The translations under genes and the position numbers were made by a program. The notes under the pieces are model-generated. The model saw only the letters and a program-made list of their open reading frames with translations, did not search any database and was not told the DNA's origin. Of a stretch of DNA of 64,000 nucleotides, positions 1 through 64,000 are shown in pieces. The DNA is from a virus. Each line of letters begins with the position of its first letter. Position 1 is the first letter of the stretch. Where the stretch lies: the IMG/VR virus record IMGVR_UViG_3300042311_000920, positions 9,440 to 73,439 of that record, one strand, 5' to 3'.

Positions 1-2
1 TC

Positions 3-455
3 CAGGAACGTGCAAAAGCAAAAGCCGAAAGATACCAAAATTGGGCAAACTCCGCCGAAAATCGCAGCACTGAATACTGGAAAGCTTCACACGAAGGAGC
101 GGACTTTTTAAAACTTGCCGAGCCGATCAAAATAGGACACCACAGCGAAAAGCGACACAGAGCGTTAATAGACCGTAATTGGAACAGAATGTCAAAATGT
201 GTTGAAGAAAGCAAAAAAGCCGAACAGCACGAAAGCAAAGCGGAATACTGGACACGTAAAGCCGACACTATTAATTTATCAATGCCAGAAAGTTTAGAGT
301 TTTACGAATACAAATTAGAGGAAGCAAAAGCGAAGCACGAAAATTTAAAAAATAACCCTTCGGAGCGTTCGCACTCGTATTCGCTGACGTACGCAAAAAA
401 AGCAGTTAACGAAGCCGAAAAGAATTTGCAAACAGCAAAAAAACTTTGGGAATAA
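3..455 (+). CDS. DUF3560-like phage protein, 5'-truncated by window edge
   Basis: Frame is open from base 3 and contains EPIKIGHHSEKRHR, the motif typical of DUF3560; the ORF track shows only the part from 189. Confidence 0.75.
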   Translation, partial: QERAKAKAERYQNWANSAENRSTEYWKASHEGADFLKLAEPIKIGHHSEKRHRALIDRNWNRMSKCVEESKKAEQHESKAEYWTRKADTINLSMPESLEFYEYKLEEAKAKHENLKNNPSERSHSYSLTYAKKAVNEAEKNLQTAKKLWE

Positions 456-683
456 TTACTAACCAACCGCCTCACAAGGGTGGTTTTTAATTTCAAAACA
501 TAATGACAAATTTAAACGGATTTTTTTACTGGTTTATCAGTTTAGGCGGAGATACTGCCAAAGCCAATTTCAAAGAGGTACACGACAACGTTAACGCGAT
601 TAGCTTACAATTTAGCACGCTGAAAAATAGAGCTGCAGAAATCAAAGAAAAGTACAATTATAAATTTATAAAAAACTAAAACC

Positions 684-926
684 ATGAAAACAAGATACCT
701 CATTTTAGCATTTTTAGGCGTTTTAATAGCTTCTTATTTATTCCTTCGCATTATTTGTAATTCTATAGAAATATATGAATTAAAACAAAAAATAGCACTA
801 ATTGAAAGAGTTGATTATTTGATGATTGAGGAGGGATATACTAGAGACGCGGCCGAGCACATCGCAAAAGTAGAATTAAAAATAATTCCAGAGGATGCTG
901 AGTATATAGCGTTAATGGAAGATTAA
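684..926 (+). CDS. hypothetical protein with N-terminal TM segment
   Basis: 80-aa ORF, hydrophobic N-terminus, A-rich AACCATG start context. Confidence 0.6.
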   Translation: MKTRYLILAFLGVLIASYLFLRIICNSIEIYELKQKIALIERVDYLMIEEGYTRDAAEHIAKVELKIIPEDAEYIALMED

Positions 927-1048
927 AAAAAAGCCGTTCGCTAAAGGCGTGAAATTCGATTTTAAAACGGCACAAATTTTTTTATTATATTTACAAACAT
1001 TATTCATTTTACGGACGAGCCGACCGAGACAAACGGGCAATTATTATC

Positions 1049-1690
1049 ATGGTTTACAATATCAACAAAAAAGGGTACATTTTGAACAATCGCGGGCAAA
1101 TTGAAACAATTAGTTACAGAGATTATTTGCAGGAATTTGGAAGCGACGAAACAACAACACCAAGAGGTGTTGCGCCTAGGTTATACGTTGCAGGAAATAC
1201 GATAATGACATGGGGCGTTCGCGGAAATAACCATGCTTTTTATGCTAGTTTTGCAAACAAAAGAGAAGCAATAGCAAGTCTTTACGAAATTTGGGAAAGA
1301 AACATTGATCAAGAATGCAATGTGCGAAGATTTTACGGAACCAAGAAAGAAATGTTTCAACACCTTGCGGATGTTTACGAAAAAGAAACAGCAGTAATAA
1401 AACGATATTTTAGACTGCAAAAATTCAACCTTGAAAGAGCGCAACAAGCAAAAATAAAACACGACAACCGCCCGAGCTTCACAAAGGAAATGATGATTAA
1501 TTTTATTAATCAAAACAAGGAAATAGTACTTTCTTCACTTAAAGAATTAGACGAGCTAAAACAAGCCGAAAACAAGGAAATTTGGCAAGTAAAAGCAAAT
1601 TCGTTAATTCAGAAAGTCAGTAACAACGACTTTAGAGTTTTGAACTGGAAAGAAATTTATAGTTTAATTCGAGAAAGTGCAAATTTGTAA
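1049..1690 (+). CDS. hypothetical phage protein
   Basis: 213-aa ORF followed by a terminator. Confidence 0.7.
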   Translation: MVYNINKKGYILNNRGQIETISYRDYLQEFGSDETTTPRGVAPRLYVAGNTIMTWGVRGNNHAFYASFANKREAIASLYEIWERNIDQECNVRRFYGTKKEMFQHLADVYEKETAVIKRYFRLQKFNLERAQQAKIKHDNRPSFTKEMMINFINQNKEIVLSSLKELDELKQAENKEIWQVKANSLIQKVSNNDFRVLNWKEIYSLIRESANL

Positions 1691-1713
1691 GCAAATATTT
1701 TTTTTAATCACAT

Positions 1714-1740
1714 AAACCGCTAGAAATAGCGGTTTTTTTT
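1714..1740 (+). terminator. rho-independent terminator
   Basis: AAACCGCTA-GAAA-TAGCGGTTT followed by a T-run. Confidence 0.8.
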
Positions 1741-1810
1741 GTTGCAAAATTTCAAAAAGAAACAATGCCCAAAACGGGAATTCTATTTTAATCAATTATA
1801 AATTTTAAAA

Positions 1811-2086
1811 ATGAAAAACGCAGAATTAATGAATTTATCAATCGAAGAATTGAGAGATTTAAACACAAGACTTATTGAAGTCTTGAAACTTAAAAAACAA
1901 ACTATTGCTTTTGTTAATAAGGAAACACTAACAAAAGGAATGATTGCTGAATATGTAGGAACTTCTACTAATGTTCGGTATAAAGAGTTTGAGATTGTAA
2001 AAATCAATAGAACGAAAGCTGAGTGTAAGTGTGTGGTAACTGGTAAACTTTGGAATATCCAAATAGCAAACTTAAAACCATCATAG
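1811..2086 (+). CDS. hypothetical protein
   Basis: 91-aa ORF with A-rich leader. Confidence 0.65.
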   Translation: MKNAELMNLSIEELRDLNTRLIEVLKLKKQTIAFVNKETLTKGMIAEYVGTSTNVRYKEFEIVKINRTKAECKCVVTGKLWNIQIANLKPS

Positions 2087-2100
2087 TTAATTTTTATTTT

Positions 2101-2433
2101 ATGGACACAGCGACCAAACCCCAAGCCATTCAGTACAGTTTGGCTTTTTTTGACCCTCCAGACGCTCCGGACCGTGATCAAATTTTAACAAGCAAAGCCA
2201 ACGCATTGCTCGAAGCTCTCAACGACGGACTAAAAACGAAAGATCACTATTTACCACAATACACTTATCAAGAAGGAAATTTTATTATGCTAATCGCTTG
2301 CAACAAAGAAAAAGATATTATGCATAATATTCTGGACGTGGACGGAAATACACCGCCCGGAATGTCCGCTTGTTGGAGAAATGCGTCACAAATCAAGCAA
2401 GATTTAAAAGAATTACAAATGCTTAACACCTAA
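2101..2433 (+). CDS. hypothetical protein
   Basis: ATG at 2101 preferred over the overlapping TTG at 2050. Confidence 0.55.
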   Translation: MDTATKPQAIQYSLAFFDPPDAPDRDQILTSKANALLEALNDGLKTKDHYLPQYTYQEGNFIMLIACNKEKDIMHNILDVDGNTPPGMSACWRNASQIKQDLKELQMLNT

Positions 2434-2535
2434 ACCATGAAACGAATCATTTTAGAAAAGCCGATTATCATCGAGGCACGTTACGAAACTTATTTTCAAA
2501 TCAATTTTTATTTAAACTAATCATTTTTTACAATC

Positions 2536-2991
2536 ATGAAAAAACTTTTTTTATTACTGTTATTGCCTACTTTGGCAATTTCTCAAAACGTTGGAATCGG
2601 AACGAAAAACCCAACGGCTAAACTAGAAGTTAATGGAAACGTAAAACTAAAAGCGTCAATAGGTACGGTAAACGATACTATTTTAGTTATTCGAAATGGC
2701 GAAATAATGAAAGTGCCTGCATCTTTTTATCAATACACACCGCCTACAAATTGCCCCTTACTCGTTACGGGTCAAGGTCAAAGTAATGGTTACTATTTGA
2801 AATTTCAATCAAACGTCCCAATTGTTAACCCAAGCGCTACACTCGTAATTCAGGGCAAAACTTTTCAAGCAGCGGGAACGTGGGTAAGTAGCAATACCTA
2901 CTTCTACTCTTACACTAATACGAGTGGTTCTCCTTTAAATATTAACCAGCCTTTTACCGTTAATTTTACGGGGCAAATTTGTCAGTATTAA
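2536..2991 (+). CDS. secreted protein with Bacteroidota-type VGIGTxxP motif
   Basis: Signal peptide MKKLFLLLLLPTLAIS then QNVGIGTKNPTAKLEVNG; its TAA stop forms the left boundary of array 1. Confidence 0.7.
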   Translation: MKKLFLLLLLPTLAISQNVGIGTKNPTAKLEVNGNVKLKASIGTVNDTILVIRNGEIMKVPASFYQYTPPTNCPLLVTGQGQSNGYYLKFQSNVPIVNPSATLVIQGKTFQAAGTWVSSNTYFYSYTNTSGSPLNINQPFTVNFTGQICQY

Positions 2992-3206
2992 CAGCAAAGT
3001 ATATAAGCAGTAGCGGAGTGAGTAGCACAGCACGTAAGAGGGAAGGCTGGAATTTCAAATGTGCATTGTCATTTCGGTATAACCAAGCCCCGCCCGCTAT
3101 TTCTTATATTTATTGTTATAAAATCCTTTTAATGTTTTACAACGTTTGGTGCTTTCTGTCTGTAGCGGATTTCAGCACCAAGCCATTAAAACACAAAACC
3201 AAAATT

Positions 3207-3434
3207 ATGGAATCACTTGAAAAATTTATAGAAAAAAGAATGCAACAATCGGAATTTTCAGCAATGATGATCCCTAGATATTTAGAAAAGCCAAATGCTT
3301 TTTTAGGTTCAAAAAATTACACTTTGGAAAAAGCGGCAGAATTTAAAGCAGATGCTGAGAAATGCAAAGCATTAATGATGTTTTTAAAAGAATATAATAA
3401 ACTTTTGAAAACCAAGCGTAACAATGGAAACTAA
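3207..3434 (+). CDS. hypothetical protein in degenerate cassette unit
   Basis: ATG 3207 (MESLEKF...); TAA overlaps the AAC of the next hairpin. Confidence 0.55.
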   Translation: MESLEKFIEKRMQQSEFSAMMIPRYLEKPNAFLGSKNYTLEKAAEFKADAEKCKALMMFLKEYNKLLKTKRNNGN

Positions 3435-3484
3435 CGTTGAATTATTGTCGTCAGGTGGCGACAAACACAAAACAAAATATAAAA

Positions 3485-3817
3485 ATGAAAGTAATGACAA
3501 AACATTCAGAGAATACCCAAACCGCCACTTGCGACAATAATTTGTTAGTAGATTATCATCCTTTTGACCTTAAGCCTCAACATAGAGATTTAGGAGGAAA
3601 AATACCTTTTGTTCATAATAAGACAGGTTTTACAGAATTGTATCCAAAAGCTTATAGTTATCCGGCCAAAAGATGCGAAAATTGCTTGTTTTATAGAGTA
3701 GAGAGAAGTACTACTCCTGTTGCTTACTATTGTCGAATTGGTATGTTTTCAAGTTATGTACAGGCAACCGCAAAAAGAGATGAAGACAAACCAACTGAAT
3801 GTCAGGTTTATTGGTAA
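3485..3817 (+). CDS. cassette hypothetical protein, Cys-rich C-terminus
   Basis: ATG in the loop of hairpin 3433-3546; reads through GTT at 3544. Confidence 0.6.
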   Translation: MKVMTKHSENTQTATCDNNLLVDYHPFDLKPQHRDLGGKIPFVHNKTGFTELYPKAYSYPAKRCENCLFYRVERSTTPVAYYCRIGMFSSYVQATAKRDEDKPTECQVYW

Positions 3818-3825
3818 TATCTACT

Positions 3826-3950
3826 AACGGATTGCGGTTTTGTCTTGTTGCCGAAAATACAAGACCAATTTTAATTTAAAAAACTATGAATACAAGTACA
3901 AAAAATTCATCAAATGAAGCCGAAAATGGCAATAAGTCAAAACCGCTGTT
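3826..3950. repeat. attC-like hairpin, close relative of 6085-6209
   Basis: Arms GCGGTTTTGTCTTGTTGCC / GGCAATAAGTCAAAACCGC; shares TTTGTCTTGTTGCCGAAAATACAAGACCAA with 6085-6209. Confidence 0.85.
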
Positions 3951-4119
3951 ATATGATGGCATTTTCGTAGGGCAGAAAGTTATTGATGAAGATTGCGATA
4001 AAGGAACGATAACAGAAATAGAAAATATCTACAATGTTTATGTAAAATATGATAATGGCGGAAGTGGTATTTCTTGTTTAAATGGTTGTTGCAACGACAG
4101 GTTGTATGCTATCATATAA
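3886..4119 (+). CDS. cassette hypothetical protein
   Basis: Starts in hairpin loop (…EAENGNKSKPLL); TAA lies in the terminal TAAC. Confidence 0.6.
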   Translation: MNTSTKNSSNEAENGNKSKPLLYDGIFVGQKVIDEDCDKGTITEIENIYNVYVKYDNGGSGISCLNGCCNDRLYAII

Positions 4120-4255
4120 CGTTTTCGGGCTTGGCGAAGTGCCGCTAACCGAAACTTAATTTTTAGCACTAACTGTCCTGCGGCATTTTGCCAAACCCGT
4201 GTTATGGGATAGTTTTAAAAACCTTTTAGGGTGGGCATTTAAAAACAAAATTAAA

Positions 4256-4651
4256 ATGGGAATGTACACAGAATTAATTTTTGGTGCTGAATTAAAAAAA
4301 GACACACCAAACCAAGTAATTGAAGCCTTGAAATATATGATAGGTGAAACAAAAGAAAAGCCAAGTGATTTCCCGTTACCTGATGGAAGATGTGAATGGT
4401 TATTTCAAGGCGGTAGCTATTACTTCGCTATCAATAATTCAGTAACAAAAATGTGGCTTGATGATATTGATAAGCAATGGCATATTAGCACACGTTCAAA
4501 TATTAAGAATTACGAAAGTGAAATTGAAACATTTTTAGACTGGATAAAGCCATACATTGACGGTGGTTCTGGTGGTAGAGATTTATATGCCATTACCATT
4601 TATGAAGAACAAGACACACCAACTCTTTATTATTTGCACGATGCTGATTAG
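4256..4651 (+). CDS. cassette hypothetical protein
   Basis: ATG 4256 inside cassette 4201-4691. Confidence 0.7.
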   Translation: MGMYTELIFGAELKKDTPNQVIEALKYMIGETKEKPSDFPLPDGRCEWLFQGGSYYFAINNSVTKMWLDDIDKQWHISTRSNIKNYESEIETFLDWIKPYIDGGSGGRDLYAITIYEEQDTPTLYYLHDAD

Positions 4652-4688
4652 TACGGTGCGGTGGGAAAAGGTTTTTAAAATTTCCCAT

Positions 4689-4754
4689 AACGTTTTGCAG
4701 ATACACGCTGTGAGCGTTGAATTGAGGGAGGGGAAATAGCGTGTATCTGCTGTT
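4689..4754. repeat. short attC-like hairpin
   Basis: AAC-GTTTT-GCAGATACACGCT...AGCGTGTATCTGC-T-GTT, perfect 13-bp arms. Confidence 0.85.
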
Positions 4755-4795
4755 ATGCCTTCGTTGCGGATTATTAACTTAAAAACTAAAATATA

Positions 4796-5122
4796 ATGGA
4801 TAAATTTCCAAAATTCATCATAGAAGATGATAAATTAATACTAATGAAAGTAACATATCATAAAGAGATTGCTACTGATTTAACTAAAGTAAAAGGCGGT
4901 GGTTGGTTTAAATATTTGCAACATACCGATATGTTTGTTTTTAGCGGAGAAAGCCACGATTTTGGCAAAGCTAAATTTGAAGATATAAAACAATGTGTTG
5001 CAAATTGCCAAGTATATTCAGATAACCGCCTTTACCGAAATATCAGTAATAATCACAATTTTGGATATGATACAGGAACAGAAATTATCGAATTGAAAAC
5101 GGAATGTAGCAATGAGGCATAA
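4796..5122 (+). CDS. cassette hypothetical protein
   Basis: Fills cassette 4752-5123. Confidence 0.7.
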   Translation: MDKFPKFIIEDDKLILMKVTYHKEIATDLTKVKGGGWFKYLQHTDMFVFSGESHDFGKAKFEDIKQCVANCQVYSDNRLYRNISNNHNFGYDTGTEIIELKTECSNEA

Positions 5123-5261
5123 CGTTTTGCAGCTATATGTCTGTTGCCAAAAGTAAAAAACAATGCTTCGATTAAGCACAAATAATCACAAGTACAAAAC
5201 AAATTATAAATCAAGCCGAATGTGGCAATAAGTCAAAACCGCTGTTATAAGTAGTACGGAT

Positions 5262-5402
5262 ATGAAAATCACAAAAGAATTTTTAGAAAAAATAAAAAAA
5301 GAAAACAATATATTGATATTTAAACTAGCGTCGATTGAGGGTAAAATACCAAAAGAAATACAAGACACATTACCTAAAGAAGTAATTACAAACAGATTGT
5401 AG
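5262..5402 (+). CDS. cassette small hypothetical protein (46 aa)
   Basis: MKITKEFLEK...NRL*, fills cassette 5244-5415; below ORF-track cutoff. Confidence 0.5.
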   Translation: MKITKEFLEKIKKENNILIFKLASIEGKIPKEIQDTLPKEVITNRL

Positions 5403-5557
5403 TATTACTTATAACGTTTTGCAGGTAGGCGATAGTGCCGCTTACCACAAACTTTAAATCAAAGCACTCAGGCTCATAGCGGCATTTTGCCTACCTGCTG
5501 TTAGGTGTCTGTAAAAAATAAATTTAGCGTGGGCTTAAACTTTAAATAACAAACAAA

Positions 5558-6043
5558 ATGGAATTACAAGAATTAATTGAAAAGAACAAACTGCAATTAC
5601 GCACACAAGAAGATATTTCTGCAAAGTTTGACGAATTGCAAAATTCAGGTGGCTTTATGGATTTTCGACCAGAAGTATTGATTAACTTTTTATCATTTGA
5701 AAACGCAAAGCCACATTTGAAAGAAGACTACGTGAAAGAAGTTGAAGCAGGAACAAAGCAATGGGAGCAACATACTACGGTTGAAAAGGCTGCCGAAGAG
5801 TTTTTGGACTATATGAAATTTGCTTGGGGTAAAGCCGAAGATGAACGTGGAATTTCAGCAAGCCGTTCAGTTCAAAAACTAGGAATGTGGCTTTGGATTA
5901 TGAACCGAGATGATTTGCGTAGAGTTATTGAGGATGATGATTTGTACAATCCTTATGGCGCACCTGCTTTAATTGAAGTTTGCAATCAAATGGGTATAAA
6001 AGTTCCAAACTCATTAATCGAATTTGCTAAGATAAAATGCTAA
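5558..6043 (+). CDS. cassette hypothetical protein
   Basis: 161-aa ORF in cassette 5500-6087. Confidence 0.75.
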   Translation: MELQELIEKNKLQLRTQEDISAKFDELQNSGGFMDFRPEVLINFLSFENAKPHLKEDYVKEVEAGTKQWEQHTTVEKAAEEFLDYMKFAWGKAEDERGISASRSVQKLGMWLWIMNRDDLRRVIEDDDLYNPYGAPALIEVCNQMGIKVPNSLIEFAKIKC

Positions 6044-6084
6044 TTATGTTGGGTGCGGTGGGAAATTTATTTTTTATTGCACCT

Positions 6085-6209
6085 AACATTCTCGTGGCTT
6101 TGTCTTGTTGCCGAAAATACAAGACCAACTTTAAATTTATCACTATGAAAAATGACACAAAACCAGCATTACCCGAAGCCGAAAACGGCAATAAGTCAAA
6201 ACCACTGTT
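6085..6209. repeat. attC-like hairpin, close relative of 3826-3950
   Basis: Arms GTGGCTTTGTCTTGTTGCC / GGCAATAAGTCAAAACCAC. Confidence 0.85.
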
Positions 6210-6582
6210 ACAAGCAGTGTTTTTCGCTCCTTATTTGCCTTATTCGGTAAAAATAGCTTATGATTATTTTGGAGATACACAAGAAATAGCAACATTAATA
6301 GGTGTTGAAGATAGAAATGGAGAAACTAGATTGCAAATTAATACTGGCGGAAGTGCTTTGTTAAAATATTGCAAACTTGTTTTAAAACCTTTTTCAGATT
6401 ATACTGAAATATTAGAAATAACAGATGAAATGAATGATTATGAAATCCAAATGATTGAAGATAATCCTGATTTAATAAAACGACTACCTTATGATGTGGT
6501 TGAAAAAATGTTTAAAAATCACATTGATGTTTTCGGACTTATTAATTTCGGTTTAGCCGTTTCAATTCACGATGTTGTGTAA
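6145..6582 (+). CDS. cassette hypothetical protein
   Basis: ATG 6145 in hairpin loop; N-terminus …EAENGNKSKPLL as in 3886. Confidence 0.65.
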   Translation: MKNDTKPALPEAENGNKSKPLLQAVFFAPYLPYSVKIAYDYFGDTQEIATLIGVEDRNGETRLQINTGGSALLKYCKLVLKPFSDYTEILEITDEMNDYEIQMIEDNPDLIKRLPYDVVEKMFKNHIDVFGLINFGLAVSIHDVV

Positions 6583-6735
6583 CATTGCTTGTAACGTTCC
6601 GCAACTACACGTCTGTTGCGTAAAAGTACAAAATTACCTTTCAGTTTAACACGGAATTGAAAGGTACAAAAACATCACTAAATTAATCACAAATCTAGCA
6701 ATAGCGTGTAATTGCTGTTATCAAATCGGTTTATT

Positions 6736-7062
6736 ATGAAAAGATTACCTGTTATACACGATGTAAAAGTTTGGAGTAGATTTTGGCAAAATCTAACTAT
6801 CGAAGAAAAAAACTTTGAATTAAGAAAATTAGATAGAGATTATCAAGTAAATGATTATTTACGATTGAATTTCTATTCAGAAGATTTAAAAGAAATTATA
6901 GAAACTGAAAAGCCTAAAATTGCTAAAATTCAATACATTTTAAAAGATGCTGAAATGTTTGGATTGCAAAAAGATTACGGAATATTATCCTTAAAATATT
7001 ATAGTTCTTTTTCTTTTCAAGAAAGGGTAGAGTTTTTGAAAACGCAAACCCAAACTGTTTGA
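6736..7062 (+). CDS. ASCH/PUA-like DUF3850 protein (cassette)
   Basis: HDVK...KNFELRKLDRDYQVNDYLRL matches the DUF3850/ASCH pattern. Confidence 0.7.
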   Translation: MKRLPVIHDVKVWSRFWQNLTIEEKNFELRKLDRDYQVNDYLRLNFYSEDLKEIIETEKPKIAKIQYILKDAEMFGLQKDYGILSLKYYSSFSFQERVEFLKTQTQTV

Positions 7063-7134
7063 TAACGGCTACGCATATACGCAGTAGCGGATTTAAAACA
7101 CAAAAGTTTAATTAACAAATAAAAGTAAAATAGA

Positions 7135-7476
7135 ATGAAAAAGTTTAAAATTAGCACAGTAGCCGCTATTGCCGTATATGCGATGTTAGCGGTTGTTTTT
7201 ACTTCTTGTGATGATGCAGGGGTAACTTCAAAAAGATTAAATGGCGATGAACAAAATTTGCCTGATGAACTGAAAGGACTAAAAATTTATTCAGTTTCGA
7301 CAGGTAATGGGAATTATGTAAAAGTTGCCGTTTTAGACGGTAAGATAAACTCAACAACTTACCAAGTAGGTAAAGTTCAAGAATCGACAGTAATAGTAAA
7401 TAAACAAAACGGCAAACTTATAGAGGTTAGCCAAATTTTGGTTGAAAACGACAGCGTGATTGTCTGCCGAAAATAA
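7135..7476 (+). CDS. putative lipoprotein (cassette)
   Basis: MKK + hydrophobic stretch + lipobox FTSC. Confidence 0.7.
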   Translation: MKKFKISTVAAIAVYAMLAVVFTSCDDAGVTSKRLNGDEQNLPDELKGLKIYSVSTGNGNYVKVAVLDGKINSTTYQVGKVQESTVIVNKQNGKLIEVSQILVENDSVIVCRK

Positions 7477-7548
7477 CCGCTAACGGTTCTCGGCTTTGTC
7501 GTCGTTGCGACTTATGAAAACTAATATTAATATTTTAAACTAAACGAA

Positions 7549-7833
7549 ATGAAAAACGATAATTCAACTAAACAAAGCAATGCGTCAAAACCGATGTTAG
7601 CGGAAGGCTGGATTTCTGTTAACGATAGAAGACCAAATGAAAATCAAACAGTATGGTGTTATTCAGAAAACACATTTAACATATTTGTAGGAGTTTATAT
7701 TTACCTTACAAATGAAGGTTGGTTTTGGGCTTCAAGTAACGGTTGCTTTTATATTGAAGAGGGAAAAATAATAACAGAATGTGAGATTGATGATTTTGAT
7801 GTTACACATTGGTTTCCCGCTCCAGTTCTGTAG
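7549..7833 (+). CDS. DUF551-like protein (cassette)
   Basis: WISVNDRRP...VTHWFPAP signature. Confidence 0.75.
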   Translation: MKNDNSTKQSNASKPMLAEGWISVNDRRPNENQTVWCYSENTFNIFVGVYIYLTNEGWFWASSNGCFYIEEGKIITECEIDDFDVTHWFPAPVL

Positions 7834-8060
7834 CTTTCCGCTAACGTTTCTCGGCTTTGCTTTGTTGCGGAAAAGTAAGCCAAAACTTTAGATTTAAAAA
7901 CAAAATTAACAAATACAAACCAAACATTCAGTTAAGCCTAAAACCGCAATAGAGCAAAACCGATGTTATAAGTAGCTTTTATTATGGATGAAATAATTTT
8001 ATGTTTAGGAATGATTGTTGGATTAATATTATTTATAATTAGTATAAAACAAGAGTAAAA

Positions 8061-8333
8061 ATGGAAAGTAAAATAGAATATTTTAATAGATACAGTGATA
8101 CGCATTTGCCTGATAAAATGAATAGATGGGCAAGAATAGCTGTATTTAAAAACATTAGAATTGCTTGGATAAGTAAACATAAGATTAAAGAGCAAGATAC
8201 ATTTTGTGTAACGTGCCATTTTCCAACTATGCAAAATGATACAGCAAACGAAAGTAAAGTTTTCTTTAGTTTAGAAGATGCAAAAGATTTTGTTTCTGAA
8301 AGATGGAATTTTTTTTTAACCGCAGTTTCTTAA
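8061..8333 (+). CDS. cassette hypothetical protein
   Basis: In cassette 7965-8346, preceded by a 24-aa hydrophobic mini-ORF at 7984-8058. Confidence 0.65.
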   Translation: MESKIEYFNRYSDTHLPDKMNRWARIAVFKNIRIAWISKHKIKEQDTFCVTCHFPTMQNDTANESKVFFSLEDAKDFVSERWNFFLTAVS

Positions 8334-8464
8334 AGTTACTTATAACGTTCCCACGATAGGGGCTGTTTGCCTATTTACAAAGTTGCTTTCGGCAAATAGC
8401 ACTTATCGTGTGTTGTGCGATGGTGCTTTTAAATACAAATATTAACCAATTAAATTACAATAAA

Positions 8465-8680
8465 ATGTCAAAACGAAAATACTCAAAAATGTCGGACAAA
8501 GTTGAAATAACACATTATGAATGTACTAATAGAAAGTGCAAGTGGCAAGGAACTAATAAACAAAAAGGAACTCAATATTTAGATAATGGATTTACGGAAT
8601 TGATTTGCCCTAAATGCTGTAATAATGAATTTTACGGATTACTTCCGTCTTATGTAGATTCTATTTCTGCGGTTTCGTAG
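8465..8680 (+). CDS. small Zn-ribbon-like protein (cassette)
   Basis: CTNRKC...CPKC; ATG 8465. Confidence 0.6.
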   Translation: MSKRKYSKMSDKVEITHYECTNRKCKWQGTNKQKGTQYLDNGFTELICPKCCNNEFYGLLPSYVDSISAVS

Positions 8681-8846
8681 CATCTCGCACAACGTATCGG
8701 TGCTATACGATGTGGCGGATTTTCGGCAGAAAGCCCAATACGAAGCACCACAGTTGAATTAAATAAAAATGTTTAATCGAAGCACGTCAGCCGCCATATT
8801 GTATAGCACTTGTTAGCGGATGCCGTTTCTTCACAACAATTTTAAA

Positions 8847-9083
8847 ATGGAATATAAAGCACAAGAACTCAAAAAAGATTTAATAACAAAGCGTTGCATT
8901 GATAACGATATGACAATGGATGAAGCCTGTAAAGAAATAGGAATTTCAAAAGCCACTTTGTCAAGGTTGGAAAAGTCTAAACTGCCAGATGTTGAAACAT
9001 TAGGTAAGGTTTGCACTTGGTTAGGAACTGAACCAAATAAATACTTTGTCATTATTCGTAAGCGTCAAGACGGTTTCCGCTAA
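8847..9083 (+). CDS. XRE-family HTH regulator (cassette)
   Basis: MTMDEACKEIGISKATLSRLEKSKLPDVETL. Confidence 0.85.
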   Translation: MEYKAQELKKDLITKRCIDNDMTMDEACKEIGISKATLSRLEKSKLPDVETLGKVCTWLGTEPNKYFVIIRKRQDGFR

Positions 9084-9255
9084 CCGTTCGGGGCTTGTAG
9101 CAGTAGGGGATTAGAAGCACTACTGTTCAACCTACCACAAAAGCTGATTAGAAGTACACAGCTTAATTAAAGCACTTCTGCCCCTATTGCTACAAACCCT
9201 TGTTAGCAGAAGTGGCGGTTAATTTACAAGGGTGTCAATTTTAAAACGTAAAAAA

Positions 9256-9558
9256 ATGATTAAAAATTCAGAACAACCAATCAGTCCAATGCCTTACCAA
9301 AATCAAGATGGCTCTATTCAACACGATGTTTATTTTGGATTAACTAAAAGAGAACATATTGCTATTGAAGCAATGAAGGGCTTTTTAGCAAACCCATCTG
9401 AAACAGAAGTAAGTTCAACTTATGTATTGGAAGCAATCGGGTTGCCAAAAGAAACTAAGTATTCATTTGATGAGCATTACACAAAGTATGTTTCACAAAT
9501 AGCAGTCAAATATGCCGATGCCTTATTAAAGGAATTGTCAATCGGAGACGGTCGGTAG
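9256..9558 (+). CDS. phage hypothetical protein with GLTKRE motif (cassette)
   Basis: GLTKREHIAIEAMKG...AVKYADALLKEL pattern common in phage small proteins. Confidence 0.7.
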   Translation: MIKNSEQPISPMPYQNQDGSIQHDVYFGLTKREHIAIEAMKGFLANPSETEVSSTYVLEAIGLPKETKYSFDEHYTKYVSQIAVKYADALLKELSIGDGR

Positions 9559-9628
9559 CCATTTCTGCTAACGGCTACGGCTATGTGCAGTAGCGGATTT
9601 AAAACACTAAACTTTAAATATAGAACGA

Positions 9629-10420
9629 ATGATGATAGTAGAACAAATTTTGAATAACGCACCGAACCCGCTATTGCATATAGCCGATGTTAGTGGCGGT
9701 GCTTTGTTCAATGCTGATTGTATGGATATTTTACCTCTTATTCCTAATAAATCGGTTCAACTTATTTTGGCTGATTTGCCTTACGGAACAACAAGTTGTG
9801 CGTGGGATTGTATTATTCCATTTGACAAACTTTGGGCTGAATATGGTAGAATAATAAAAGACAATGGTGCAATAGTTTTAACGGCTTCACAACCATTTAC
9901 AAGTGCCTTAGTAAACAGTAAAATTGAATGGTTTAAATATGCTTTAGTTTGGGAAAAAGAAAGACCAAGCAACCCTGCACACGCAAAGATTAGATTTATG
10001 AAATGGCACGAAGATATTTTGATTTTTTCACCTAATAAAGAAAAGTTTAATCCACAAAAAGAAAAACGATTAGAGCAAAATAAAAGGAATAACAAACAAG
10101 GTGTATTTCATAAATCTGATGCTTATGGAGAACAAACAATACCACAAGGCGATGGGATGGCTGATGAAAAGTATTTGAGTAGCATATTAAAGGTAAATGT
10201 TGAAAGAGGGTTGCACCCAACGCAAAAGCCGTTAAAACTATTTAAAACATTGATTAGTGCCTTTACGGATGAAAATGATTATGTACTTGATAATACAATG
10301 GGAGTAGGCACAACTTGTTTAGGAGCAAAAGAGTTGAACCGTTCCTTTATTGGAATTGAAAAAGAGGTAAAATATTATGATTTGGCAGTTGGTCGGGTGT
10401 TCGGTCAGCATTGCCACTAA
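9629..10420 (+). CDS. N6-adenine/N4-cytosine DNA methyltransferase, beta class (cassette)
   Basis: DLPY catalytic motif, HPTQKP, VLDNTMGVGTT SAM motif. Confidence 0.92.
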   Translation: MMIVEQILNNAPNPLLHIADVSGGALFNADCMDILPLIPNKSVQLILADLPYGTTSCAWDCIIPFDKLWAEYGRIIKDNGAIVLTASQPFTSALVNSKIEWFKYALVWEKERPSNPAHAKIRFMKWHEDILIFSPNKEKFNPQKEKRLEQNKRNNKQGVFHKSDAYGEQTIPQGDGMADEKYLSSILKVNVERGLHPTQKPLKLFKTLISAFTDENDYVLDNTMGVGTTCLGAKELNRSFIGIEKEVKYYDLAVGRVFGQHCH

Positions 10421-10574
10421 CGGTTTCGGGCTTGGCGAAGGTGGGCTTGTAGGATGCTCAATTTTAGCAGAATGTTTCTGCCCACTTTTGCCAAACCCGT
10501 GTTATGTGTAGTTGCGGTTGTTTATCAGGAACTTAAATTGAAAACGAATAAAAAAGAATTAGAAAAAAGAAGCG

Positions 10575-11276
10575 ATGGAATTAAATAAAATATATAACGA
10601 AGATTGCATTGAAGGTATGAAGAAAATACCATCTGCGAGTATTGATATGGTTCTAACTGACCCACCATATACATCTCCAACTGTTCACGCATTCGGAAGG
10701 CAAAAAGTAAACCGATTATCAGATTTAGCAATACAAGAATTTTACTTTGCTGAAATCAAAAAGGAATGGGAACGAATACTGAAACCCAATGCACCTGTTT
10801 TGATTTTCTGCGATGATATTTATAGTGCTGTTTTGATGGGTTTGTTTTACGAATGGCAACAAAAGAATTTAGTTATTTGGGATAAGGGTAGAATTGGAAT
10901 GGGAAACCCGTTTAGAAAACAGCACGAACTTGTATTTTATGCAAACAGAGGAAGTATTGAATTGAATAAAACCAATATGAGCCACATTCCTACTGTAATA
11001 AAAGAAACGCTAACAAAAGAACATCACGGAGCAGAAAAGCCAGTAAAACTATTGATGAAACTGATTGACGGACTTACAAAAGAAAATGCAACAGTTTTGG
11101 ATTGCTTTATGGGAAGTGGCTCAACTGCGATTGCTTGTTTAGAAACGAAAAGAAACTATATCGGTTTTGAACTTGATAAAAGCTATTATGAAACTTCACA
11201 AAATCGTATTTCTTCCTTGTGCGGTGGGCTTTTTTCTAATTCTTTTTCAACGGAAAGTTCAATTGAAACGGGATGA
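10575..11276 (+). CDS. N6/N4 DNA methyltransferase, beta class (cassette)
   Basis: TDPPY, HGAEKP, VLDCFMGSGST. Confidence 0.92.
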   Translation: MELNKIYNEDCIEGMKKIPSASIDMVLTDPPYTSPTVHAFGRQKVNRLSDLAIQEFYFAEIKKEWERILKPNAPVLIFCDDIYSAVLMGLFYEWQQKNLVIWDKGRIGMGNPFRKQHELVFYANRGSIELNKTNMSHIPTVIKETLTKEHHGAEKPVKLLMKLIDGLTKENATVLDCFMGSGSTAIACLETKRNYIGFELDKSYYETSQNRISSLCGGLFSNSFSTESSIETG

Positions 11277-11290
11277 TAGCAATTACACAT

Positions 11291-11337
11291 AACGTTTTGC
11301 AGATTGGCGGTCGTTTTAATGCCGCCAATGTGCTGTT
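11291..11337. repeat. minimal attC-like hairpin (47 bp)
   Basis: AAC-GTTTT-GCAGATTGGCGG...CCGCCAATGTGC-T-GTT. Confidence 0.8.
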
Positions 11338-11400
11338 ACAGGTAGTAGGGATTTCTACCACAAAACTTAATTAGAAGTACAAACAAAAAAGAATTTAAAA

Positions 11401-12276
11401 ATGAGCGAGGGCAAAAAAAGAAAAATTAAAGTATTATCATTATTCGATGGTATGAGTTGCGGACAAATAGCTTTAAACAAGCAAGGGATTGAATATGATG
11501 AATATTTTGCTTCTGAAATTGACAAAGAAGCTATAAAGGTAACTATGAAAAACTACCCAAACACAAAACAATTAGGTAGTATTACGGAACTAAAAGGAAT
11601 TGATTTGCCAAAAATAGATTTGCTATTTGGCGGAAGCCCTTGTCAAAGTTTTAGTAGAGCAGGAGATAACAGTGGATTTGACGGAAGTAGTAAATTGTTT
11701 TGGGAATTTGTAAGAGTTTTGAATGAAGTAGAACCTACTTACTTTTTACTTGAAAATGTAATTATGAAAAAAGAATGGGAAGATGTAATTACGGAAGCGT
11801 TAGGAGTGAAACCTATTGAGATTACAAGTGCTAAATTTGTACCACAAGCAAGACGAAGATTATATTGGACTAATATACCCAATGTAACGCAACCGAAACA
11901 ATCTGAATACACTGTTTTAGACTTTATTGATGGTGATGGGTTTCCGACAAGTTGCGGAATTGATAGAGTTTTTAAACGCAAAGAAATATTTAATACTTTG
12001 ACGGCAACTTATTGGAAAGGAATTAGAGGAAGTTCAAGACCAGCAGTAAGTATTAGAGAAGGATTTTTAGATGCGGACAGAGAAGCACACCGTATGCTAA
12101 CACCAACAGAATGTGAACGACTACAAACAGTACCTATTGGATATACGGATTGTGTTGCTAAAACAAATAGATATAAGATGCTTGGTAATGGTTGGACAGT
12201 TGATGTGATTGCTCATATTTTTTCTTTTTTAAAGGAGGGGAAATTTTTAAATTCTTTTTCTGACGAAAATGTTTAA
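11401..12276 (+). CDS. C5-cytosine DNA methyltransferase (cassette)
   Basis: LSLFDG, GGSPCQ, LLENV, QARRRLYW, RMLTPTECERLQ, LGNGW. Confidence 0.93.
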   Translation: MSEGKKRKIKVLSLFDGMSCGQIALNKQGIEYDEYFASEIDKEAIKVTMKNYPNTKQLGSITELKGIDLPKIDLLFGGSPCQSFSRAGDNSGFDGSSKLFWEFVRVLNEVEPTYFLLENVIMKKEWEDVITEALGVKPIEITSAKFVPQARRRLYWTNIPNVTQPKQSEYTVLDFIDGDGFPTSCGIDRVFKRKEIFNTLTATYWKGIRGSSRPAVSIREGFLDADREAHRMLTPTECERLQTVPIGYTDCVAKTNRYKMLGNGWTVDVIAHIFSFLKEGKFLNSFSDENV

Positions 12277-12377
12277 TCAAAGCACTTCACCGCTATTACC
12301 TGTAACGGTTCTCGGCTTGGCGAAGTTGCCGAACACAAAACTTCATTAGAATTACAAATGTTTAAATCAAAGATAGA

Positions 12378-13022
12378 ATGTCAAACGAAGCACAAAACGG
12401 CAATTTTGCCAAACCGATGTTAGCACCAGTACGGGTTTTAAATCTATACGCTGGAATTGGAGGAAACCGAAAACATTGGGAAAATGTAGAAGTAACTGCA
12501 ATAGAATACAACGAAGAAATTGCAAATGTTTACAAGAAATTACATCCAAACGATAATGTGATAGTTACTGATGCACACGATTATTTGGCTAAAAATTGGA
12601 GAGAGTTTGATTTTATATGGAGTTCGCCACCATGTCAAAGTCATAGCAAAGTAAGAATGATGGCAAGTAAAAGCGGAAGTTATGATGCTGTAATGCCTGA
12701 TATGAAATTGTGGAGTGAAATAATTTTTTTACAGAACTTTACTAAAAACACAGATATAAAGTTTGTAGTTGAAAATGTAAAGCCTTATTACGAACCATTT
12801 GTAAAACCAACTGCAAAACTTGGTAGGCATTTATTTTGGGCAAACTTTGAAATACCTGAAGCCGAAATAAAAGATGGATTAACCCACAATGAAAGAGGAA
12901 GTTCTGAAAAAGGTTATTTTGACTTACGAGAATATAAAATAAAACACAGAAAAGACCAAATAATTCGTAATTGCGTTGACCCAAATGTAGGACAATATGT
13001 TCTCGGTTGTGCAGTTTCGTAG
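12378..13022 (+). CDS. short C5-methyltransferase-like protein (cassette)
   Basis: LYAGIGG, SPPCQ, ENV; no obvious TRD or motifs IX-X. Confidence 0.85.
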   Translation: MSNEAQNGNFAKPMLAPVRVLNLYAGIGGNRKHWENVEVTAIEYNEEIANVYKKLHPNDNVIVTDAHDYLAKNWREFDFIWSSPPCQSHSKVRMMASKSGSYDAVMPDMKLWSEIIFLQNFTKNTDIKFVVENVKPYYEPFVKPTAKLGRHLFWANFEIPEAEIKDGLTHNERGSSEKGYFDLREYKIKHRKDQIIRNCVDPNVGQYVLGCAVS

Positions 13023-13066
13023 TATTGGTGCTAACTAATCGCTAATCGCTATAAAACCAAATCAAA

Positions 13067-13291
13067 ATGAATACAATATCAGTAAGTTATGATTTGAAAT
13101 GGCAAATAAAAAGTAATGAAAAATACAAGTGGACAACTTGCAAGAAACTTTTCAACACTCAAACAGGTCGCCAAATAAAAAAGACAATGAATTGCAGAAG
13201 TATTGGCTACTGGATAGGAAAACAATTTGTCACTTTGGAAAATTTAAAAAATCAACTAGAATTAATCCCAAAAGAAAATACACCTTTTTAA
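13067..13291 (+). CDS. array-terminal small hypothetical protein
   Basis: 74 aa ending ELIPKENTPF*. Confidence 0.65.
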   Translation: MNTISVSYDLKWQIKSNEKYKWTTCKKLFNTQTGRQIKKTMNCRSIGYWIGKQFVTLENLKNQLELIPKENTPF

Positions 13292-13292
13292 A

Positions 13293-13751
13293 ATGAAAAA
13301 AATATTATTTTTGCTGTTAGTTGCTGGAGTAACGACAGCGCAGTACAACAATAAAATCAACTTCAATCTATTAGTTGATAAAACCGCTCATATGGTTGCA
13401 GAAATCGAGGGAATTGAAGGTAAGATGTATCTTAAACAATCTTTAGAATTTGCCCCAAACATCCAAGGAGGATATTTAGCAACCGGAACATCTGTTGGAT
13501 TCAGTACCGAATTAGGAATGTTTCAACAGTACCGACTATACACAGCCCCGAAGCTTCAATTTATTTCAAGAGGCGGGAATGTTTATCCTTCCGCCGGATT
13601 TGAATTAGGAATTGATAAAACTTTTGATTCAGGTTTAATTATTGGAGTTCGCGGTACCTATGACTACCGTAGCGATTTTGAGTATTGGGATAAATACGCA
13701 TCCGAATGGAGACCGTCAGGATTTATTAAAATCGGGTGGAGAATAAGATAA
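13293..13751 (+). CDS. putative small outer-membrane beta-barrel protein
   Basis: Signal peptide, alternating beta pattern, C-terminal GFIKIGWRIR. Confidence 0.6.
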   Translation: MKKILFLLLVAGVTTAQYNNKINFNLLVDKTAHMVAEIEGIEGKMYLKQSLEFAPNIQGGYLATGTSVGFSTELGMFQQYRLYTAPKLQFISRGGNVYPSAGFELGIDKTFDSGLIIGVRGTYDYRSDFEYWDKYASEWRPSGFIKIGWRIR

Positions 13752-13766
13752 AATAAACTAAAAAAA

Positions 13767-13988
13767 ATGGCACAAAAAAAGACACTCTCAGAAGAGTTTG
13801 CAACATTCCTAAAAGAAAAACGAATGCGACTAGGAATGACACAAGCCCAACTTTCAGAATTAATTTACGGCGATCCTAAACGTGCCGAGTACATCGGACG
13901 AATCGAAAACGGTAAAAGAGAAATATCTGTTTCAACTATGGGGTTGATGCTTGAAAAAATGAACGCTTGGGTAGAATTTATTGAATAA
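13767..13988 (+). CDS. XRE-family HTH regulator
   Basis: RMRLGMTQAQLSE...IGRIENGKREIS. Confidence 0.85.
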   Translation: MAQKKTLSEEFATFLKEKRMRLGMTQAQLSELIYGDPKRAEYIGRIENGKREISVSTMGLMLEKMNAWVEFIE

Positions 13989-14032
13989 CTGTACAAAAAT
14001 AAATAGTCGGGAAAACTATTAAAAACTAAAAT

Positions 14033-15331
14033 ATGGCAACAATTAAATTTACCGTGCGAGGGAAGAAAAACCCGTCGCCCATCTACATCCGTTTTGCAGA
14101 GGGAAAAAATATAGACCTTCACGAAAAATCTGGACTTTATGTAAATCCAATTTTTTGGGACCAGAAAAAGCAACAGATCCGGAAAGTTCTCGAAGTAGCA
14201 AACAAAGACGATATCAATTCCAATCTTCGGAAACTTGAAATTTATTTGATTGATGAATTTAATCAATCATTTATGACCGGCCAAGTAATAAATAAGCAAT
14301 GGCTGTTGCAATCTATCCAAAAATTCTTTAATCGCCCTAAAAACGAAGAAAAACTACAAAATTTAAAGCATCACATTTATTTTTCAGATTACGCCCAACA
14401 CTGGATTGATAACAAGGCTAAAAAATTCAAAGTTGCCGCCAATAAATATATGGACGAAACAACGATAGGACATTATCAGCAAGTTTTGGATAACTTCAAA
14501 GATTTCGAAGGAAAAAACAAAGTAAAACTATGCGATTTAAGCAACTTAAAATTAGACGAGTTCTCTTTATACCTTTCAGATACTAAAAGCTATTCAGAAT
14601 CTACTAGCAAGCGTAAAGTTGGACGCGTTAAGTTCTTTTGCGCACGTGCCGAAAGCGACAATTTAGAAGTCAACAAACAATACAAAGAAAGAGTTTTCGT
14701 CAAAGAGCAAGAAATCGAATACAAGCAGCCTTATTTAAACGAAGATGAAATTAACAACATTTTTAAATTGAAACTAGAACCTAATTGTCCAATGGATCAT
14801 GTTCGAGATAATTTAATAATTGGATTATGGACTGGCTTAAGGGTGTCAGACTTTCTAACGAGATTAAACGTCTCCAATATTCAAGATGGTTTTATCAAAA
14901 TAAAAACAATGAAAACAAAAACATTTGTCAATATTCCGATACACTCACAAGTAGCTTTTATTTTGAATAAAAGAAACGGACAACTACCTAATAAAATATC
15001 AGAGCAAAAGTTTAACGACCACATAAAAACCTTGACGCAGATAGTAGGTATTGATGATTTAATGATTGGAGGAGTGATGAAAGTTGACGAAAAAACTAAA
15101 GTTAAAAGGAAAGTAATTGATACATATAAAAAGTGGGAGTTAATGACCTCTCACGTTGGGCGCAGATCATTTGCTACAAATTTGTTCGGAAAAGTATCTA
15201 ATAAAACCATTTGTGACGTATGCGGCTGGTCAAATGAAGATATGCTTTTTGCTTACAACAAAACCACGAACATGGAATCAGCGAATGTACTTAAGGATTA
15301 CTGGGATAAAAAATACGAATCAAAAATATAA
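14033..15331 (+). CDS. int: tyrosine recombinase / phage integrase (Bacteroidota type with arm-binding and SAM-like domains)
   Basis: TGLRVSD (R), KTMKT (K), SHVGRRSFATN (HxxR), CGWSNE, FAY (Y); 432 aa. Confidence 0.92.
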   Translation: MATIKFTVRGKKNPSPIYIRFAEGKNIDLHEKSGLYVNPIFWDQKKQQIRKVLEVANKDDINSNLRKLEIYLIDEFNQSFMTGQVINKQWLLQSIQKFFNRPKNEEKLQNLKHHIYFSDYAQHWIDNKAKKFKVAANKYMDETTIGHYQQVLDNFKDFEGKNKVKLCDLSNLKLDEFSLYLSDTKSYSESTSKRKVGRVKFFCARAESDNLEVNKQYKERVFVKEQEIEYKQPYLNEDEINNIFKLKLEPNCPMDHVRDNLIIGLWTGLRVSDFLTRLNVSNIQDGFIKIKTMKTKTFVNIPIHSQVAFILNKRNGQLPNKISEQKFNDHIKTLTQIVGIDDLMIGGVMKVDEKTKVKRKVIDTYKKWELMTSHVGRRSFATNLFGKVSNKTICDVCGWSNEDMLFAYNKTTNMESANVLKDYWDKKYESKI

Positions 15332-15333
15332 CC

Positions 15334-15588
15334 ATGAAAGAAATGAACGATATTGCGTTAAACAAAATGATAAATAAACTCCCTTTTGTTTTTGACTGGG
15401 TTAATTACAAAGGCGAAGATGTTGTGGCGCAGATTAATTTAGAAGCAACAAAAAAAGCAAAAAAACCGATGTTAGATATTAGCTACTGTATGACTAAAGC
15501 TATTAACCAGGTAATTATAGCCACGGTTCAATTTGACAAAAGTAAGTTTAAAAAATCTTCTCTTTCTGACACTAATTGGACTCAATAA
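15334..15588 (+). CDS. hypothetical protein
   Basis: 84-aa ORF directly after the integrase. Confidence 0.55.
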   Translation: MKEMNDIALNKMINKLPFVFDWVNYKGEDVVAQINLEATKKAKKPMLDISYCMTKAINQVIIATVQFDKSKFKKSSLSDTNWTQ

Positions 15589-15613
15589 AATACCCATAAA
15601 TTAAACTATAACT

Positions 15614-15814
15614 ATGGAAAAAGATATTGAAGACAAAGATATTCTCCGCAACGTGATAAATGCTCTCAACCTGAAACGAAAAGAGTTCCACGTAAAAATC
15701 GGGTACTGACAAACAATCATTTATAAAATTTTGAACGGAGACGCTCGCATATCAAATCAAAGAAAAAGTATAAAAAGTGAAATTATTTTTCACACAAGTG
15801 TTGTTTATGTGTAA
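15614..15814 (+). pseudogene. possible degenerate HTH regulator
   Basis: MEKDIEDKDILRNVINALNLKRKEFHVKIGY*QTIIYKILNG: HTH-like with in-frame TGA at 15707. Confidence 0.3.
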
Positions 15815-15830
15815 AATGTACTTATATTTG
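15801..15830 (+). promoter_or_regulatory. Bacteroidota primary-sigma promoter
   Basis: TTG-N19-TATATTTG matches the -33/-7 consensus (TAnnTTTG). Confidence 0.75.
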
Positions 15831-16004
15831 TCCTTGAATCAGTCTGGGTGGAATCAGATTTGATTATCTGACAATACACCAGTACTGATGCAAAAAAAGA
15901 TAATCCTTAATCAAGCTCCTCCACCCGGCAAGATTAAGGTTTTTTTTGTGCCTTATTTTAAACAAAAAGCTATATACTGAAGGGATTAAAAGAGTGAAGC
16001 GGTA

Positions 16005-16167
16005 TATTTCTAATGCGTTACTTCGGGGGTGGTTAAATAAAGCGCAGCTGTGACATAAAGGAAAGAGCAGTAGATTTAACAGGCAAGGTAATTTGTCTTA
16101 AAATAGATTCCACGTTTAACCGCATTACTGACGAGTTAAATAGTTCGACGAGCCGACGAAAACTCAC
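16005..16167 (+). ncRNA. hammerhead-ribozyme-like motif (type III topology)
   Basis: TTC|TAATGCG (16008-16017) pairs with CGCATTA just before CTGACGA (16128-16134); stem II GTT...GAC; GAAA at 16158; stem III weak. Confidence 0.45.
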
Positions 16168-16375
16168 TGCAGTTTTTTAAAGTAATCTGAGAATTAGATG
16201 CACCTGAAACGAAAGTTTTAGGGTGCTATATCACATCTAATTCTCAAATCCTCCTCATCCTCTTGCAGTTATAATTTATATAGTAATTGTATATATTATA
16301 ACAACAAATTTTAAAATTTTTTCACAAAAAAAACAAAAATGACCGAACTTAGGAATATTGAATTTATTTGGATTC

Positions 16376-16522
16376 CTATAGCTTACAATACGGTCGCAGA
16401 CGAATTGTTAAGATAACATTCACTTTGTCCAAAAAACCATTAGAAAATCCTACCATTTGGCAAAACTTACTCTTACTAATTCCTTTGTATTCAACTACTT
16501 GTAAAATTCTATCAATAATCAT
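16376..16522 (-). pseudogene. truncated CI-like repressor (HTH only, 48 aa)
   Basis: MIIDRILQVVEYKGISKSKFCQMVGFSNGFLDK resembles Bacteroidota phage repressor N-termini; divergent from promoter at 16554-16584. Confidence 0.55.
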
Positions 16523-16553
16523 AAAAATAATTGAGATTTAAATCTAAAATAAT

Positions 16554-16584
16554 TTGTTTATTTAGCCTATACTCTATATATTTG
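16554..16584 (+). promoter_or_regulatory. Bacteroidota promoter for the early operon
   Basis: TTG-N20-TATATTTG. Confidence 0.65.
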
Positions 16585-16591
16585 CCTTGTC

Positions 16592-16629
16592 TTGTTACAA
16601 AATAACAATTTAATGTTACACAATAACAA
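16592..16629. promoter_or_regulatory. tandem operator-like palindromes
   Basis: TGTTA-CAAAA-TAACA and TGTTA-CACAA-TAACA just downstream of the promoter. Confidence 0.55.
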
Positions 16630-16927
16630 TGCATTATGTTCTGGTATTTACTGAAAGTTAACGGGGCAGTCAGCCTTTGAGTGCGAAGCCTCCTAAACTT
16701 GTATTTAGGAGGAAGTCTTTACAGCTCATACGCCACCCAAGAAACGTTAATTAGCCACTGTGGGCCGAACGAATACACTGCGTTAAAAAATAAAAACAAA
16801 CTCTAAAACCCTAGTTTTAAAATGTTTGGCGACAGGAAAAACTAGGTCTTAACTTAACAAAGATATAAAATAAATTGTAACACTTGTAACATTTGTATTA
16901 AAACTTTGTTAATAAAAAGTAAATCAA

Positions 16928-17518
16928 ATGGATAAGTCTTTAAAACTTACCGATATAGCTACTATTAAAAGACATAAAAGGTCTTTAAGATTGTGGAAAT
17001 TGTGTGTTTTAGCAAACGCATACTACAAATACCAAATCTTCTATCTCAACGAATGTTTATTGAAACACGACACAGATTATAAGCAGGCCGAAAATACTTC
17101 AATGCTTATCAATTCAATTTTCAACGGAGAAACTGTTCCGGCTGATTTTGTAAAATCACAAGAAGAATCAGAAAACGAGTTAATTGAAAAACACCAAGAC
17201 TACCAAGATTATCTCAATCAAAGTATGTTAGATAAAGAAACTGTTGATGCGTTTTGCAAAGCTTCTGAACACGGTAAATCTTCGTTACTAAAAATCAATT
17301 CGATTATTTTCGTAAAGCAAATAGAAACTCTTTTAACTTACAACTTCGGCTTAATCACCAAAGAACAGGCAGAAAAAGGTATTTTAGATTATTGCATATT
17401 TTCTCGTAAGCCTAAAAAACTAAACACAAAACTTTTTAAAAATACAGTCTACTTTATTGAAAGGCTATACAATGAAATAGAATCTAAAAAAAATTTCAGA
17501 ACCCAAAATAAAACTTGA
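16928..17518 (+). CDS. hypothetical protein
   Basis: 196-aa ORF, first of the early operon. Confidence 0.7.
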   Translation: MDKSLKLTDIATIKRHKRSLRLWKLCVLANAYYKYQIFYLNECLLKHDTDYKQAENTSMLINSIFNGETVPADFVKSQEESENELIEKHQDYQDYLNQSMLDKETVDAFCKASEHGKSSLLKINSIIFVKQIETLLTYNFGLITKEQAEKGILDYCIFSRKPKKLNTKLFKNTVYFIERLYNEIESKKNFRTQNKT

Positions 17519-17519
17519 A

Positions 17520-18275
17520 ATGGGAAATCTAATAAGCAACAGTCAAGAGCAAGTTACAAGTTTAGAACTTGTAAAGCAAATAAATCTTTTCAGAGTAAAA
17601 GAAGGTAATCGTTCAGAGTTAGAACATAAAAACCTTTTAGCTATAATTCGTGATGAATTTGATGAAGAAATCTCACGGCTAAAAATTCAGCCGTCCTCTT
17701 ATAAAAATTCTCGAAACAAAGAACAACCAATGTTCGTTTTAACAATTTCCCAAGCCAAACAAGTTTTGGTCCGGGAGAGTAAGTTTGTCAGAAAAGCAAT
17801 TGTAAAGCATTTAGAATCGCTAGAGGAAAAATTAAATTCCACTCCAACACAACCACAACTACCACAAAACTACATTGAAGCATTAAAAGCCTTAGTTGTT
17901 AGTGAAGAAGAAAAAGTTGTACTTCAAAAACAAATCAAAAACAACGAAGTCAAAATTCAATTTATTGATCGTGTTACGCAATCCACCGATACAGTCGACA
18001 TCGGGCAATATGCCAAAATTTTAGAACTCAACTTCGGGCGTAATACCTTATTCAAAGAATTACGAGAGCGTGGCGTGTTTTTTAAGCAACGCAACGAACC
18101 AAAACAGAACTTCATCGACCGTGGTTATTTTAAACTCAAGGAAGAGTTTATTCAAACCAAAAATCACGGAACCAAGACAATCATCAAAGTATTAGTAACC
18201 CAAAGAGGACTAGGATATTTAAGCACTATTTTCGGTGTCGTTCCTGACCCTTCTAAACCCGCATTATTAGTATAA
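17520..18275 (+). CDS. phage antirepressor (Rha-like N-terminus, KilAC/ANT C-terminus)
   Basis: TSLELV...SYKNSRNKEQPMF; LPQNYIEALKAL; GRNTLFKELRE...VTQRGL. Confidence 0.85.
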   Translation: MGNLISNSQEQVTSLELVKQINLFRVKEGNRSELEHKNLLAIIRDEFDEEISRLKIQPSSYKNSRNKEQPMFVLTISQAKQVLVRESKFVRKAIVKHLESLEEKLNSTPTQPQLPQNYIEALKALVVSEEEKVVLQKQIKNNEVKIQFIDRVTQSTDTVDIGQYAKILELNFGRNTLFKELRERGVFFKQRNEPKQNFIDRGYFKLKEEFIQTKNHGTKTIIKVLVTQRGLGYLSTIFGVVPDPSKPALLV

Positions 18276-18502
18276 TGGAAGAAAATAAAATAAAAGTCGT
18301 AGCGACAAAAAAAGCATGCGAATTACTCGAATGCAGCCGTCAAGATTTTCACAGAAAATACCGCCCGAAATTAAAAGTACTGAAAGCCGAGAACGGATTC
18401 AATACTTTATATGAACTCCGACAAATTGAGGCCCTGGTCGAACAGAAACGTCTCAAGAAAGAAAATAGGCTGGAAAAAGGAACTTATGTAGAAGTTAAAT
18501 AA
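18275..18502 (+). CDS. small HTH-like DNA-binding protein
   Basis: TKKACELLECSRQ pattern. Confidence 0.55.
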   Translation: MEENKIKVVATKKACELLECSRQDFHRKYRPKLKVLKAENGFNTLYELRQIEALVEQKRLKKENRLEKGTYVEVK

Positions 18503-18662
18503 TGGAAGCCTATACTGTCCAAATCTGGTACCGATACGCTGGCGGAGACGAAAAAGATTTCTTTGAAACAGAAATTGAAGCCGAAACCATCGAAGAAGTA
18601 ATTACTAAAGCAAAATCATTAAGAAACAATGTAACGAGAATTTACATCAAAAAGAAAAACCA

Positions 18663-19982
18663 ATGGCAAAAGATAAATTAATTACGTTAGACGATTTCAA
18701 CGTAAACGCACTAGCCGAAATTCAAGGCAAAAAAGACCAACAACTTAAATTGGTAAAAGAAAATCCATTTGTCGAAATTACCGACAACGCAACATGGGAA
18801 GTTGCAAAAAAATCCAGAACCTTACTTCGTACCGGACGTACCGATCTTGAAAAAGAAAAAAAATCCGTTTTAAGTAAAATCAAAGAAGTCATTACGGAGC
18901 CGGTCAGTAAAACTTACGATTCCTTCATTGAAATCTCAAAGCCACACGAAGACAAGCAACAGGAAGAAGTTAAACGTTACGAGGACATCAAGGAAAACGA
19001 GCGTAAAGAACGAGAACGCATCGACAACGAACGTAAAGAAAAGCACCGAACAACAATCGATGCTTTTTTTGTTTCTACAAAACAGCAAATTGAATCGTTG
19101 ACTTTTGAAACAGCGAAAACCTTTGAGTTTAAAATTAAAGTTGACAGCGAAAACGTAACCGCAGAACATTTCGAAGAGTTCCAAGATTTATTTGAAGGTA
19201 AATTAGAAGTCTTGAAAATGCAATTGCACGAAAAGCGAACAATGCTTCAAGAGCGAGAAGATATTCGTGTAGAGCAAGAAAAAATTGTTGCAGCGCAAGC
19301 GGAACAAGAACGTGTTGAAAATATTAAAAAATCAATTGATGTATTTTTTACTCGTTGGAGTAATGGAATATCGCAGTTGACTTTTGGAAATATATCTTCA
19401 TTTGAAAAGAGTTTTAGATGTGAATACGCAGAAGATTTGCAAGAATTTCAACCGCTTTTTACCGAAAAACGTGCCGAACTACAAAAACAAATTGAAGCAA
19501 AAGTTCAGTTTCTACAAGACCAAGAACAACTTCGAATCGACCGTGAAGCCGTAGCAAAGCAAAAACAAGAAAATCTTATCGCTTCCAGAACAAACGAACT
19601 GATTTCGTTAGGATTTGATAAAGACGGAACCTACGAGACACCTGTATTCAAAATGATTGTATCAGAAGATGATTTGCTTTGCGAAGAATCAGAATGGATC
19701 AACTTTATTTCTGAAACTAAAGAACGTATCAGAATCGCAAATATCCCCGTTATCGAAGAAGAAGTTGTAGAAGTAGAAGTTCCTAGTACAGAACCTGAAA
19801 CCGTTAGTACAGAAGTTGAAGTTGTTACTACAGAACCTACCGTTTCCGAAGTCGATTACGAAGGAAATATTCCAGAACCTACCAAAGAAGAACTTCAAGA
19901 ATTACTCACAAAATGGATTGCGGAATCTTCTAAAAAGCAATTGCTACAGTTGTGCCGTGATTTATTTTTAATCAAAGAGTAA
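18663..19982 (+). CDS. coiled-coil phage protein
   Basis: 439 aa, E/K/Q-rich, acidic PT/VE-rich tail. Confidence 0.75.
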   Translation: MAKDKLITLDDFNVNALAEIQGKKDQQLKLVKENPFVEITDNATWEVAKKSRTLLRTGRTDLEKEKKSVLSKIKEVITEPVSKTYDSFIEISKPHEDKQQEEVKRYEDIKENERKERERIDNERKEKHRTTIDAFFVSTKQQIESLTFETAKTFEFKIKVDSENVTAEHFEEFQDLFEGKLEVLKMQLHEKRTMLQEREDIRVEQEKIVAAQAEQERVENIKKSIDVFFTRWSNGISQLTFGNISSFEKSFRCEYAEDLQEFQPLFTEKRAELQKQIEAKVQFLQDQEQLRIDREAVAKQKQENLIASRTNELISLGFDKDGTYETPVFKMIVSEDDLLCEESEWINFISETKERIRIANIPVIEEEVVEVEVPSTEPETVSTEVEVVTTEPTVSEVDYEGNIPEPTKEELQELLTKWIAESSKKQLLQLCRDLFLIKE

Positions 19983-19984
19983 CC

Positions 19985-20260
19985 ATGGAACACATGCCAA
20001 GACTACACCCCGACGACCTCAAGGAACTCGGGGAAATGGTTTCAAATAACCTTTCAATCGTATTTAACGAGCTACATTCCAAAAAAGAGACACTATCAAA
20101 AGCCTCTACTTTCAACGTACAAGAAGTGGCCAACATCGTAGGAAAGCACCCGACAACCATTCTACATCACATCAAGAACAATATTTTAAAAGCAACAAAA
20201 CCAGGCAAAAGTTGGATTGTTTCCCAAAAAGCCTTAAACGACTACACCAATGGAAAATAA
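19985..20260 (+). CDS. excisionase-like HTH protein
   Basis: FNVQEVANIVGKHPTTILHHIKNNILKATKPGKSWIV. Confidence 0.75.
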   Translation: MEHMPRLHPDDLKELGEMVSNNLSIVFNELHSKKETLSKASTFNVQEVANIVGKHPTTILHHIKNNILKATKPGKSWIVSQKALNDYTNGK

Positions 20261-20504
20261 AATGTATTCCGCACCCGTAGAGCAAGAAATAATCGACCGC
20301 TTAGCAAGTATAGGATTCGATCAATTAGAAGACAGCATCGAGGACGAACTAGAAGATTTCTGCATCATCATCAATGCCGAAGAAAAGCTCTTTTGGATTT
20401 CAGACCAAACCAATCTTGAAATGACCGATGAAATTTGCCAAGAAAGATACGACCAATCAATTTTACAAACCAATTTTAAAACCATATCATCATGGCTGAA
20501 TTAA
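20250..20504 (+). CDS. acidic hypothetical protein
   Basis: 84 aa, overlapping both neighbours. Confidence 0.6.
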   Translation: MENKMYSAPVEQEIIDRLASIGFDQLEDSIEDELEDFCIIINAEEKLFWISDQTNLEMTDEICQERYDQSILQTNFKTISSWLN

Positions 20505-21403
20505 GCACAATATCACAAGACCAAGAATTAGTTTCTCAGGAATTAAACAACCAAGTTTTAGCAGTGCTAAGCAACAAGGTAGAAGGGTTCCAAAAAGCAT
20601 TTATAATGGCAAGCGCTATTCAAGTCCTAAAAGACAGACTGTCTCCTGAATTCATGAAGCCAATTATGGCTTTACAAGGTTCAAATCTTGGATTTAAAAC
20701 TGACAAAGACAAATCTAGCGGTTATCCGGAAGTAGAAGTAAAAGCGTGTTTAATTGACGCAGTGCTTTTAGGGCTACAACCCACGGGAAACGAATTTAAC
20801 ATTATAGCGGGTAATATGTACCCTACTAGACAAGGTTTTGGGTCATTATTGAAAAAGATAAATGGATTGAAATACTCAATTTCGTATTCAAATCCAATCT
20901 TCACTCAAGACAAGTCTTCTGCAACGTGCGTAACCACAATCAAATGGGAATTAAACGGAGAGAAAAACCAACAAGAAGTTGAGTTCGCGATTAAATCAAA
21001 TGCCTACGCTACCGCTGATGCTATTTTAGGAAAAGCAGAAAGGAAAGCCAGAAGATGGCTTTTTAATACGGTTGAAGGAACTGATATTCCTGACGGTGAC
21101 GTTACTGATATCCCACACACGGAAGTAAAATCAACCATTAACCCCGAAAGAATCGCCAAGGAAAAAGAACGTGAGCGTGTTATAAAACACATCACTAATT
21201 CCAAAAACGTTTCCGAACTAGAACGTTGTGTTTCGAAAATAGACAAAGACGACACTGAATTAGTAGAACAATACGTTACCAAGCACGTAGAACTTTCAAC
21301 GTCCCTAGATGAACTTCAGAAATGCTTGTCATTAATTCCAGAAGACGATCACAACCTTACTATTCTGTACGCTGATAAGAAACGAGAACTTGCAAAATCG
21401 TAA
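20492..21403 (+). CDS. putative ssDNA-annealing/recombination protein (RecT-like)
   Basis: AVLLGLQP motif, size and context; family assignment is inference. Confidence 0.45.
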   Translation: MAELSTISQDQELVSQELNNQVLAVLSNKVEGFQKAFIMASAIQVLKDRLSPEFMKPIMALQGSNLGFKTDKDKSSGYPEVEVKACLIDAVLLGLQPTGNEFNIIAGNMYPTRQGFGSLLKKINGLKYSISYSNPIFTQDKSSATCVTTIKWELNGEKNQQEVEFAIKSNAYATADAILGKAERKARRWLFNTVEGTDIPDGDVTDIPHTEVKSTINPERIAKEKERERVIKHITNSKNVSELERCVSKIDKDDTELVEQYVTKHVELSTSLDELQKCLSLIPEDDHNLTILYADKKRELAKS

Positions 21404-21406
21404 TCA

Positions 21407-21850
21407 ATGAATTTCGCTTTAAAAACCTGCAAAGTTTCAGGAGCTCTATGGAAGCAATACAATAGTCTTCAAAAATGTCCTTGCGTAATTTGCGTAAAAA
21501 GACGTGAAAAGCGACCAAATCTAAAACTGAAATCGCTATACAAACCTATCAATCGGGTAAGTAAAAAAAGGCAAGTTCAGGAACTGCAATACGCAGCCGA
21601 CCGCATCATATTCCTAGCAAAACCCGAAAATAAAATTTGTCCAATAACAGGACAACCAACAACAGAAATACACCACGTCCGTAAAAGACGTGGTTTTGCT
21701 GATGAATGGGCAAGGCTAAATAACATTCCATTACTTTTAGACCAACGTTATTGGCTTGCTGTTTCCAGAATTGGTCATCAAAAAATCGAAGAAAATCCAA
21801 CGTGGGCGTACGAAAAAGGTTACTCCCAAAAAAACAACACAACATTATGA
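21407..21850 (+). CDS. NinG/HNH-like nuclease
   Basis: CPITG...TEIHH...AVSRIGHQKIE. Confidence 0.5.
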   Translation: MNFALKTCKVSGALWKQYNSLQKCPCVICVKRREKRPNLKLKSLYKPINRVSKKRQVQELQYAADRIIFLAKPENKICPITGQPTTEIHHVRKRRGFADEWARLNNIPLLLDQRYWLAVSRIGHQKIEENPTWAYEKGYSQKNNTTL

Positions 21851-22007
21851 AAAACAATCTATCATTTTTAGAGTTCAGTCGCTACTTATACGGCTACAAC
21901 GTTTACAGTAAAAAAACAGAACAAGTAATCCCAAGGTATCAATTGTATTGGGCAGGCTACACGATCGAGAGAATCAAACAGAATTTTAACCTTAAGCCAA
22001 GAGTAAA

Positions 22008-22187
22008 ATGACAACTTACGGACAAATAGTTGACGGTAAAAGAATAACACTAAATGACTTTGAAAAACAAGTTCGAGAAGGCGTTTCTGGCATCGTAACT
22101 AACCTAACATCAGCGGAAATAGCCAAACGTTACCGTAAAGGCGAATCCGTGGATAATGCAGTGAGTTATTTTATAATGCACAAGTAA
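22008..22187 (+). CDS. small hypothetical protein (59 aa)
   Basis: MTTYGQIVDG...MHK*; its TAA forms the left boundary of array 2. Confidence 0.55.
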   Translation: MTTYGQIVDGKRITLNDFEKQVREGVSGIVTNLTSAEIAKRYRKGESVDNAVSYFIMHK

Positions 22188-22265
22188 CGTCCTGTGGCTT
22201 TGTCTAGTGGCGTTGAATTAAGACTAGACACAACAAAAATACACTAATTATTAAATTTAAAAATT

Positions 22266-22586
22266 ATGATTTCAGATAACACCCAATCCAAGCCATTAAA
22301 CAAAACGACTGTTAGCGGTTCGGTTACTGACAATATGACCTTTAAAGACGCTTTAAAGTCATTAGGAATAGAAGATTATGCTGAACGGATTTTTAATAGT
22401 AATTCACACGGAGAATTATTTCATATTCAACAGTATTTTACTTTAGCAAAGGTTCTAAAAGGAAATTCAGAGTGGTTTAGAGAATGGTTTGAAAAAGTTG
22501 TGAAATGGGCAGAAGAAAATTGGGAACGACCAGAATCAATTTTCCAACACATTAGTCAAATTTTAGTAGATAGTCGTTCTAACTGA
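22266..22586 (+). CDS. cassette hypothetical protein
   Basis: ATG in hairpin loop; an internal ATG is also possible. Confidence 0.65.
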   Translation: MISDNTQSKPLNKTTVSGSVTDNMTFKDALKSLGIEDYAERIFNSNSHGELFHIQQYFTLAKVLKGNSEWFREWFEKVVKWAEENWERPESIFQHISQILVDSRSN

Positions 22587-22874
22587 CGGCTAACTGATTT
22601 ACCTGATTACAACGGGAAAAGAGCTTTTGGATTAGGTTCGGTAGACGAAATTTGGATTATAGATGATTTTGAATATTGTACGGAATATCCTGATTTACCG
22701 ATGCGATAACATTACCACTAACGTTTTGCAACTTGCATTAGTGCCTTGCAAACAAGCGAGTAGTTTCGGATTAAGACTAAACACAACAAAGAAAAACAAA
22801 ATATAAATTAATAACCAAGCCAAAGGCATTGATGCAAATTGCTGTTATCACTTCGGCTTTTTATTCCAAAAAAT

Positions 22875-23117
22875 ATGACAACAGATGAAATGCTTATCGA
22901 AATTGTAAATTACAATTACAAATCCGCTGGTTTTCCTTATGTATTTTTAGACTACTCACAATCTTTTAAATATTGGGCAATTACTTGGCGAAATCCAGTT
23001 GATTTTTCAAATGAAAAACAAACTAATGCACCAACTCCAAATGAGGCGTGTAAAAAAGCACTCGAATTTATAAAAAGCAATCCGAGTATTTTTAGCCGTT
23101 CCAACCAAGCTGAGTGA
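22875..23117 (+). CDS. cassette hypothetical protein
   Basis: ATG 22875 within cassette 22844-23121. Confidence 0.65.
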   Translation: MTTDEMLIEIVNYNYKSAGFPYVFLDYSQSFKYWAITWRNPVDFSNEKQTNAPTPNEACKKALEFIKSNPSIFSRSNQAE

Positions 23118-23278
23118 TAACGTTTCCACGCTTGGCGAAGGTGGCGATTTTAACCACAAATACTGATGCGTAGAACGAAATTTGAATATAGCAATAATTG
23201 TCAAGCGGAGTACTGCACCGCCACTTTTGCCAAACGTGTGTTATGCGTTCGGCTTTTTTGGAACTTAAAAATTTGATT

Positions 23279-23668
23279 ATGAAAGAAAGTATTATTAGAT
23301 GTCCAATTTGCAGTAAGATTACAGCGTTGGAAAAAAATGGACGAACTCAAAAAATAGAGCAAGTTCACGGAATTTGTTGGGATAAAATTGGCTATTCGAT
23401 TGGTGGGTGGGGAAGCCGAAGAGATTTTATTCACGGATTTTCTGGCGAAGTTTGTAATGATTGTTTCACAGCTTTAAAAACAAAAATCAATGAATTTAAA
23501 GAAGTTGTTAACCAAAGAACAAACTCCTGCGAAGAAGGGGTATGTATTTACAAAACATCAAAAGACAAATCAACAGGGGATAACCTGTCTGACCTGCAAC
23601 AAGACGAGTTACAATCCAAACGACATAAAACACCTTTATTGCGGTTGCTGTCATCGTTTTCACGATAG
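23279..23668 (+). CDS. cassette Zn-finger-like protein
   Basis: CPIC...CNDC; ATG 23279. Confidence 0.55.
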   Translation: MKESIIRCPICSKITALEKNGRTQKIEQVHGICWDKIGYSIGGWGSRRDFIHGFSGEVCNDCFTALKTKINEFKEVVNQRTNSCEEGVCIYKTSKDKSTGDNLSDLQQDELQSKRHKTPLLRLLSSFSR

Positions 23669-23681
23669 CGTTGTAAGCTGA
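23490..23681 (+). CDS. overlapping small Zn-finger protein
   Basis: CLTC-NKTSYNPND-IKHLYCGCCH; stop falls in the cassette end. Confidence 0.5.
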   Translation: MNLKKLLTKEQTPAKKGYVFTKHQKTNQQGITCLTCNKTSYNPNDIKHLYCGCCHRFHDSVVS

Positions 23682-23748
23682 CGCATAACGTTTCGCGGCT
23701 ACACGAGGTTTGGGACTAAATTAGCAATAATTTTTAAATTTAATACAA

Positions 23749-24582
23749 ATGATAGAGATACAAAACCAACTTGAAATTAAGCCTGAAACGGCAATAGCAC
23801 AAAACCGATGTTACCAGCAGTGTTTTTTGTCGGACAATTTGGATTTAATGAAAACAATAGAAAGCAATACCATTGATTTGATTTACTGCGATATTCTTTA
23901 CGGAACTGGCAGAAACTTTAGCGACTACCAAGACTTAAAACCGATTAGAAGTGAAATTGAAGCACATTATTTACCACGATTAAAAGAAATGTATCGAATA
24001 CTAAAACCAACAGGGAGTATTTATTTACAAATGGATACAAGAATAAACCATTGGATGCGAATTTTAATGGATGATATTTTTGGCTATGATAGAATGTTGA
24101 ATGAAATTGTAGTTTGTATTAGTAAAGGAAATCAAACAAACAAACACTTTGCAAAAAGGCACGATATTTTACTTTATTACACAAAAACAAAAGAATGGAT
24201 TTATAATTTAGATGCTGTTTCAAAAGAAAATCCTGAACATAAAAGGTATAAATACCAAGATGAAAAAGGAATGTATAGATGGCATATTGAAAGCATCAAA
24301 GATTATAAAATGTATCTTAAAAAACAAAATATAAACGATGTTTGGAGTGATGTAGGAATTGTTCAAGGCAACTCAATAGAAAATACAGGTTATTCTACAC
24401 AAAAACCAAAATCATTGATTGAACGAATTATAAAAGCAAGTAGTAACGAAGGAGATTTAGTTGCTGATTTCTATGCTGGAAGTTTTACAACAGCAGTGGT
24501 TTGTAAAGAACTAAATAGGAATTTTATCGGATGCGATATTAATCCTTTGGCTTTGGAGATTTCAAAACAACGATTGGCTTAA
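23749..24582 (+). CDS. N6/N4 DNA methyltransferase, beta class (cassette)
   Basis: DLIYCDILY (variant DPPY), YSTQKP, VADFYAGSFTT. Confidence 0.88.
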   Translation: MIEIQNQLEIKPETAIAQNRCYQQCFLSDNLDLMKTIESNTIDLIYCDILYGTGRNFSDYQDLKPIRSEIEAHYLPRLKEMYRILKPTGSIYLQMDTRINHWMRILMDDIFGYDRMLNEIVVCISKGNQTNKHFAKRHDILLYYTKTKEWIYNLDAVSKENPEHKRYKYQDEKGMYRWHIESIKDYKMYLKKQNINDVWSDVGIVQGNSIENTGYSTQKPKSLIERIIKASSNEGDLVADFYAGSFTTAVVCKELNRNFIGCDINPLALEISKQRLA

Positions 24583-24731
24583 CATTGCTGGTAACGTTTG
24601 TGGCTTTGCTTAGTGGCTGAAAAGCAAGCCTAAATTATTGAATTAAAAACAAATTTTACAAACACAAAACAGTGTTGAAATTTTGCCCGAAACAGCCATT
24701 GAGCAAAACCACTGTTATAAACAGGCTTTTT

Positions 24732-25346
24732 ATGAAAATACTTAATTTATATTGTGGTATTGGTGGAAATAGAAAACTTTGGGGAAACGAACACGAAATA
24801 ACTGCTGTTGAATTTGAACCAAAAATAGCTGAAAAATACAAAACTTTATTTCCAAATGATACGGTAATAGTTGCAGATGCACATCAGTATTTACTTGACC
24901 ATTATTCAGAGTTTGACTTTATATGGACTTCTCCACCTTGCCAAACACATAGCCGAGCAAATTATTTTATAAATTATATTACTAATTCTCGTTACCCAAA
25001 AATGGAATTATGGCAAGAAATAATATTCTTAAAATCATTTTTTAAAGGCAAATTTTGTGTTGAAAATGTAGTTAGTTATTATGAATTTTTTATACCACCG
25101 ACTGCTGAAATAGGAAGGCATTATTTATGGTCTAATTTTAAAATACCAAAAATACCATTGCCAAAAGATGAAGTAGGAACTATGATGAAAGAATATGTAG
25201 GCAAAAAAAATCACGCACATAGTAAGAAATTAGAAGATAGAAACGCTGTTAATTCAGATTTAGGACTTCATATTTTAAATTGCGCAACAGAAAGTTATAA
25301 TCAAAATAATGTTGAACAGATAGGTTTGTTCAAAGCTTGTTTATAA
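24732..25346 (+). CDS. short C5-methyltransferase-like protein (cassette)
   Basis: LYCGIGG, SPPCQ, ENV; paralogue of 12378-13022. Confidence 0.85.
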   Translation: MKILNLYCGIGGNRKLWGNEHEITAVEFEPKIAEKYKTLFPNDTVIVADAHQYLLDHYSEFDFIWTSPPCQTHSRANYFINYITNSRYPKMELWQEIIFLKSFFKGKFCVENVVSYYEFFIPPTAEIGRHYLWSNFKIPKIPLPKDEVGTMMKEYVGKKNHAHSKKLEDRNAVNSDLGLHILNCATESYNQNNVEQIGLFKACL

Positions 25347-25378
25347 CTAATTTATAACCGCTATAAATGTATTACAAA

Positions 25379-25564
25379 ATGACAAAAATACTAACAAAAA
25401 CAAAGGTTATAAGAGTTTCATAAACGCAACACAAAACTTTGCAAAAAATGAAATCTTATAACGTAGATGTAGGTAAATTCATCAGAGATGCAATAGCTGA
25501 AAAAATTAAAAAAGAGTATTCGGAATTAGTGCCAAAACCTAAAAAATCAGATTGTCCATTTTAA
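25379..25564 (+). pseudogene. array-terminal small ORF with internal stop (RHH-like)
   Basis: MTKILTKTKVIRVS*TQHKTLQKMKSYNVDVGKFIRDAIAEKI...DCPF*; TAA at 25421. Confidence 0.5.
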
Positions 25565-25576
25565 TAAAAACCACCC

Positions 25577-25810
25577 ATGGGAAGACTAGACCACGCTCGT
25601 CAAATAAAATTAGAGCCAGAAAGAATAAACTTCGCACTTCAACAAGTAAGAAGTCTCGGCTATGTAATAACGCACCAAGACCGTACTAAAATAGAATTTG
25701 AATTCAACGGAGATACGGTACAATACTATCCATATTCAGGATGGCATTCAGGAAAAACAATCACCGACGGTCGTGGTTGGAACAAACTCAAAAAACAAAT
25801 TGAACCATGA
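25577..25810 (+). CDS. hypothetical protein
   Basis: 77-aa ORF, YPYSGW...GRG. Confidence 0.65.
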   Translation: MGRLDHARQIKLEPERINFALQQVRSLGYVITHQDRTKIEFEFNGDTVQYYPYSGWHSGKTITDGRGWNKLKKQIEP

Positions 25811-26586
25811 ACGAAATTCAAAAATTTCAGCAAGAGGAAGTCAGGCAAGACTTACCCGCACAGCAAGAAATCTGGAAAGATATCCCCGGCTACAGAAAAT
25901 ATTACCAGGCTAGTAATTTAGGAAGGATAAGAAGTTTACCTCGTATGATTAAAAATACTAGCAAAAGCAGTCACTTATCTAAGCTAAGAGTATTAAAAGC
26001 GCACCCATCAACAAAAGGATATCTCACTGTTGTTTTATGTAAAAATAGTAAAACTAAAAGTTTCGGGGTTCATAGGTTGGTCGCTTGTGCTTTTTTAGGA
26101 CACAAGTTAAATCTAGGTTTCTCGGTTGTTGTCGATCATATAAATAACATAAATACAGATAACAGACTAGAAAATCTTCAACTAGTATCAGTTAGAACCA
26201 ACACAACGAAAGATAAACCTGTTAATTCTAGCGGATATCTTGGTGTTGTAAAACGGGAAACCCGATACTACGCAGTTATTGTCATTGATGGAAAATCTAA
26301 AAAACTAGGCTCGTATAAAACTCCATTAGAAGCACATAAAATGTACTTAAAAGCCGTAAATGCTTTAAAAAACAAAGAAGAAGTAGTTTTTCAAAAAAAA
26401 GTTTATACCTCTAAATACAAAGGAATTAGTTACGCTAAGCACGTAAATAAATGGGTCGCCTATCATTACTACAAAAAATCCCAAACGTTGGTAGGTTATT
26501 TCGAACACGAAGAACAAGCGTATCAGGAATTATTAAAATATAAAAACAAAATATCGAAAAAGTATAACCCTAAAATTATTGAGTAA
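25807..26586 (+). CDS. NUMOD4-HNH homing endonuclease with AP2-like domains
   Basis: EIWKDIPGY..YQASNLGRIRS, VHRLVA, DHINNINTDNRLENL. Confidence 0.9.
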   Translation: MNEIQKFQQEEVRQDLPAQQEIWKDIPGYRKYYQASNLGRIRSLPRMIKNTSKSSHLSKLRVLKAHPSTKGYLTVVLCKNSKTKSFGVHRLVACAFLGHKLNLGFSVVVDHINNINTDNRLENLQLVSVRTNTTKDKPVNSSGYLGVVKRETRYYAVIVIDGKSKKLGSYKTPLEAHKMYLKAVNALKNKEEVVFQKKVYTSKYKGISYAKHVNKWVAYHYYKKSQTLVGYFEHEEQAYQELLKYKNKISKKYNPKIIE

Positions 26587-27122
26587 TGGAAGAAGAAATT
26601 TGGAAAGATATTCCTAATTACGAAGGTATATATCAAGTAAGTAATATGGGAAATGTTAAAAGCTTAAAAAGAGTGTTATTAAATCACGGTAAGCATCCAT
26701 TTTTTAGCAAAGAAATGATATTAAAATCAGCCATCGATAGCACAGGTTATAAATCGGTAAGGCTATGTAAAGATTCAAAGCCAAAGTCTCTTAAAGTTCA
26801 TCAACTTGTGGCAGTGACATTCTTAAATCACATTCCCGATGGATATAAAATAGTTGTTGATCATATTAATACAAATAAGTTAGATAATCGTGTTGAAAAT
26901 CTCCAATTAATAACTCATAGAGAAAACTGCTCAAAAGACCGAACAGGTTCTAGTAAATATACTGGCGTATGTTTAGATAGAAACTGTGGTAAATGGCGTT
27001 CTTCTATAAGAATAAACGGAAAAATAAAAAATCTCGGACGATTTTCTAAAGAACAAGACGCGTCTTTAGCTTACCAAAATGCTTTAAAAAGTTTACTTCA
27101 AAATAATTTAAAACATCAATAA
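26586..27122 (+). CDS. NUMOD4-HNH homing endonuclease with AP2-like domain
   Basis: EIWKDIPNYEGIYQVSNMGNVKS, DHINTNKLDNRVENL, SKYTGV. Confidence 0.9.
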   Translation: MEEEIWKDIPNYEGIYQVSNMGNVKSLKRVLLNHGKHPFFSKEMILKSAIDSTGYKSVRLCKDSKPKSLKVHQLVAVTFLNHIPDGYKIVVDHINTNKLDNRVENLQLITHRENCSKDRTGSSKYTGVCLDRNCGKWRSSIRINGKIKNLGRFSKEQDASLAYQNALKSLLQNNLKHQ

Positions 27123-27124
27123 CC

Positions 27125-28057
27125 ATGGACAGTTTATTCACAGATTGGCGCCCACGCGCGTCGTCGTTTGGCTTATTACTTACAAACCTTCCCGAACCGT
27201 TCACAAATGAAGACGAAAAACGTCTCAAAGAAATTCAGTACGAAAAAGAAACGGGAATAATGCCAAGCGGAAGTAAAAACCGTGGATGGTCCGAAACAAA
27301 ACAAACTGAACTTGACAAGTACCTTAAAAAGAAAGACGGCAAAGATTCACTTCCCGATGGAGCCATCACAAAACTTGAAGAAATCTTCGATGATATTTTC
27401 TGGAAACGTAAAAAACTTCTCAATAACAAGTACCTCGAAAAAGGTTTAATAGTTGAGGAAGATTCCCTTGAATTACTTTCAGAAATTGACGACGTTACCT
27501 ATTGGAAAAACGACGAGCAAATTGAAAATGAGTTCGCGCAAGGTTGCCCTGATAATATCGACGGTCGCGTTCGTGATGCTAAATCAAATTACGATTACTT
27601 CACGTTCAAAAATGCGGAACTTTCAAATCTATACGCTTGGCAAATCAAGTGTTATATATGGATTTTACTTTCGCTAGGTCGAAAAATCGACCGCACCGGA
27701 GAACTTTGTTATTGCCTTGTAAACAGCCCGGCACATCGTATTGAAGCCGAGAAGAAATCAATCTACTTTTCAATGGGTCAACCTGATTACGAAGAGGAAC
27801 GTTTTATCAAAGCTGCATCACAACTTGAACGCAACCACATTTTTGACATTCAGAAATTCAAAGAAGATTATCCGAACGTTGATTTAATCAATACACATTG
27901 GCGCGACGTTCCGAAGCATATGCGTTTAAAAAGATTCGAGGTAACGTTGGAAGACAAAGACATCGAACACATGACACGTCGTTCAAAAATGGCTAAGAAG
28001 TGGTTATTAGAAAGAGAGCAAAAAGAGTTAGAAGTAATCAACAGTAAAGAATGGTAA
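27125..28057 (+). CDS. putative lambda-exonuclease/YqaJ-like nuclease
   Basis: RASS, KGLIVEE, GCPD...DAK, YAWQ..CY: PD-(D/E)xK pattern. Confidence 0.65.
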   Translation: MDSLFTDWRPRASSFGLLLTNLPEPFTNEDEKRLKEIQYEKETGIMPSGSKNRGWSETKQTELDKYLKKKDGKDSLPDGAITKLEEIFDDIFWKRKKLLNNKYLEKGLIVEEDSLELLSEIDDVTYWKNDEQIENEFAQGCPDNIDGRVRDAKSNYDYFTFKNAELSNLYAWQIKCYIWILLSLGRKIDRTGELCYCLVNSPAHRIEAEKKSIYFSMGQPDYEEERFIKAASQLERNHIFDIQKFKEDYPNVDLINTHWRDVPKHMRLKRFEVTLEDKDIEHMTRRSKMAKKWLLEREQKELEVINSKEW

Positions 28058-28266
28058 CCATGGAACAATTAGAATTTTTAGAGCAAGAATTAAACATGAT
28101 GCTTGAAAACATCAAACGCATCAAAGAGTACCAAAAGTCAGAAGAAAATATACAGTGGCGTCCGTGTTCTTCTAGAGTTATGGGAGAACTAAAACACCGT
28201 GCCGTTTCTTTAAAACAAAGATTAACATTAGTATCAAGCATAACCACTAACGATTTATTTAGATAA
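28051..28266 (+). CDS. hypothetical protein
   Basis: 71-aa coupled ORF. Confidence 0.55.
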   Translation: MVTMEQLEFLEQELNMMLENIKRIKEYQKSEENIQWRPCSSRVMGELKHRAVSLKQRLTLVSSITTNDLFR

Positions 28267-28268
28267 TC

Positions 28269-28544
28269 ATGCAAATATCAGGAAATTTAAAATTAGTAAA
28301 GTCAGTACAGCAAATTACCGAGAAATTCTCTAAAAGAGAATTTGTAATAGTCACGAACGAACAATACGCTCAAACGATTCTACTTGAATTACAAGGACAG
28401 AATTGTGATATCATTGATGCTTATGCAGAAGGTCAGGGAATCATTTGTAACATAGAATTTAAAGGTCGAGTTTGGACAAATCCACAGGGCGAAGACAAGT
28501 ATTTCAACACAATCGTATGTACGGGTATTCAACCTACTAATTAG
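28269..28544 (+). CDS. DUF3127 family OB-fold (SSB-like) protein
   Basis: FSKREFVIVTNEQYAQTI...GRVWTNPQGEDKYFNTI. Confidence 0.85.
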   Translation: MQISGNLKLVKSVQQITEKFSKREFVIVTNEQYAQTILLELQGQNCDIIDAYAEGQGIICNIEFKGRVWTNPQGEDKYFNTIVCTGIQPTN

Positions 28545-28633
28545 CAATCGTAAGCCAAAAAAATTTTCATTAATCTAGTGTAAAAAGTGTAGTTTTGACG
28601 CTGTACTTTTTACACTTTTACAACAGTTTTAAT

Positions 28634-29035
28634 ATGAACAAGCAACTTAAAGAACTGTACGACTGGCTTGACATTCCGCAACAGTTAACACGTAAGATTA
28701 TAAAAGACAAGATAGTTGAGATTGACAACAGCCTCAAAAAAACCAGAGCACCACGTTCACTTTTTACACCGCCAACCGTTGTTGATATTTCAGAGTACTG
28801 CACTTTGAGAAACAACGGGATTAACGCAGACCATTTTTACGACCATTATCAAGCCAAAGGTTGGGTTGTAGGACGCGTCAAAATGAAAGATTGGCAAGCA
28901 GCAGTCCGCACGTGGGAGAAAAACAACATCAATAAACCAAACCAACAATCAGATGGAAGACAACAACCACTACTTGGTCGACAGACAGCAGATACAGTTA
29001 GAGCAAATGCAACAGGCTGGGACAGTCTTGGATGA
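28634..29035 (+). CDS. replication-initiator-like protein (C-terminal-type domain)
   Basis: FTPPT...FYDHYQAKGWVVGRVKMKDWQAAVRTWEKN. Confidence 0.7.
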   Translation: MNKQLKELYDWLDIPQQLTRKIIKDKIVEIDNSLKKTRAPRSLFTPPTVVDISEYCTLRNNGINADHFYDHYQAKGWVVGRVKMKDWQAAVRTWEKNNINKPNQQSDGRQQPLLGRQTADTVRANATGWDSLG

Positions 29036-29879
29036 AATCTCCAAAAAAACCGAACTGCCCACCTTAACGTTTCTCAAAGAAAATTACGATTTTGAAACCA
29101 TTCGCAAACGACAATTCCAACCCAATTTCACACAGTTGATCGGGGTAATGATTACGAAGCTTTCAATTTTAGCGGGAATAAAAAACGAAATTGATTTTGC
29201 AAATAAGTCCGACTTGCTTCGTTTTGTAAAAACCCGATGTAGCGCACTCACGCTCGAAGAATTTTACAAAGCTTTTGAACTCGAAAGATTTGGACTGTAC
29301 GAAACCAAAACAGAGCATTACGGATTATTTAACGCTGAATATTGTGCAGCAATCATAAACAAGTACCTAAAATGGAAAAAAACCTCGCTAATCGACCACA
29401 ATATAACGAGGAACATTAATAACGTACTTCCAGAAGTAACCCCATCGGCACAAAAAGAAGTAATGAATAATGCGCTCGTTCGGGTATTCAATGAATTCAA
29501 AGAAACAAAGCAAATTCCAAGACCCAACAATTACATTTTTGACGAACTCGTTGAACGTGAAATTATTCTCCTTGGCGTGACAGATAAACTCGTGGCTTAC
29601 TACGAAAAAACAACCCGAATAGCAAGGTCGCAATTATTACGTGAACTTGAAGCTACTAAAAAATCAGCACTAGACAAAGCTGAAAACCGGTCAATCAAAG
29701 AGCAAATCGAAAAAATCCAAAAAGGCGGCTCCAATTCTGTTTACGCCCGAGTAAAAGAAATTGTCTTGACAGAATTTTTTCAGAAACTCATACTTCAAGA
29801 AAAGGACATTCAAGAAATAATCCTAGAAAACGATGAAACACGGCAAAATATACCATCAGCTGGAAATAATCCGACCTAA
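28953..29879 (+). CDS. hypothetical replication-module protein
   Basis: 308-aa ORF overlapping the initiator-like gene. Confidence 0.65.
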   Translation: MEDNNHYLVDRQQIQLEQMQQAGTVLDEISKKTELPTLTFLKENYDFETIRKRQFQPNFTQLIGVMITKLSILAGIKNEIDFANKSDLLRFVKTRCSALTLEEFYKAFELERFGLYETKTEHYGLFNAEYCAAIINKYLKWKKTSLIDHNITRNINNVLPEVTPSAQKEVMNNALVRVFNEFKETKQIPRPNNYIFDELVEREIILLGVTDKLVAYYEKTTRIARSQLLRELEATKKSALDKAENRSIKEQIEKIQKGGSNSVYARVKEIVLTEFFQKLILQEKDIQEIILENDETRQNIPSAGNNPT

Positions 29880-30195
29880 AAAAGACCAATTTGTAACTAT
29901 GGAACATTTCGAAATATACAACAGTCAATTAAACTACCTAGAAATAACAGAAGAAGATATGGCATTATTTAAACACCGTGAACCGGAAACAGAAATTCAA
30001 GAAAAAGAAAAAGCTTCTATAAGTGAATTCATAAAAGCAGTAAAAGAGGAATTGAAATTCCTTGGCTACACAATAGACGAGCTTGCATCATCTACCTACA
30101 TCAACAACGAAAGATTGCGATCATTGCTTCAAGGAAAAATGAAATTCACTCCCGAGGAAATCAAAGAAATCAAGAAAAAATTATACATGGATTAA
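29833..30195 (+). CDS. protein with C-terminal HTH
   Basis: GYTIDELASSTYINNERLRSLLQGK. Confidence 0.6.
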   Translation: MKHGKIYHQLEIIRPKKDQFVTMEHFEIYNSQLNYLEITEEDMALFKHREPETEIQEKEKASISEFIKAVKEELKFLGYTIDELASSTYINNERLRSLLQGKMKFTPEEIKEIKKKLYMD

Positions 30196-30283
30196 AACAA
30201 TCAAAAATGACTATCGAAGCTTACAATACGGACCCAAAAGCTATCGAAGAAATTGTAAAAAAAGTTTTAAAAAATAAGCAACT

Positions 30284-30655
30284 ATGAAAATAAACGAACT
30301 AGCAAAACAAGAGATTGACGCTATCGACCAATCTAAAAACTTCGACCAAGAAGTAGAAAAAACACTCGACCGCGTTCGTGAATTGCTAATTACAAAAGGT
30401 AAAGAATACCGACGTAACAACGACCCTTTTCACAACTTCGAAGTAGGTGCTTCAATGACAGGAAAAACCCGAGAAGAAGTACTGTACGGTTTTCTATTAA
30501 AGCACCTTATTTCAGCCCAAGACATCAGAAACGATATTGCTAACGGAACACTGCCAAGCCGTGAAAAAGTAAAAGAAAAATGGGATGACATCATCACGTA
30601 TTTCACAATCGAAAAAGCCAGTATTCTGGATAGAATTTCAAAACTAAAAATTTAA
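30284..30655 (+). CDS. nucleotide-modification-associated-like small helical protein
   Basis: KGKEY...DPFHNF...KH...DDIITY pattern. Confidence 0.5.
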   Translation: MKINELAKQEIDAIDQSKNFDQEVEKTLDRVRELLITKGKEYRRNNDPFHNFEVGASMTGKTREEVLYGFLLKHLISAQDIRNDIANGTLPSREKVKEKWDDIITYFTIEKASILDRISKLKI

Positions 30656-30693
30656 CTTAAGACCCCTCGACGGAGGCAAAACGTAAAATTATC

Positions 30694-30945
30694 ATGTACA
30701 TGAAAGATTTAGTAGAGGTTGTAGCAAACAACACAAACGTTTCAAAAAAGCAAGCTAAAGATAACGTTACGGCTGTTATCGAAGCAATTCAACAAGGACT
30801 TGCAAAGGAAGGAAAAGTTCAAATCCGTGAATTCGGCACGTTCAAAGTTGTAACTCGTAAAGCAAGAGAAGGTCGAAATCCACAAACAGGTGTGGCTATT
30901 CAAATCGCAGAAAAGCAAGTAGTGAAATTCACGCCTGCAAAGTAA
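30694..30945 (+). CDS. hup: HU/IHF-family DNA-binding protein
   Basis: FGTFKVVTRKAREGRNPQTG. Confidence 0.92.
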   Translation: MYMKDLVEVVANNTNVSKKQAKDNVTAVIEAIQQGLAKEGKVQIREFGTFKVVTRKAREGRNPQTGVAIQIAEKQVVKFTPAK

Positions 30946-30950
30946 AAATT

Positions 30951-30981
30951 TTGGGTCGGCATACGTCGGCCCAATTTTTTT
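30951..30981 (+). terminator. rho-independent terminator
   Basis: TTGGGTCGGC-ATAC-GTCGGCCCAA plus T-run. Confidence 0.75.
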
Positions 30982-31118
30982 AAATAAAAAATCAATTAAT
31001 ATGGAAATTTTAAAAACAATCGGCCACGTACTGATCATTTGCACAGGAATAGGATTTATAACAACAGTAATTTACGTGATTACTGTTTTTATAGTCCAAA
31101 ATAAAAAATAACAAAACA

Positions 31119-31535
31119 ATGAAAGTAAAAATCAAAAAATTATCAGAGAACGCAGTAATCCCGACTTATTCAAAAGAAGGCGATGCAGCAATGGATTTAA
31201 CCGTAACATCAATGGAAATTGTAGATTACGAACATATTAAGTACGGATTTGGTATCGCAATTGAAATTCCAATCGGGTACGTAGGTTTTGTATTTCCTAG
31301 ATCAAGTTGCTACAAGCAAAGACAAATATTAAGTAATGCCGTAGGGGTAATTGACAGCGGATATCGTGGCGAAATTTCAGCAGTAATGATAGGTACTTCA
31401 TCACATAGTTATAAAGTCGGGGAACGTGCAGCACAATTAATAATCTTGCCTTATCCTAAAATCGAATTCGAGGAAGTATCTGAATTGTCAGAAACCGAAC
31501 GAGGCGAAGGTGGATATGGAAGTACAGGAAAATAA
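31119..31535 (+). CDS. dut: dUTPase (trimeric)
   Basis: AAMDL, PRSS, GVIDSGYRGEI, AQL, RGEGGYGSTG. Confidence 0.95.
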   Translation: MKVKIKKLSENAVIPTYSKEGDAAMDLTVTSMEIVDYEHIKYGFGIAIEIPIGYVGFVFPRSSCYKQRQILSNAVGVIDSGYRGEISAVMIGTSSHSYKVGERAAQLIILPYPKIEFEEVSELSETERGEGGYGSTGK

Positions 31536-31549
31536 AGCAAACATCAACC

Positions 31550-31577
31550 AACCCGGCACGTAATTGTCGGGTTTTTT
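31550..31577 (+). terminator. rho-independent terminator
   Basis: AACCCGGCA...TGTCGGGTT plus T-run. Confidence 0.7.
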
Positions 31578-31592
31578 AATACCTAAAAACCA

Positions 31593-31865
31593 ATGGCAAT
31601 AAATGTACACAACAGTTGCGACGGAAAAATAAGATATGAAAACGAAATAGCAGTTCAGTACCATTTACATTCAAATAACATTGAAGGAATAGAAGATTAT
31701 TACGTTTGTCAATTCTGCGGTGGATTTCACGCTTATACCATTCCAGGCAAAAAGACTTTGAGTTCAAAAAAAACCGTCCGAAACTATCAGTTGAAAAACA
31801 AGACCGAGCCACGAAAAATGAAAATGAGCAAAAGTAAAAGCGGTAGAAAAGGAAGAAAAAATTAA
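31593..31865 (+). CDS. small Zn-binding phage protein
   Basis: CDGKIRY...YVCQFCGGFH. Confidence 0.6.
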   Translation: MAINVHNSCDGKIRYENEIAVQYHLHSNNIEGIEDYYVCQFCGGFHAYTIPGKKTLSSKKTVRNYQLKNKTEPRKMKMSKSKSGRKGRKN

Positions 31866-31877
31866 TATATTTACATT

Positions 31878-32084
31878 ATGAATAAAAGAAAATTATTAAA
31901 AATAATCGCAAGATTTACTGTATTTTTTAGAATGACAATTATCCGAGATTGTAGAGTAGCTTTGATTGAGTATAAATATCAAACATTAAAAAATTGTTAC
32001 TATCAAATTGACACGGATATTTCTCAACAAAAACAAATACTTGAAAAACAAGATTTAAAATTAAAACAACTTAATATTAAATAA
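31878..32084 (+). CDS. hypothetical protein
   Basis: 68 aa, last + strand ORF. Confidence 0.45.
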   Translation: MNKRKLLKIIARFTVFFRMTIIRDCRVALIEYKYQTLKNCYYQIDTDISQQKQILEKQDLKLKQLNIK

Positions 32085-32117
32085 CAAAAAACCCTCTTTA
32101 ATTAGAGGGTTTGTTAT
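32081..32117. terminator. bidirectional terminator between convergent halves
   Basis: AAACCCTCT-TTAATT-AGAGGGTTT with flanking A/T runs. Confidence 0.7.
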
Positions 32118-35100
32118 TTATTTTATTATATTTTTCAATTTCTTTTTTAAATAACTCTTTATTTTTATAAAAATTAACTAATATCTTTTTAATATTCTTA
32201 TCTCCTTTATAGTTTATGGCTATTTTTTGTTTAAATTGTTTTATACTTTGAGTTGATAACGGAGTTAATTCAGGTATTTTATTTTTCAACAAATCGTTAA
32301 TTGCTTTATTTGATAATTTAGAAGACTTTAAACTAACTTCAATATCATCATCAGTCATACCCATCTTTTTTCCTGCGTTAACAATATTAAGCATCTTTTT
32401 ATAGTTTACTTCGTGATATTTAGCATAATCTTTAACAATGCTTTCTACTTCATCTTTCTCAAGTAATTTTGATGTTTTTACTAATTTTGAAGCGCTACTT
32501 TTGTCTGCGGATTCTGAATCTTTAACTTGATATGCAAAACTTGACATTGCTGCACTGTAATTAATTACCGATAACCTCATTCCGAATAAACCCAATAAAG
32601 CTTCTTGGTTTGTATATTCTTTACCATAAGAACTAAATTTATCGCCTACATATTGAGAGCCTATTTCATTGGCTCTCATAAATTCAGTTGCATTATTATA
32701 AACACCAGGGCCAGCTTGTTTCATTAAAAAATTAATAATCTTATTCGGTTCGTTAATTATTGCGTCAAATAAATTATTACTTTGATATATTTTTTGATTA
32801 TACTCATTTTCATTTTCACTTACACTTATTAGTGTTTTAAATGAAATATCCTGTGAAATATAAGGAGAAAGTATTTCGTTTAATGATTGTTTTAATTTGT
32901 TATCAAAATCTCTTCCTGCTCTTTGTTCAAACAATGTAGATATTGGTTTCATTAGTGTTTCGCTTGCGAAAAAAGCCGTTCCGTCTATAAACATAGGTTT
33001 TCCGTTTTTAGTTCCTATGTATATTAATTTTGAATTTATTTGCCATTCTGGAAGCATATCTCTAATAGCATCATCATCTTCATCACTAATTCCTAACATA
33101 GACATTGTTAACATACTCAAACCGCTTAAAGTAGCATTTGCAACAATCATTCCTGTAGCTCTTTGAAATGCCATTTTATTTCGACCCGCTTCAATATCTT
33201 CTTTAACAAACAAAAGATTGTTTTTAGTGGTTCTAATCGCTTCATAAGGAAAAGAAACAAACGTTCCTACTAATGGAACTCTTCTTAATCTTTGCATGTT
33301 TTTTGGTAAATAGGAATAAGTTGGATAACCGTTATTTATTCTGTAGGCTGCTTTTTTTTCTGCCTCTGCTTTACTCATTCCTGACTTTATAAAATTATCG
33401 GTTTCAATGTAAAAACCCGCTACTTTATAAAAATCATCGCCAAAAGCATATAGTTTTTTAGCAAAATCAAAAACTTTTTCAGTAGTGTTTTTACTTATCA
33501 TTCTATCTACTTCTTTACTGAAATCATTTAATACAGCCATTAACTCCCCAGAATTTGCTCCATCACCCAAAACCCCTAGTTTAATTAATTTCTGACGTTC
33601 ATCAAATAATTGTGTTTGAGATATTTTCGTGGTTAAGGCTTGGTTAAAAGCTTCTGCAATACGTTCTGGTTTCATTAAGAATAAATGTCCTGAATTTGCT
33701 CCTAAAAAAACACCGCTTATTAAATTTCTCGCTGTGGTTGTTGGAGACAAAACAGTTTTATTTAATTTTACATAACCTGCAATTTTTATCCACGCTTTGT
33801 AAAAACCACTTTCGATAGTTTTCAAAGGTTGCATATCCTCAAACGCCTCTTTAAACTCAACAGGAACATAAATGTCGTTTAATATCTTCCATCCATCTCC
33901 ATCTGCTAATTTAACATATCCTAATTTCGCTTCGGTGCTTGCAATATTGTTGGCTATTAAATTTTCTCTTAATTTTGACTGATACTCTATATTGCCTAAA
34001 TATTGACTTATTTTATATACGGTATTTACGTAGTTATAAACAGGGTCTTTACTTTCTCCGAGCAACTCTCTAAATTCTAAAGGGATATTTTTCCTCTTTT
34101 TAAAGAAGTTAGAAACTGCATTTCCGTTTGAACTAAGTTGAAAATCGCTTTTACCTTTTCTTATATCTGCAAGATATTCAGCAACGGCTTCGGTAGCTTC
34201 GTTTCTACTCATCCCTTCTTCTCGTATCAAAAAGTTTATAGCATTTCTGATACGTAGCTGCCCTTCTTTGCTGATATTTTTAAAATCCCCAGTAATAATA
34301 TCACGATAATTATCATCAGAAAATATCTGATAATTTCTGGTGATGTAAGTATCCATGTTTGCTTTAATAGTGTCAATAAGGTTTTGAGTTGAATCAATAC
34401 TATTTTGGTTTTTCATTTTAGATAAATTATCTTCCAAAATATCAACCAACGCAGTAGACAAACCATTTATTCGTTCTCTAAAATAATCTAATTGGTTTAT
34501 TTGTTCTTGGGATAAAAAAGAAACATCAGCTCCTTTTTCACCGGCCAAATAATCATTTATTGACAACAAATTATTGTTAATATTATTTTTGTCTAAATTT
34601 TTTACTGCTTTTATTATTTTATGAAAAGCATTAACTTCACTGTTTATATGGTCTGAAAACGCAGCTATTGTTCTGTTTCTGCTTCTAACAACTTCGGCTG
34701 TTGTATTATTTAATCCGCTGTTACTTTTAAAAGTATTAGCCCAAACTCTTTTAAAATATCTTTGAAAAGGAAAACGAAACTTAACAGGCCCATTATCTGA
34801 CAACAGTAAGTCTCTTTGATTTTGATTGCTACTTCCTAAAAAACCTTGCGATATCGCTTCGGAATCGTCTTCTAAATCCGAATTATCAAATTCATTGTTG
34901 TCTTCTATACTTGGTCCTACTTCTTCGTTTGGTTTTTCAACATCTTCTTGATTGGGTTGTTGCTCGATGACTTCTCCTTCAATAACTCCATTTTCTGGTC
35001 CATCTTCTTTTGCATCGACAACGGCATCGCTTCGTAAATTGTTTGGAACTTGCTTTTTTCGGTCGCTGATTGTTTCATTTGATTTATCTCTTTTAGTCGT

Positions 35101-38100
35101 TATTCCTTCGTCTTCAACTTTAAATATATCGGGTTGACCAACATTGTTATTATAATTTTGCAACCATTTTTTAAATCCAGCATCTGAAATAGCTAGTATT
35201 ACTGCATACTCATCAATATTTGGAGTAAATTTTTCTCCAAAAATATCAGGTTGATCTAAATATTCTTCAATTGTTTGCTTTGTAGTTTTTAACTGATAGA
35301 TAACTTCAATCGCTTTTGCAATTTCATTACCTAACTGGTAAGCGGAATCTAATTTACCATTATTTATTAAACCAACAAGGCTTTGAAGAATTTTATTTCT
35401 AATATCTCCCATTCCTTGAATTGACAAAGTATTAATTGTTTTTTCATTAAATACGCTTCCTAATGCAATATTTTCCATTAAAGAAACACCTTCTTTGGTC
35501 ATTACGTTTTTATCAACATCAAAATATCTCGGTATTTCATTACTTTGAATTATATTATCGTTAAGCAAAATATCTCTCAATTGCTTTACTGATTTTGGGT
35601 CAGAAGTAACATCGGACGGACGTTCTGCGGAATCGTAAACTTCTGCGATTTGTCTTTTGGTTTTATCGCTTAATGTCTTGCTGTATTCTACTGCTTTTCC
35701 AGCACTTGATTTTTCTTTTTTATCTTGCTTATTAAACTTGGATAAAGTTTCAGTAGTATATGGTAGATTTCTTTCTGCTTCAAAAACCATAATTGGATTT
35801 TTAATAGCAGAAATAGCATCAGGGTCAATGCCATACATATCCGCATCTTGTATAAGAGCTTCTTTGTATTTAGTATCAGTTCCTTTTTTTGCAGCCAACT
35901 TTCTACTCATTACACGATTATTGCCATCAACAGCAATACCATCAGTAGTAACTACAGGTGTTTGCTGAATTGCTCTTCCGTCATAATCTTGAGCAATTTT
36001 AACCACTTCCACTTGAGCGTTTTTATCTTTTTCGTAATCACGGTCGTTAATGGTTTCTCCTCGTTCGTTAACCGGATAACCGTTAGTTTTAGAGAAATTA
36101 TCCTCATTATGCGAGGCTAAAATATCATCAGCCGAAACAACTTTGTATTGTCCTTTAATTTTAGAACCATCAGCAATTGTTATCTCTCGTTTTCTACCTA
36201 CTACTTGTGATTTTTTATTTTTGTAATTTTCAGTACCTATTCCGCTTACGTCAATTTTCGCTTCAACATTTTCTACTGCAACACTTTCAGATTGAGTAGT
36301 AGGTGTAGGTTGTTCTTTAGATAGTAGGGATTCTGATTTTGATTTTTCAATTATGAATATTGATTCAGGATTAAAAACAACATAATTATACGCTTCCCCT
36401 TTCCCTGCATTTGATTTAAACCTTACACCATCAATTCCAACTTCTACCATTATACGGGTTGCTTCTTTTTGTCCAAAGGCATCAGCTAAATCAGAATAAA
36501 CTGCCCCAGCTTGTAAAGGTCTTTCGTCTATGACTAAGTCTTCGTTAAATAATGATTCCGCTGCCCCTGTATGTGATTTGTCATTTTCTGTTTCAGATAA
36601 ATATTTTTCGTACTCTGCTTTTTTACTTGCGACTACTTTTGATATTTTTTCTGCTTGACTATTATCTAAAGCATCTCTCCATTCAAGCCAATCCTTAGTC
36701 CTGCCGTCTTTTACTGTTACTTTGTAAACCTTCCCTTCTTTATCAGTAGATAATTTTTCGGCATATTGTTTTGCGATTTTATTTGATTCGGTAAAATATA
36801 ATCCCCAACCAAATGCTTGATTGCCTTCTCCCGTACCAATCTTATCTAATTGAAACTTATCAAAGTCGTGCGGTGTACCATGCTCTAAAATCAAATCCTT
36901 ATTGTTACTTCTAAAATCGGATAAATCCTTATCTGCCGCATCCAACTCTTTCTTTGCGGCATTATATTCGTTACTTGACTTATCCATTTTACTAACCTTC
37001 CCATTCAAGTCCTTCCATTTATTATACAGTTCACCGTCTATTCTATTGTAGTCAGCATTTGAATTTACATCTCTTAATGCATTACTAGTTGATTCTACAT
37101 CCATTAATGGGTTTTTTATTTGACTAGGATTTGGAATTGTCTCGTTATTCTCTTCTAAAACCGCATTATCATTGACTTCGTTTATTTGACGGTTATTTGA
37201 TTCACGAACCTCGCTGTTGTAAATCTGCACGGCACGTTTTACAATTTCAGCATCTTCAATCTTTACGGTTTTCGTGCCGTCAGGATTTTTCTCTTTCATT
37301 AATTCACGCGAAGCCAAATTTTTCAATCGAACTACTTCTTTGTCTGATAATTCTGTCAATGAATTATAACCACCTTCAAGTGTAGAGTTTCGTTTTTCTT
37401 CAAGCGAATTAAATTCGTTTTCAAGTTCTTTTATTTTCGCTTTTTTAATGGATTCAGAAAAATTTGAATTCGAAACTTCCTTCGCTTTTGCTTTTAAATC
37501 GGTTTGTCGTTGGTTTACTTCAACTAAAAATGATTTTGCCTGAATAGGTAATTCAATCCCTTTTTTGGCGTTCTTTTCAACGATTGCAAACGCTTCGTTA
37601 TTTAACTTGTTATTTTGTTGGTAAAGGTCTTTACGTTCTGCATCAGTTAAATTTTGATTATTTTCAATCTCGTCGTTGATCGCGTTTATTTGCGAGAATA
37701 TTTTTTGAACTTCTGCAATATCTTTTTTGTCGGAATATAGTTTGGATTGCGTAACGCCTAAACCTATCAATCCGCCCGTCATTGTCATCACACCACCCAT
37801 TAATCCACCTGCAACTCCACTTTCAAAACGCATTTCGTTCTTTTCGGCTTGCGTACGAACCACGCCAAGTAATTCTTGGTCAATGGTAATTTGTCCTTCG
37901 GCTGTAATTAATTCTGTACCGCCTTCAAGTCCTACATTGTAAGCGGTTTTGCCTAGGCCTTTGTAAGTAGTTTTCAAAAAGCTATCAGTAAACATTCTTC
38001 TCGAAGCTGTAGATGCAGCCGAAACTGTTTTTTCAAGGTCTTTTAAAATTCTTGCCGTACCAAATACCCCTGGGAAATATTCGGCACCGGCGTATAACAA

Positions 38101-39591
38101 TCCGGCCAATAGTTTTTCGCCATCGGAATACACTCTTCCAAAAGGTTTTTTGGCATCTTCCTCAAGTTGATTTATTTTTTGACCTCCTGACGAAGCACTT
38201 ACCGCGACAAGCCCTGTTGTTCCGCCAAGATAAATAGAAGCAAGTATTGGTATTTGTTCGGCACCTAATTGAAAAACGAATGAACCAAGATCAGACCAAC
38301 TGTTTATTTGAGAAGCTTTGTAGCGGTAAAATTGCGTATTATCTTTTTCGGCTTCGTTCATAAGTTCGCTACCGATTTCAGACATAGCGTTTAAAGGCGT
38401 TGACATTTCCTCTTGATTGAGATTATTTGCTGCAAACTTTAATCCTTCCGAAGCTAGTTTTACAGTTCCTCCTACAATATATTTAGCACTGTTTTTAAGT
38501 AATGAGGTTTCTTTTTCGAAGTCATTGTAATTGTACTTAAATAACTCAAGTTTTTCTTGGTCGGTATTTGCTTTTTGTAAATAATTGTCGAAGTTTTTGG
38601 CAAGGTATTCTAGTCCTTTGATTGCTTGTTTTGCCTTTTCTCTTACATCTTCCAATTCCTTAAATCTATCTCCTGATACGCCATTTTTCTTCTCTTCTGG
38701 AGTAAGGCTTGCGTAAAAATTATCAAGTTCTTGCATTTGTGCTTTATAAACTTCGGCACTTGCTACTGCGGAGCGTAACGCGTCGTTACTTCGTAATGAT
38801 TCTAGTTTCAATTCTTTCCAAACGCCTTCTCTGTCGTAACCACTTGGTAAAGCTTCGTCGATAAGTTGAATCATTTGCTCTTGCATGTCTTTTTCAATAA
38901 AAAGTTGCTTGGCACGTTCAGATATTATTTCGTCATTTATAACAACGCTTTTGTCTGATTTTTTTTCTTGCTCTAAATCTTTTAAGGCTTGTTTTTTTTC
39001 GCGTTCAAGAGGAACGTATTTTTTAGCACGAAAATCCTTGTTGCCACCCAATAACGTATTAACCAAAGTTAATGGAGTACCTACCGAAGTATTGTAGGCG
39101 TTTTTAAATCCTTGAGCAATCTTATCAGTCCATTGATTATTATCAACTTCGTCGTTTATTTTTTTAAGAGAATTTTCTTTACTGACGTTTTGCTTGGCGT
39201 ATTCAAAAGCTTTATTGGCTACTTCAAGGTTTTTATTTTGAGCAGAAGTAGGTTTTAAGGTTTTTGTTTTTCCATCAATGGTTTTGTATTCGTTCTTGAA
39301 AACATTTGGTTGAGTAATTTGTTCTGTGAAGGTATCACGTTTTGCACCAACCGAAGAACCATTTTGAGGTGCCGATTCCGATTTTGTTTTTGGAACAGCA
39401 GAAACGGATTCGTCTTTTTTTTTTATATCGCCAAAAACTACCTGGTTTTTATATTCAGGATATTTTTCAATCATTTTTTGAGCCAACAAAACATCGTCCA
39501 CATCTTTATATTGTGGATATTTTTCTTTAACTTTTTTAGAAAATTCTTGTGGCGAAATTGGATTTTTGCCTTGTGGTTCGTTTTCTTGCAT
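32098..39591 (-). CDS. giant polyvalent virion/DNA-ejection protein (2497 aa)
   Basis: Last of the internal virion genes; HGTPHDFDKF...GEGNQAFGWGLYFT (ART-like polyvalent domain); YKVVSADDILASH...NDRDY...VDGNNR (ParB/DdrB-like). Confidence 0.75.
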   Translation of the reverse strand: MQENEPQGKNPISPQEFSKKVKEKYPQYKDVDDVLLAQKMIEKYPEYKNQVVFGDIKKKDESVSAVPKTKSESAPQNGSSVGAKRDTFTEQITQPNVFKNEYKTIDGKTKTLKPTSAQNKNLEVANKAFEYAKQNVSKENSLKKINDEVDNNQWTDKIAQGFKNAYNTSVGTPLTLVNTLLGGNKDFRAKKYVPLEREKKQALKDLEQEKKSDKSVVINDEIISERAKQLFIEKDMQEQMIQLIDEALPSGYDREGVWKELKLESLRSNDALRSAVASAEVYKAQMQELDNFYASLTPEEKKNGVSGDRFKELEDVREKAKQAIKGLEYLAKNFDNYLQKANTDQEKLELFKYNYNDFEKETSLLKNSAKYIVGGTVKLASEGLKFAANNLNQEEMSTPLNAMSEIGSELMNEAEKDNTQFYRYKASQINSWSDLGSFVFQLGAEQIPILASIYLGGTTGLVAVSASSGGQKINQLEEDAKKPFGRVYSDGEKLLAGLLYAGAEYFPGVFGTARILKDLEKTVSAASTASRRMFTDSFLKTTYKGLGKTAYNVGLEGGTELITAEGQITIDQELLGVVRTQAEKNEMRFESGVAGGLMGGVMTMTGGLIGLGVTQSKLYSDKKDIAEVQKIFSQINAINDEIENNQNLTDAERKDLYQQNNKLNNEAFAIVEKNAKKGIELPIQAKSFLVEVNQRQTDLKAKAKEVSNSNFSESIKKAKIKELENEFNSLEEKRNSTLEGGYNSLTELSDKEVVRLKNLASRELMKEKNPDGTKTVKIEDAEIVKRAVQIYNSEVRESNNRQINEVNDNAVLEENNETIPNPSQIKNPLMDVESTSNALRDVNSNADYNRIDGELYNKWKDLNGKVSKMDKSSNEYNAAKKELDAADKDLSDFRSNNKDLILEHGTPHDFDKFQLDKIGTGEGNQAFGWGLYFTESNKIAKQYAEKLSTDKEGKVYKVTVKDGRTKDWLEWRDALDNSQAEKISKVVASKKAEYEKYLSETENDKSHTGAAESLFNEDLVIDERPLQAGAVYSDLADAFGQKEATRIMVEVGIDGVRFKSNAGKGEAYNYVVFNPESIFIIEKSKSESLLSKEQPTPTTQSESVAVENVEAKIDVSGIGTENYKNKKSQVVGRKREITIADGSKIKGQYKVVSADDILASHNEDNFSKTNGYPVNERGETINDRDYEKDKNAQVEVVKIAQDYDGRAIQQTPVVTTDGIAVDGNNRVMSRKLAAKKGTDTKYKEALIQDADMYGIDPDAISAIKNPIMVFEAERNLPYTTETLSKFNKQDKKEKSSAGKAVEYSKTLSDKTKRQIAEVYDSAERPSDVTSDPKSVKQLRDILLNDNIIQSNEIPRYFDVDKNVMTKEGVSLMENIALGSVFNEKTINTLSIQGMGDIRNKILQSLVGLINNGKLDSAYQLGNEIAKAIEVIYQLKTTKQTIEEYLDQPDIFGEKFTPNIDEYAVILAISDAGFKKWLQNYNNNVGQPDIFKVEDEGITTKRDKSNETISDRKKQVPNNLRSDAVVDAKEDGPENGVIEGEVIEQQPNQEDVEKPNEEVGPSIEDNNEFDNSDLEDDSEAISQGFLGSSNQNQRDLLLSDNGPVKFRFPFQRYFKRVWANTFKSNSGLNNTTAEVVRSRNRTIAAFSDHINSEVNAFHKIIKAVKNLDKNNINNNLLSINDYLAGEKGADVSFLSQEQINQLDYFRERINGLSTALVDILEDNLSKMKNQNSIDSTQNLIDTIKANMDTYITRNYQIFSDDNYRDIITGDFKNISKEGQLRIRNAINFLIREEGMSRNEATEAVAEYLADIRKGKSDFQLSSNGNAVSNFFKKRKNIPLEFRELLGESKDPVYNYVNTVYKISQYLGNIEYQSKLRENLIANNIASTEAKLGYVKLADGDGWKILNDIYVPVEFKEAFEDMQPLKTIESGFYKAWIKIAGYVKLNKTVLSPTTTARNLISGVFLGANSGHLFLMKPERIAEAFNQALTTKISQTQLFDERQKLIKLGVLGDGANSGELMAVLNDFSKEVDRMISKNTTEKVFDFAKKLYAFGDDFYKVAGFYIETDNFIKSGMSKAEAEKKAAYRINNGYPTYSYLPKNMQRLRRVPLVGTFVSFPYEAIRTTKNNLLFVKEDIEAGRNKMAFQRATGMIVANATLSGLSMLTMSMLGISDEDDDAIRDMLPEWQINSKLIYIGTKNGKPMFIDGTAFFASETLMKPISTLFEQRAGRDFDNKLKQSLNEILSPYISQDISFKTLISVSENENEYNQKIYQSNNLFDAIINEPNKIINFLMKQAGPGVYNNATEFMRANEIGSQYVGDKFSSYGKEYTNQEALLGLFGMRLSVINYSAAMSSFAYQVKDSESADKSSASKLVKTSKLLEKDEVESIVKDYAKYHEVNYKKMLNIVNAGKKMGMTDDDIEVSLKSSKLSNKAINDLLKNKIPELTPLSTQSIKQFKQKIAINYKGDKNIKKILVNFYKNKELFKKEIEKYNKINNKPSN

Positions 39592-39600
39592 GGTTATTTC

Positions 39601-41043
39601 TTATAATCCCAACCCTAAAGGGTCGTTGTTATTTGTAGTTGTGTTTTTTTTAAAACCTCCTAGTTTATCCCTAAATTCATCAATAGTTTTTACAAATTCC
39701 CCTGTTTCTGGGTCTTTAAATCTTTGAACAAAATAAGCTACTTCGTCAGCTTCCTTTTTTGAATTATATGTTTTTTTGACAATTCTATTATTTCCAGTTT
39801 CATCTTTTTCAGAAATATCTACTGTAACATTGACAGATCCATCTTTTGAAATAGAGAACGATCTTAAACTTTCTTTTGCTGTACCTGTTTCTCTAACTAT
39901 TTTTATATTTCCTTGATACACTTGTTCTTTTACATCGCCTTTTTTTATTACGTTGCCTTTAGAGTCTTTAGTTACATCACGTTTTACGGCTGTCTGTTTT
40001 AAGTCTGACATAGAAAAATCTTTTGACTTACCGCTTCCTGTTTTTTCTTTGTTGTCTTTGGCTTGTTTTCTCGCTCTTTCTGCTGCTGCATTTATAGCGG
40101 AGTTATCAACCTTCGTAGTGTTTTCAGTGTCTTTGGTGTCAAGCATTATTCTAGTAGCCTTAGCTTCCATTTCGTCAAGAACTGCTTGTGGAACGTTTTT
40201 CCAATCCGATATTCTTTTGTTTTCGTAAATCCAAGATTTTGCTATGGGTGTCAAATTTCCGCTTGGGTCGTATAAACTAGCCTTTGCGGTTCTTTGTGCA
40301 AATTCAATTGGCGTGAATTTTTTAGTATTTTCTACAAAGTTCCTGTCAGTACCTATTTTAGTTGAACCTAATTTTTCTCCTAATCCCTGAAATGTAGTAG
40401 TGAAATTTACTTTTGGAATAAGTTCCCCTAGCATTTGTCCCGAAATTATTTTATCGTAGGATAGAATATCTGGCTTACCGTCGCCTTTACCATCAACACC
40501 GTCTTTGTCCCATAATCCAATCATAGGCATCATGTCGTCGTCAAGCTCAAATGATGAATAACCTTCTGAAAGGCTATGAAGCATTTTTAATTGTTTTTCT
40601 GTTGGCTGAATTTCTCCTTTCGCTACTTTGTCTTGAAACGCTGTCATTTCAGCCACAAAAGCTTCGTTAGACATTTTTATGTAATCAGCAAGGTTGTCTA
40701 GTTTTTTATCCTGAATCATAAGGCTAGCATATTCCTCATTTGAAATTCCAGGCTTAAGTTTTTTGTAGATTTCTAATTTTTTGTCTTTTCCTTTCATCAA
40801 CAACTGTGCGTTTATTTCGTCAACAGAGCGCACCTTAGTTGTAGCGATATCAAAATCTTTAATTTTGCTTAGTCTTTTTTCATACTCTAACTGCTCTTTC
40901 TCTTTTTTTGCGTCTTGAATTTTAGCGATTTCCCTTTGCTCGGTTCTGTAATCAAAATCCATTTTTTCCTGACCAGCTACCCAATCAGAAACATTACCTT
41001 GAAGTGGTTGTGCGCCTGCAAAAACATTGTTACTATTTGCCAT
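39601..41043 (-). CDS. putative internal virion/ejection protein
   Basis: 480 aa, position between pilot-like and giant protein genes. Confidence 0.55.
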   Translation of the reverse strand: MANSNNVFAGAQPLQGNVSDWVAGQEKMDFDYRTEQREIAKIQDAKKEKEQLEYEKRLSKIKDFDIATTKVRSVDEINAQLLMKGKDKKLEIYKKLKPGISNEEYASLMIQDKKLDNLADYIKMSNEAFVAEMTAFQDKVAKGEIQPTEKQLKMLHSLSEGYSSFELDDDMMPMIGLWDKDGVDGKGDGKPDILSYDKIISGQMLGELIPKVNFTTTFQGLGEKLGSTKIGTDRNFVENTKKFTPIEFAQRTAKASLYDPSGNLTPIAKSWIYENKRISDWKNVPQAVLDEMEAKATRIMLDTKDTENTTKVDNSAINAAAERARKQAKDNKEKTGSGKSKDFSMSDLKQTAVKRDVTKDSKGNVIKKGDVKEQVYQGNIKIVRETGTAKESLRSFSISKDGSVNVTVDISEKDETGNNRIVKKTYNSKKEADEVAYFVQRFKDPETGEFVKTIDEFRDKLGGFKKNTTTNNNDPLGLGL

Positions 41044-41762
41044 TAGAAATTGATTTGATTAGTTACCATATCTTTACGTCTCAATTGATTTCTAAATGTA
41101 TCTTCATCAAAAATACTACTTAATGCAGAGTAAGGCGTACTGCTTGCAAATGGAACGCTCGCAGTTGGTAGTGGCGCATCAAATGGTACAACTACAACTC
41201 CGTTTGGATTCGTAGTGGCAGTTCCTTCTAATTGCATTCGTTCTGCAGGAGTGCCTTTAGCTGAATTAATATTTCTATTCGCATAAGCTAAACTACTTGC
41301 AACACCCATCATTCCGCTCCACATATCTTGATTTCCTGCTTGGATTTTAGAGCCAATAGCATTGATGTTTTGAATATCTCTGTTTTCGGTAATTCCTTCG
41401 ATACGTGAGTTATCTCCCGCAATAGCGTATTCACGATTAATAGCCTGGTCGTCGATAAGTTTAGCTGCTTGTTGGTTGATTTGATTTGTAGCACCTACTA
41501 CTTTTGGAATAGCACCGATTATTGAACGTGAACCGCCTTGACGTGCCACATCAATAAGTCCTGCTGATGTACGTGCGTTTTCTTCACGAAGTAAATCTGA
41601 GCCATAAGTACTTAAGGAAATTTCTTTGAAAGCATTGTCAAGTTCTTGACGCTCGTATTCGCTTAGTTCTCGCTGACCTTCTTTTTTTTGCTTGGATCCT
41701 TGGTAGATTTGATACCCCGCCATCCCAACACCTAAAGCCGCCGATGTAATTGCTGCACACAT
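41043..41762 (-). CDS. putative pilot/ejection protein
   Basis: Ala/Gly-rich hydrophobic N-terminus followed by Q-rich helical region. Confidence 0.55.
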   Translation of the reverse strand: MCAAITSAALGVGMAGYQIYQGSKQKKEGQRELSEYERQELDNAFKEISLSTYGSDLLREENARTSAGLIDVARQGGSRSIIGAIPKVVGATNQINQQAAKLIDDQAINREYAIAGDNSRIEGITENRDIQNINAIGSKIQAGNQDMWSGMMGVASSLAYANRNINSAKGTPAERMQLEGTATTNPNGVVVVPFDAPLPTASVPFASSTPYSALSSIFDEDTFRNQLRRKDMVTNQINF

Positions 41763-41840
41763 AATTTTATAATTTTCCGTGATTCACATCACTGATTAAT
41801 AGCTAAGTACTATTGTATTCTACAAATGTATAAATAAAAT

Positions 41841-42242
41841 CTATAACTTGATTATCATTTCGGTTGTATTATTACTTCCTTTAGAATATCCGCACGCTTC
41901 GTAGTGTTTTATTAACCCTTGATGTTTTACTGATGTAAACACTGCCGAAAACCCCTTACGTTTTGCAATCTCGGTTAATTCTGAAATCAAAAATACAATT
42001 GCGTCTTTTCGGTCGCTCTCTCGGTAGTCAGGATTTGATACGATAAATTCCAGCCATGCTAGTTTTGAATTGGTAAAATATAAAAATCCCGCACAAATAT
42101 CAATGCCGTCTTTCGTTACCATAATTCCACCAAGTCCGTCGTTAGGTAAATACTCTTTTTCGGGTGCAGAAAATCTAAAAAATTTCCACCACTTGCATAA
42201 TTCAGGGTAATCGTTTTCGGTCAATGCTCTAATATTAAACAT
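41841..42242 (-). CDS. GNAT-fold virion-assembly-associated protein
   Basis: WLEFIVSNPDYR...AKRKGF...HYEACGY. Confidence 0.65.
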   Translation of the reverse strand: MFNIRALTENDYPELCKWWKFFRFSAPEKEYLPNDGLGGIMVTKDGIDICAGFLYFTNSKLAWLEFIVSNPDYRESDRKDAIVFLISELTEIAKRKGFSAVFTSVKHQGLIKHYEACGYSKGSNNTTEMIIKL

Positions 42243-42966
42243 AACTTTTCACTGAATTGGTTGATACTGCAAATAATTCTCCTGCCTCGGTATTAGTATT
42301 TGATAGTTCCACTTCCAAATAATAACCTCTCACTTCCTCGCCTTCAATACGGCTGTCTTTTTTAGCGAAAAAGTAAAAACCTACTTCGGGGTCGGTAACG
42401 ATAATATCTACCGTTATTGTATTGTTTGTAGTGTTAATCGCTGTAATTTCTCCAATCTCTTCTTGTGCTTGTCCATTTAATTGAAATAAGATGTCGCCCA
42501 CGGAAATTAAACTTGGAATAGTACTGAATGATACCAAGTTAGAAGCCGCCGCAGAAGCAACACCAATTCCTTGTGCAGCATTACCCGTCAACGCTCCCGA
42601 CCGTTCATTTCCTCTAATAAAAGAAAATTGCCGACTTTCACGCGTATTGAAATTTGATGTTGTCAAACTGCTTTCGGTTAAGTTCGTAACGAGTGTAGCG
42701 TTCCATTTTTGATTTGATTCCAATACCAATGTTTTGAAAATCTTATCTTCGGTCATAGCGTCGTTAATCACTGTTTTTACAGAAGAGGCATATTGCGTTC
42801 CGTATAAGTTATTACGAACTGGATTTTCAACATCGTTATGAATCCAAAGTTGTCCGTTTTTAATTGTGAAAAATCGGTTGTTTAATCTCAAAAACAAATC
42901 AGGAATGTAGGACCAAAAACTATTCCAACCTTTATTTTTTTCGCTATGGCTAATTGTGTACTGCAT
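42235..42966 (-). CDS. tail stabilisation protein, C-terminal part
   Basis: TISHSEKNKGWNSFWSYIP...NNLYG...KIFKTL...RGYYLEVEL. Confidence 0.6.
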   Translation of the reverse strand: MQYTISHSEKNKGWNSFWSYIPDLFLRLNNRFFTIKNGQLWIHNDVENPVRNNLYGTQYASSVKTVINDAMTEDKIFKTLVLESNQKWNATLVTNLTESSLTTSNFNTRESRQFSFIRGNERSGALTGNAAQGIGVASAAASNLVSFSTIPSLISVGDILFQLNGQAQEEIGEITAINTTNNTITVDIIVTDPEVGFYFFAKKDSRIEGEEVRGYYLEVELSNTNTEAGELFAVSTNSVKSYV

Positions 42967-42976
42967 ATCCTTGTTT

Positions 42977-45900
42977 TTAAATTGTTCCTGTGCTTAATAT
43001 TGTTCCGTCTGAATCTATTTTCCACCACGTCACGCCGTCGTTGATAAATTTATTTGTTGAAGTCCATCCGTAGACTGTAAAATTCACATTGCCCAAAAAG
43101 TTTGTATAGAATTTTGCAGGTGAAGTCCCTAAAAACAAACCAATCGATTTTGTCGTTAAATCCTTGTCTGCATCAACAAAAAATCCATAAACAAATTTAT
43201 CTACACCGTCAAGTAATTCTTCTTCTGGAATAGGGCAAATGCCAGTAATAGACCATCCTGTCATTTCAAAAGGACCTGTTACAACTACTTTTATAGCTGT
43301 GGGTAGCGCAGTAGTTTTATTAAAATAAAGCACTCCGTTTCCGTCAGTCGGCTCTGTTAAGTTATCAGCAATATCATCTTGAATAACATCAATAGCTACC
43401 GTATCGCCCGTAGGCACAAAATCAGTTCCGTTGTAAGAAAGTACATCTAAGGTTCTTGGACCTAATAAACCTCCAAAAGCAGGCGGTATTCCCGTAATGC
43501 CGTCGCCAACATATTTACTATCAGCGACCAATACATCATCGTAATACATTTGGAATCTATCAGGAATGTTTTCTGCGTTGTATTTTATTCCGGTGCGACC
43601 TACAGCGGTTCCTACATTTAATAAAAATTCATAAATACCCATTCCGCCACCAGCGTCTAGACCTTCTGAACAAGACACTCCGATACTTATAATAACTTTC
43701 GCTACTGACGAGCACCCGTTATCAGTAACTTGATAAGTAAATTCATCATCAAAATTAGCAGTTCCGTCGTGTGTGTATGTAACGATTTGATCAAGATTTA
43801 CGACAGCAGTTCCGTGTAATGGTTGTACGGTAATTTCTACAGTAGCATCTACTGAAACTTCATCATTAGCCAACACATCAATTACAACCTCTCCACCTAC
43901 TGTAACCGAAGCCGAATCGTTTGTAAGAACTGGATTTCTATCTGTATAATCCCAAATCAAATATAATTTTTCTGACGTGGACGTTCGGTTGAAAATAAAA
44001 TTACCTGATACGGTAGAAGAAAAATCTTCTTCGCCTGTTTCTGTTACTGTAATGAATTGCGTATCGGCATCGTTTATAATATCCAAGTAATCCGCCTCTT
44101 CGTAATCTGCATCACTGATTAAAAATCCAAGTCGGTTGCATTTGGTTAAATCAAGTTTTCCGCTGTTAGAACTATCTTTGAATGACTGAATTATCATTAT
44201 GTCGTCGTTCGTAGGGAATGAGCCAACACCTTCTGTACCAATAATACTTTGAAATCTCGTAACTGGACCTTCATTAAAAATATCATCATTTGAAATAAAT
44301 GACGAAGACAATCTCCTAAATCGGTTTGTTATGGTTTGTTCGTTGTCTAAATTATCATTCAATACCACCATTACAATTTCTAATTCCGTACCAATAGGAC
44401 AAGTATTAAAAATAGAATAAGTAATTGGACCACCAATAGGAGTTACGATAATAGTTGCAATATTTTCAACCAAACTATTTCTAACAACTACAATATTTCC
44501 CGTACCTGTAACATTAGAAACCACGGTAGTTGCTTCATTAAATACTACTTGAATTGTAGCGTTTCCTGAAGTAATATTGTAGCTTAAAATAATATCTCCG
44601 CCAAGGTTATTCAATAGTAAATTATAACTAAACGGTACGTCCTGATTTGTTTTGATTACTTCATTTGAGCAATTAAACAGCGGTATTCTTTCAGGTTCAT
44701 TTCCGATTGAAAATACGGTTTGTTCCAAAAACGGATCGAAGCCTGAAATAATTCTTGCGTTAGGTTGAGCAATGAATAAATCTCGAAAGAAAGATTTTAC
44801 ACCATAAACAATATCTTCGATACCATCAAGTGAAAGTCTACTTATTGAGCCATTTCTTATTGATGCAAATTTAATTCGTCCATCGTCGTCAACTGAAAAG
44901 CTTTCAGGGTTTTTTCCAATACCCCTATTCCCTTGATACGGCACCCATTGACCAAGTACTCCTGGAACAGAAGTTAATGCTGCATTACCGTCAGCTGTGA
45001 ATATAGCGTCTTTGTCAAATAATACTTTTCCAGCCTTCTCTTCTTGCAGTACCACAATATCATTTTGACGTGAATGTAACTTCTGAACACTTCCGTATTG
45101 CTTATCAAGGTCGTCTTTAAAATTAGCAGTTGATAAATTAAATACATTCAAACCATTAATACTTGAACTTTCTACAAATGATTCGCTGTAAGTTAAATCT
45201 GCGGCACGTCTAATTTCTTTATACTCTTCAATCGAAGTAGAAGTTGGTTTTGTGTCAATGTTTAAATAATTTTTATTCAATCCGTCTTTCACACGGTAAC
45301 TTTCGGCACCGTTTCCTTGAACGTAGCAATTAAAAAAATCTAATTCAAATTCAGCGGGAAGTAAATCAGTTTGGTTTTGTAAATTACCTAAGTGTTTGCC
45401 GTCAACAATGTCGTAAGACTGTTCGGTCTCGTAGTAAATTTCGTCTTCACTTTGTTTCGGTTCGGTTTCGAATATTACAAAGCCATCTACTAAACGTATG
45501 GTAACTGTACTTGTGAGAAAACCATTTCTACGACCTCCATTACCTGGAGTGATACCTTCTGAAATCATATATAAATAACCATCAGGGTCTGGAGTGTAGT
45601 CGTTTGCTCCTATCGGAATACCTCTAATTACAAAAACGTTGCTATACGCCTCCACTTCGTTTTCTTTAATAGATAAAGGCATATTTGGCAATACATTAGC
45701 ATCAAACCATAGCTTAAAATTATCATAGTCAGAATCAGAAATATAAGTTTTTTCAAAAGTTTTTTTACCTCGACTACGTCCGTCGCTCTCTAGTTTAATT
45801 GTGATAACCGAACCTTGTGGTATTTTTAAGTCAACAATAGTAGTTCCGACTAATTTTGAAAAACCTTCATTCCTGACTACTGGACGACCTACCGGAGTGT

Positions 45901-48025
45901 ATCTATTTTTTTCATTAAAGAAAAATTCATCAAGGGAGTAATCTATAAAAATTCCTTGTGGTTTAATTTTAATATACGTGCCGAGTGGCTCGATTATTTC
46001 GGCTCCGTCCTCGTCATTGTTACCGGTAATAAAATCTGTGTCTTGAACTTTCTTTTCGAGTACGTTTACTTTAATTACATCTTGCAACGCTCCTTGAATA
46101 TCTTTTTTTACAATAAGAACATCGCCTTCTTTTACTTTGTCTTTATTATCGCCTTCAAGTTTTATCCATCGGTACAATCCGTCTTCAAAGAAAACAGATG
46201 CGTAAATAGTTTGGTACGTCAACGGAGTTTGCTTGATTACAAATTTAAAACTCTTGGCCCAATATGGAGGCAAACTATCGAGCGATACTTTGATTGTATT
46301 CTTATTAATGCTGAATGTTTGCGGAATGTAAATCGTGTTTTTCTTACTTGTAATGACTGTTGTTTTTCTTTTGAATTCATCCATATAAAGCAATCCAACA
46401 TCGTAACTTCTATTCGATTTTACTGAACTTGACACTGCAAAATTTCTGTAAAACACAGTCGATTGGCTTTTAAAAAACCAATTATATGCTCTAGTTCCAA
46501 AAGAATCATCTAATGGGTCAGCAGGAGTTGCATCTATTTCATAAACAAAAACGGGCGCGGTAATAGTAAGTACGTTTCCTACACTAGAAAACCCAAAAGG
46601 AGTACTACTTGTTAATACGCTATTGTCAGGTGGCGTAAATTCTACTTTTGAATTAAAGTTTGTAGTTAGTGTATCTGTAAGAAAAGTAATGAATTCTGGA
46701 TCTGCAACAAAAGCATCTAAGTCGGTATAATCTTGAGCCAAAACATAATCAATTGTCCAACTGTAACTTCCTGTTTTTACTAATATACCAAGAAAACCTT
46801 CGTAAGCTGATTCCATTTCAAAACCAAAACGAATGCTATTTCCTTTTTTGAATGAAATTCCCGTAAAATCAATATTTACAACACGTCCTCCTTCGCTATA
46901 TGGCGTAGTGAGTGTATAATCTAAATTACTTCCTGTAATATCCCTTGAGATTATTGAAAGTGTATAATTCGCATTTATTTTTTTTAAATTCTCGTCAAGT
47001 AAATTATAGCCTTCAAGGTAATTCCCAAATACAACTTTGTTTCCAATAATAGTTTGAGCCAATGATTTTCTAGGAACATTATCGAACGTTCTGAAAAGTT
47101 CGCGTTCTGGCAATGCTTGGTATATTTTTTCGTTCGCAAATACAAAACTTTGATTCGTGTCGTCTCCCCATTGCTCGTCCTCTTTATTGAATGTTTCAAT
47201 AAGGTACGGAACGTTTGAGTTTGTTTTTTTGAGTATTAATTGAATATCAGTAACGCGTTTATCTCCGGTATTGAAAGTAATTCGAACGGCATTGAAACGG
47301 TTTATCATTCCAATATTTTCCATACTTTGCAAATCCAATTCAAATTCCCCAGGTGCAAACTGATAATTTGTAAAATCCGAAAATGCGGAATACTCTCCGT
47401 CAAGGTATTTGTATCGGTAGCCGAATAATTGGAAAGTTTCTTCCATGTAATTTTCAAGGCCACCCGTGTAAGTCAAAGAAACATTTGGATGATTTTTTGG
47501 CGGACTTTTAATCAAGTAAATATCTTCTTTCTCAAAGCCGTTTTCTCCGTATGTTTTTGCTCTGGAAATATTAATACACAACGGCTCCATATTGTTTTCC
47601 GTCAATAATATTAATTCTTTATTCGGGTCCTCGTGAGCGATGATATTTATAGCAGTACAAGGAAAGTCTTTTTTTAAATCAAATACTCTTGAACCGATAG
47701 CACGTGTTTCTTTTAAAAGAAACGAGGTAGTATTTGAATTTGCATCGTATTCAATTAAGAACGATCCGCTATCAGAAAGCACAAGCCAATAGATTCGATT
47801 TCTGGCATTATAAGTAAAGCCGCCTAATGTAATTGGATTGACGCCAAGGTTTAAGTTTGTGAGCCGTTTGTTGCTGTATGATTTCGTAATACCTCCTTCT
47901 TCTCCAATCTCGTTATTAATTACAATTACGTTGGTCGCTTCACGGTATTCGCCATCAGGCAACAAACGATTATCGACGTCGAGTTGCATTCTACCTGAAC
48001 TAAATGTTTTTCTGAATATTGGCAT
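42977..48025 (-). CDS. tail stabilisation/nozzle protein with C-terminal Ig-like region
   Basis: GRMQLDVDNRLLPDGEYREATN start; VPRKSLAQTIIGNKVVFGNYLEGY; IDVLAND...QPLHGT...FTYQVTD cadherin-like repeat. Confidence 0.7.
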   Translation of the reverse strand: MPIFRKTFSSGRMQLDVDNRLLPDGEYREATNVIVINNEIGEEGGITKSYSNKRLTNLNLGVNPITLGGFTYNARNRIYWLVLSDSGSFLIEYDANSNTTSFLLKETRAIGSRVFDLKKDFPCTAINIIAHEDPNKELILLTENNMEPLCINISRAKTYGENGFEKEDIYLIKSPPKNHPNVSLTYTGGLENYMEETFQLFGYRYKYLDGEYSAFSDFTNYQFAPGEFELDLQSMENIGMINRFNAVRITFNTGDKRVTDIQLILKKTNSNVPYLIETFNKEDEQWGDDTNQSFVFANEKIYQALPERELFRTFDNVPRKSLAQTIIGNKVVFGNYLEGYNLLDENLKKINANYTLSIISRDITGSNLDYTLTTPYSEGGRVVNIDFTGISFKKGNSIRFGFEMESAYEGFLGILVKTGSYSWTIDYVLAQDYTDLDAFVADPEFITFLTDTLTTNFNSKVEFTPPDNSVLTSSTPFGFSSVGNVLTITAPVFVYEIDATPADPLDDSFGTRAYNWFFKSQSTVFYRNFAVSSSVKSNRSYDVGLLYMDEFKRKTTVITSKKNTIYIPQTFSINKNTIKVSLDSLPPYWAKSFKFVIKQTPLTYQTIYASVFFEDGLYRWIKLEGDNKDKVKEGDVLIVKKDIQGALQDVIKVNVLEKKVQDTDFITGNNDEDGAEIIEPLGTYIKIKPQGIFIDYSLDEFFFNEKNRYTPVGRPVVRNEGFSKLVGTTIVDLKIPQGSVITIKLESDGRSRGKKTFEKTYISDSDYDNFKLWFDANVLPNMPLSIKENEVEAYSNVFVIRGIPIGANDYTPDPDGYLYMISEGITPGNGGRRNGFLTSTVTIRLVDGFVIFETEPKQSEDEIYYETEQSYDIVDGKHLGNLQNQTDLLPAEFELDFFNCYVQGNGAESYRVKDGLNKNYLNIDTKPTSTSIEEYKEIRRAADLTYSESFVESSSINGLNVFNLSTANFKDDLDKQYGSVQKLHSRQNDIVVLQEEKAGKVLFDKDAIFTADGNAALTSVPGVLGQWVPYQGNRGIGKNPESFSVDDDGRIKFASIRNGSISRLSLDGIEDIVYGVKSFFRDLFIAQPNARIISGFDPFLEQTVFSIGNEPERIPLFNCSNEVIKTNQDVPFSYNLLLNNLGGDIILSYNITSGNATIQVVFNEATTVVSNVTGTGNIVVVRNSLVENIATIIVTPIGGPITYSIFNTCPIGTELEIVMVVLNDNLDNEQTITNRFRRLSSSFISNDDIFNEGPVTRFQSIIGTEGVGSFPTNDDIMIIQSFKDSSNSGKLDLTKCNRLGFLISDADYEEADYLDIINDADTQFITVTETGEEDFSSTVSGNFIFNRTSTSEKLYLIWDYTDRNPVLTNDSASVTVGGEVVIDVLANDEVSVDATVEITVQPLHGTAVVNLDQIVTYTHDGTANFDDEFTYQVTDNGCSSVAKVIISIGVSCSEGLDAGGGMGIYEFLLNVGTAVGRTGIKYNAENIPDRFQMYYDDVLVADSKYVGDGITGIPPAFGGLLGPRTLDVLSYNGTDFVPTGDTVAIDVIQDDIADNLTEPTDGNGVLYFNKTTALPTAIKVVVTGPFEMTGWSITGICPIPEEELLDGVDKFVYGFFVDADKDLTTKSIGLFLGTSPAKFYTNFLGNVNFTVYGWTSTNKFINDGVTWWKIDSDGTILSTGTI

Positions 48026-48924
48026 TACAAAGTCATAGTATTAGCACGAAGTGTACGTGCGATTCGTAATAAATCAAAGTTTGCTAAAGCCATTTTTGCT
48101 TGATGCAATGTTGTTTTGTACCTTCTCAAAGCACGGTCTTTTTCATTTTGTGGCACGTTTCTTCTACGTTCAATGCACGAAAAGTAAACCCAATTTTCAA
48201 TAGTATCTCGCAAGTATTTATGTACTGTAATTTCCTCGTCAAGAAATCCTGCTTGCAATCCGTCTGAAACGTATTCAATTACAATTTCTCTATCGGATAA
48301 ATCCGAACTAAACAAAAACATTCCGCGTCGTTCATCGGGTGTAAATTCCCCAAACTGACTCAACTTAGAGGTATTTAAAGTAGGTTGGTATTCGGTTGAA
48401 AAATTATATTTTTTGTAAGGTTTTGCGTAACCGTTGGAACTGTCTGCGGTAATAATCAATCCATCTTCGTCGAAAATAATATCAGCATTATTATCTTGAA
48501 GATAACCAATTGCTGTGTTTATTTTGTAGTTTACGTCCAATGGTTGCAGTCGTAAACTTCCCGTAACGCTATCGTATTCAACAACTGAGACTCTAGCGTA
48601 ATTCACATAATCTTGTGGCATTGGCCAACACAAAGAACCTGGAACTGTAACTTCAATTGCAATTACGTCATTAGCAACTTGTCGTGTTACTTCTCGAATA
48701 GCTTGTTTTGCGTGACGTATCAGTTTACTTCTTGGCGTATTCTTTAAAAAACTGTCGTCGTCCTGTGCTTCCAAAAGCATAGAATCTATAATATCTTTCA
48801 GGTTCGTATATTGGTACGATCCGAAATTATCTTCATTGCTGTAATATTGCTCGGGAGTTTGTGGTAATCCCGAATCAATATTATTTTGCTGAATGAAATT
48901 ATATGTGTTTGAAAGTATTACCAT
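48025..48924 (-). CDS. tail ring/tubular protein
   Basis: PQDYVNYARVS...IEYVSDGL; position. Confidence 0.6.
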   Translation of the reverse strand: MVILSNTYNFIQQNNIDSGLPQTPEQYYSNEDNFGSYQYTNLKDIIDSMLLEAQDDDSFLKNTPRSKLIRHAKQAIREVTRQVANDVIAIEVTVPGSLCWPMPQDYVNYARVSVVEYDSVTGSLRLQPLDVNYKINTAIGYLQDNNADIIFDEDGLIITADSSNGYAKPYKKYNFSTEYQPTLNTSKLSQFGEFTPDERRGMFLFSSDLSDREIVIEYVSDGLQAGFLDEEITVHKYLRDTIENWVYFSCIERRRNVPQNEKDRALRRYKTTLHQAKMALANFDLLRIARTLRANTMTL

Positions 48925-48930
48925 GGCTTT

Positions 48931-49374
48931 TTATATTAATTCAGCTTTCCAATACCCAGCAATACCTACATATGTAAATCGATATGTTTCATTGTTTGCT
49001 AATGTTACTTTTGTTAAAAAAGTACCCATTGTTATAAAGATTTTTGCTTCGTTTGCTTCGTTAGACCAGATATCAATATTAGCAGATAAAGCCGTTACGA
49101 AAATTTCTTTTCCTATTACCGGTGTTGGAGGTAAAAAAGCTTGCCCTCCACCAAAGTTACAGAAATTAAAATCCGAAGTAAGTACTTGCTGAGTTCCTGT
49201 TAACGTATAAGCAGAGCTTGTTTTTACCCCTATTGGTAGATTTTCAATTTGCTCGTCAACATAGTCGACTATTTTTTTTCTGTTAGCACCATCAACAGTA
49301 GGTGTTATACTCGCTGCGGTTGTTTTATTTGTGATATCAGCATCAATCTGAGTATTTAATTCTGCTCTTGTCAT
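48931..49374 (-). CDS. putative structural protein
   Basis: 147 aa in the virion module. Confidence 0.6.
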   Translation of the reverse strand: MTRAELNTQIDADITNKTTAASITPTVDGANRKKIVDYVDEQIENLPIGVKTSSAYTLTGTQQVLTSDFNFCNFGGGQAFLPPTPVIGKEIFVTALSANIDIWSNEANEAKIFITMGTFLTKVTLANNETYRFTYVGIAGYWKAELI

Positions 49375-49388
49375 TTTTTTTTGTTTTA

Positions 49389-49655
49389 TTAGTTGTAAAC
49401 GGGACTGTAAACGCTTGTGTATATTCTTGCGTCAGTTTCGGTGTAATCTGTACCAAGTCTGATAAAGAAATTCCCGTATGTAATTCCATTGACTGTAATA
49501 GGACTTGTGAAATTATTTAAAGCCACCGGCGAATTCCAATTCACATTATCAAGTGATGTTTGGTAAAACAAATTCTCTAAGTTAAAATCAGCAGTAAAAG
49601 ATACTTCGTGACTAGATCCTACTTTTTGAACATTGGTAATGATTATCTGTGGCAT
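49389..49655 (-). CDS. putative structural protein
   Basis: 88 aa, beta-rich. Confidence 0.55.
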   Translation of the reverse strand: MPQIIITNVQKVGSSHEVSFTADFNLENLFYQTSLDNVNWNSPVALNNFTSPITVNGITYGNFFIRLGTDYTETDARIYTSVYSPVYN

Positions 49656-49657
49656 AA

Positions 49658-50368
49658 TTACGAAGCGTTTTCTTGGTTAAAGTCTTGTGCCGTTTCGTTT
49701 GTCGTCACGGCAACTAGGTCGTTTTCTTTTAGATTTATTCCAAATCTTTTCAGTGTCCGAAGCACTACGTTTGATTCCTCGCTTGGGTGCAAATCAATGT
49801 CCTGAAAATCGGATGCGGAAGGATTAAAAAGTTCTACTCCGTCAATTACTGTAAAAGTCCAATTTGCAAACTTTGGTTTTCGTAAATAAGATACGGTAAC
49901 GCTGTTGTTTATTGACGCAGGAGCGATTTTAATCTTATCCCCTACAAGTAATCCAATTGGATAATTTATTGTTGGTTTAGTGTCAGCGTAATTCGCTATA
50001 AGTTTAAATTCTTTGTTGTCTTTACAAAATTCAACCTCGTTGTTGCTTTGGTAAAATACACTATCAATAAATTGCAAGTCTGTTGGTAGTTTAAAGTAAG
50101 GCGTTTCAAATACTAAAACCACGTCTTCTTTTAGGAAGTGTAAAATTTTTTCTCTCGTTCGGTCGGGCAAGTTTACCAATCCACCGCTGATTAGACCTCT
50201 GTTCTCCCGATTAATCAATCTATTTACGTCAGCGAAGTATTCATCTATAATCTCGTGAACTACGTCGTCAATCGCTAAACGTGCGTCACTAGGCTTTACA
50301 TTACCTCGAATATCGCTGTTAGTGAACGTTAATACTTTTTTATATACTTTGTCGATTGAGATAGCCAT
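49658..50368 (-). CDS. head-tail adaptor/ring protein
   Basis: VSYLRKPK..W...DIDLHPSE pattern; position after the capsid genes. Confidence 0.6.
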   Translation of the reverse strand: MAISIDKVYKKVLTFTNSDIRGNVKPSDARLAIDDVVHEIIDEYFADVNRLINRENRGLISGGLVNLPDRTREKILHFLKEDVVLVFETPYFKLPTDLQFIDSVFYQSNNEVEFCKDNKEFKLIANYADTKPTINYPIGLLVGDKIKIAPASINNSVTVSYLRKPKFANWTFTVIDGVELFNPSASDFQDIDLHPSEESNVVLRTLKRFGINLKENDLVAVTTNETAQDFNQENAS

Positions 50369-50380
50369 AATTCATATTTT

Positions 50381-50409
50381 AAAAAAAAGCCTTGCCATAA
50401 GACAAGGCA
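50381..50409 (-). terminator. rho-independent terminator
   Basis: GCCTTG...CAAGGC hairpin preceded by an A-run on +. Confidence 0.6.
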
Positions 50410-50458
50410 TTTTCACTTCGGGAAAAAATTGCACTAAAAACTAAAAATAGTGGTTCTG

Positions 50459-51448
50459 TTACTCTTGAAGTTTTTTATTAATCCATTCAAGATTTGTTTT
50501 ATATGGGGCTGGTAGTTGCTTGTTAAATTTCGCTACGTACTGCTCTTGAGCTTCTTTTAGCACGTCCAAATCAGTTGCTTCTTCATTAGCGAATGTTGCG
50601 GTTGGCGCAATGTTTCCATAATTAACAAGCATTGCTTTTAACTCGGCAATTTCTCTGTCTTTTTCAGATAGTTTGCTTTGAATCTCATTATCCTTTGCAG
50701 CTTTATTCAATTTAGTATCAAGCCTTTCTTGAAACTCTTGCATCAATATCAAAGATTCTGGCGATTGTTTCCGTAAGAACTCGGAAAGTTTATCCAATCC
50801 GTTCTCTCCTTGCGCAACGTGAACGATAACTCCTTCGCTGTCCGACCATACGATTGCCGTGTGTGTCTGATTAATTTTTACGATACCAGAAACCAATGCT
50901 AATCCGGCTACGAATTTTGTTTCGTACGTATCGGCTTCTATAGTGTCGATAATCTCTTTTGGACTACTGACAGCTTTTGCTTTTAATTCTGCGGAACATT
51001 GTGTATTTGATTTATAGAAATACGTCAATCCAAATATCGCCATTGCAATAGCTTTAATCTTATCTTCGTCTGATTGTTTAATGTATTCAAGCGCTTTTTC
51101 AACATCGTCGAATTTCATCAAACTCTCTTTAGCCTCAAGTTCTTTACTGAAAATTTTCCATTTTCTGTTTGCCCAAGGATGTTGTTTTGTTAAATAATTA
51201 AACAAAGAAATATCAGAATCGTCAAATGTCAATTCAGTTGCTTTTGCAAGCGCATTGTAAGTAAAATCAGGAACCTTTGATGGCTTAATGTCTTTATTGG
51301 TAATATCTTCCGTAAAGTTAGAATCTTGACCTGGATAGTAATTTATGTACTTTTTTCCCTTGTTTTCTTTGGTAGCCATTACGCCTTCTTGCGGAACAGA
51401 CCACGTAAGAGGAGTATCTTGACCTGTTAATCTTAAAGTAACTTTCAT
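50459..51448 (-). CDS. hypothetical protein downstream of the capsid gene
   Basis: 329-aa ORF. Confidence 0.7.
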   Translation of the reverse strand: MKVTLRLTGQDTPLTWSVPQEGVMATKENKGKKYINYYPGQDSNFTEDITNKDIKPSKVPDFTYNALAKATELTFDDSDISLFNYLTKQHPWANRKWKIFSKELEAKESLMKFDDVEKALEYIKQSDEDKIKAIAMAIFGLTYFYKSNTQCSAELKAKAVSSPKEIIDTIEADTYETKFVAGLALVSGIVKINQTHTAIVWSDSEGVIVHVAQGENGLDKLSEFLRKQSPESLILMQEFQERLDTKLNKAAKDNEIQSKLSEKDREIAELKAMLVNYGNIAPTATFANEEATDLDVLKEAQEQYVAKFNKQLPAPYKTNLEWINKKLQE

Positions 51449-51473
51449 TTTTTTTAGTTTTTTAATTTTAAGT

Positions 51474-51504
51474 AAAAAATGCCGAGACTTTGAAATCTCG
51501 GCAT
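51474..51504 (-). terminator. terminator after the major capsid gene
   Basis: ATGCCGAGA-CTTTGAAA-TCTCGGCAT with A-run. Confidence 0.75.
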
Positions 51505-51515
51505 CAATCTATTTA

Positions 51516-52877
51516 TTAATAAAATTCAGTTTTTCTACCCACGAAGAAGGCGTTTACACCTGCCATGTCAACTGTAAGTTCTGACAAAAGCTGTACGTGA
51601 GAAGCGTCTCTTGTAACTGGAGTTCCAAGAACACCAAAAGCTTTCATTTGACGCTTACGATTAACAGTACCGCTAGTTCTGTAACGTAGGTTGATGTATG
51701 GTTTAGAAGATGTAACTCCATTTTCCATTACTGCAGAATTTCCTGTTGGAATCAACACATACGCAATAGAAGTAGTATCAAACAATTCAGCAGCCATAAG
51801 TGTAGGGTCATCCAACAAAGCCCATGATGCAAAGTGAAATTGAACACCATCAATAAATACAGATACGAAATCCAAGTTCAAAGCCATGTCTTTACTGTTA
51901 TTGAACGCTCCGTAGTGAGATCCATTCATAAATGAAGAGTTCAAACCAGCACAAAGGATTCGCAATCTAGCCATTTGGTCGTGACCACACCACATTGTGT
52001 ATTCTCTACAAGAAGTCCCTTGTCTTTTGATTCTTTTCGCTAAATCGGAAAGATCGTCCTGAGTAGTAATAAAATCATTAGAAATATTTCCTCGACTTTC
52101 AATTGTAGGAATTACACCGTTCAAACCTTGAGCATTACCAGCTACTGTAGAAGGCGCGTTGTCAGCAGCTCTCTTATGGAAAATAGCAGTCAATTCGATT
52201 TTATTGTCAAACTTTGTGTAAGTTCTGTCCAATTCGAAATTCCACCACATAGGTCCTGCACCAGTCTGTACCCAAGTTTTTTGCGCCAAGTCTGAATCGG
52301 AAATTTCATAGAATTCCTGAACGATTTGCGGGTGAAACTTGTAAGTCAACATACTTTGTTTTTTACCTTCTGTAAAAGCATCATCACCTTTAAGGAATCT
52401 ACTTGAGAAGTCAGCTTGAACACTCACAGGAGTAGCTGAAAAAGCAAATGCAACACCGTCAGAAAGAGCGGTAAATACAGTTCCAGAATTAATAGCAGAT
52501 ACAATACCTTGGTATTCATCAGTACCATCAGAAATTCTAACAACATCTTTTACTCGCAATCCGTGAGCCTCGCCACAAGTAAAAACATTATTTGTAGCGC
52601 TAACGCCAGTAAGGATTTTGTGAAGTCTGTTTACTTCGGCGTGTTGTACGTAATCACTTTCAAAAGTGCTTTCTGTACCGTTTGTAACAGCTCTCATAAA
52701 TCCAAGAATACTTCCCTTTCCGTTTGCATACATTAATTCAGGAACAAGTTCCGGAACGTTTTGTGACAAATAATCAAATGAAGACGCAAAGTTTTCTGGC
52801 AATGCGCGAAGGGAGCTTAAATTGTCTGTAATAACGGCTACTCCAGAGCCATTAAAATCTTTTAAATCAAATGCCAT
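51516..52877 (-). CDS. major capsid protein
   Basis: 453 aa after portal and scaffold; GLNGVIPTIESRGN, ALNLDF. Confidence 0.75.
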   Translation of the reverse strand: MAFDLKDFNGSGVAVITDNLSSLRALPENFASSFDYLSQNVPELVPELMYANGKGSILGFMRAVTNGTESTFESDYVQHAEVNRLHKILTGVSATNNVFTCGEAHGLRVKDVVRISDGTDEYQGIVSAINSGTVFTALSDGVAFAFSATPVSVQADFSSRFLKGDDAFTEGKKQSMLTYKFHPQIVQEFYEISDSDLAQKTWVQTGAGPMWWNFELDRTYTKFDNKIELTAIFHKRAADNAPSTVAGNAQGLNGVIPTIESRGNISNDFITTQDDLSDLAKRIKRQGTSCREYTMWCGHDQMARLRILCAGLNSSFMNGSHYGAFNNSKDMALNLDFVSVFIDGVQFHFASWALLDDPTLMAAELFDTTSIAYVLIPTGNSAVMENGVTSSKPYINLRYRTSGTVNRKRQMKAFGVLGTPVTRDASHVQLLSELTVDMAGVNAFFVGRKTEFY

Positions 52878-52896
52878 GATTGTAGTTTTTTATAAA

Positions 52897-53970
52897 TTAT
52901 CTTAATCCGAATACCTCGTGTATCGGCTTAACAACAACACCATCAATTTTTTGTTTTTCGAGCGTTCTATGGGTTTCGTAATTTACGTTCCCTCTCTGCT
53001 TCAAAATCTCTTCTGTGTTCTTGGCTACTGCCTTGTGAACAATGGAAGCAATTGCTTTTTCCCTGTTGTTTTTGTTTCTCCAAAACATATCCTCACCGAA
53101 TTGTTTATGGTTGAAACTTTCTTTCGGTCCGTAATCTTTTAGAATTTCAGCATCAATATTTGACACGTTTGACAACATACTATGCTTGTCTTTTTCGTCA
53201 AAATCATAACTAAAAACTTCTTTTCTTTCGGTTCCGTTATCGTCAAATACTACTTCAAAAGCGGAAGCGGCAACACTGTTCACTGCTTCTTTTGCAATCT
53301 CAATAGTTTTTTGACTTTCTTTCTCCAAAATTTCTAAATCAGATTTAAGCATCACGGAACCATTTGGTAATCGCACATACTCGTTTTTTTCTTGATTTTG
53401 ATTTTCTGGTTTATTTTCAATTGGCTTGCGGTATTTCTCCTGCTCGGCTTTTTTTTCTTCTAAAATGGATTTGGTGTATTGAGCCAATTTGATTTGGTCA
53501 GACCCACTCATGTCTTCAATGTCAATACCTAAAGTATCTGCAAGGTATTCATCGGCTTGTTCGTCAGTAAGTGTAGTTAAACCACTTTCTTTTCTAACTT
53601 TTTCACGTGCCAAGTTGATTCTAGGAAGTTCATCAAGATTTGAATTTAAAGCTTCAAAATCTTTACGACCTCGACCCGTTTCTTTTTTGTAAGTCAAATA
53701 AGCTTTATCATCGTCATCAAGAATATCCTCATACGGATTCACTTCTTTTGTTTCAATGATTTTTTCGGGAACGCGTTTTAAGTCTTCAATGGTTTCAAAT
53801 TCGAAGCCTTGCTCTTTTAGGTAAGCCGTGGCGATTTCAGCCTGTGTAGGCTGTGTAGTTTCTTGGGAGTTCTGATTCTCTTGAGAAGCATCAAGATTAT
53901 TTGATAAATCTTGAGTTTGATTCTCTTGGTTTTCAGCCCCTGTCATCTCGACGTTGGCATTATTTTCCAT
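52897..53970 (-). CDS. putative scaffolding protein
   Basis: Acidic, low-complexity N-terminus; between portal and capsid. Confidence 0.65.
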   Translation of the reverse strand: MENNANVEMTGAENQENQTQDLSNNLDASQENQNSQETTQPTQAEIATAYLKEQGFEFETIEDLKRVPEKIIETKEVNPYEDILDDDDKAYLTYKKETGRGRKDFEALNSNLDELPRINLAREKVRKESGLTTLTDEQADEYLADTLGIDIEDMSGSDQIKLAQYTKSILEEKKAEQEKYRKPIENKPENQNQEKNEYVRLPNGSVMLKSDLEILEKESQKTIEIAKEAVNSVAASAFEVVFDDNGTERKEVFSYDFDEKDKHSMLSNVSNIDAEILKDYGPKESFNHKQFGEDMFWRNKNNREKAIASIVHKAVAKNTEEILKQRGNVNYETHRTLEKQKIDGVVVKPIHEVFGLR

Positions 53971-53991
53971 ACTGTATTTAGTTTTCGATTA

Positions 53992-53999
53992 CAAATATA
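53992..53999 (-). promoter_or_regulatory. -7 promoter element upstream of scaffold/capsid genes
   Basis: TATATTTG on the minus strand, 22 bp before the ATG. Confidence 0.5.
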
Positions 54000-54047
54000 A
54001 TTGTTTTTATCTATTGTAATGCAATTTGTTATAAATTTTATTTATTG

Positions 54048-56447
54048 TTAGCTCATAAACCAATCTTCTTCGGCTTCAAAATCAATAGGCTCGTCATTTT
54101 CATTAGCTTGCTTCATTTTACTTTGTTGGCTTGCTTGAATTTTTGTCCTATCGTCCTTTCTCGATTCCTTAAATTCCTCTTTATCTAACGAAGTCATTGA
54201 TTCGATTTTTTTCAAGTAAACTTCTTGCTCGAATTCACGTTGTTCTTTTGGTACGGCTAATTGCTGTAAAGCTTGTGCTTTGGTTAATTCAATGCTTGTA
54301 GCTCTTTCAAGGAATTTTAAATCAATCTCCTTCATAGCTTGGTAAGATTGCAATTTTGCCATTTCAGCTGCTTGATTAGACATAGCGTCGTTCTTGCTTT
54401 TTTCTTGAGCTAACATTACTTGTTCTTCCTGACGTTGCTTCATTCGTTTTCTTCGGTGGTACATCAAATATTCAGTTGCTTTTTTGATGTTTACCTTGGC
54501 GATTTGTTTTGCTTGGTAAGCTACTTCTACGTCGATGGTTTGTTCTTGAACCGCAAGAGTAAGTAAATCTGCAAAATCTTTTATCTCTTGCGAAGTAGGG
54601 TTCATTTCGAATGTAAATCCGAACTCGTGCAAGTGACGGTCTTTTAGAATTTCCATAAAGTCAATCATTTGACGACCGACCACGTTGGCGTAAATCTCTT
54701 TGATTTTTTTAGCTTCTGAATAACTGAAAATACTGTGAATACGTGTGGAAATATTCTCGCTTAATTTTTTCTTGAAAAGCACGGCTGTCTCAACGATGTT
54801 TGCGGTAACTGTATTGCTTGCAAGTTCAGCCATTTGATTTACACCCACTAATGAATCGGCCGACATAGATCCGTCACGCGCTGGATTTACGCCCGTGTTT
54901 TCTCGGATGAAATTGTAGTACTGAGCCCATGTATTTAAAAGAATAGTTAGTGCAGAACCTTGTTGACTTCCATAAGGACGAACTGCAGGCGCGTCTTTTA
55001 GTCCCGTTTCGCCCATATCAATTCGTTTCTTGAAAACAACCCCTTTGGCGCTCATAAGCGATAAAGCCGTTTGCCAAACTTCTTTCTTAACACCTCCTTT
55101 GCCATCGTCAAGTTCGGCCAACATATCCAAATCGACTTCTTTTAAATCTGGAGTAAGTTCAGAAACTAACTGCTGAATTTTTAATGAAATCTTTTGCAGT
55201 TGACGTGAAGCTGCTTCGATGTTGTCAGTGAACGAACGCAATCTATTTTCGTAAATATCATAAGCGAATGTTACGAATGGCGACATTGCTTTATTCATCA
55301 CGTCGTCGTACTGATTTTCGCATTCTTTGTAACCGTAAATGTAATTTGTACCTACAATGTGGTTACCTTCAAACCATACATCAAAAGTGTTTGAAATCAT
55401 ACCAACGTCCTTTCTGTCGGGAGCTATGTAGTTATCATCTTTACGGCTTGCTTTTACAGTTTCTCCGTTACGAATTTTCTTTTTGTAAGTAATGGTTTTG
55501 GTAGTTTTGTAAGCAAAACGGCAAACGTTTACTTTGTAATTGATGATGTCTTCAATCTTACAGTTAGAATAATCAATTCCCATATTGGAATTACTCGCTC
55601 CGTATGATTTTGCTATTTTTCGCAATGTAGCATCATCAAATCCTGATTCTCTTTTAATGTCGCTAATAGAAACCGTTTCCACAACACCTTCATAAGTTTT
55701 GTCGAAAAAGTCGTTTCTCGTTACTCGGCTGTGGATATAGTTTTCGGGATCAACGTATGCAAGTTTTACACCGTCACTTTTATTGGTATAAATACGGCCA
55801 ACAATAAGTCCTACGTCAACCAGGTCTTTTGCGAATTGGCCTTCAAGGAATGACCATTCATTTGTATTAAAAACGTAGTCAATTAGAATTTCTTCGGCAA
55901 TTTCAATACGAGGACGCTCCTTAATTTCCATATAAAGATTCATTTCTTCCTCGTCTTCTGGAACAAAACCTTTTGGCATAAGGTCGATACCAAGTTCTTT
56001 TTTGGCTTTTAAAAGCATATTCTTGGACTTCATTTCTTTCAAGTAATAATCTTGCTGCTTTTCTTTTTTCATTGCAGAAAGCTTATCAGTTGCCCGAACG
56101 TCAAGTTTATAATTCTTATCTGAAAGCCCATTGGAAACGATACGGCAAAATTTCTCAGCCCAATTGATGTTGGACCAATCAATATTTATGTAGTCCAAAT
56201 CATTGTCGCCTTTAGCCATTTGATTTTTGAAATAGCCTGCATCGTGTTCACCACGGACAAATAGTCTTTTTTTACGGACGTATTCTTTCCTATTCATAAA
56301 TTCACATCCTGTGGTAATCATACCTCCGCTACCGAACCATTCGGACGAAATTAATTGTGCAATAGAAAGTCCGTAAGTATCTGTCTTTTTTTCTGAAAAC
56401 GGAGCTAATGGATCCGGGAATGAAATTGATTTTTTAACTGTGTCCAT
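54048..56447 (-). CDS. portal protein
   Basis: 799 aa after terminase; YVDPEN, TGVNPARDGS, coiled-coil C-terminus. Confidence 0.8.
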   Translation of the reverse strand: MDTVKKSISFPDPLAPFSEKKTDTYGLSIAQLISSEWFGSGGMITTGCEFMNRKEYVRKKRLFVRGEHDAGYFKNQMAKGDNDLDYINIDWSNINWAEKFCRIVSNGLSDKNYKLDVRATDKLSAMKKEKQQDYYLKEMKSKNMLLKAKKELGIDLMPKGFVPEDEEEMNLYMEIKERPRIEIAEEILIDYVFNTNEWSFLEGQFAKDLVDVGLIVGRIYTNKSDGVKLAYVDPENYIHSRVTRNDFFDKTYEGVVETVSISDIKRESGFDDATLRKIAKSYGASNSNMGIDYSNCKIEDIINYKVNVCRFAYKTTKTITYKKKIRNGETVKASRKDDNYIAPDRKDVGMISNTFDVWFEGNHIVGTNYIYGYKECENQYDDVMNKAMSPFVTFAYDIYENRLRSFTDNIEAASRQLQKISLKIQQLVSELTPDLKEVDLDMLAELDDGKGGVKKEVWQTALSLMSAKGVVFKKRIDMGETGLKDAPAVRPYGSQQGSALTILLNTWAQYYNFIRENTGVNPARDGSMSADSLVGVNQMAELASNTVTANIVETAVLFKKKLSENISTRIHSIFSYSEAKKIKEIYANVVGRQMIDFMEILKDRHLHEFGFTFEMNPTSQEIKDFADLLTLAVQEQTIDVEVAYQAKQIAKVNIKKATEYLMYHRRKRMKQRQEEQVMLAQEKSKNDAMSNQAAEMAKLQSYQAMKEIDLKFLERATSIELTKAQALQQLAVPKEQREFEQEVYLKKIESMTSLDKEEFKESRKDDRTKIQASQQSKMKQANENDEPIDFEAEEDWFMS

Positions 56448-56449
56448 GG

Positions 56450-58693
56450 TTATATTGCTTTAGAAATTGCACCTGTGTTATCGTATTTTTTAAAAGGAAT
56501 TCTCATTATTTTTTTCTCTGGTGGTGGAGCGGTCATTCTCGACTGTGTTCCTATTTTGGCTAAACTTGAACTGATGTAAGCGTCAAATTTTCCTCTCTTA
56601 CTTGGGTCGGTATTTTTCCATTGCCGTAATGTTCTTGAAAATGGCATATAACCTATTTCTTCTTTTGGTCTATAAGTATCGTCTCTGGCAATCCCTACGT
56701 GGTCGTTTATGTGTGAATTTATTGCGTGAAACTGTCTGTCGATTATTTTACCATTTTGAGCATTTACACCTCCGCATCGTTGTTCTTCTTTACTTAATTC
56801 ATTCCAAGGCACAAAAGGATTGTTTCTTACAAAGTGACGATAACCTCTATCTAAAATAAATTGAGAAAACTTGTCACTTGAAAACTCAGGCAACATTGGT
56901 AATGAATAATAAACCATTGACATAATCACATCTTCGTAGAATGTTTCAATAATTGACGGTCTGTCAATGTATTCTAAAATGTAACTGTTGTTTGGATAGC
57001 CCAAAGTACTCATAGGAATATACAAATGAATTGAACCTTTTGAACCTCTACCGTCAACCGTAGTACTTCTGTTAAAAGGGTCAACTCCAAAACAACCTTC
57101 TTCCGAACCAAATAATGGCGTCCACGCTTCTACACCGTGTTTTGTTTGTTTAGATTTTTTATTTCTGTGTTCTGGTTTTGGGTGGTATTTTTTAGCAATC
57201 CAAAATCGTCCATTATCAGGGTCGGGTCGCCAAATTACCTCACTGTCTTGAATCCCGTCTTTCCAATAGAAATTACCACGTTCAACTTCGTCATTACCGC
57301 AGTCGTTATCTTGTAGCTCGTGTTTATTATGGTCTAATTGTTCTAACAAATTTTCCAAAGCAAAAGCGCAAGTATCTGCTGAATCTCTAAAAGCATCATC
57401 AATACTATCAGGAAATTGTCTGAGTTGCTCGTTGTAATCTCCAGGTTTTCCACTTTTCTTTTTGGCGTCCAATTCGTTATTCAACCAAGTAACAGAACCT
57501 TTGGTTACATAAGTTCCTTCATCAGTAAGTATTCTTTCTGTTGGATCATCTACAATACTGAAACCGTAAGAATCAAAGAAACCTTCTAAACAATATCTTG
57601 ATCGAATAAAAATTCTGTACAATCCAGATTTAGTATTTCCGTTGTCGTTACGGTCGGTCGGGTCGCTGTTATTCCAAACATCAAAATATTCTTGTCCTCC
57701 GTCTTCCATTGGGTTTACGGTAGAAACAATCATTGCTTTACCGAATATTACACGTCCTTTTTGGTGCGAAGTACGAACTACATTCCAATATCTATCAAAT
57801 GGAACATCTTTTGGGAATTTACCCGCTTCATCAATTAACGAGCGAAAAATTCGTTTTCCGTCCATTGAGTTTTTAGCGGTGGCATACCACTTGATACTCG
57901 TGTTATTACTTTCTCCATCCTCGTCGTCCTCATCGTTTTTAAGTTTACCACGTTTGGATTGTTCTTTAAATGAAAGTTCTTTTTTAGGTGTATTTGAACC
58001 TTCTGTTTCGGGTTTGAAAAATGGTGGCAAACGCTTAAACGCTGTAACAATTCTTTCGAAAATCTCTCCCGCATCTTCACCCGTTTTGGAGATTATACCA
58101 AGTTTTTTATTTTCGTAAATCGTTCCTGTTTCAAGCATTTCGGCTACAGCCATTGACGAAGCACCCATACGTCTGTTCTTTACGTATTGCATTCCGTAGC
58201 ATCGATTGTCGGCTTTACACGCTTCCCAAAATATCATTAATTCGTTTTGAATTAATCGTAGGGTAGGGTAACCTTCTTCGATTTTTACCCATTGAATAAA
58301 AAACCAATACGTGCCGGTAAGATAAACTGGTTTGTTTTTTAGGTAAACCCAAACGCCTTCGTCACGCTTTCTAAATTGTTCGGTTATGTAATCTTGGAAT
58401 CTTGCGTGTTTTACCGTTTTGCTATTTAATCCTTCTGGAAGTTTTTCTCGGCTCCACTTTTGATTTGCAACGGTTTTATCAAAATTGATAATTTCGTTGT
58501 GTTCAGGTTTTTCAGGTAATCCGATATTTAATCCGCAAACATTGTAGATTTCTCCAAGCGTGCCGTCTTTGGAAATAATGACTGTATCGATTTGCTCGTT
58601 ATAGCCATATTTCCATTGCTTCGATTTATTACGCATTTTTCGTACGTTTTCATCGACTTGGTCAGAAACTATGTTACCTAAATAAAATATCAA
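56450..58693 (-). CDS. terL: terminase large subunit
   Basis: KNRRMGAS (Walker A-like), LIDEAGK (Walker B), VSTVN, FGVDPF nuclease. Confidence 0.88.
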   Translation of the reverse strand: MIFYLGNIVSDQVDENVRKMRNKSKQWKYGYNEQIDTVIISKDGTLGEIYNVCGLNIGLPEKPEHNEIINFDKTVANQKWSREKLPEGLNSKTVKHARFQDYITEQFRKRDEGVWVYLKNKPVYLTGTYWFFIQWVKIEEGYPTLRLIQNELMIFWEACKADNRCYGMQYVKNRRMGASSMAVAEMLETGTIYENKKLGIISKTGEDAGEIFERIVTAFKRLPPFFKPETEGSNTPKKELSFKEQSKRGKLKNDEDDEDGESNNTSIKWYATAKNSMDGKRIFRSLIDEAGKFPKDVPFDRYWNVVRTSHQKGRVIFGKAMIVSTVNPMEDGGQEYFDVWNNSDPTDRNDNGNTKSGLYRIFIRSRYCLEGFFDSYGFSIVDDPTERILTDEGTYVTKGSVTWLNNELDAKKKSGKPGDYNEQLRQFPDSIDDAFRDSADTCAFALENLLEQLDHNKHELQDNDCGNDEVERGNFYWKDGIQDSEVIWRPDPDNGRFWIAKKYHPKPEHRNKKSKQTKHGVEAWTPLFGSEEGCFGVDPFNRSTTVDGRGSKGSIHLYIPMSTLGYPNNSYILEYIDRPSIIETFYEDVIMSMVYYSLPMLPEFSSDKFSQFILDRGYRHFVRNNPFVPWNELSKEEQRCGGVNAQNGKIIDRQFHAINSHINDHVGIARDDTYRPKEEIGYMPFSRTLRQWKNTDPSKRGKFDAYISSSLAKIGTQSRMTAPPPEKKIMRIPFKKYDNTGAISKAI

Positions 58694-58697
58694 TTTG

Positions 58698-58970
58698 TTA
58701 TTGTTTTGAGAATTTCTTTGTTACGTTTCCTTCAATTTCTATTTCTTTGCCGTCAATAGGCTTTCCTGATAATTCCGCTTCAAGTAAATCAACTTCCTTT
58801 GCGTAAAATTTTACGTCGTCCGTAGCCATTCGTTTTGCTTTTAAAACAGCATGCAGTTTATCGTCGGTTATTTCGCTATCAATCGGCTGTGATATAATTA
58901 CCATACATTGATTTATAGCTGTTTTTAGGCTTTCAATTATCTCTGGTATCTGTTCTTTATAGTAGCTCAT
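58698..58970 (-). CDS. putative terminase small subunit
   Basis: Small helical ORF directly upstream of terL; positional inference. Confidence 0.4.
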   Translation of the reverse strand: MSYYKEQIPEIIESLKTAINQCMVIISQPIDSEITDDKLHAVLKAKRMATDDVKFYAKEVDLLEAELSGKPIDGKEIEIEGNVTKKFSKQ

Positions 58971-58971
58971 A

Positions 58972-59574
58972 TTAATTTATTTTAGCGATTACGTGTCTAT
59001 TCTGAATCCAGAAATATTCTTTTCCTTCAATCCAAAATTTCACTCCCAAGTTTGGTTTAATAAAAATCTTGTCACCGTTGGTTACTCCTTCGTTTTCCAA
59101 ATCGGTATTCGAGAATAAAACTTTGGCAAAAACTTCTGATTTTTTTGTTTTTTCTTGCTCGATAACAATGGCTCCCATTTTTACTTCTGGAATAATTTCT
59201 TTTTCCATTTCCGCAAGTAAACTTTGATCAAACCCTTTCCATTCGGCTCGCTCGTTTTCACGGTACAGAACAATCATATCAGGCGATATTTTGAATATTC
59301 CATTGATACGGTCTATCATAAAATTATTCTCCGTTACACCTCCGATTACATAATCTTGCTGATAGAAAATAGTAGGGTCAACCATTACTTGATACCCTGA
59401 TTTTATTTCGCAATCTTCCAAAGCCAATGGCAATTCTAAAACTGTTGCAATTCTATTCGCTAATCGTTCTGCAGAAAACCGAACGTCGGCATGTAATTCT
59501 AAACCGCCTTCTGTTACGAAAGTCTTGGCGAACTCAAAATCTGATTTAATTATAAAGTCGTGAACTCCTATCAT
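58972..59574 (-). CDS. GroES-like (tandem) co-chaperonin-like protein
   Basis: TEGGLEL...GYQVMV; GVTNGDKIF...IEGKEYF. Confidence 0.5.
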   Translation of the reverse strand: MIGVHDFIIKSDFEFAKTFVTEGGLELHADVRFSAERLANRIATVLELPLALEDCEIKSGYQVMVDPTIFYQQDYVIGGVTENNFMIDRINGIFKISPDMIVLYRENERAEWKGFDQSLLAEMEKEIIPEVKMGAIVIEQEKTKKSEVFAKVLFSNTDLENEGVTNGDKIFIKPNLGVKFWIEGKEYFWIQNRHVIAKIN

Positions 59575-59579
59575 ATTTT

Positions 59580-59616
59580 TTACACTTTTACTACACTTTT
59601 ACTACACTTTTTACAC
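59580..59616. repeat. three tandem 11-bp repeats (CTACACTTTTA)
   Basis: Intergenic, directly upstream of 58972-59574. Confidence 0.8.
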
Positions 59617-59634
59617 ACAATTAGGTAAAAAAAA

Positions 59635-59982
59635 TCAACGTACTGCAAAGAACACCGCTGTGCCTAATGATGCGAAAGTGCCTATTTTCCAAAACGTTTT
59701 TTTTCTATTGGCACTTTTGATGCTTTTTTCTTGTTCGCTAATTAATTGTTGCTGCTTACTGATTAGATTTTCAGAAGTCAATAACAATACTTCTTGAATG
59801 GTTAATTTTTGTTCCGTAAGTACTAATACTTTTTTCGTTTCAGTCAATTCTTTTTTACAATAATCCCCTTCAATCAAATCTTTGATTACTTTTTTTGCCG
59901 TAATGCTATCTAGGATAACGTTCTGCGAAAAACTGCTGATACTCACTAACAGTAAGAGTATCAATGCTAAGTATTTTTTCAT
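59635..59982 (-). CDS. spanin-like/lysis accessory protein
   Basis: Signal peptide, coiled coil, C-terminal hydrophobic tail; lysis module. Confidence 0.5.
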   Translation of the reverse strand: MKKYLALILLLLVSISSFSQNVILDSITAKKVIKDLIEGDYCKKELTETKKVLVLTEQKLTIQEVLLLTSENLISKQQQLISEQEKSIKSANRKKTFWKIGTFASLGTAVFFAVR

Positions 59983-60235
59983 TTTTTTCTCTATTAATAA
60001 TGACTATATTTCCCTTTTTGTTTTCAATTTCAGCCGTTAAACTGTCGGCTATTTTTGCAAGTTCTAAACTCATTTGAGATAGCTGATGAATTTTGTTTTT
60101 TAATTCGGCTTCTTTAGAATTATTAGGCCCAGGATTGCATTTCCATAAAAACAATAATATAGCAATCGCTACGACCCAACCCAACCATTTGAATACCTCT
60201 TTATAATTTACGGCGTAAAGATTTATTTGTTTCAT
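59906..60235 (-). CDS. spanin-like membrane protein
   Basis: N-terminal TM and coiled coil; overlaps the next gene. Confidence 0.5.
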   Translation of the reverse strand: MKQINLYAVNYKEVFKWLGWVVAIAILLFLWKCNPGPNNSKEAELKNKIHQLSQMSLELAKIADSLTAEIENKKGNIVIINREKNEKILSIDTLTVSEYQQFFAERYPR

Positions 60236-60753
60236 TACTCTTCGTTTTTACTGATAAAACCATTTGCATTTACAAACACTTGCTTTACGTTCGCCGGTTG
60301 AGCAATTTGCCAAGCGGTACGTCTAATACCTGATAAACGGCTTTTTTCAATTCGGGTAATGTTTACCATATTAGATTGATTTCCGCCTAAAATATGGTAG
60401 CAAACAGAATCTTCGCCAACATAGATGCCTACGTGTCCACCTGACTGACGTTTGAAAGTGATAACATCCCCGAGCATAGCTGTTTTTTGACGTGTCCCGA
60501 ATTTATTCCAATTCAACGCCCAAAGAGGTTTTTCGGGAAATTCTAATCCTGCACGCTTGCATACGATCGCCATAAATAAACCACACCAAGGGATTTCATC
60601 GGCTGTGTACGTTTTTTCAATTCCGAGTTCTTTAGCCCAACCCATTATTTCAGCATTGTGTTTTACTCCTACGATTTCCTTTGTTCCAATCAATCGCAAA
60701 GCTTGAACTAAAATTTGTGGCGAACGTACTTTTTTTAGATAGTCGTAATTCAT
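60235..60753 (-). CDS. endolysin, TIGR02594/NlpC-P60-like
   Basis: DEIPWCGLF, GGHVGIYVG, LGGNQSNMV. Confidence 0.85.
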   Translation of the reverse strand: MNYDYLKKVRSPQILVQALRLIGTKEIVGVKHNAEIMGWAKELGIEKTYTADEIPWCGLFMAIVCKRAGLEFPEKPLWALNWNKFGTRQKTAMLGDVITFKRQSGGHVGIYVGEDSVCYHILGGNQSNMVNITRIEKSRLSGIRRTAWQIAQPANVKQVFVNANGFISKNEE

Positions 60754-60755
60754 AA

Positions 60756-61187
60756 TTATTCGTTTAAATCGTTAATATCCTTTTTCAAATCCTTTGTCTT
60801 ACTAATCAATTCTTTCAAAATTACCCAAAAAGACTTGTTTCCTAGTTTCATCGAGGTTTCGTCAATGGATTTTATTTCAATGTAAATCCAAACAAAAGTA
60901 ATCGTTTTGGAGATTATATTTTTCACATTGAAAATACTTCCCTCTATAATGTGTTGGTCGATTAAATATGCGAGTAAAATAGTACTCATATAAAAAAAAG
61001 TCTTAACAACTATATTGAATAGTTTTGTTGAGCTAAAAGAACGCCAGCCCTTTAGTTTTACATTCATATAAATTGCAAAAAAAGTATCGAAAATCACGGC
61101 TGTTGATACTAGAATTAATAACCCATGTATAGGCGTTACGAATAGTAAGAAAGTGAAACAGACGTATTTTAAAAAAGAGGTAATCAT
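60756..61187 (-). CDS. holin
   Basis: Multiple TM segments, D-T-F-F..., IEIKSIDE; adjacent to the endolysin. Confidence 0.75.
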   Translation of the reverse strand: MITSFLKYVCFTFLLFVTPIHGLLILVSTAVIFDTFFAIYMNVKLKGWRSFSSTKLFNIVVKTFFYMSTILLAYLIDQHIIEGSIFNVKNIISKTITFVWIYIEIKSIDETSMKLGNKSFWVILKELISKTKDLKKDINDLNE

Positions 61188-61242
61188 ATTGAAAAAATTA
61201 AATGATTATAAAACGGTTACGGCAAATTCTGTTCTTTTGCCA

Positions 61243-61542
61243 TTACAATATATTTTTAATGATGTAAATAGCCAAAGGAATTGCAAAGGTCGCAATTGCA
61301 TCAAAGAAATTTCCCGTGCCTTTTTTTCTAAACTCCGACAAAAACTCGACAAAAAAAGCAATAATTACTACGCTTGCAAATGCGAAGTCTTCGGGAATAA
61401 AAAAAGATAATCCAAAATAAATAACAGTTCCAAAAAAAGCGTGTAAAATGTATTCGGCATATTTCAAGTCCTTAAACCATTCAGGCATTAAGTTGAAAAA
61501 TGTTATCTTAAAATCGTTGATTTGTTCTAGTATTTCTTTCAT
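61243..61542 (-). CDS. small membrane protein
   Basis: Three hydrophobic segments. Confidence 0.6.
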   Translation of the reverse strand: MKEILEQINDFKITFFNLMPEWFKDLKYAEYILHAFFGTVIYFGLSFFIPEDFAFASVVIIAFFVEFLSEFRKKGTGNFFDAIATFAIPLAIYIIKNIL

Positions 61543-61589
61543 TGTGGTTTGTTTAGTGGCATTTTGCCAATGGATATTAAGTATTAAAA

Positions 61590-61616
61590 TAACCCTCTAG
61601 TTAAAGAGGGTATTTG
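61590..61616 (-). terminator. terminator-like hairpin
   Basis: ACCCTCT-AGTTAA-AGAGGGT. Confidence 0.55.
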
Positions 61617-62111
61617 TTACACGATGTTCTTTGATGTTTTAATTTCTTTTATTGTCAAAACGCTTCCTTTTCTTACCAAAATAGGCAATTCAGCATAGTT
61701 TACATCAAAAGATAATGCTGGAGTAATTAAAACCGAATCCTTAGCCTTAAAAGTTCCTTTGATGTTGAAAAAAGGATAAGCCTCGTTAAAGTACGGAAAT
61801 TCTTTTGGCTCAAAGCTATTATGGTTAAAATATTTAACGCCATACGCCGTGTTATTTTCGTCCGATTCTAGTTTTGTATTGCAAGAATAATTATAAATAA
61901 CTTCGTCACAATTCTCATGCCCGATAAACCCAAAATGGAATCTATCTCCGCCTCCTAAAACTGTAAAGTCTGCAAATAAATTTACTTCAAACTCGTAAGT
62001 TTTTCCCGCTGTAATTGGCACACTTCCTGACCCTACGTTAAAAATTTTTTTTAACGAACCGTCTATTTCAATTTGATAATCGCATAGACTAATAATTTTA
62101 CTTCCCTTCAT
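61617..62111 (-). CDS. putative tail-fibre-associated protein
   Basis: 164 aa, beta-rich. Confidence 0.55.
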   Translation of the reverse strand: MKGSKIISLCDYQIEIDGSLKKIFNVGSGSVPITAGKTYEFEVNLFADFTVLGGGDRFHFGFIGHENCDEVIYNYSCNTKLESDENNTAYGVKYFNHNSFEPKEFPYFNEAYPFFNIKGTFKAKDSVLITPALSFDVNYAELPILVRKGSVLTIKEIKTSKNIV

Positions 62112-62133
62112 TTTTATAAAAATTTAATTAATA

Positions 62134-62898
62134 TTATTTGTATAGTTTTATCGTAATTCCTCGACTAGTGATTGTTTCAGTTAACTGAGGATTAATATAC
62201 ATATCTAGCGCGTATTCTTGACCAGCTACATAAGATTCTAAAGAAATTGCAACCGCCCCAGTGTTAACCCCAACGTCAGTAGATGTGAATTGTGATACTG
62301 CCAAGTTATCGGGACCGACGTGCATTTTTTTCTCTATATATTGATTTGCATCACCCCCTGAGTATATGTGAAATTCGGAACTATCGACTAAATTTCTAAA
62401 CCTTAGCTCAATCGCTTGCGTGATATTTCCATCGTCACTAATTGTTTCAGCATCAATTTTTATTTTTTTATAATCGCTAATTTTTCCGATATTAATTGAC
62501 CTTGCTAAAATTTGCGTACTATTCGTGCTTACTAGATTATTTTGAATTATAGTTATAGGTAAGTCGCTTTTTTTCGCATACTCAACACTACTCCAAACCG
62601 TACCGTTGTAAAATCTATAAACTAAAGCACCAGATGTATAACCTACACCGTCTATTGTGGTTGTTCCGCCTACTACGTGAACAATATAACCCTTGTTTGT
62701 TTCGGGCGTTGGGTCGGTAATTGTTAAAGTTCCATTTGTGGAATAAGCTACTAAATTAACCGCTGTGAAATTTGATGTTTGGATGTTAGCGAAGGGAATA
62801 TATCCCGTTTCATTTTCATGAACTAACAACTTAACCATTTCAGTAGTTACTTCCGCGCCTTTAGGTTTGTTTTCTAATATGTATGTTCTTTTATTCAT
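62134..62898 (-). CDS. putative tail-fibre-associated protein
   Basis: 254 aa, T/G/V-rich. Confidence 0.55.
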   Translation of the reverse strand: MNKRTYILENKPKGAEVTTEMVKLLVHENETGYIPFANIQTSNFTAVNLVAYSTNGTLTITDPTPETNKGYIVHVVGGTTTIDGVGYTSGALVYRFYNGTVWSSVEYAKKSDLPITIIQNNLVSTNSTQILARSINIGKISDYKKIKIDAETISDDGNITQAIELRFRNLVDSSEFHIYSGGDANQYIEKKMHVGPDNLAVSQFTSTDVGVNTGAVAISLESYVAGQEYALDMYINPQLTETITSRGITIKLYK

Positions 62899-63998
62899 TA
62901 GTCAGTAATGTTGGCGTTTTTAGTAAATAAAATAGTTTCGAATCCAGTGCCAAATGCAGTATCAATATTTAAGTTTGTTTCTAACCCGCATCCAGGATCA
63001 AATAATGGCTGAGCTGATGCCCAAGATTCCGAGGCAACCCAACCAGCACTATCAATTTGATTACTAGCAATTGTAAACTGCCATACTGAAGGAGGCAATA
63101 CGTTTTCTGGACTTAAAAAGCTTAAATTATTACCATCTAAAAAAACACGCTCTAGACTTGTAAGTCCGCTAAGATTTAAATTAAAAATTTCTATTAGGTT
63201 ACCGCTTAAATTTAATTTTAACAAGGTTAATGGTAAATTATTAAATCCGAATTGAACTATTAAGTTTCCCACTAAGCTTAATTCAGTCAACATAGGCAAT
63301 TGCAGATCCGGGTTAAAATCAACTATTTGATTATTATCTATAAATAATTTAGTTAAAGTGTCAGGCAAAGGTTTTGAAGGATTAAAAACAAGTAAATTAT
63401 TATCGCTTAAGTCTAACTCTAAAATACCCTCATATGAAAAAATATTGATATTTGTAACGCCTAAATTATTAAGATAAATATATTCATTTGAAGTCTGAAT
63501 ATTGCATCTTAACCTCCCTTCAACTAAACTAAAATCGCTTACCGTTGCCGAAATATAATTTTCAAATACACTTTGATTTGTAATTTCATTTCCTTCCCAA
63601 TCAGCTGTTACATCAAAGTTATAACTAAGTTCATCCGTAACTTCAAAATAATAAATCTCATTATCATTTTCGACAATTTCCAAAGTCTCAATCCAATCTT
63701 TTACAATTTCGTTTGTGAGTTCGTCAAATGTGGATAATCCTAAATCTGATAGCGTTGTTGTGAAAAATATATTTTTCTTAAAACTGCCACCACCGCTAGG
63801 TGTTCCATTAGCTAATAAGTGGTTGACGCTCCAATATTCCACATCATCAACAACTTCAATTAATTTTAAAATTGCAAGTCCGTTGGTTGGGATTAGAGGA
63901 GAGCCTATAAATTCAATGTCTGTATCAAATAAAACCTCTCTAGGTGTAGGCGAAGTATTTTTAATCCAAAATTCCGTATTAGCTGTAAATCCTAAACT
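62898..63998 (-). CDS. leucine-rich-repeat protein, 5' end beyond the window
   Basis: Repeats LxxLxLxxNxI (LELDLSDNNL, LTKLFIDNNQI, LLKLNLSGNLI); frame stays open to the window edge. Confidence 0.8.
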   Translation of the reverse strand, partial: SLGFTANTEFWIKNTSPTPREVLFDTDIEFIGSPLIPTNGLAILKLIEVVDDVEYWSVNHLLANGTPSGGGSFKKNIFFTTTLSDLGLSTFDELTNEIVKDWIETLEIVENDNEIYYFEVTDELSYNFDVTADWEGNEITNQSVFENYISATVSDFSLVEGRLRCNIQTSNEYIYLNNLGVTNINIFSYEGILELDLSDNNLLVFNPSKPLPDTLTKLFIDNNQIVDFNPDLQLPMLTELSLVGNLIVQFGFNNLPLTLLKLNLSGNLIEIFNLNLSGLTSLERVFLDGNNLSFLSPENVLPPSVWQFTIASNQIDSAGWVASESWASAQPLFDPGCGLETNLNIDTAFGTGFETILFTKNANITD

Positions 63999-64000
63999 TA

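Follow-up and report, generated by a model that had tools for sequence, protein, structure and literature searches.

The two gene-cassette arrays carried by a phage of the Bacteroidota type end in the same short site, and we lean towards reading this motif as the putative constant half of a double-stranded recombination site that closes each array on its downstream side, which would make it the counterpart of the attI site of integrons. This attI-like reading rests on the anatomy of the arrays and on comparative junctions, and the end-site is probably a docking point for the capture of new gene cassettes. The window analyzed here covers 64 kb of an IMG/VR record of 73,439 bp, which is rated 100% complete; among deposited phages, only short stretches of Flavobacterium phages match it closely. 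The motif lies on the + strand at positions 13033–13055 (AACTAATCGCTAATCGCTATAAA) and 25345–25367 (AACTAATTTATAACCGCTATAAA). The initial annotation had described these two 23-nt strings as 19/23 identical, and the recount at the same coordinates agreed, with 4 of the 23 positions differing.

Both arrays consist of small + strand genes with long imperfect hairpins in between. Array 1 (2989–13035, + strand) holds about 19–20 units, as delimited with the hairpin detector and the table of own-end repeats, and array 2 (22185–25347, + strand) holds five units of the same design, delimited with the hairpin detector and the end repeats. The last cassette of array 1 (12303–13035, + strand) is composed of a hairpin (12303–12422), an ORF, an end repeat and a closing TAAC (13032–13035), and its ORF, which starts at 12378 or 12418 and runs to 13022, is a short C5 DNA methyltransferase (PF00145, E 3.5e-11). 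The last cassette of array 2 (24592–25347, + strand) has a hairpin at 24592–24717, an ORF reaching 25346 and a TAAC at 25344–25347, and its ORF is likewise a short C5 methyltransferase (PF00145, E 3.8e-07). According to Pfam, orphan DNA methyltransferases are encoded by six cassettes, the final four of array 1 and the final two of array 2. All cassette ORFs in the window are on the + strand and point towards the end-site. A Rfam scan of the array region gave nothing above threshold and no match to an attC-type family; its single sub-threshold match was the unrelated SNORD99 (27.7 bits, gathering score 60, E 0.1). A RecT-like gene lies upstream, and the 26 loci with its relatives contain few hairpins and no motif. 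The 152-aa gene that follows array 1 has a homologue in record G001, which contains locus L008, but in a different context without an array.

The hairpins share a common layout, namely TAAC (rarely CAAC), a G with about four unpaired bases, a stem of 15–20 bp, a loop, one unpaired base and GTTA. At a detector score of at least 18, the window contains 20 of them, each with ..AAC and GTT.. boxes at its limits and an unpaired spacer. In all 20 the left spacer is longer than the right one by 3–5 nt, 5 versus 1 being the most frequent combination, and among the at least 354 oriented hairpins of the related loci listed, the combination of 5 nt (left) and 1 nt (right) is again the commonest (193 hairpins). 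Behind GTTA, 10–15 nt form the reverse complement of the far end of the same cassette, just before the next TAAC, and the cassette start is not complementary to the neighbor across the hairpin. Such an own-end repeat was found in 22 of the 23 window cassettes (two of them read by eye), the first cassette of array 1 being the failure. In the last cassette of array 1 the repeat pairs GTTAGCACCA.. at 12419 with ..TGGTGCTAAC at 13035, and in that of array 2 it pairs GTTATAAACAGG at 24714 with CTTGTTTATAAC at 25347. Position 11 of the repeat is a G.T pair; among the loci listed, G is present there in 78% of 280 cassette starts, and the matching base at 322 cassette ends is T (A in 89% of the reverse complements). 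Every array has a single direction, to which its asymmetric bulges, G.T pairs and ends all point, and the hairpins within a locus are almost always oriented alike (3 loci are mixed). Arrays begin with TAAC and a hairpin and finish with TAAC and the motif, so that the minus strand shows the site first, then the G|TTA-cassette and then the hairpin.

The mobile unit is the hairpin together with its downstream gene, ending at TAAC, because an identical unit of 802 nt and many homology breakpoints have their limits there. The 802-nt unit (CTAAC|G, hairpin, ORF, ..CATAAC|) is 100% identical in three loci. It is followed by the terminal site in L094 and by two different hairpins in L138 and L104, and the sequence upstream of it in L094 differs from that in L138 and L104. 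Across 208 HSPs between loci (at least 88% identity and at least 150 nt), 79 starts fall within the 15 nt before the point just past the left TAAC; 16 of the ends lie at that point, and a second group of ends is located 20–40 nt past GTTA. Metagenome contigs from four runs (X3–X6) lend weak support to these limits, with pieces that end at 13035 and 12307 and begin at 2989 and 7063; the last cassette of array 1 is represented by one that is cut exactly at 13035.

The initial AAC of the motif is part of the closing TAAC of the last cassette, and the shared part proper begins at 13036 and 25348, respectively. At site 1 a variable spacer of 6 nt (13036–13041, + strand, TAATCG), which together with the C of TAAC makes about 7 nt, is followed by the right arm (13041–13052, + strand, GCTAATCGCTAT); the spacer positions differ between homologous loci. 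At site 2 the right arm (25353–25364, + strand, TATAACCGCTAT) comes after the spacer at 25348–25353. When both strings were combined into one pattern and up to 3 mismatches were allowed, only these two places in the 64-kb window matched, with 0.08 occurrences expected from 100 shuffles, none of which had two or more; this test is post hoc, the pattern being derived from the sites themselves. The same post hoc pattern also found only these 2 sites in the whole record of 73,439 bp. As single-stranded DNA, both motif flanks fold weakly (-4.0 and -3.6 kcal/mol, z -1.2 and -1.5), in contrast to the hairpins preceding them (-16.2 and -18.0 kcal/mol). Both flanks follow a closing TAAC, and this difference in folding therefore bears out the earlier description of a non-hairpin site that takes the place of the hairpin after the last cassette.

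Both last cassettes of the window encode PF00145 enzymes and have in common a 98-nt stretch at 70% identity, which raises the question whether the two copies resemble each other only through a shared 3' untranslated tail of duplicated C5 methyltransferase cassettes. This explanation is hardly credible. The end repeats of the two cassettes differ, and they close at TAAC before the motif begins. When 2.9 million viral contigs were scanned with TAACTAAT-N7-CGCTATAAA, 9 loci matched, and of these L004 and L007/L008 are array ends, with cassettes of 362 and 145 nt, respectively, that have their own end repeats and are followed by TAAC and the motif. Neither last cassette is a methyltransferase, and the occurrence of the motif after unrelated last cassettes in other phages therefore argues against a tail shared by paralogues. 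Five of the 9 loci (three distinct sequences) have unrelated surroundings and look like chance matches; in the remaining locus, L005, the contig starts 117 nt upstream of the motif, which leaves too little sequence to judge its context. In addition, the flank of the L078 type is letter-identical over at least 45 nt in six more metagenome contigs, and in the eight contigs that share it when L078 and L168 are included, at least 7 different last-cassette ends abut this one flank, one contig being too short to judge.

For a wider comparison, array ends were set without use of the motif, by a downstream search for the reverse complement of the first 11 nt of each cassette with at most 1 mismatch. 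Among the 354 hairpins of the loci listed, no end was located for 172 (most of them at locus edges), 135 had an end followed by a hairpin, 2 had an end at the locus edge and 45 had an end followed by other sequence. Together with the two window sites these made 47 flanks, from which 14 were dropped, followed by near-duplicates, leaving 26 (later 28). The dropped flanks comprised those starting with G, most of which have a recognizable hairpin arm, one AAAC end (L049) and three copies of a repeated element in L128. Dereplication was by sequence only, and some of the flanks share ancestry. The resulting consensus is TAAC-N6-MTAYNCGMAAY, and the window motifs fit it with terminal-site matrix scores of 8.3 (site 1) and 9.9 (site 2). 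Among the 26 flanks, T is found at position 8 in 24, A at position 9 in 19, C at position 12 in 20, G at position 13 in 19 and A at position 16 in 18. The leave-one-out score is at least 8 in 15 of the 26 flanks and below 6 in 7, and about 40% of array ends fit the consensus poorly. In the Polaribacter phage P12002L, both arrays end in another shared sequence of about 70 nt, which falls outside the consensus.

The initial annotation had proposed a search for the motif beside arrays in other phages, and there the motif and its wider consensus proved to be strongly enriched at array ends. Among the 2857 TAAC[TA] sites of hairpin-bearing strands, 29 score at least 8, all of them 141–2745 nt downstream of a hairpin; 12 of the 29 are outside the training set, and their positions resemble cassette ends. 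On strands with no detected hairpin, 6 of 5094 sites reach this score, and 4 of the 6 resemble undetected array ends. For 35 array ends the sequence available downstream amounts to 400 nt or more; grouped by tblastx of this sequence, they fell into 23 clusters, and the site therefore goes with the arrays and not with one downstream gene. A replication set was drawn from 120 bacterial or MAG contigs among the matches listed, 71 of which have oriented hairpins. Of its new dereplicated flanks, 4/9 score at least 8 compared with 3/2041 controls, and 5/9 stay below 8.

The right arm resembles the box found at cassette ends, in inverted orientation. An independent matrix was built from positions 3–12 of the reverse-complemented cassette ends (n = 322), with no terminal flank used. 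Applied to the 28 terminal flanks, it gave a single peak, where box position 3 coincides with flank position 8 and the mean is +2.1, while the means at 19 other offsets ranged from -4 to -18. The 5089 control flanks had a mean of -11.0 (sd 6.3; Mann-Whitney p 1.5e-15 against the terminal flanks), and scores of at least 4 were reached by 39% of terminal flanks versus 0.7% of controls. The version of the matrix with A at position 11, which is the cassette-end form, scored higher (+2.1) than the cassette-start form (-0.7). In the replication flanks the box matrix peaked at the identical single offset, with a mean of +1.9. From this single-offset peak it follows that flank positions 6–17 repeat the cassette-end box in inverted and degenerate form. 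At the level of the consensus sequence, the terminal site is thus laid out as a cassette-end arm (TAA), about 7 nt (C + N6) and an inverted arm, the layout of a tyrosine-recombinase core site; the inverted arms, each about 11 bp long, and the center of 6–8 bp between them are seen at the end-site at this consensus level only. The terminal arm itself spans 11–12 nt and reads K-M-T-A-N-N-C-G-M-A-A-Y. A separate candidate, in which the site would be the left arm of a hairpin, was dropped, the terminal matrix matching 15/324 left arms versus 2/324 shuffled ones.

A TAAC, 5–6 nt and a GTTA-like box are also what a hairpin junction would leave after losing its stem-loop. The site might accordingly be a former hairpin junction from which the stem-loop was deleted, leaving TAAC, the spacer and a decayed GTTA box and freezing the next gene in place, an origin to which we give a small probability. 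For the genes after the two window sites, a search of the following few kb of the + strand gave no matching end repeat, and no hairpins follow them, and the reverse complement of each arm has no cassette-like + strand position downstream. The first base of the flanks is T or A, in contrast to the G of hairpin junctions, although this preference is partly built in, since any flank with an initial G was taken for an undetected hairpin and left out. At box position 2, 24 of 26 terminal arms have C or A and none of the 26 flanks has T, to be read with the fact that T at this position in all cassette boxes is due only to the detector, which requires GTT[AG]; random decay would not have led to one and the same substitution in 23 contexts. 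In terms of its letters, the arm is a distinct variant and not a decayed GTTA box.

An expression signal, that is, a promoter, operator or translation-start element of the first backbone gene, is another conceivable role for the motif, and one that we consider very unlikely. In many loci the next start codon is situated about 28–47 nt after TAAC, and at array 2 the motif runs into a non-coding stretch of about 200 nt (to 25551) that is conserved in the relatives L007 and L008. Against such a role, the distance of the arm is fixed to TAAC and not to the start codon, the contexts downstream of the arm fall into 23 unrelated groups, and an expression signal would have no need to look like a cassette-end box. 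The motif also lacks the word that we take to be the -7 promoter element of Bacteroidota.

Comparison of loci that share a flank shows exact junctions at the terminal site. L167 (the contig of L078) and L168 are 97% identical over 563 nt beginning exactly at the terminal TAAC, and no common sequence was found in the 2.2 kb upstream of it. The homology between L052 and L154 likewise begins right at their terminal TAAC. Six relatives of the 74-aa gene that follows array 1 occur in viral contigs, each with an array end before it; their spacers vary, and partial conservation of the arms persists down to 42% protein identity.

The same junctions may be read differently, with the site as a passive boundary, either the right flank at which the first insertion originally took place or the limit of the conserved backbone. 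Exchange could then take place at any TAAC, the consensus would reflect a target preference at the time of seeding, and the site would have neither a present role nor polarity. We hold this to be rather unlikely. Several observations fit it. Homology breakpoints are found at internal TAAC junctions too. The close relatives L066 and L122 are a counter-example to turnover at the end, since they have their last cassette in common and differ further upstream, and turnover is therefore not confined to the motif end. In the metagenome contigs of runs X3–X6, joints between TAAC junctions put cassettes in other orders, the sides of these joints being only 20–38 nt long and possibly derived from relatives. 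No insertion or recombination event at the terminal site was seen among the loci compared, and no empty site (gene-TAAC-spacer-arm without a cassette) was found among the loci and contigs scanned. What speaks against a passive boundary is that the arm is kept at fixed spacing in the 23 unrelated contexts and in very diverged loci such as those of the 74-aa gene family, a conservation that argues for continuing selection, and that C or A and never T at box position 2 marks a distinct variant instead of decay.

If the end-site is instead the attI-like target favored here, the following course of events would be expected. An excised circular cassette would fold its complete hairpin on the sense strand, and the folded cassette would swap one strand at TAA|C with the core site, an arm-spacer-arm arrangement of the kind bound by dimers of tyrosine recombinases; replication would then fix the product. 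Newcomer cassettes would enter beside the motif while the motif stays in place, which would give the array its polarity. The earlier proposal of an attI equivalent thus keeps its anatomical side, namely a site outside the cassettes, its position at the array end, where the polarity of the cassette sites would place an attI, and the layout of two inverted arms. Polarity, which had been suggested along with it, is present in the content of the arrays, as methyltransferase-like cassettes are enriched beside the end-site. Outside the window, such cassettes make up 13/43 at rank 1 versus 7/61 at rank 2 or higher (tblastn with the six window enzymes, E < 1e-5; Fisher p 0.023, a value that ignores relatedness).

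Several features of the end-site are shared with integron attI. It sits at one fixed end of the array, at the junction with the crossover box (AAC/GTT); it is a non-hairpin and presumably double-stranded site with, at the consensus level, two inverted boxes of putative recombinase type around a short spacer; and the cassette beside it is highly variable. Unlike attI, the phage end-site has no adjacent integron integrase and occurs twice in one phage genome. Cassette genes of the phage are read towards the site, whereas those of integrons are read away from attI, and the phage hairpin is upstream of its gene, often holding the start codon. The phage end repeats also differ from those of integrons in being 10–15 nt long and cassette-specific, with a conserved G.T pair. 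A second system to be considered is that of the IS200/IS605 elements, which transpose as single strands, are guided by hairpins and insert 3' of a tetranucleotide. The phage units similarly lie just 3' of a fixed tetranucleotide (TAAC), possess a subterminal hairpin and are strand-specific; they differ from these elements in having no Y1 transposase and in combining one hairpin with long end repeats, in place of two end hairpins.

Clusters of attC sites without an integrase have been described in phages as phage CALINs (Qi et al., 2023; PMC9892861). In the account given there, two predicted attC-like sites in 'divergent directions' surround DNA methyltransferase genes in the Polaribacter phage P12002L, and one of these sites recombined with attI1 under IntI1 in E. 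coli (PMC9892861). The genome of P12002L contains hairpin-cassette units of the kind found in the window, and the arrays are therefore a variant of this published kind. In its abstract, section 3.4 and further passages, that paper describes no array-end site for phage CALINs, and among the papers that our literature searches returned, none reports such a site for Bacteroidota phages.

Likeness to dif-type Xer sites is seen in the arm-spacer-arm core and in the folded single-stranded hairpin partner, as in the CTX-phi type. Many carriers of the arrays have no recombinase of their own, as is the case for dif-exploiting elements, and the host phylum has dif and XerC/D that phages are reported to use. 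The spacer of about 7 nt differs from the 6 nt quoted for the 28-nt dif layout, and here gene cassettes move inside a phage, unlike dif-exploiting elements, which enter the chromosome as a whole. Finally, the PeSL cassettes of T4-type phages are presented as promoter-terminator motifs that are thought to act through homology (PMC2839356; PMC4122927). With these, as far as they are characterized in the two papers, the arrays have in common stem-loops between small variable phage genes and a tie to gene shuffling. They differ from the PeSL so described in their cassette-specific stems, the exact junctions at TAAC, the inverted-repeat ends and the dedicated non-hairpin end-site.

The only PF00589 protein of the phage genome is a tyrosine recombinase encoded at 14033–15331 on the + strand (PF00589, PF13102, PF17293), 1 kb to the right of site 1; there is none near array 2. 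It has Bacteroidota-type arm-binding and SAM-like domains, and its only NCBIfam match (E at most 0.01) is to a generic tyrosine-recombinase subfamily, with 24 bits against a cut-off of 279. None of the integron-integrase models of NCBIfam matched it, the homologous locus in L078 has no tyrosine recombinase, and no relatives of this integrase were found in viral contigs with the search used. The protein is probably a lysogeny integrase. The genome has 0 matches to the Y1 transposase (PF01797) and no serine recombinase. PF00589 is absent from 3/5 other array-bearing records, including a 100%-complete one and the complete genome of the isolate P12002L, and the use of a host enzyme is therefore likely. 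An attI equivalent in the full sense would stand beside its integrase, and on this side the analogy drawn in the initial annotation gives way, the sole tyrosine recombinase being no integron integrase and missing both from the L078 locus and from those three records. The enzyme that acts on the arrays would thus be no integron integrase, and in general it is probably encoded outside the phage.

By analogy, Xer recombinases are candidates for the host enzyme, because microviruses of Bacteroidetes (PMC3091885) and ssDNA phages of Flavobacterium (PMC9719478) have been reported to use dif and XerC/D. With approximate patterns, a strict palindromic dif-like sequence was found in 0/5 Bacteroidota host genomes, and a relaxed one was found at the control level. 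Put together, these points allow a broader picture, which we offer tentatively and consider possible rather than probable, of a phylum-wide mode of gene capture in Bacteroidota phages that would do without an integron integrase, with a host tyrosine recombinase of the Xer kind inserting circular cassettes, folded on the sense strand, by single-strand exchange at a phage-borne dif-like 'attI' of arm-spacer-arm form; each cassette would bring a 5' hairpin and a gene, in many cases a methyltransferase against restriction. If this Xer reading is true, the phages would swap counter-defense genes at a fixed address.

If the end-site is a capture point, the arrays would be a working analogue of integrons in phages, with a defined target, a defined mobile unit and a methyltransferase-rich cargo. 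This would explain the fast renewal of anti-restriction genes by Bacteroidota phages and would provide an exact address for spotting recent acquisitions in metagenomes. It would also be a second, independent case in which a folded single strand recombines with a double-stranded site, and the enzyme driving the reaction, whether of host or phage, would become testable. The system itself is common, as follows from the hairpin word TAACG-N7-GCTTGGCGAAG, which has at least 120 matches in viral contigs and at least 120 in contigs of bacterial genomes, the latter mostly of Bacteroidota.

The first hairpin of array 2 (22185-22319) has 87% identity with the first hairpin (2563-2696) of the array in L007, a related contig with an array-2-type end. 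This match extends from TAAC through GTTA plus 9 nt, and the sequences on both sides of the two hairpins are dissimilar. In metagenome contigs of runs X3 and X4, the array 1 hairpin 12303-12422 is also followed by a different sequence directly after GTTA. Therefore, hairpins can re-associate with other gene bodies. Another hairpin of the window, 5120-5247, is chimeric. The right arm almost matches that of hairpin 3825-3951, but the left arm is of another family and pairs poorly. This hairpin suggests that exchange occurs inside hairpins too, besides at TAAC.

In the isolate Polaribacter phage P12002L, a sequence of ~70 nt is common to both array ends (record positions 37200-37300 and 29150-29250), preceded by a Mom-like gene at one end and by a methyltransferase gene at the other. 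These ends are the same phenomenon as the terminal sites of the window, with a different sequence, and the last position is again held by DNA-modification genes. Each window copy of the terminal site (13036-13052 and 25348-25364) carries TAA stops in every reading frame within the first 14 nt past the cassette end. The three-frame stops do not extend to the wider array-end consensus, and they are thus probably incidental. Another class of inter-cassette site may be present in the contig L128 (minus orientation, about 7600-9300), in which the same ~50-nt element, scored as no hairpin by the hairpin detector, follows the TAAC of three successive cassettes.

At least 120 contigs from bacteria and MAGs (L173-L292) contain the hairpin word, a pattern that opens with TAACG-N7. 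Among the matches listed, Bacteroidota predominate by record title, including Flavobacterium, Chitinophaga, Hymenobacter, Pedobacter, Riemerella and Chryseobacterium, and the few titled as other phyla may be chance matches or mis-binned contigs.

Just 3' of array 2 in the window, two tandem NUMOD4-HNH-AP2 homing-endonuclease-like genes are encoded (25807-27122). The P12002L phage has an HNH endonuclease within its own array region. A candidate for attP, or for a regulatory region, lies downstream of the integrase: a stretch of ~1.3 kb (15588-16928) that is nearly free of ORFs and contains a single weak palindrome (16855-16911).

Follow-up and report, generated by a model that had tools for sequence, protein, structure and literature searches.

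A second array of hairpin-bordered genes in a 73-kb virus and its probable relation to an integron-like system of Flavobacterium

Array 2 and its genomic setting

The window analysed here is a 64,000-nucleotide stretch (positions 9,440 to 73,439 of IMG/VR record IMGVR_UViG_3300042311_000920) of a 73-kb virus which carries 24 hairpins in two arrays (19 + 5). In the smaller one, array 2, five imperfect hairpins of about 125 nt alternate with five ORF units at 22185-25367, all on the + strand. Each hairpin (H1 to H5) has TAAC as its left and GTTA as its right border, and the AAC-to-GTT spans are 128, 127, 124, 126 and 124 nt, respectively. An earlier reading, made from the sequence alone, had described five hairpins of 124-128 bp and five cassettes; this was confirmed by the measured lengths (124-128 nt) and by scores of 68-120 bits with our covariance model R1.

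The first attC-type site, H1 (22185-22314; R1 93.1 bits), has a stem score of 38 on both strands, and the stop codon of the ORF at 22008-22187 sits within its TAAC box. Unit 1 (22335-22709) contains an ORF of 83 aa (22335-22586) with a weak phrog_8803 match, which would be 106 aa long if the ATG at 22266, in the loop, were used as the start; the unit also has about 120 nt with a short open frame ending at 22709. H2 (22719-22847; 97.2 bits) is 92% identical to a hairpin of the Flavobacterium phage snusmum6-1, the identity being confined to TAAC..GTTAT. The unit 2 ORF (22875-23117, 80 aa) belongs to no family, and a Flavobacterium genome (G064:C59) holds an 84% DNA match to this unit that extends from the GTTA of H2 to the TAAC of H3. 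H3 (23118-23243; 99.9 bits) is followed by the unit 3 ORF (23279-23668, 129 aa, no family); four lake metagenomes have a spike in depth here, with loose ends at 23118 and at 23251/23256, which indicates that H3 also occurs in other contexts. H4 (23686-23813; 68.0 bits) is a chimera with the loop and right arm of the snusmum hairpin S9 type. Since its left arm comes from another hairpin type, its upper stem is unpaired, and its stem score is 19 versus 28-52 in the remaining hairpins. Unit 4, an N6/N4 DNA methyltransferase gene (23749-24582; PF01555, 4.2e-46), has its start codon and first ~22 codons within the loop and right arm of H4, and its leader peptide is joined to a different methylase in snusmum6-1. 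H5 (24592-24717; 119.9 bits; stem score 45 on the + and 39 on the - strand) precedes unit 5 (24732-25346), a short C5-methylase-like ORF which matches the N-terminal part of PF00145 (2.9e-7) and is a paralogue of the array-1 unit at 12378-13022 (67% DNA identity). DNA methyltransferases account for two of the five array-2 genes (units 4 and 5).

Array 2 is closed at 25344-25367 by a terminal motif, TAACTAAT-N7-CGCTATAAA, which has a TAAC box and no hairpin. The same 24-nt motif, TAACTAAT-N7-CGCTATAAA, ends array 1 at 13032-13055 (2 matches versus 0.03 expected). An exact-motif scan found it in 9 other viral contigs, about the number expected by chance, and only 3 of these 9 have it directly after R1 hairpins.

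Array 1 (2983-13055) lies upstream on the same strand and comprises 19 hairpins (2983-12428), 19 units including four DNA methyltransferases, and the terminal motif; with 19 hairpins and an end at 13055, it is much larger than the sequence-only reading implied. Its end is 9.1 kb from array 2, in agreement with the 9 kb given earlier. The claim of a second array with the same architecture also held, and hairpin families as well as one methylase paralogue are common to both arrays.

On the left, the conserved flank is a RecT-like gene (20492-21403, + strand), recognised by a homologue: its product had no Pfam, PHROG or NCBIfam match, while a Flavobacterium protein named 'RecT family protein' in UniRef is 68% identical to it. 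The right conserved flank is an exonuclease gene (27125-28057, + strand; phrog_5715, 2e-21). Array 2 had been placed between these two genes, which is correct for them as flanks and not for the exonuclease gene as a neighbour, since two HNH homing endonuclease genes lie immediately downstream of the array. It had also been suggested that relatives be searched for an empty site, and such sites were found. The exonuclease homologue directly follows the RecT-like gene in 6 of 26 viral relatives, and the two genes abut in L113 and L114, the two closest metagenome relatives (83% aa identity). The block is thus neither invariant nor always present, because in L113 the site is empty and the hairpins, which this relative does have, stand at other places. 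By these comparisons, the segment that holds array 2, flanked by the RecT-like gene and the exonuclease gene, is accessory.

The hairpin family and its fold

Model R1 was built from 22 sequences, including H1, H2, H3 and H5, which therefore match it by construction. H4 was left out of the training set, and apart from H4 eight further untrained window elements, E5 and E13 among them, match the model. All 22 matches at E<1e-5 in the window are on the + strand and within 2983-12428 and 22179-24723; at this threshold there was no match in the other ~50 kb of the window, and R1 detected no hairpins in the initial 9.6 kb of the virus. In shuffled windows, a crude stem scan returned 2-4 matches each. 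Rfam returned no match at gathering score for the whole window, and blastn of hairpin E12 against GenBank phages gave no match. The pattern TAACGTT-N-TGTTA was dropped as a marker (3 matches versus 0.99 expected, 9 of 100 shuffles reaching 3). Megablast matches to Staphylococcus phages and a Pelagibacter phage were short stretches of HNH or methylase genes, unrelated to the hairpins.

RNAalifold analysis of 22 elements yielded 22 pairs, 15 of them with compensatory changes, and the AAC and TGTTA boxes were invariant. For 54 distinct elements from host (Flavobacterium) genomes, in an alignment fitted to the model, 96.6% of cells were paired and 16 of 22 pairs were compensatory; the covariation score of this model-fitted alignment was 0.715, compared to 0.187 when shuffled and at most 0.116 when slid. 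Two G.U pairs are invariant in all 54 host elements. In classical attC sites, extrahelical bases and an unpaired central spacer set the choice of strand; the conserved unpaired features seen here are 3-5 nt beside the box, on the 5' arm, and a C x A mismatch at a fixed position. The DNA folding energies of single sequences were not better than those of shuffles (z of -0.19, -0.29, -1.53, +0.19 and -0.87). Thus, the structural support comes from covariation and not from stability.

The + strand pairs better in 21 of the 24 window elements, and the pair tally is 60 G.T versus 17 A.C; we infer that this is the recombined strand. Of the 24 phage units, 23 have their longest ORF on the folding strand, downstream of the hairpin, whereas 47 of 52 host units have it on the other strand. 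The hairpin structure is independent of the mRNA sense. Hairpin loops contain AT-rich, leader-like sequence and start codons.

Flavobacterium arrays and the exchange of units

The hairpin family is not phage-specific: R1 matches were present in 79 of the 101 Flavobacterium genomes searched. Host arrays span 20-40 kb with one ORF per unit, and duplicated cassettes were seen; the arrays of genomes G092 and G029 have about 37 and 24 sites, respectively. Since the same hairpins fill these chromosomal arrays, phage and host seem to share an exchangeable gene pool. We found no published description of the Flavobacterium system.

Next to the host arrays is a gene for a tyrosine recombinase of 347 aa which is Xer-like and has no IntI insertion. 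At the position of 64 residues in V. cholerae IntI (PDB 2A3V), this protein has 22; it lacks about 42 residues of IntI region 182-245 and can be aligned end to end with XerA. With NF040815 (cut-off 220) the G092 recombinase scored 230.8, above the cut-off, and that of G029 216.4, below it; both were under the TIGR02249 cut-off. A hairpin lies at most 1.5 kb from the 3' end of the recombinase gene in 12 of the 18 loci with full flank, and a conserved junction, YAAC|TWGTWTATA, marks the array start about 110 nt from this gene (13 of 19 loci by regular expression). Recombinase homologues occur in 56 of the 101 genomes, and hairpins without such a homologue (E<=1e-60) in 27 of 101, which speaks against an integron-like reading.

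In the virus itself we found no homologue of the host-array recombinase, no IntI and no TIGR02249 match. The recombinase gene beside array 1 (14033-15331) encodes an ordinary phage integrase of the Phage_integrase/SAM_5/Arm_5 type, which we rejected as the array enzyme; its similarity to the host-array recombinase is limited to the catalytic box (E 0.54). Array 2 has five sites within 2.6 kb, at a distance of 6.9 kb from the nearest recombinase gene, which is of another family. As the virus has neither a host-type enzyme nor IntI, array 2 is integrase-less (CALIN-like), with at least two close attC-type sites and no integron integrase nearby, as a CALIN is defined; array 1 is probably integrase-less too, because its adjacent recombinase is of another family. 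The earlier statement that no adjacent recombinase gene is needed agrees with the lack of an array-type enzyme in the virus. Independence from such an enzyme does not follow, and any enzyme that would act on the phage arrays is likely encoded in the host.

Two near-identical Flavobacterium phages, snusmum6-1 and snusmum9-1, differ by whole units between flanks that are 99.7-99.85% identical. One indel consists of a hairpin and a methylase gene, cut within ATAAC, and the other of a hairpin and ~100 nt, cut within TATAAC|GT; in these two events from one phage pair the crossover is resolved to 5-8 nt, with a microhomology of 5-6 nt, and not to the bond. The phage unit is a hairpin with its downstream ORF, a mirror image of the host cassettes. 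Hairpin and ORF are not always linked, however: although H2 is so similar to its snusmum counterpart, the ORFs on both sides differ, the relative of the unit 2 ORF stands behind a dissimilar hairpin, and H4 and E6 are chimeric. Exchange thus also occurs on the GTTA side or close to it, or else through homologous recombination. Across 20400-28100, contigs of four lake metagenomes, in which rare variants are dropped, showed array 2 unchanged and no cassette-skipping joints. The sole joint found, at 23156-23205, falls within the loop of H3 and comes from a single contig of low depth, with 27 letters on its shorter side. In a metagenome variant the unit 4 methylase gene stands behind an intact hairpin.

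An integron-like reading and its alternatives

Integrons, the textbook gene-capture device of bacteria, are generally taken to require a specialised integrase. The arrays described here resemble classical and sedentary chromosomal integrons in their folded imperfect hairpins with AAC/GTT boxes, covarying stems of variable sequence and variable loops, in long co-oriented arrays of one-ORF units, in the single favoured folding strand and in unit borders within the AAC/GTT triplet (crossover G|TT, AA|C), a cassette being an ORF plus one site. Further features shared by the host arrays are a tyrosine recombinase with a fixed junction site at the array end, duplicated cassettes and the classical ORF orientation (47 of 52 units). 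We therefore consider it probable (roughly 0.7) that the array-2 hairpins are attC-type sites of an integron-like cassette system native to Flavobacterium, acted on in trans; they are assigned to this type by boxes, covariation and model R1, as Flavobacterium-type sites rather than by IntegronFinder's canonical attC model.

Differences from the classical system are also clear. The adjacent integrase with the IntI-specific insertion is absent from virus and host array alike, and the host recombinase, under the TIGR02249 cut-off, is transcribed toward the array. The sites are about 125-140 nt long with long AT-rich loops. In a classical integron the ORF is upstream of attC and opposite to the folding strand, while the phage ORF is downstream and on it.

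Sites of the attC type would act as single-stranded DNA hairpins, recognised by shape. A phage unit would then be [C - hairpin - ORF - ...TAA], the TAAC box in its 5' arm being the place of crossover, and this order of hairpin and ORF would place phage ORFs on the folding strand. The hairpin loop could supply a ribosome-binding region and a start codon to the phage ORF. We infer that the phage arrays are served in trans by the recombinase of the host, for which the prophage state of this temperate phage would be the most plausible occasion, and the cargo, with six methylases across the two arrays, would serve anti-restriction. One point against trans action is that the insertion through which classical IntI reads attC is missing from the host recombinase.

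An unlikely alternative is that the hairpins are conserved intergenic linkers between which the phage RecT-like protein and exonuclease shuffle modules by homologous recombination, folding being secondary. Stem-loops with early promoters in T4-type phages, which are intergenic, bound small accessory genes and mark points of module exchange, offer a precedent, as module shuffling by homologous recombination has reportedly been proposed for them; the hairpins described here share the intergenic position, the bordering of small accessory genes and the role of exchange points. Linkers would fit the position of array 2 in a recombination module, the finding that hairpins are the sole stretches at least 90% identical to otherwise unrelated phages, the chimeras H4 and E6, which imply crossovers within hairpins, and the metagenome variant with the unit 4 methylase. 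They would not explain compensatory changes that keep the arms complementary, the strand asymmetry and exact TAAC boundaries, or host arrays beside a dedicated recombinase and a junction site. The T4-type stem-loops are not known to have recombinase-linked host arrays or covarying 25-bp stems.

It is less probable still that the hairpins are RNA elements of the phage transcript, serving processing, stability or translation control between cistrons. In the phage the strand that codes is the one that folds better, which suits such a function, as do the conserved G.U pairs, the leader-like loops with start codons and the loop-like sequence also found after short-loop hairpins. However, the same strand folds in host arrays though 47 of 52 ORFs are opposite, no Rfam family matches, and gains and losses of units occur at the box. 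The hairpins may have an additional RNA role in phages.

Non-autonomous, MITE-like transposons spread between Flavobacterium and phages by a transposase in trans are very improbable: they would account for the inverted repeats at the ends and for the many copies found in both host and phage, yet the arm covariation fits intrastrand pairing rather than transposase-bound inverted repeats, no target-site duplication or direct repeat was seen by eye in the flanks, the window ORFs that were scanned included no transposase, and the elements form ordered, singly oriented arrays with regular one-ORF spacing that start beside a tyrosine recombinase. A survey (Nadal-Molero et al. 2024, PMC11602168) reports MITEs common to prokaryotes and their viruses, usable for host assignment, with many shared by Flavobacterium and viral sequences; by their description, these resemble our elements as short inverted-repeat sequences in both, and hairpin covariation, array order and recombinase linkage set ours apart.

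Beyond the integron-like reading of array 2, we are evenly divided on a wider proposal, namely a second, undescribed version of the integron common to Flavobacterium and its phages, with a short Xer-like recombinase, attC-like sites of ~130 nt and a YAAC|TWGTWTATA acceptor. Phages would use it in mirror image, each site travelling ahead of its gene with the folding strand as coding strand and bringing along a ribosome-binding region and even a start codon, so that anti-restriction methylases and other small genes would become expression-ready plug-ins, moved in trans by the host enzyme to several phage loci with a hairpin-less TAAC acceptor. If true, the integron would have to be defined more broadly, so as to take in a system spread across a genus that keeps the logic of the sites and uses another recombinase, and hairpin sites would also organise accessory early genes of Flavobacterium phages. 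The mosaic of small genes in phage genomes and the rapid exchange of anti-restriction methylases would then have a concrete mechanism, and model R1 would serve as a sequence marker tying uncultured lake phages to Flavobacterium hosts.

Phage CALINs as such are already published: according to Qi et al. 2023 (PMC9892861), 10,705 phage genomes contained 17, each with at least two predicted sites, and one attC of Polaribacter phage P12002L recombined with attI1 under IntI1, through the bottom strand only. Those CALINs resemble array 2 as integrase-less attC clusters with methyltransferase cargo and are linked to classical IntI1, whereas the virus described here has 24 sites in two arrays, and their family is a Flavobacterium one, associated with another recombinase. 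With default filters, R1 detected one weak site in P12002L, outside the methylase region; with the filters off, it detected five weak sites, including 30002-30062 and 32217-32287, and weak matches flank the methylase genes.

Array 2 and its empty site in relatives

At 22185-25367, inside the recombination operon, five long imperfect hairpins (H1-H5) alternate with five ORFs (array 2). This arrangement, already described in the sequence-only reading, proved to be real: the hairpins are matched by the covariance model R1 (built from 22 hairpins), show covariation, and measure 124-128 nt from AAC to GTT, each of them starting with TAAC and ending with GTTA. Inward of the AAC(G)/(T)GTT box come 3-5 unpaired bases in the 5' arm and a helix of 4 bp; a recurring C x A mismatch then separates this helix from a stem of 13-15 bp, in which a G.T pair is conserved and which carries an AT-rich loop. 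The cargo consists of ORFs of 83, 80 and 129 aa, a PF01555 N6/N4 methylase and a short PF00145-like methylase. When array 1 (2983-13055, 19 hairpins) is included, DNA methyltransferases account for 6 of the 24 units (three PF01555, three PF00145-like; 9629-13022 and 23749-25346), which suggests an anti-restriction arsenal. The unit-1 ORF and H2 are separated by ~130 nt (22587-22718), with a short open frame that stops at 22709; this may be what is left of a second gene or of a broken one.

An empty site had been proposed as a check, and it was indeed found: an exonuclease homologue lies directly 3' of the RecT-like gene (20492-21403 in our virus) in 6 of 26 viral relatives (33-54% at the amino acid level). 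In two of the 26 a homologue of ORF 25577 takes this place, and hairpins within 8 kb are present in only four. In the two closest relatives (metagenome loci L113 and L114, 83% aa), ~35 nt separate the RecT-like gene from the exonuclease; the hairpins of L113 are located elsewhere, one of them preceding a methylase 69% identical to that of unit 4. By these empty sites, the 5.7 kb from 21403 to 27125 is an accessory segment. Within it, the limits of array 2 are the TAAC at 22185 and the TAAC at 25344, and two tandem NUMOD4-HNH_3-AP2 homing endonuclease genes (25807-26586 and 26586-27122) occupy the space between the array and the exonuclease gene (27125-28057). HNH copies are present at four sites in L113. 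Two L113 hairpins (7864-8517), just upstream of the RecT-like gene, are on the opposite strand, so that one and the same phage can have arrays in both orientations.

Both arrays finish with the same hairpin-less motif, TAACTAAT-N7-CGCTATAAA (13032-13055 and 25344-25367), which closes hairpin arrays in three of nine other viral contigs carrying it and may be a phage-side acceptor site. A host junction site (L074) reads TAAC-N11-CGCTATAAA, with the spacing of the phage end motif.

The IMG/VR record is 73,439 bp long and rated complete; the window (bases 9440-73439) has a GC content of 35%, with the structural genes on the minus strand from ~32 kb onward. The virus looks temperate, and its genes include a tyrosine integrase (14033-15331; domains Phage_integrase, SAM_5 and Arm-DNA-bind_5), an HTH protein and an antirepressor. 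Neither IntI nor a homologue of the host array recombinase described below was found in the virus, and the phage integrase is unrelated to that recombinase past the catalytic box. The 1.3 kb after the integrase (15600-16900), with several very stable local folds and no long ORF, possibly serves in regulation or as an attachment region.

Structure of the hairpin family

In a stem scan the hairpin design was concentrated in two blocks, and shuffled windows gave 2-4 matches each. For an alignment of 22 elements, 16 of them from the window and 6 from the Flavobacterium phage snusmum6-1, RNAalifold predicted 22 pairs, with compensatory double changes in 15. R1 recovered 22 window sites at E<1e-5 and two short-loop sites with filters off, all on the + strand; 2983-12428 contains 19 of them and 22179-24723 the other 5. 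Eight of the window matches, H4 among them, had been left out of its training. Outside these two blocks R1 found no site, either in the remainder of the window or in the initial 9.6 kb of the virus. Folding of single hairpins with DNA parameters was no better than that of shuffles. In 21 of the 24 elements pairing is better on the + strand than on the - strand; two elements tie, and H4, which has lost its upper stem (stem score 19), is reversed. The tally of pairs is 60 G.T vs 17 A.C. Loop-like sequence (model positions ~25-120) was also noticed 3' of several hairpins (5527-5602, 9237-9299, 10511-10576 and 11348-11406), three of which are short-loop, as if the leader of long sites lay within the loop and that of short sites followed the hairpin.

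Host arrays and their recombinase

The RecT-like protein, used as a lead, pointed to an uncultured Flavobacterium MAG with 74 R1 matches. At E<=1e-5, R1 matches occur in 79 of 101 Flavobacterium genomes, many of these with at least 32 scored candidates each. Chromosomal arrays of a single orientation comprise ~37 sites in 42 kb in genome G092 and ~24 sites in 20 kb in G029; several units are duplicated, and the intervals are nearly filled by their own longest ORF, which runs opposite to the hairpin folding strand in 47 of 52 cases. Among 54 distinct host sites, fitted to R1 and thus biased towards structure, 96.6% of cells are paired, 16 of 22 pairs are compensatory and two G.U pairs are invariant. 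The hairpin family is a host family. In G092, units of 195, 184 and 121 aa are each present in three copies, and an IS91-family transposase gene (L066:537-1652) stands at the far end of the array.

At one end of both arrays there is a tyrosine recombinase of 346-347 aa. Two families match it best: NF040815 'XerA/integron integrase' (cut-off 220), with 230.8 bits in G092 and 216.4 in G029, and TIGR02249 'integron integrase' (cut-off 265), with 210.6 and 202.8 bits in two stretches. The protein aligns end to end with XerA of solved structure. It has 22 residues where V. cholerae IntI (2A3V) has 64, the region that holds the IntI-specific helix reading extrahelical bases. Homologues (E<=1e-60) are found in 56 of the 101 genomes, mostly as a single copy, and 52 of the 56 also have hairpins, a count that assumes genome G098 to be one of two unlisted hairpin negatives. 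Out of 30 recombinase loci, 18 retain the full 1.5-kb flank 3' of the gene and 11 reach a contig end there within less than 1.2 kb; an R1 hairpin lies in this flank in 12 of the 18, always with the opposite strand label. The sequence YAAC|TWGTWTATA, which precedes a small inverted repeat, forms a conserved junction ~108-111 nt from the 3' end of the gene in 11 of 19 loci (13 of 19 by regular expression at any offset); four further loci, read by eye, have TAACTCGTTTATA or TAACTACTTTATA. In genome G013 (C1:885170-1081447) a more distant homologue, with 38% identity, has the same strand label as the hairpins, which would be a divergent, classical integron layout.

Unit boundaries, polarity and exchange

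We conclude that array 2 belongs to a Flavobacterium integron-like system as an integrase-less cassette array, with gene polarity reversed in the phage; that it is active, which enzyme acts on it and where exactly crossover occurs are points that we infer. Qi et al. 2023 (PMC9892861) report 17 integrase-less attC clusters among 10,705 phage genomes, one of them in Polaribacter phage P12002L with two methylases, where one site recombined with attI1 under IntI1 by the bottom strand only. With filters off, R1 detects five weak sites around the P12002L methylase genes. A MITE survey (PMC11602168) mentions many elements common to Flavobacterium and viral sequences. Our full-text literature search yielded no account of an array system in Flavobacterium with the 346-347-aa recombinase.

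The phages snusmum6-1 and snusmum9-1 are 99.7-99.85% identical on either side of their arrays. An extra block in snusmum6-1 (hairpin S9 and a methylase) begins directly after ...GCATAAC and finishes with ...GTATAAC, where snusmum9-1 is continuous; snusmum9-1 has its own extra hairpin with ~100 nt, likewise bounded by TATAAC. On the evidence of these indels, the phage unit is made up of a hairpin and the ORF that follows it, and crossover falls within the TAAC box of the 5' arm. The G|TT crossover of the classical integron corresponds to this TAAC crossover on the other strand, with the phage ORFs all reversed, and such polarity agrees with the better-folding strand and with the classical ORF orientation of the host arrays. 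In 23 of the 24 window units the folding strand carries the longest ORF; in about half of the units the ORF starts inside the loop.

The linkage between hairpins and ORFs is not absolute. The 92% identity of H2 to a snusmum hairpin is limited to the stretch from TAAC to GTTAT, and the ORFs on both sides are unrelated; E9 of array 1 has a 90.6% identical counterpart in snusmum9-1; a Flavobacterium genome contains a relative of the unit-2 ORF (84%), and this match extends from GTTA as far as the following TAAC; both H4 and E6 are left-right chimeras; and the unit-4 methylase is found behind an intact hairpin in one lake metagenome. Taken together, these cases indicate that exchange takes place at the right boundary or inside the hairpins as well, with homologous recombination as the probable route.

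The first ~22 codons of the unit-4 methylase are supplied by H4, by its loop and right arm. A different methylase is fused to this leader in snusmum6-1, and the Polaribacter-phage homologue has its own start and no such leader. In array 1, the ORF at 7135-7476 starts in the loop of hairpin E10, whose right arm encodes a lipoprotein-like signal peptide (..AMLAVVFTSC).
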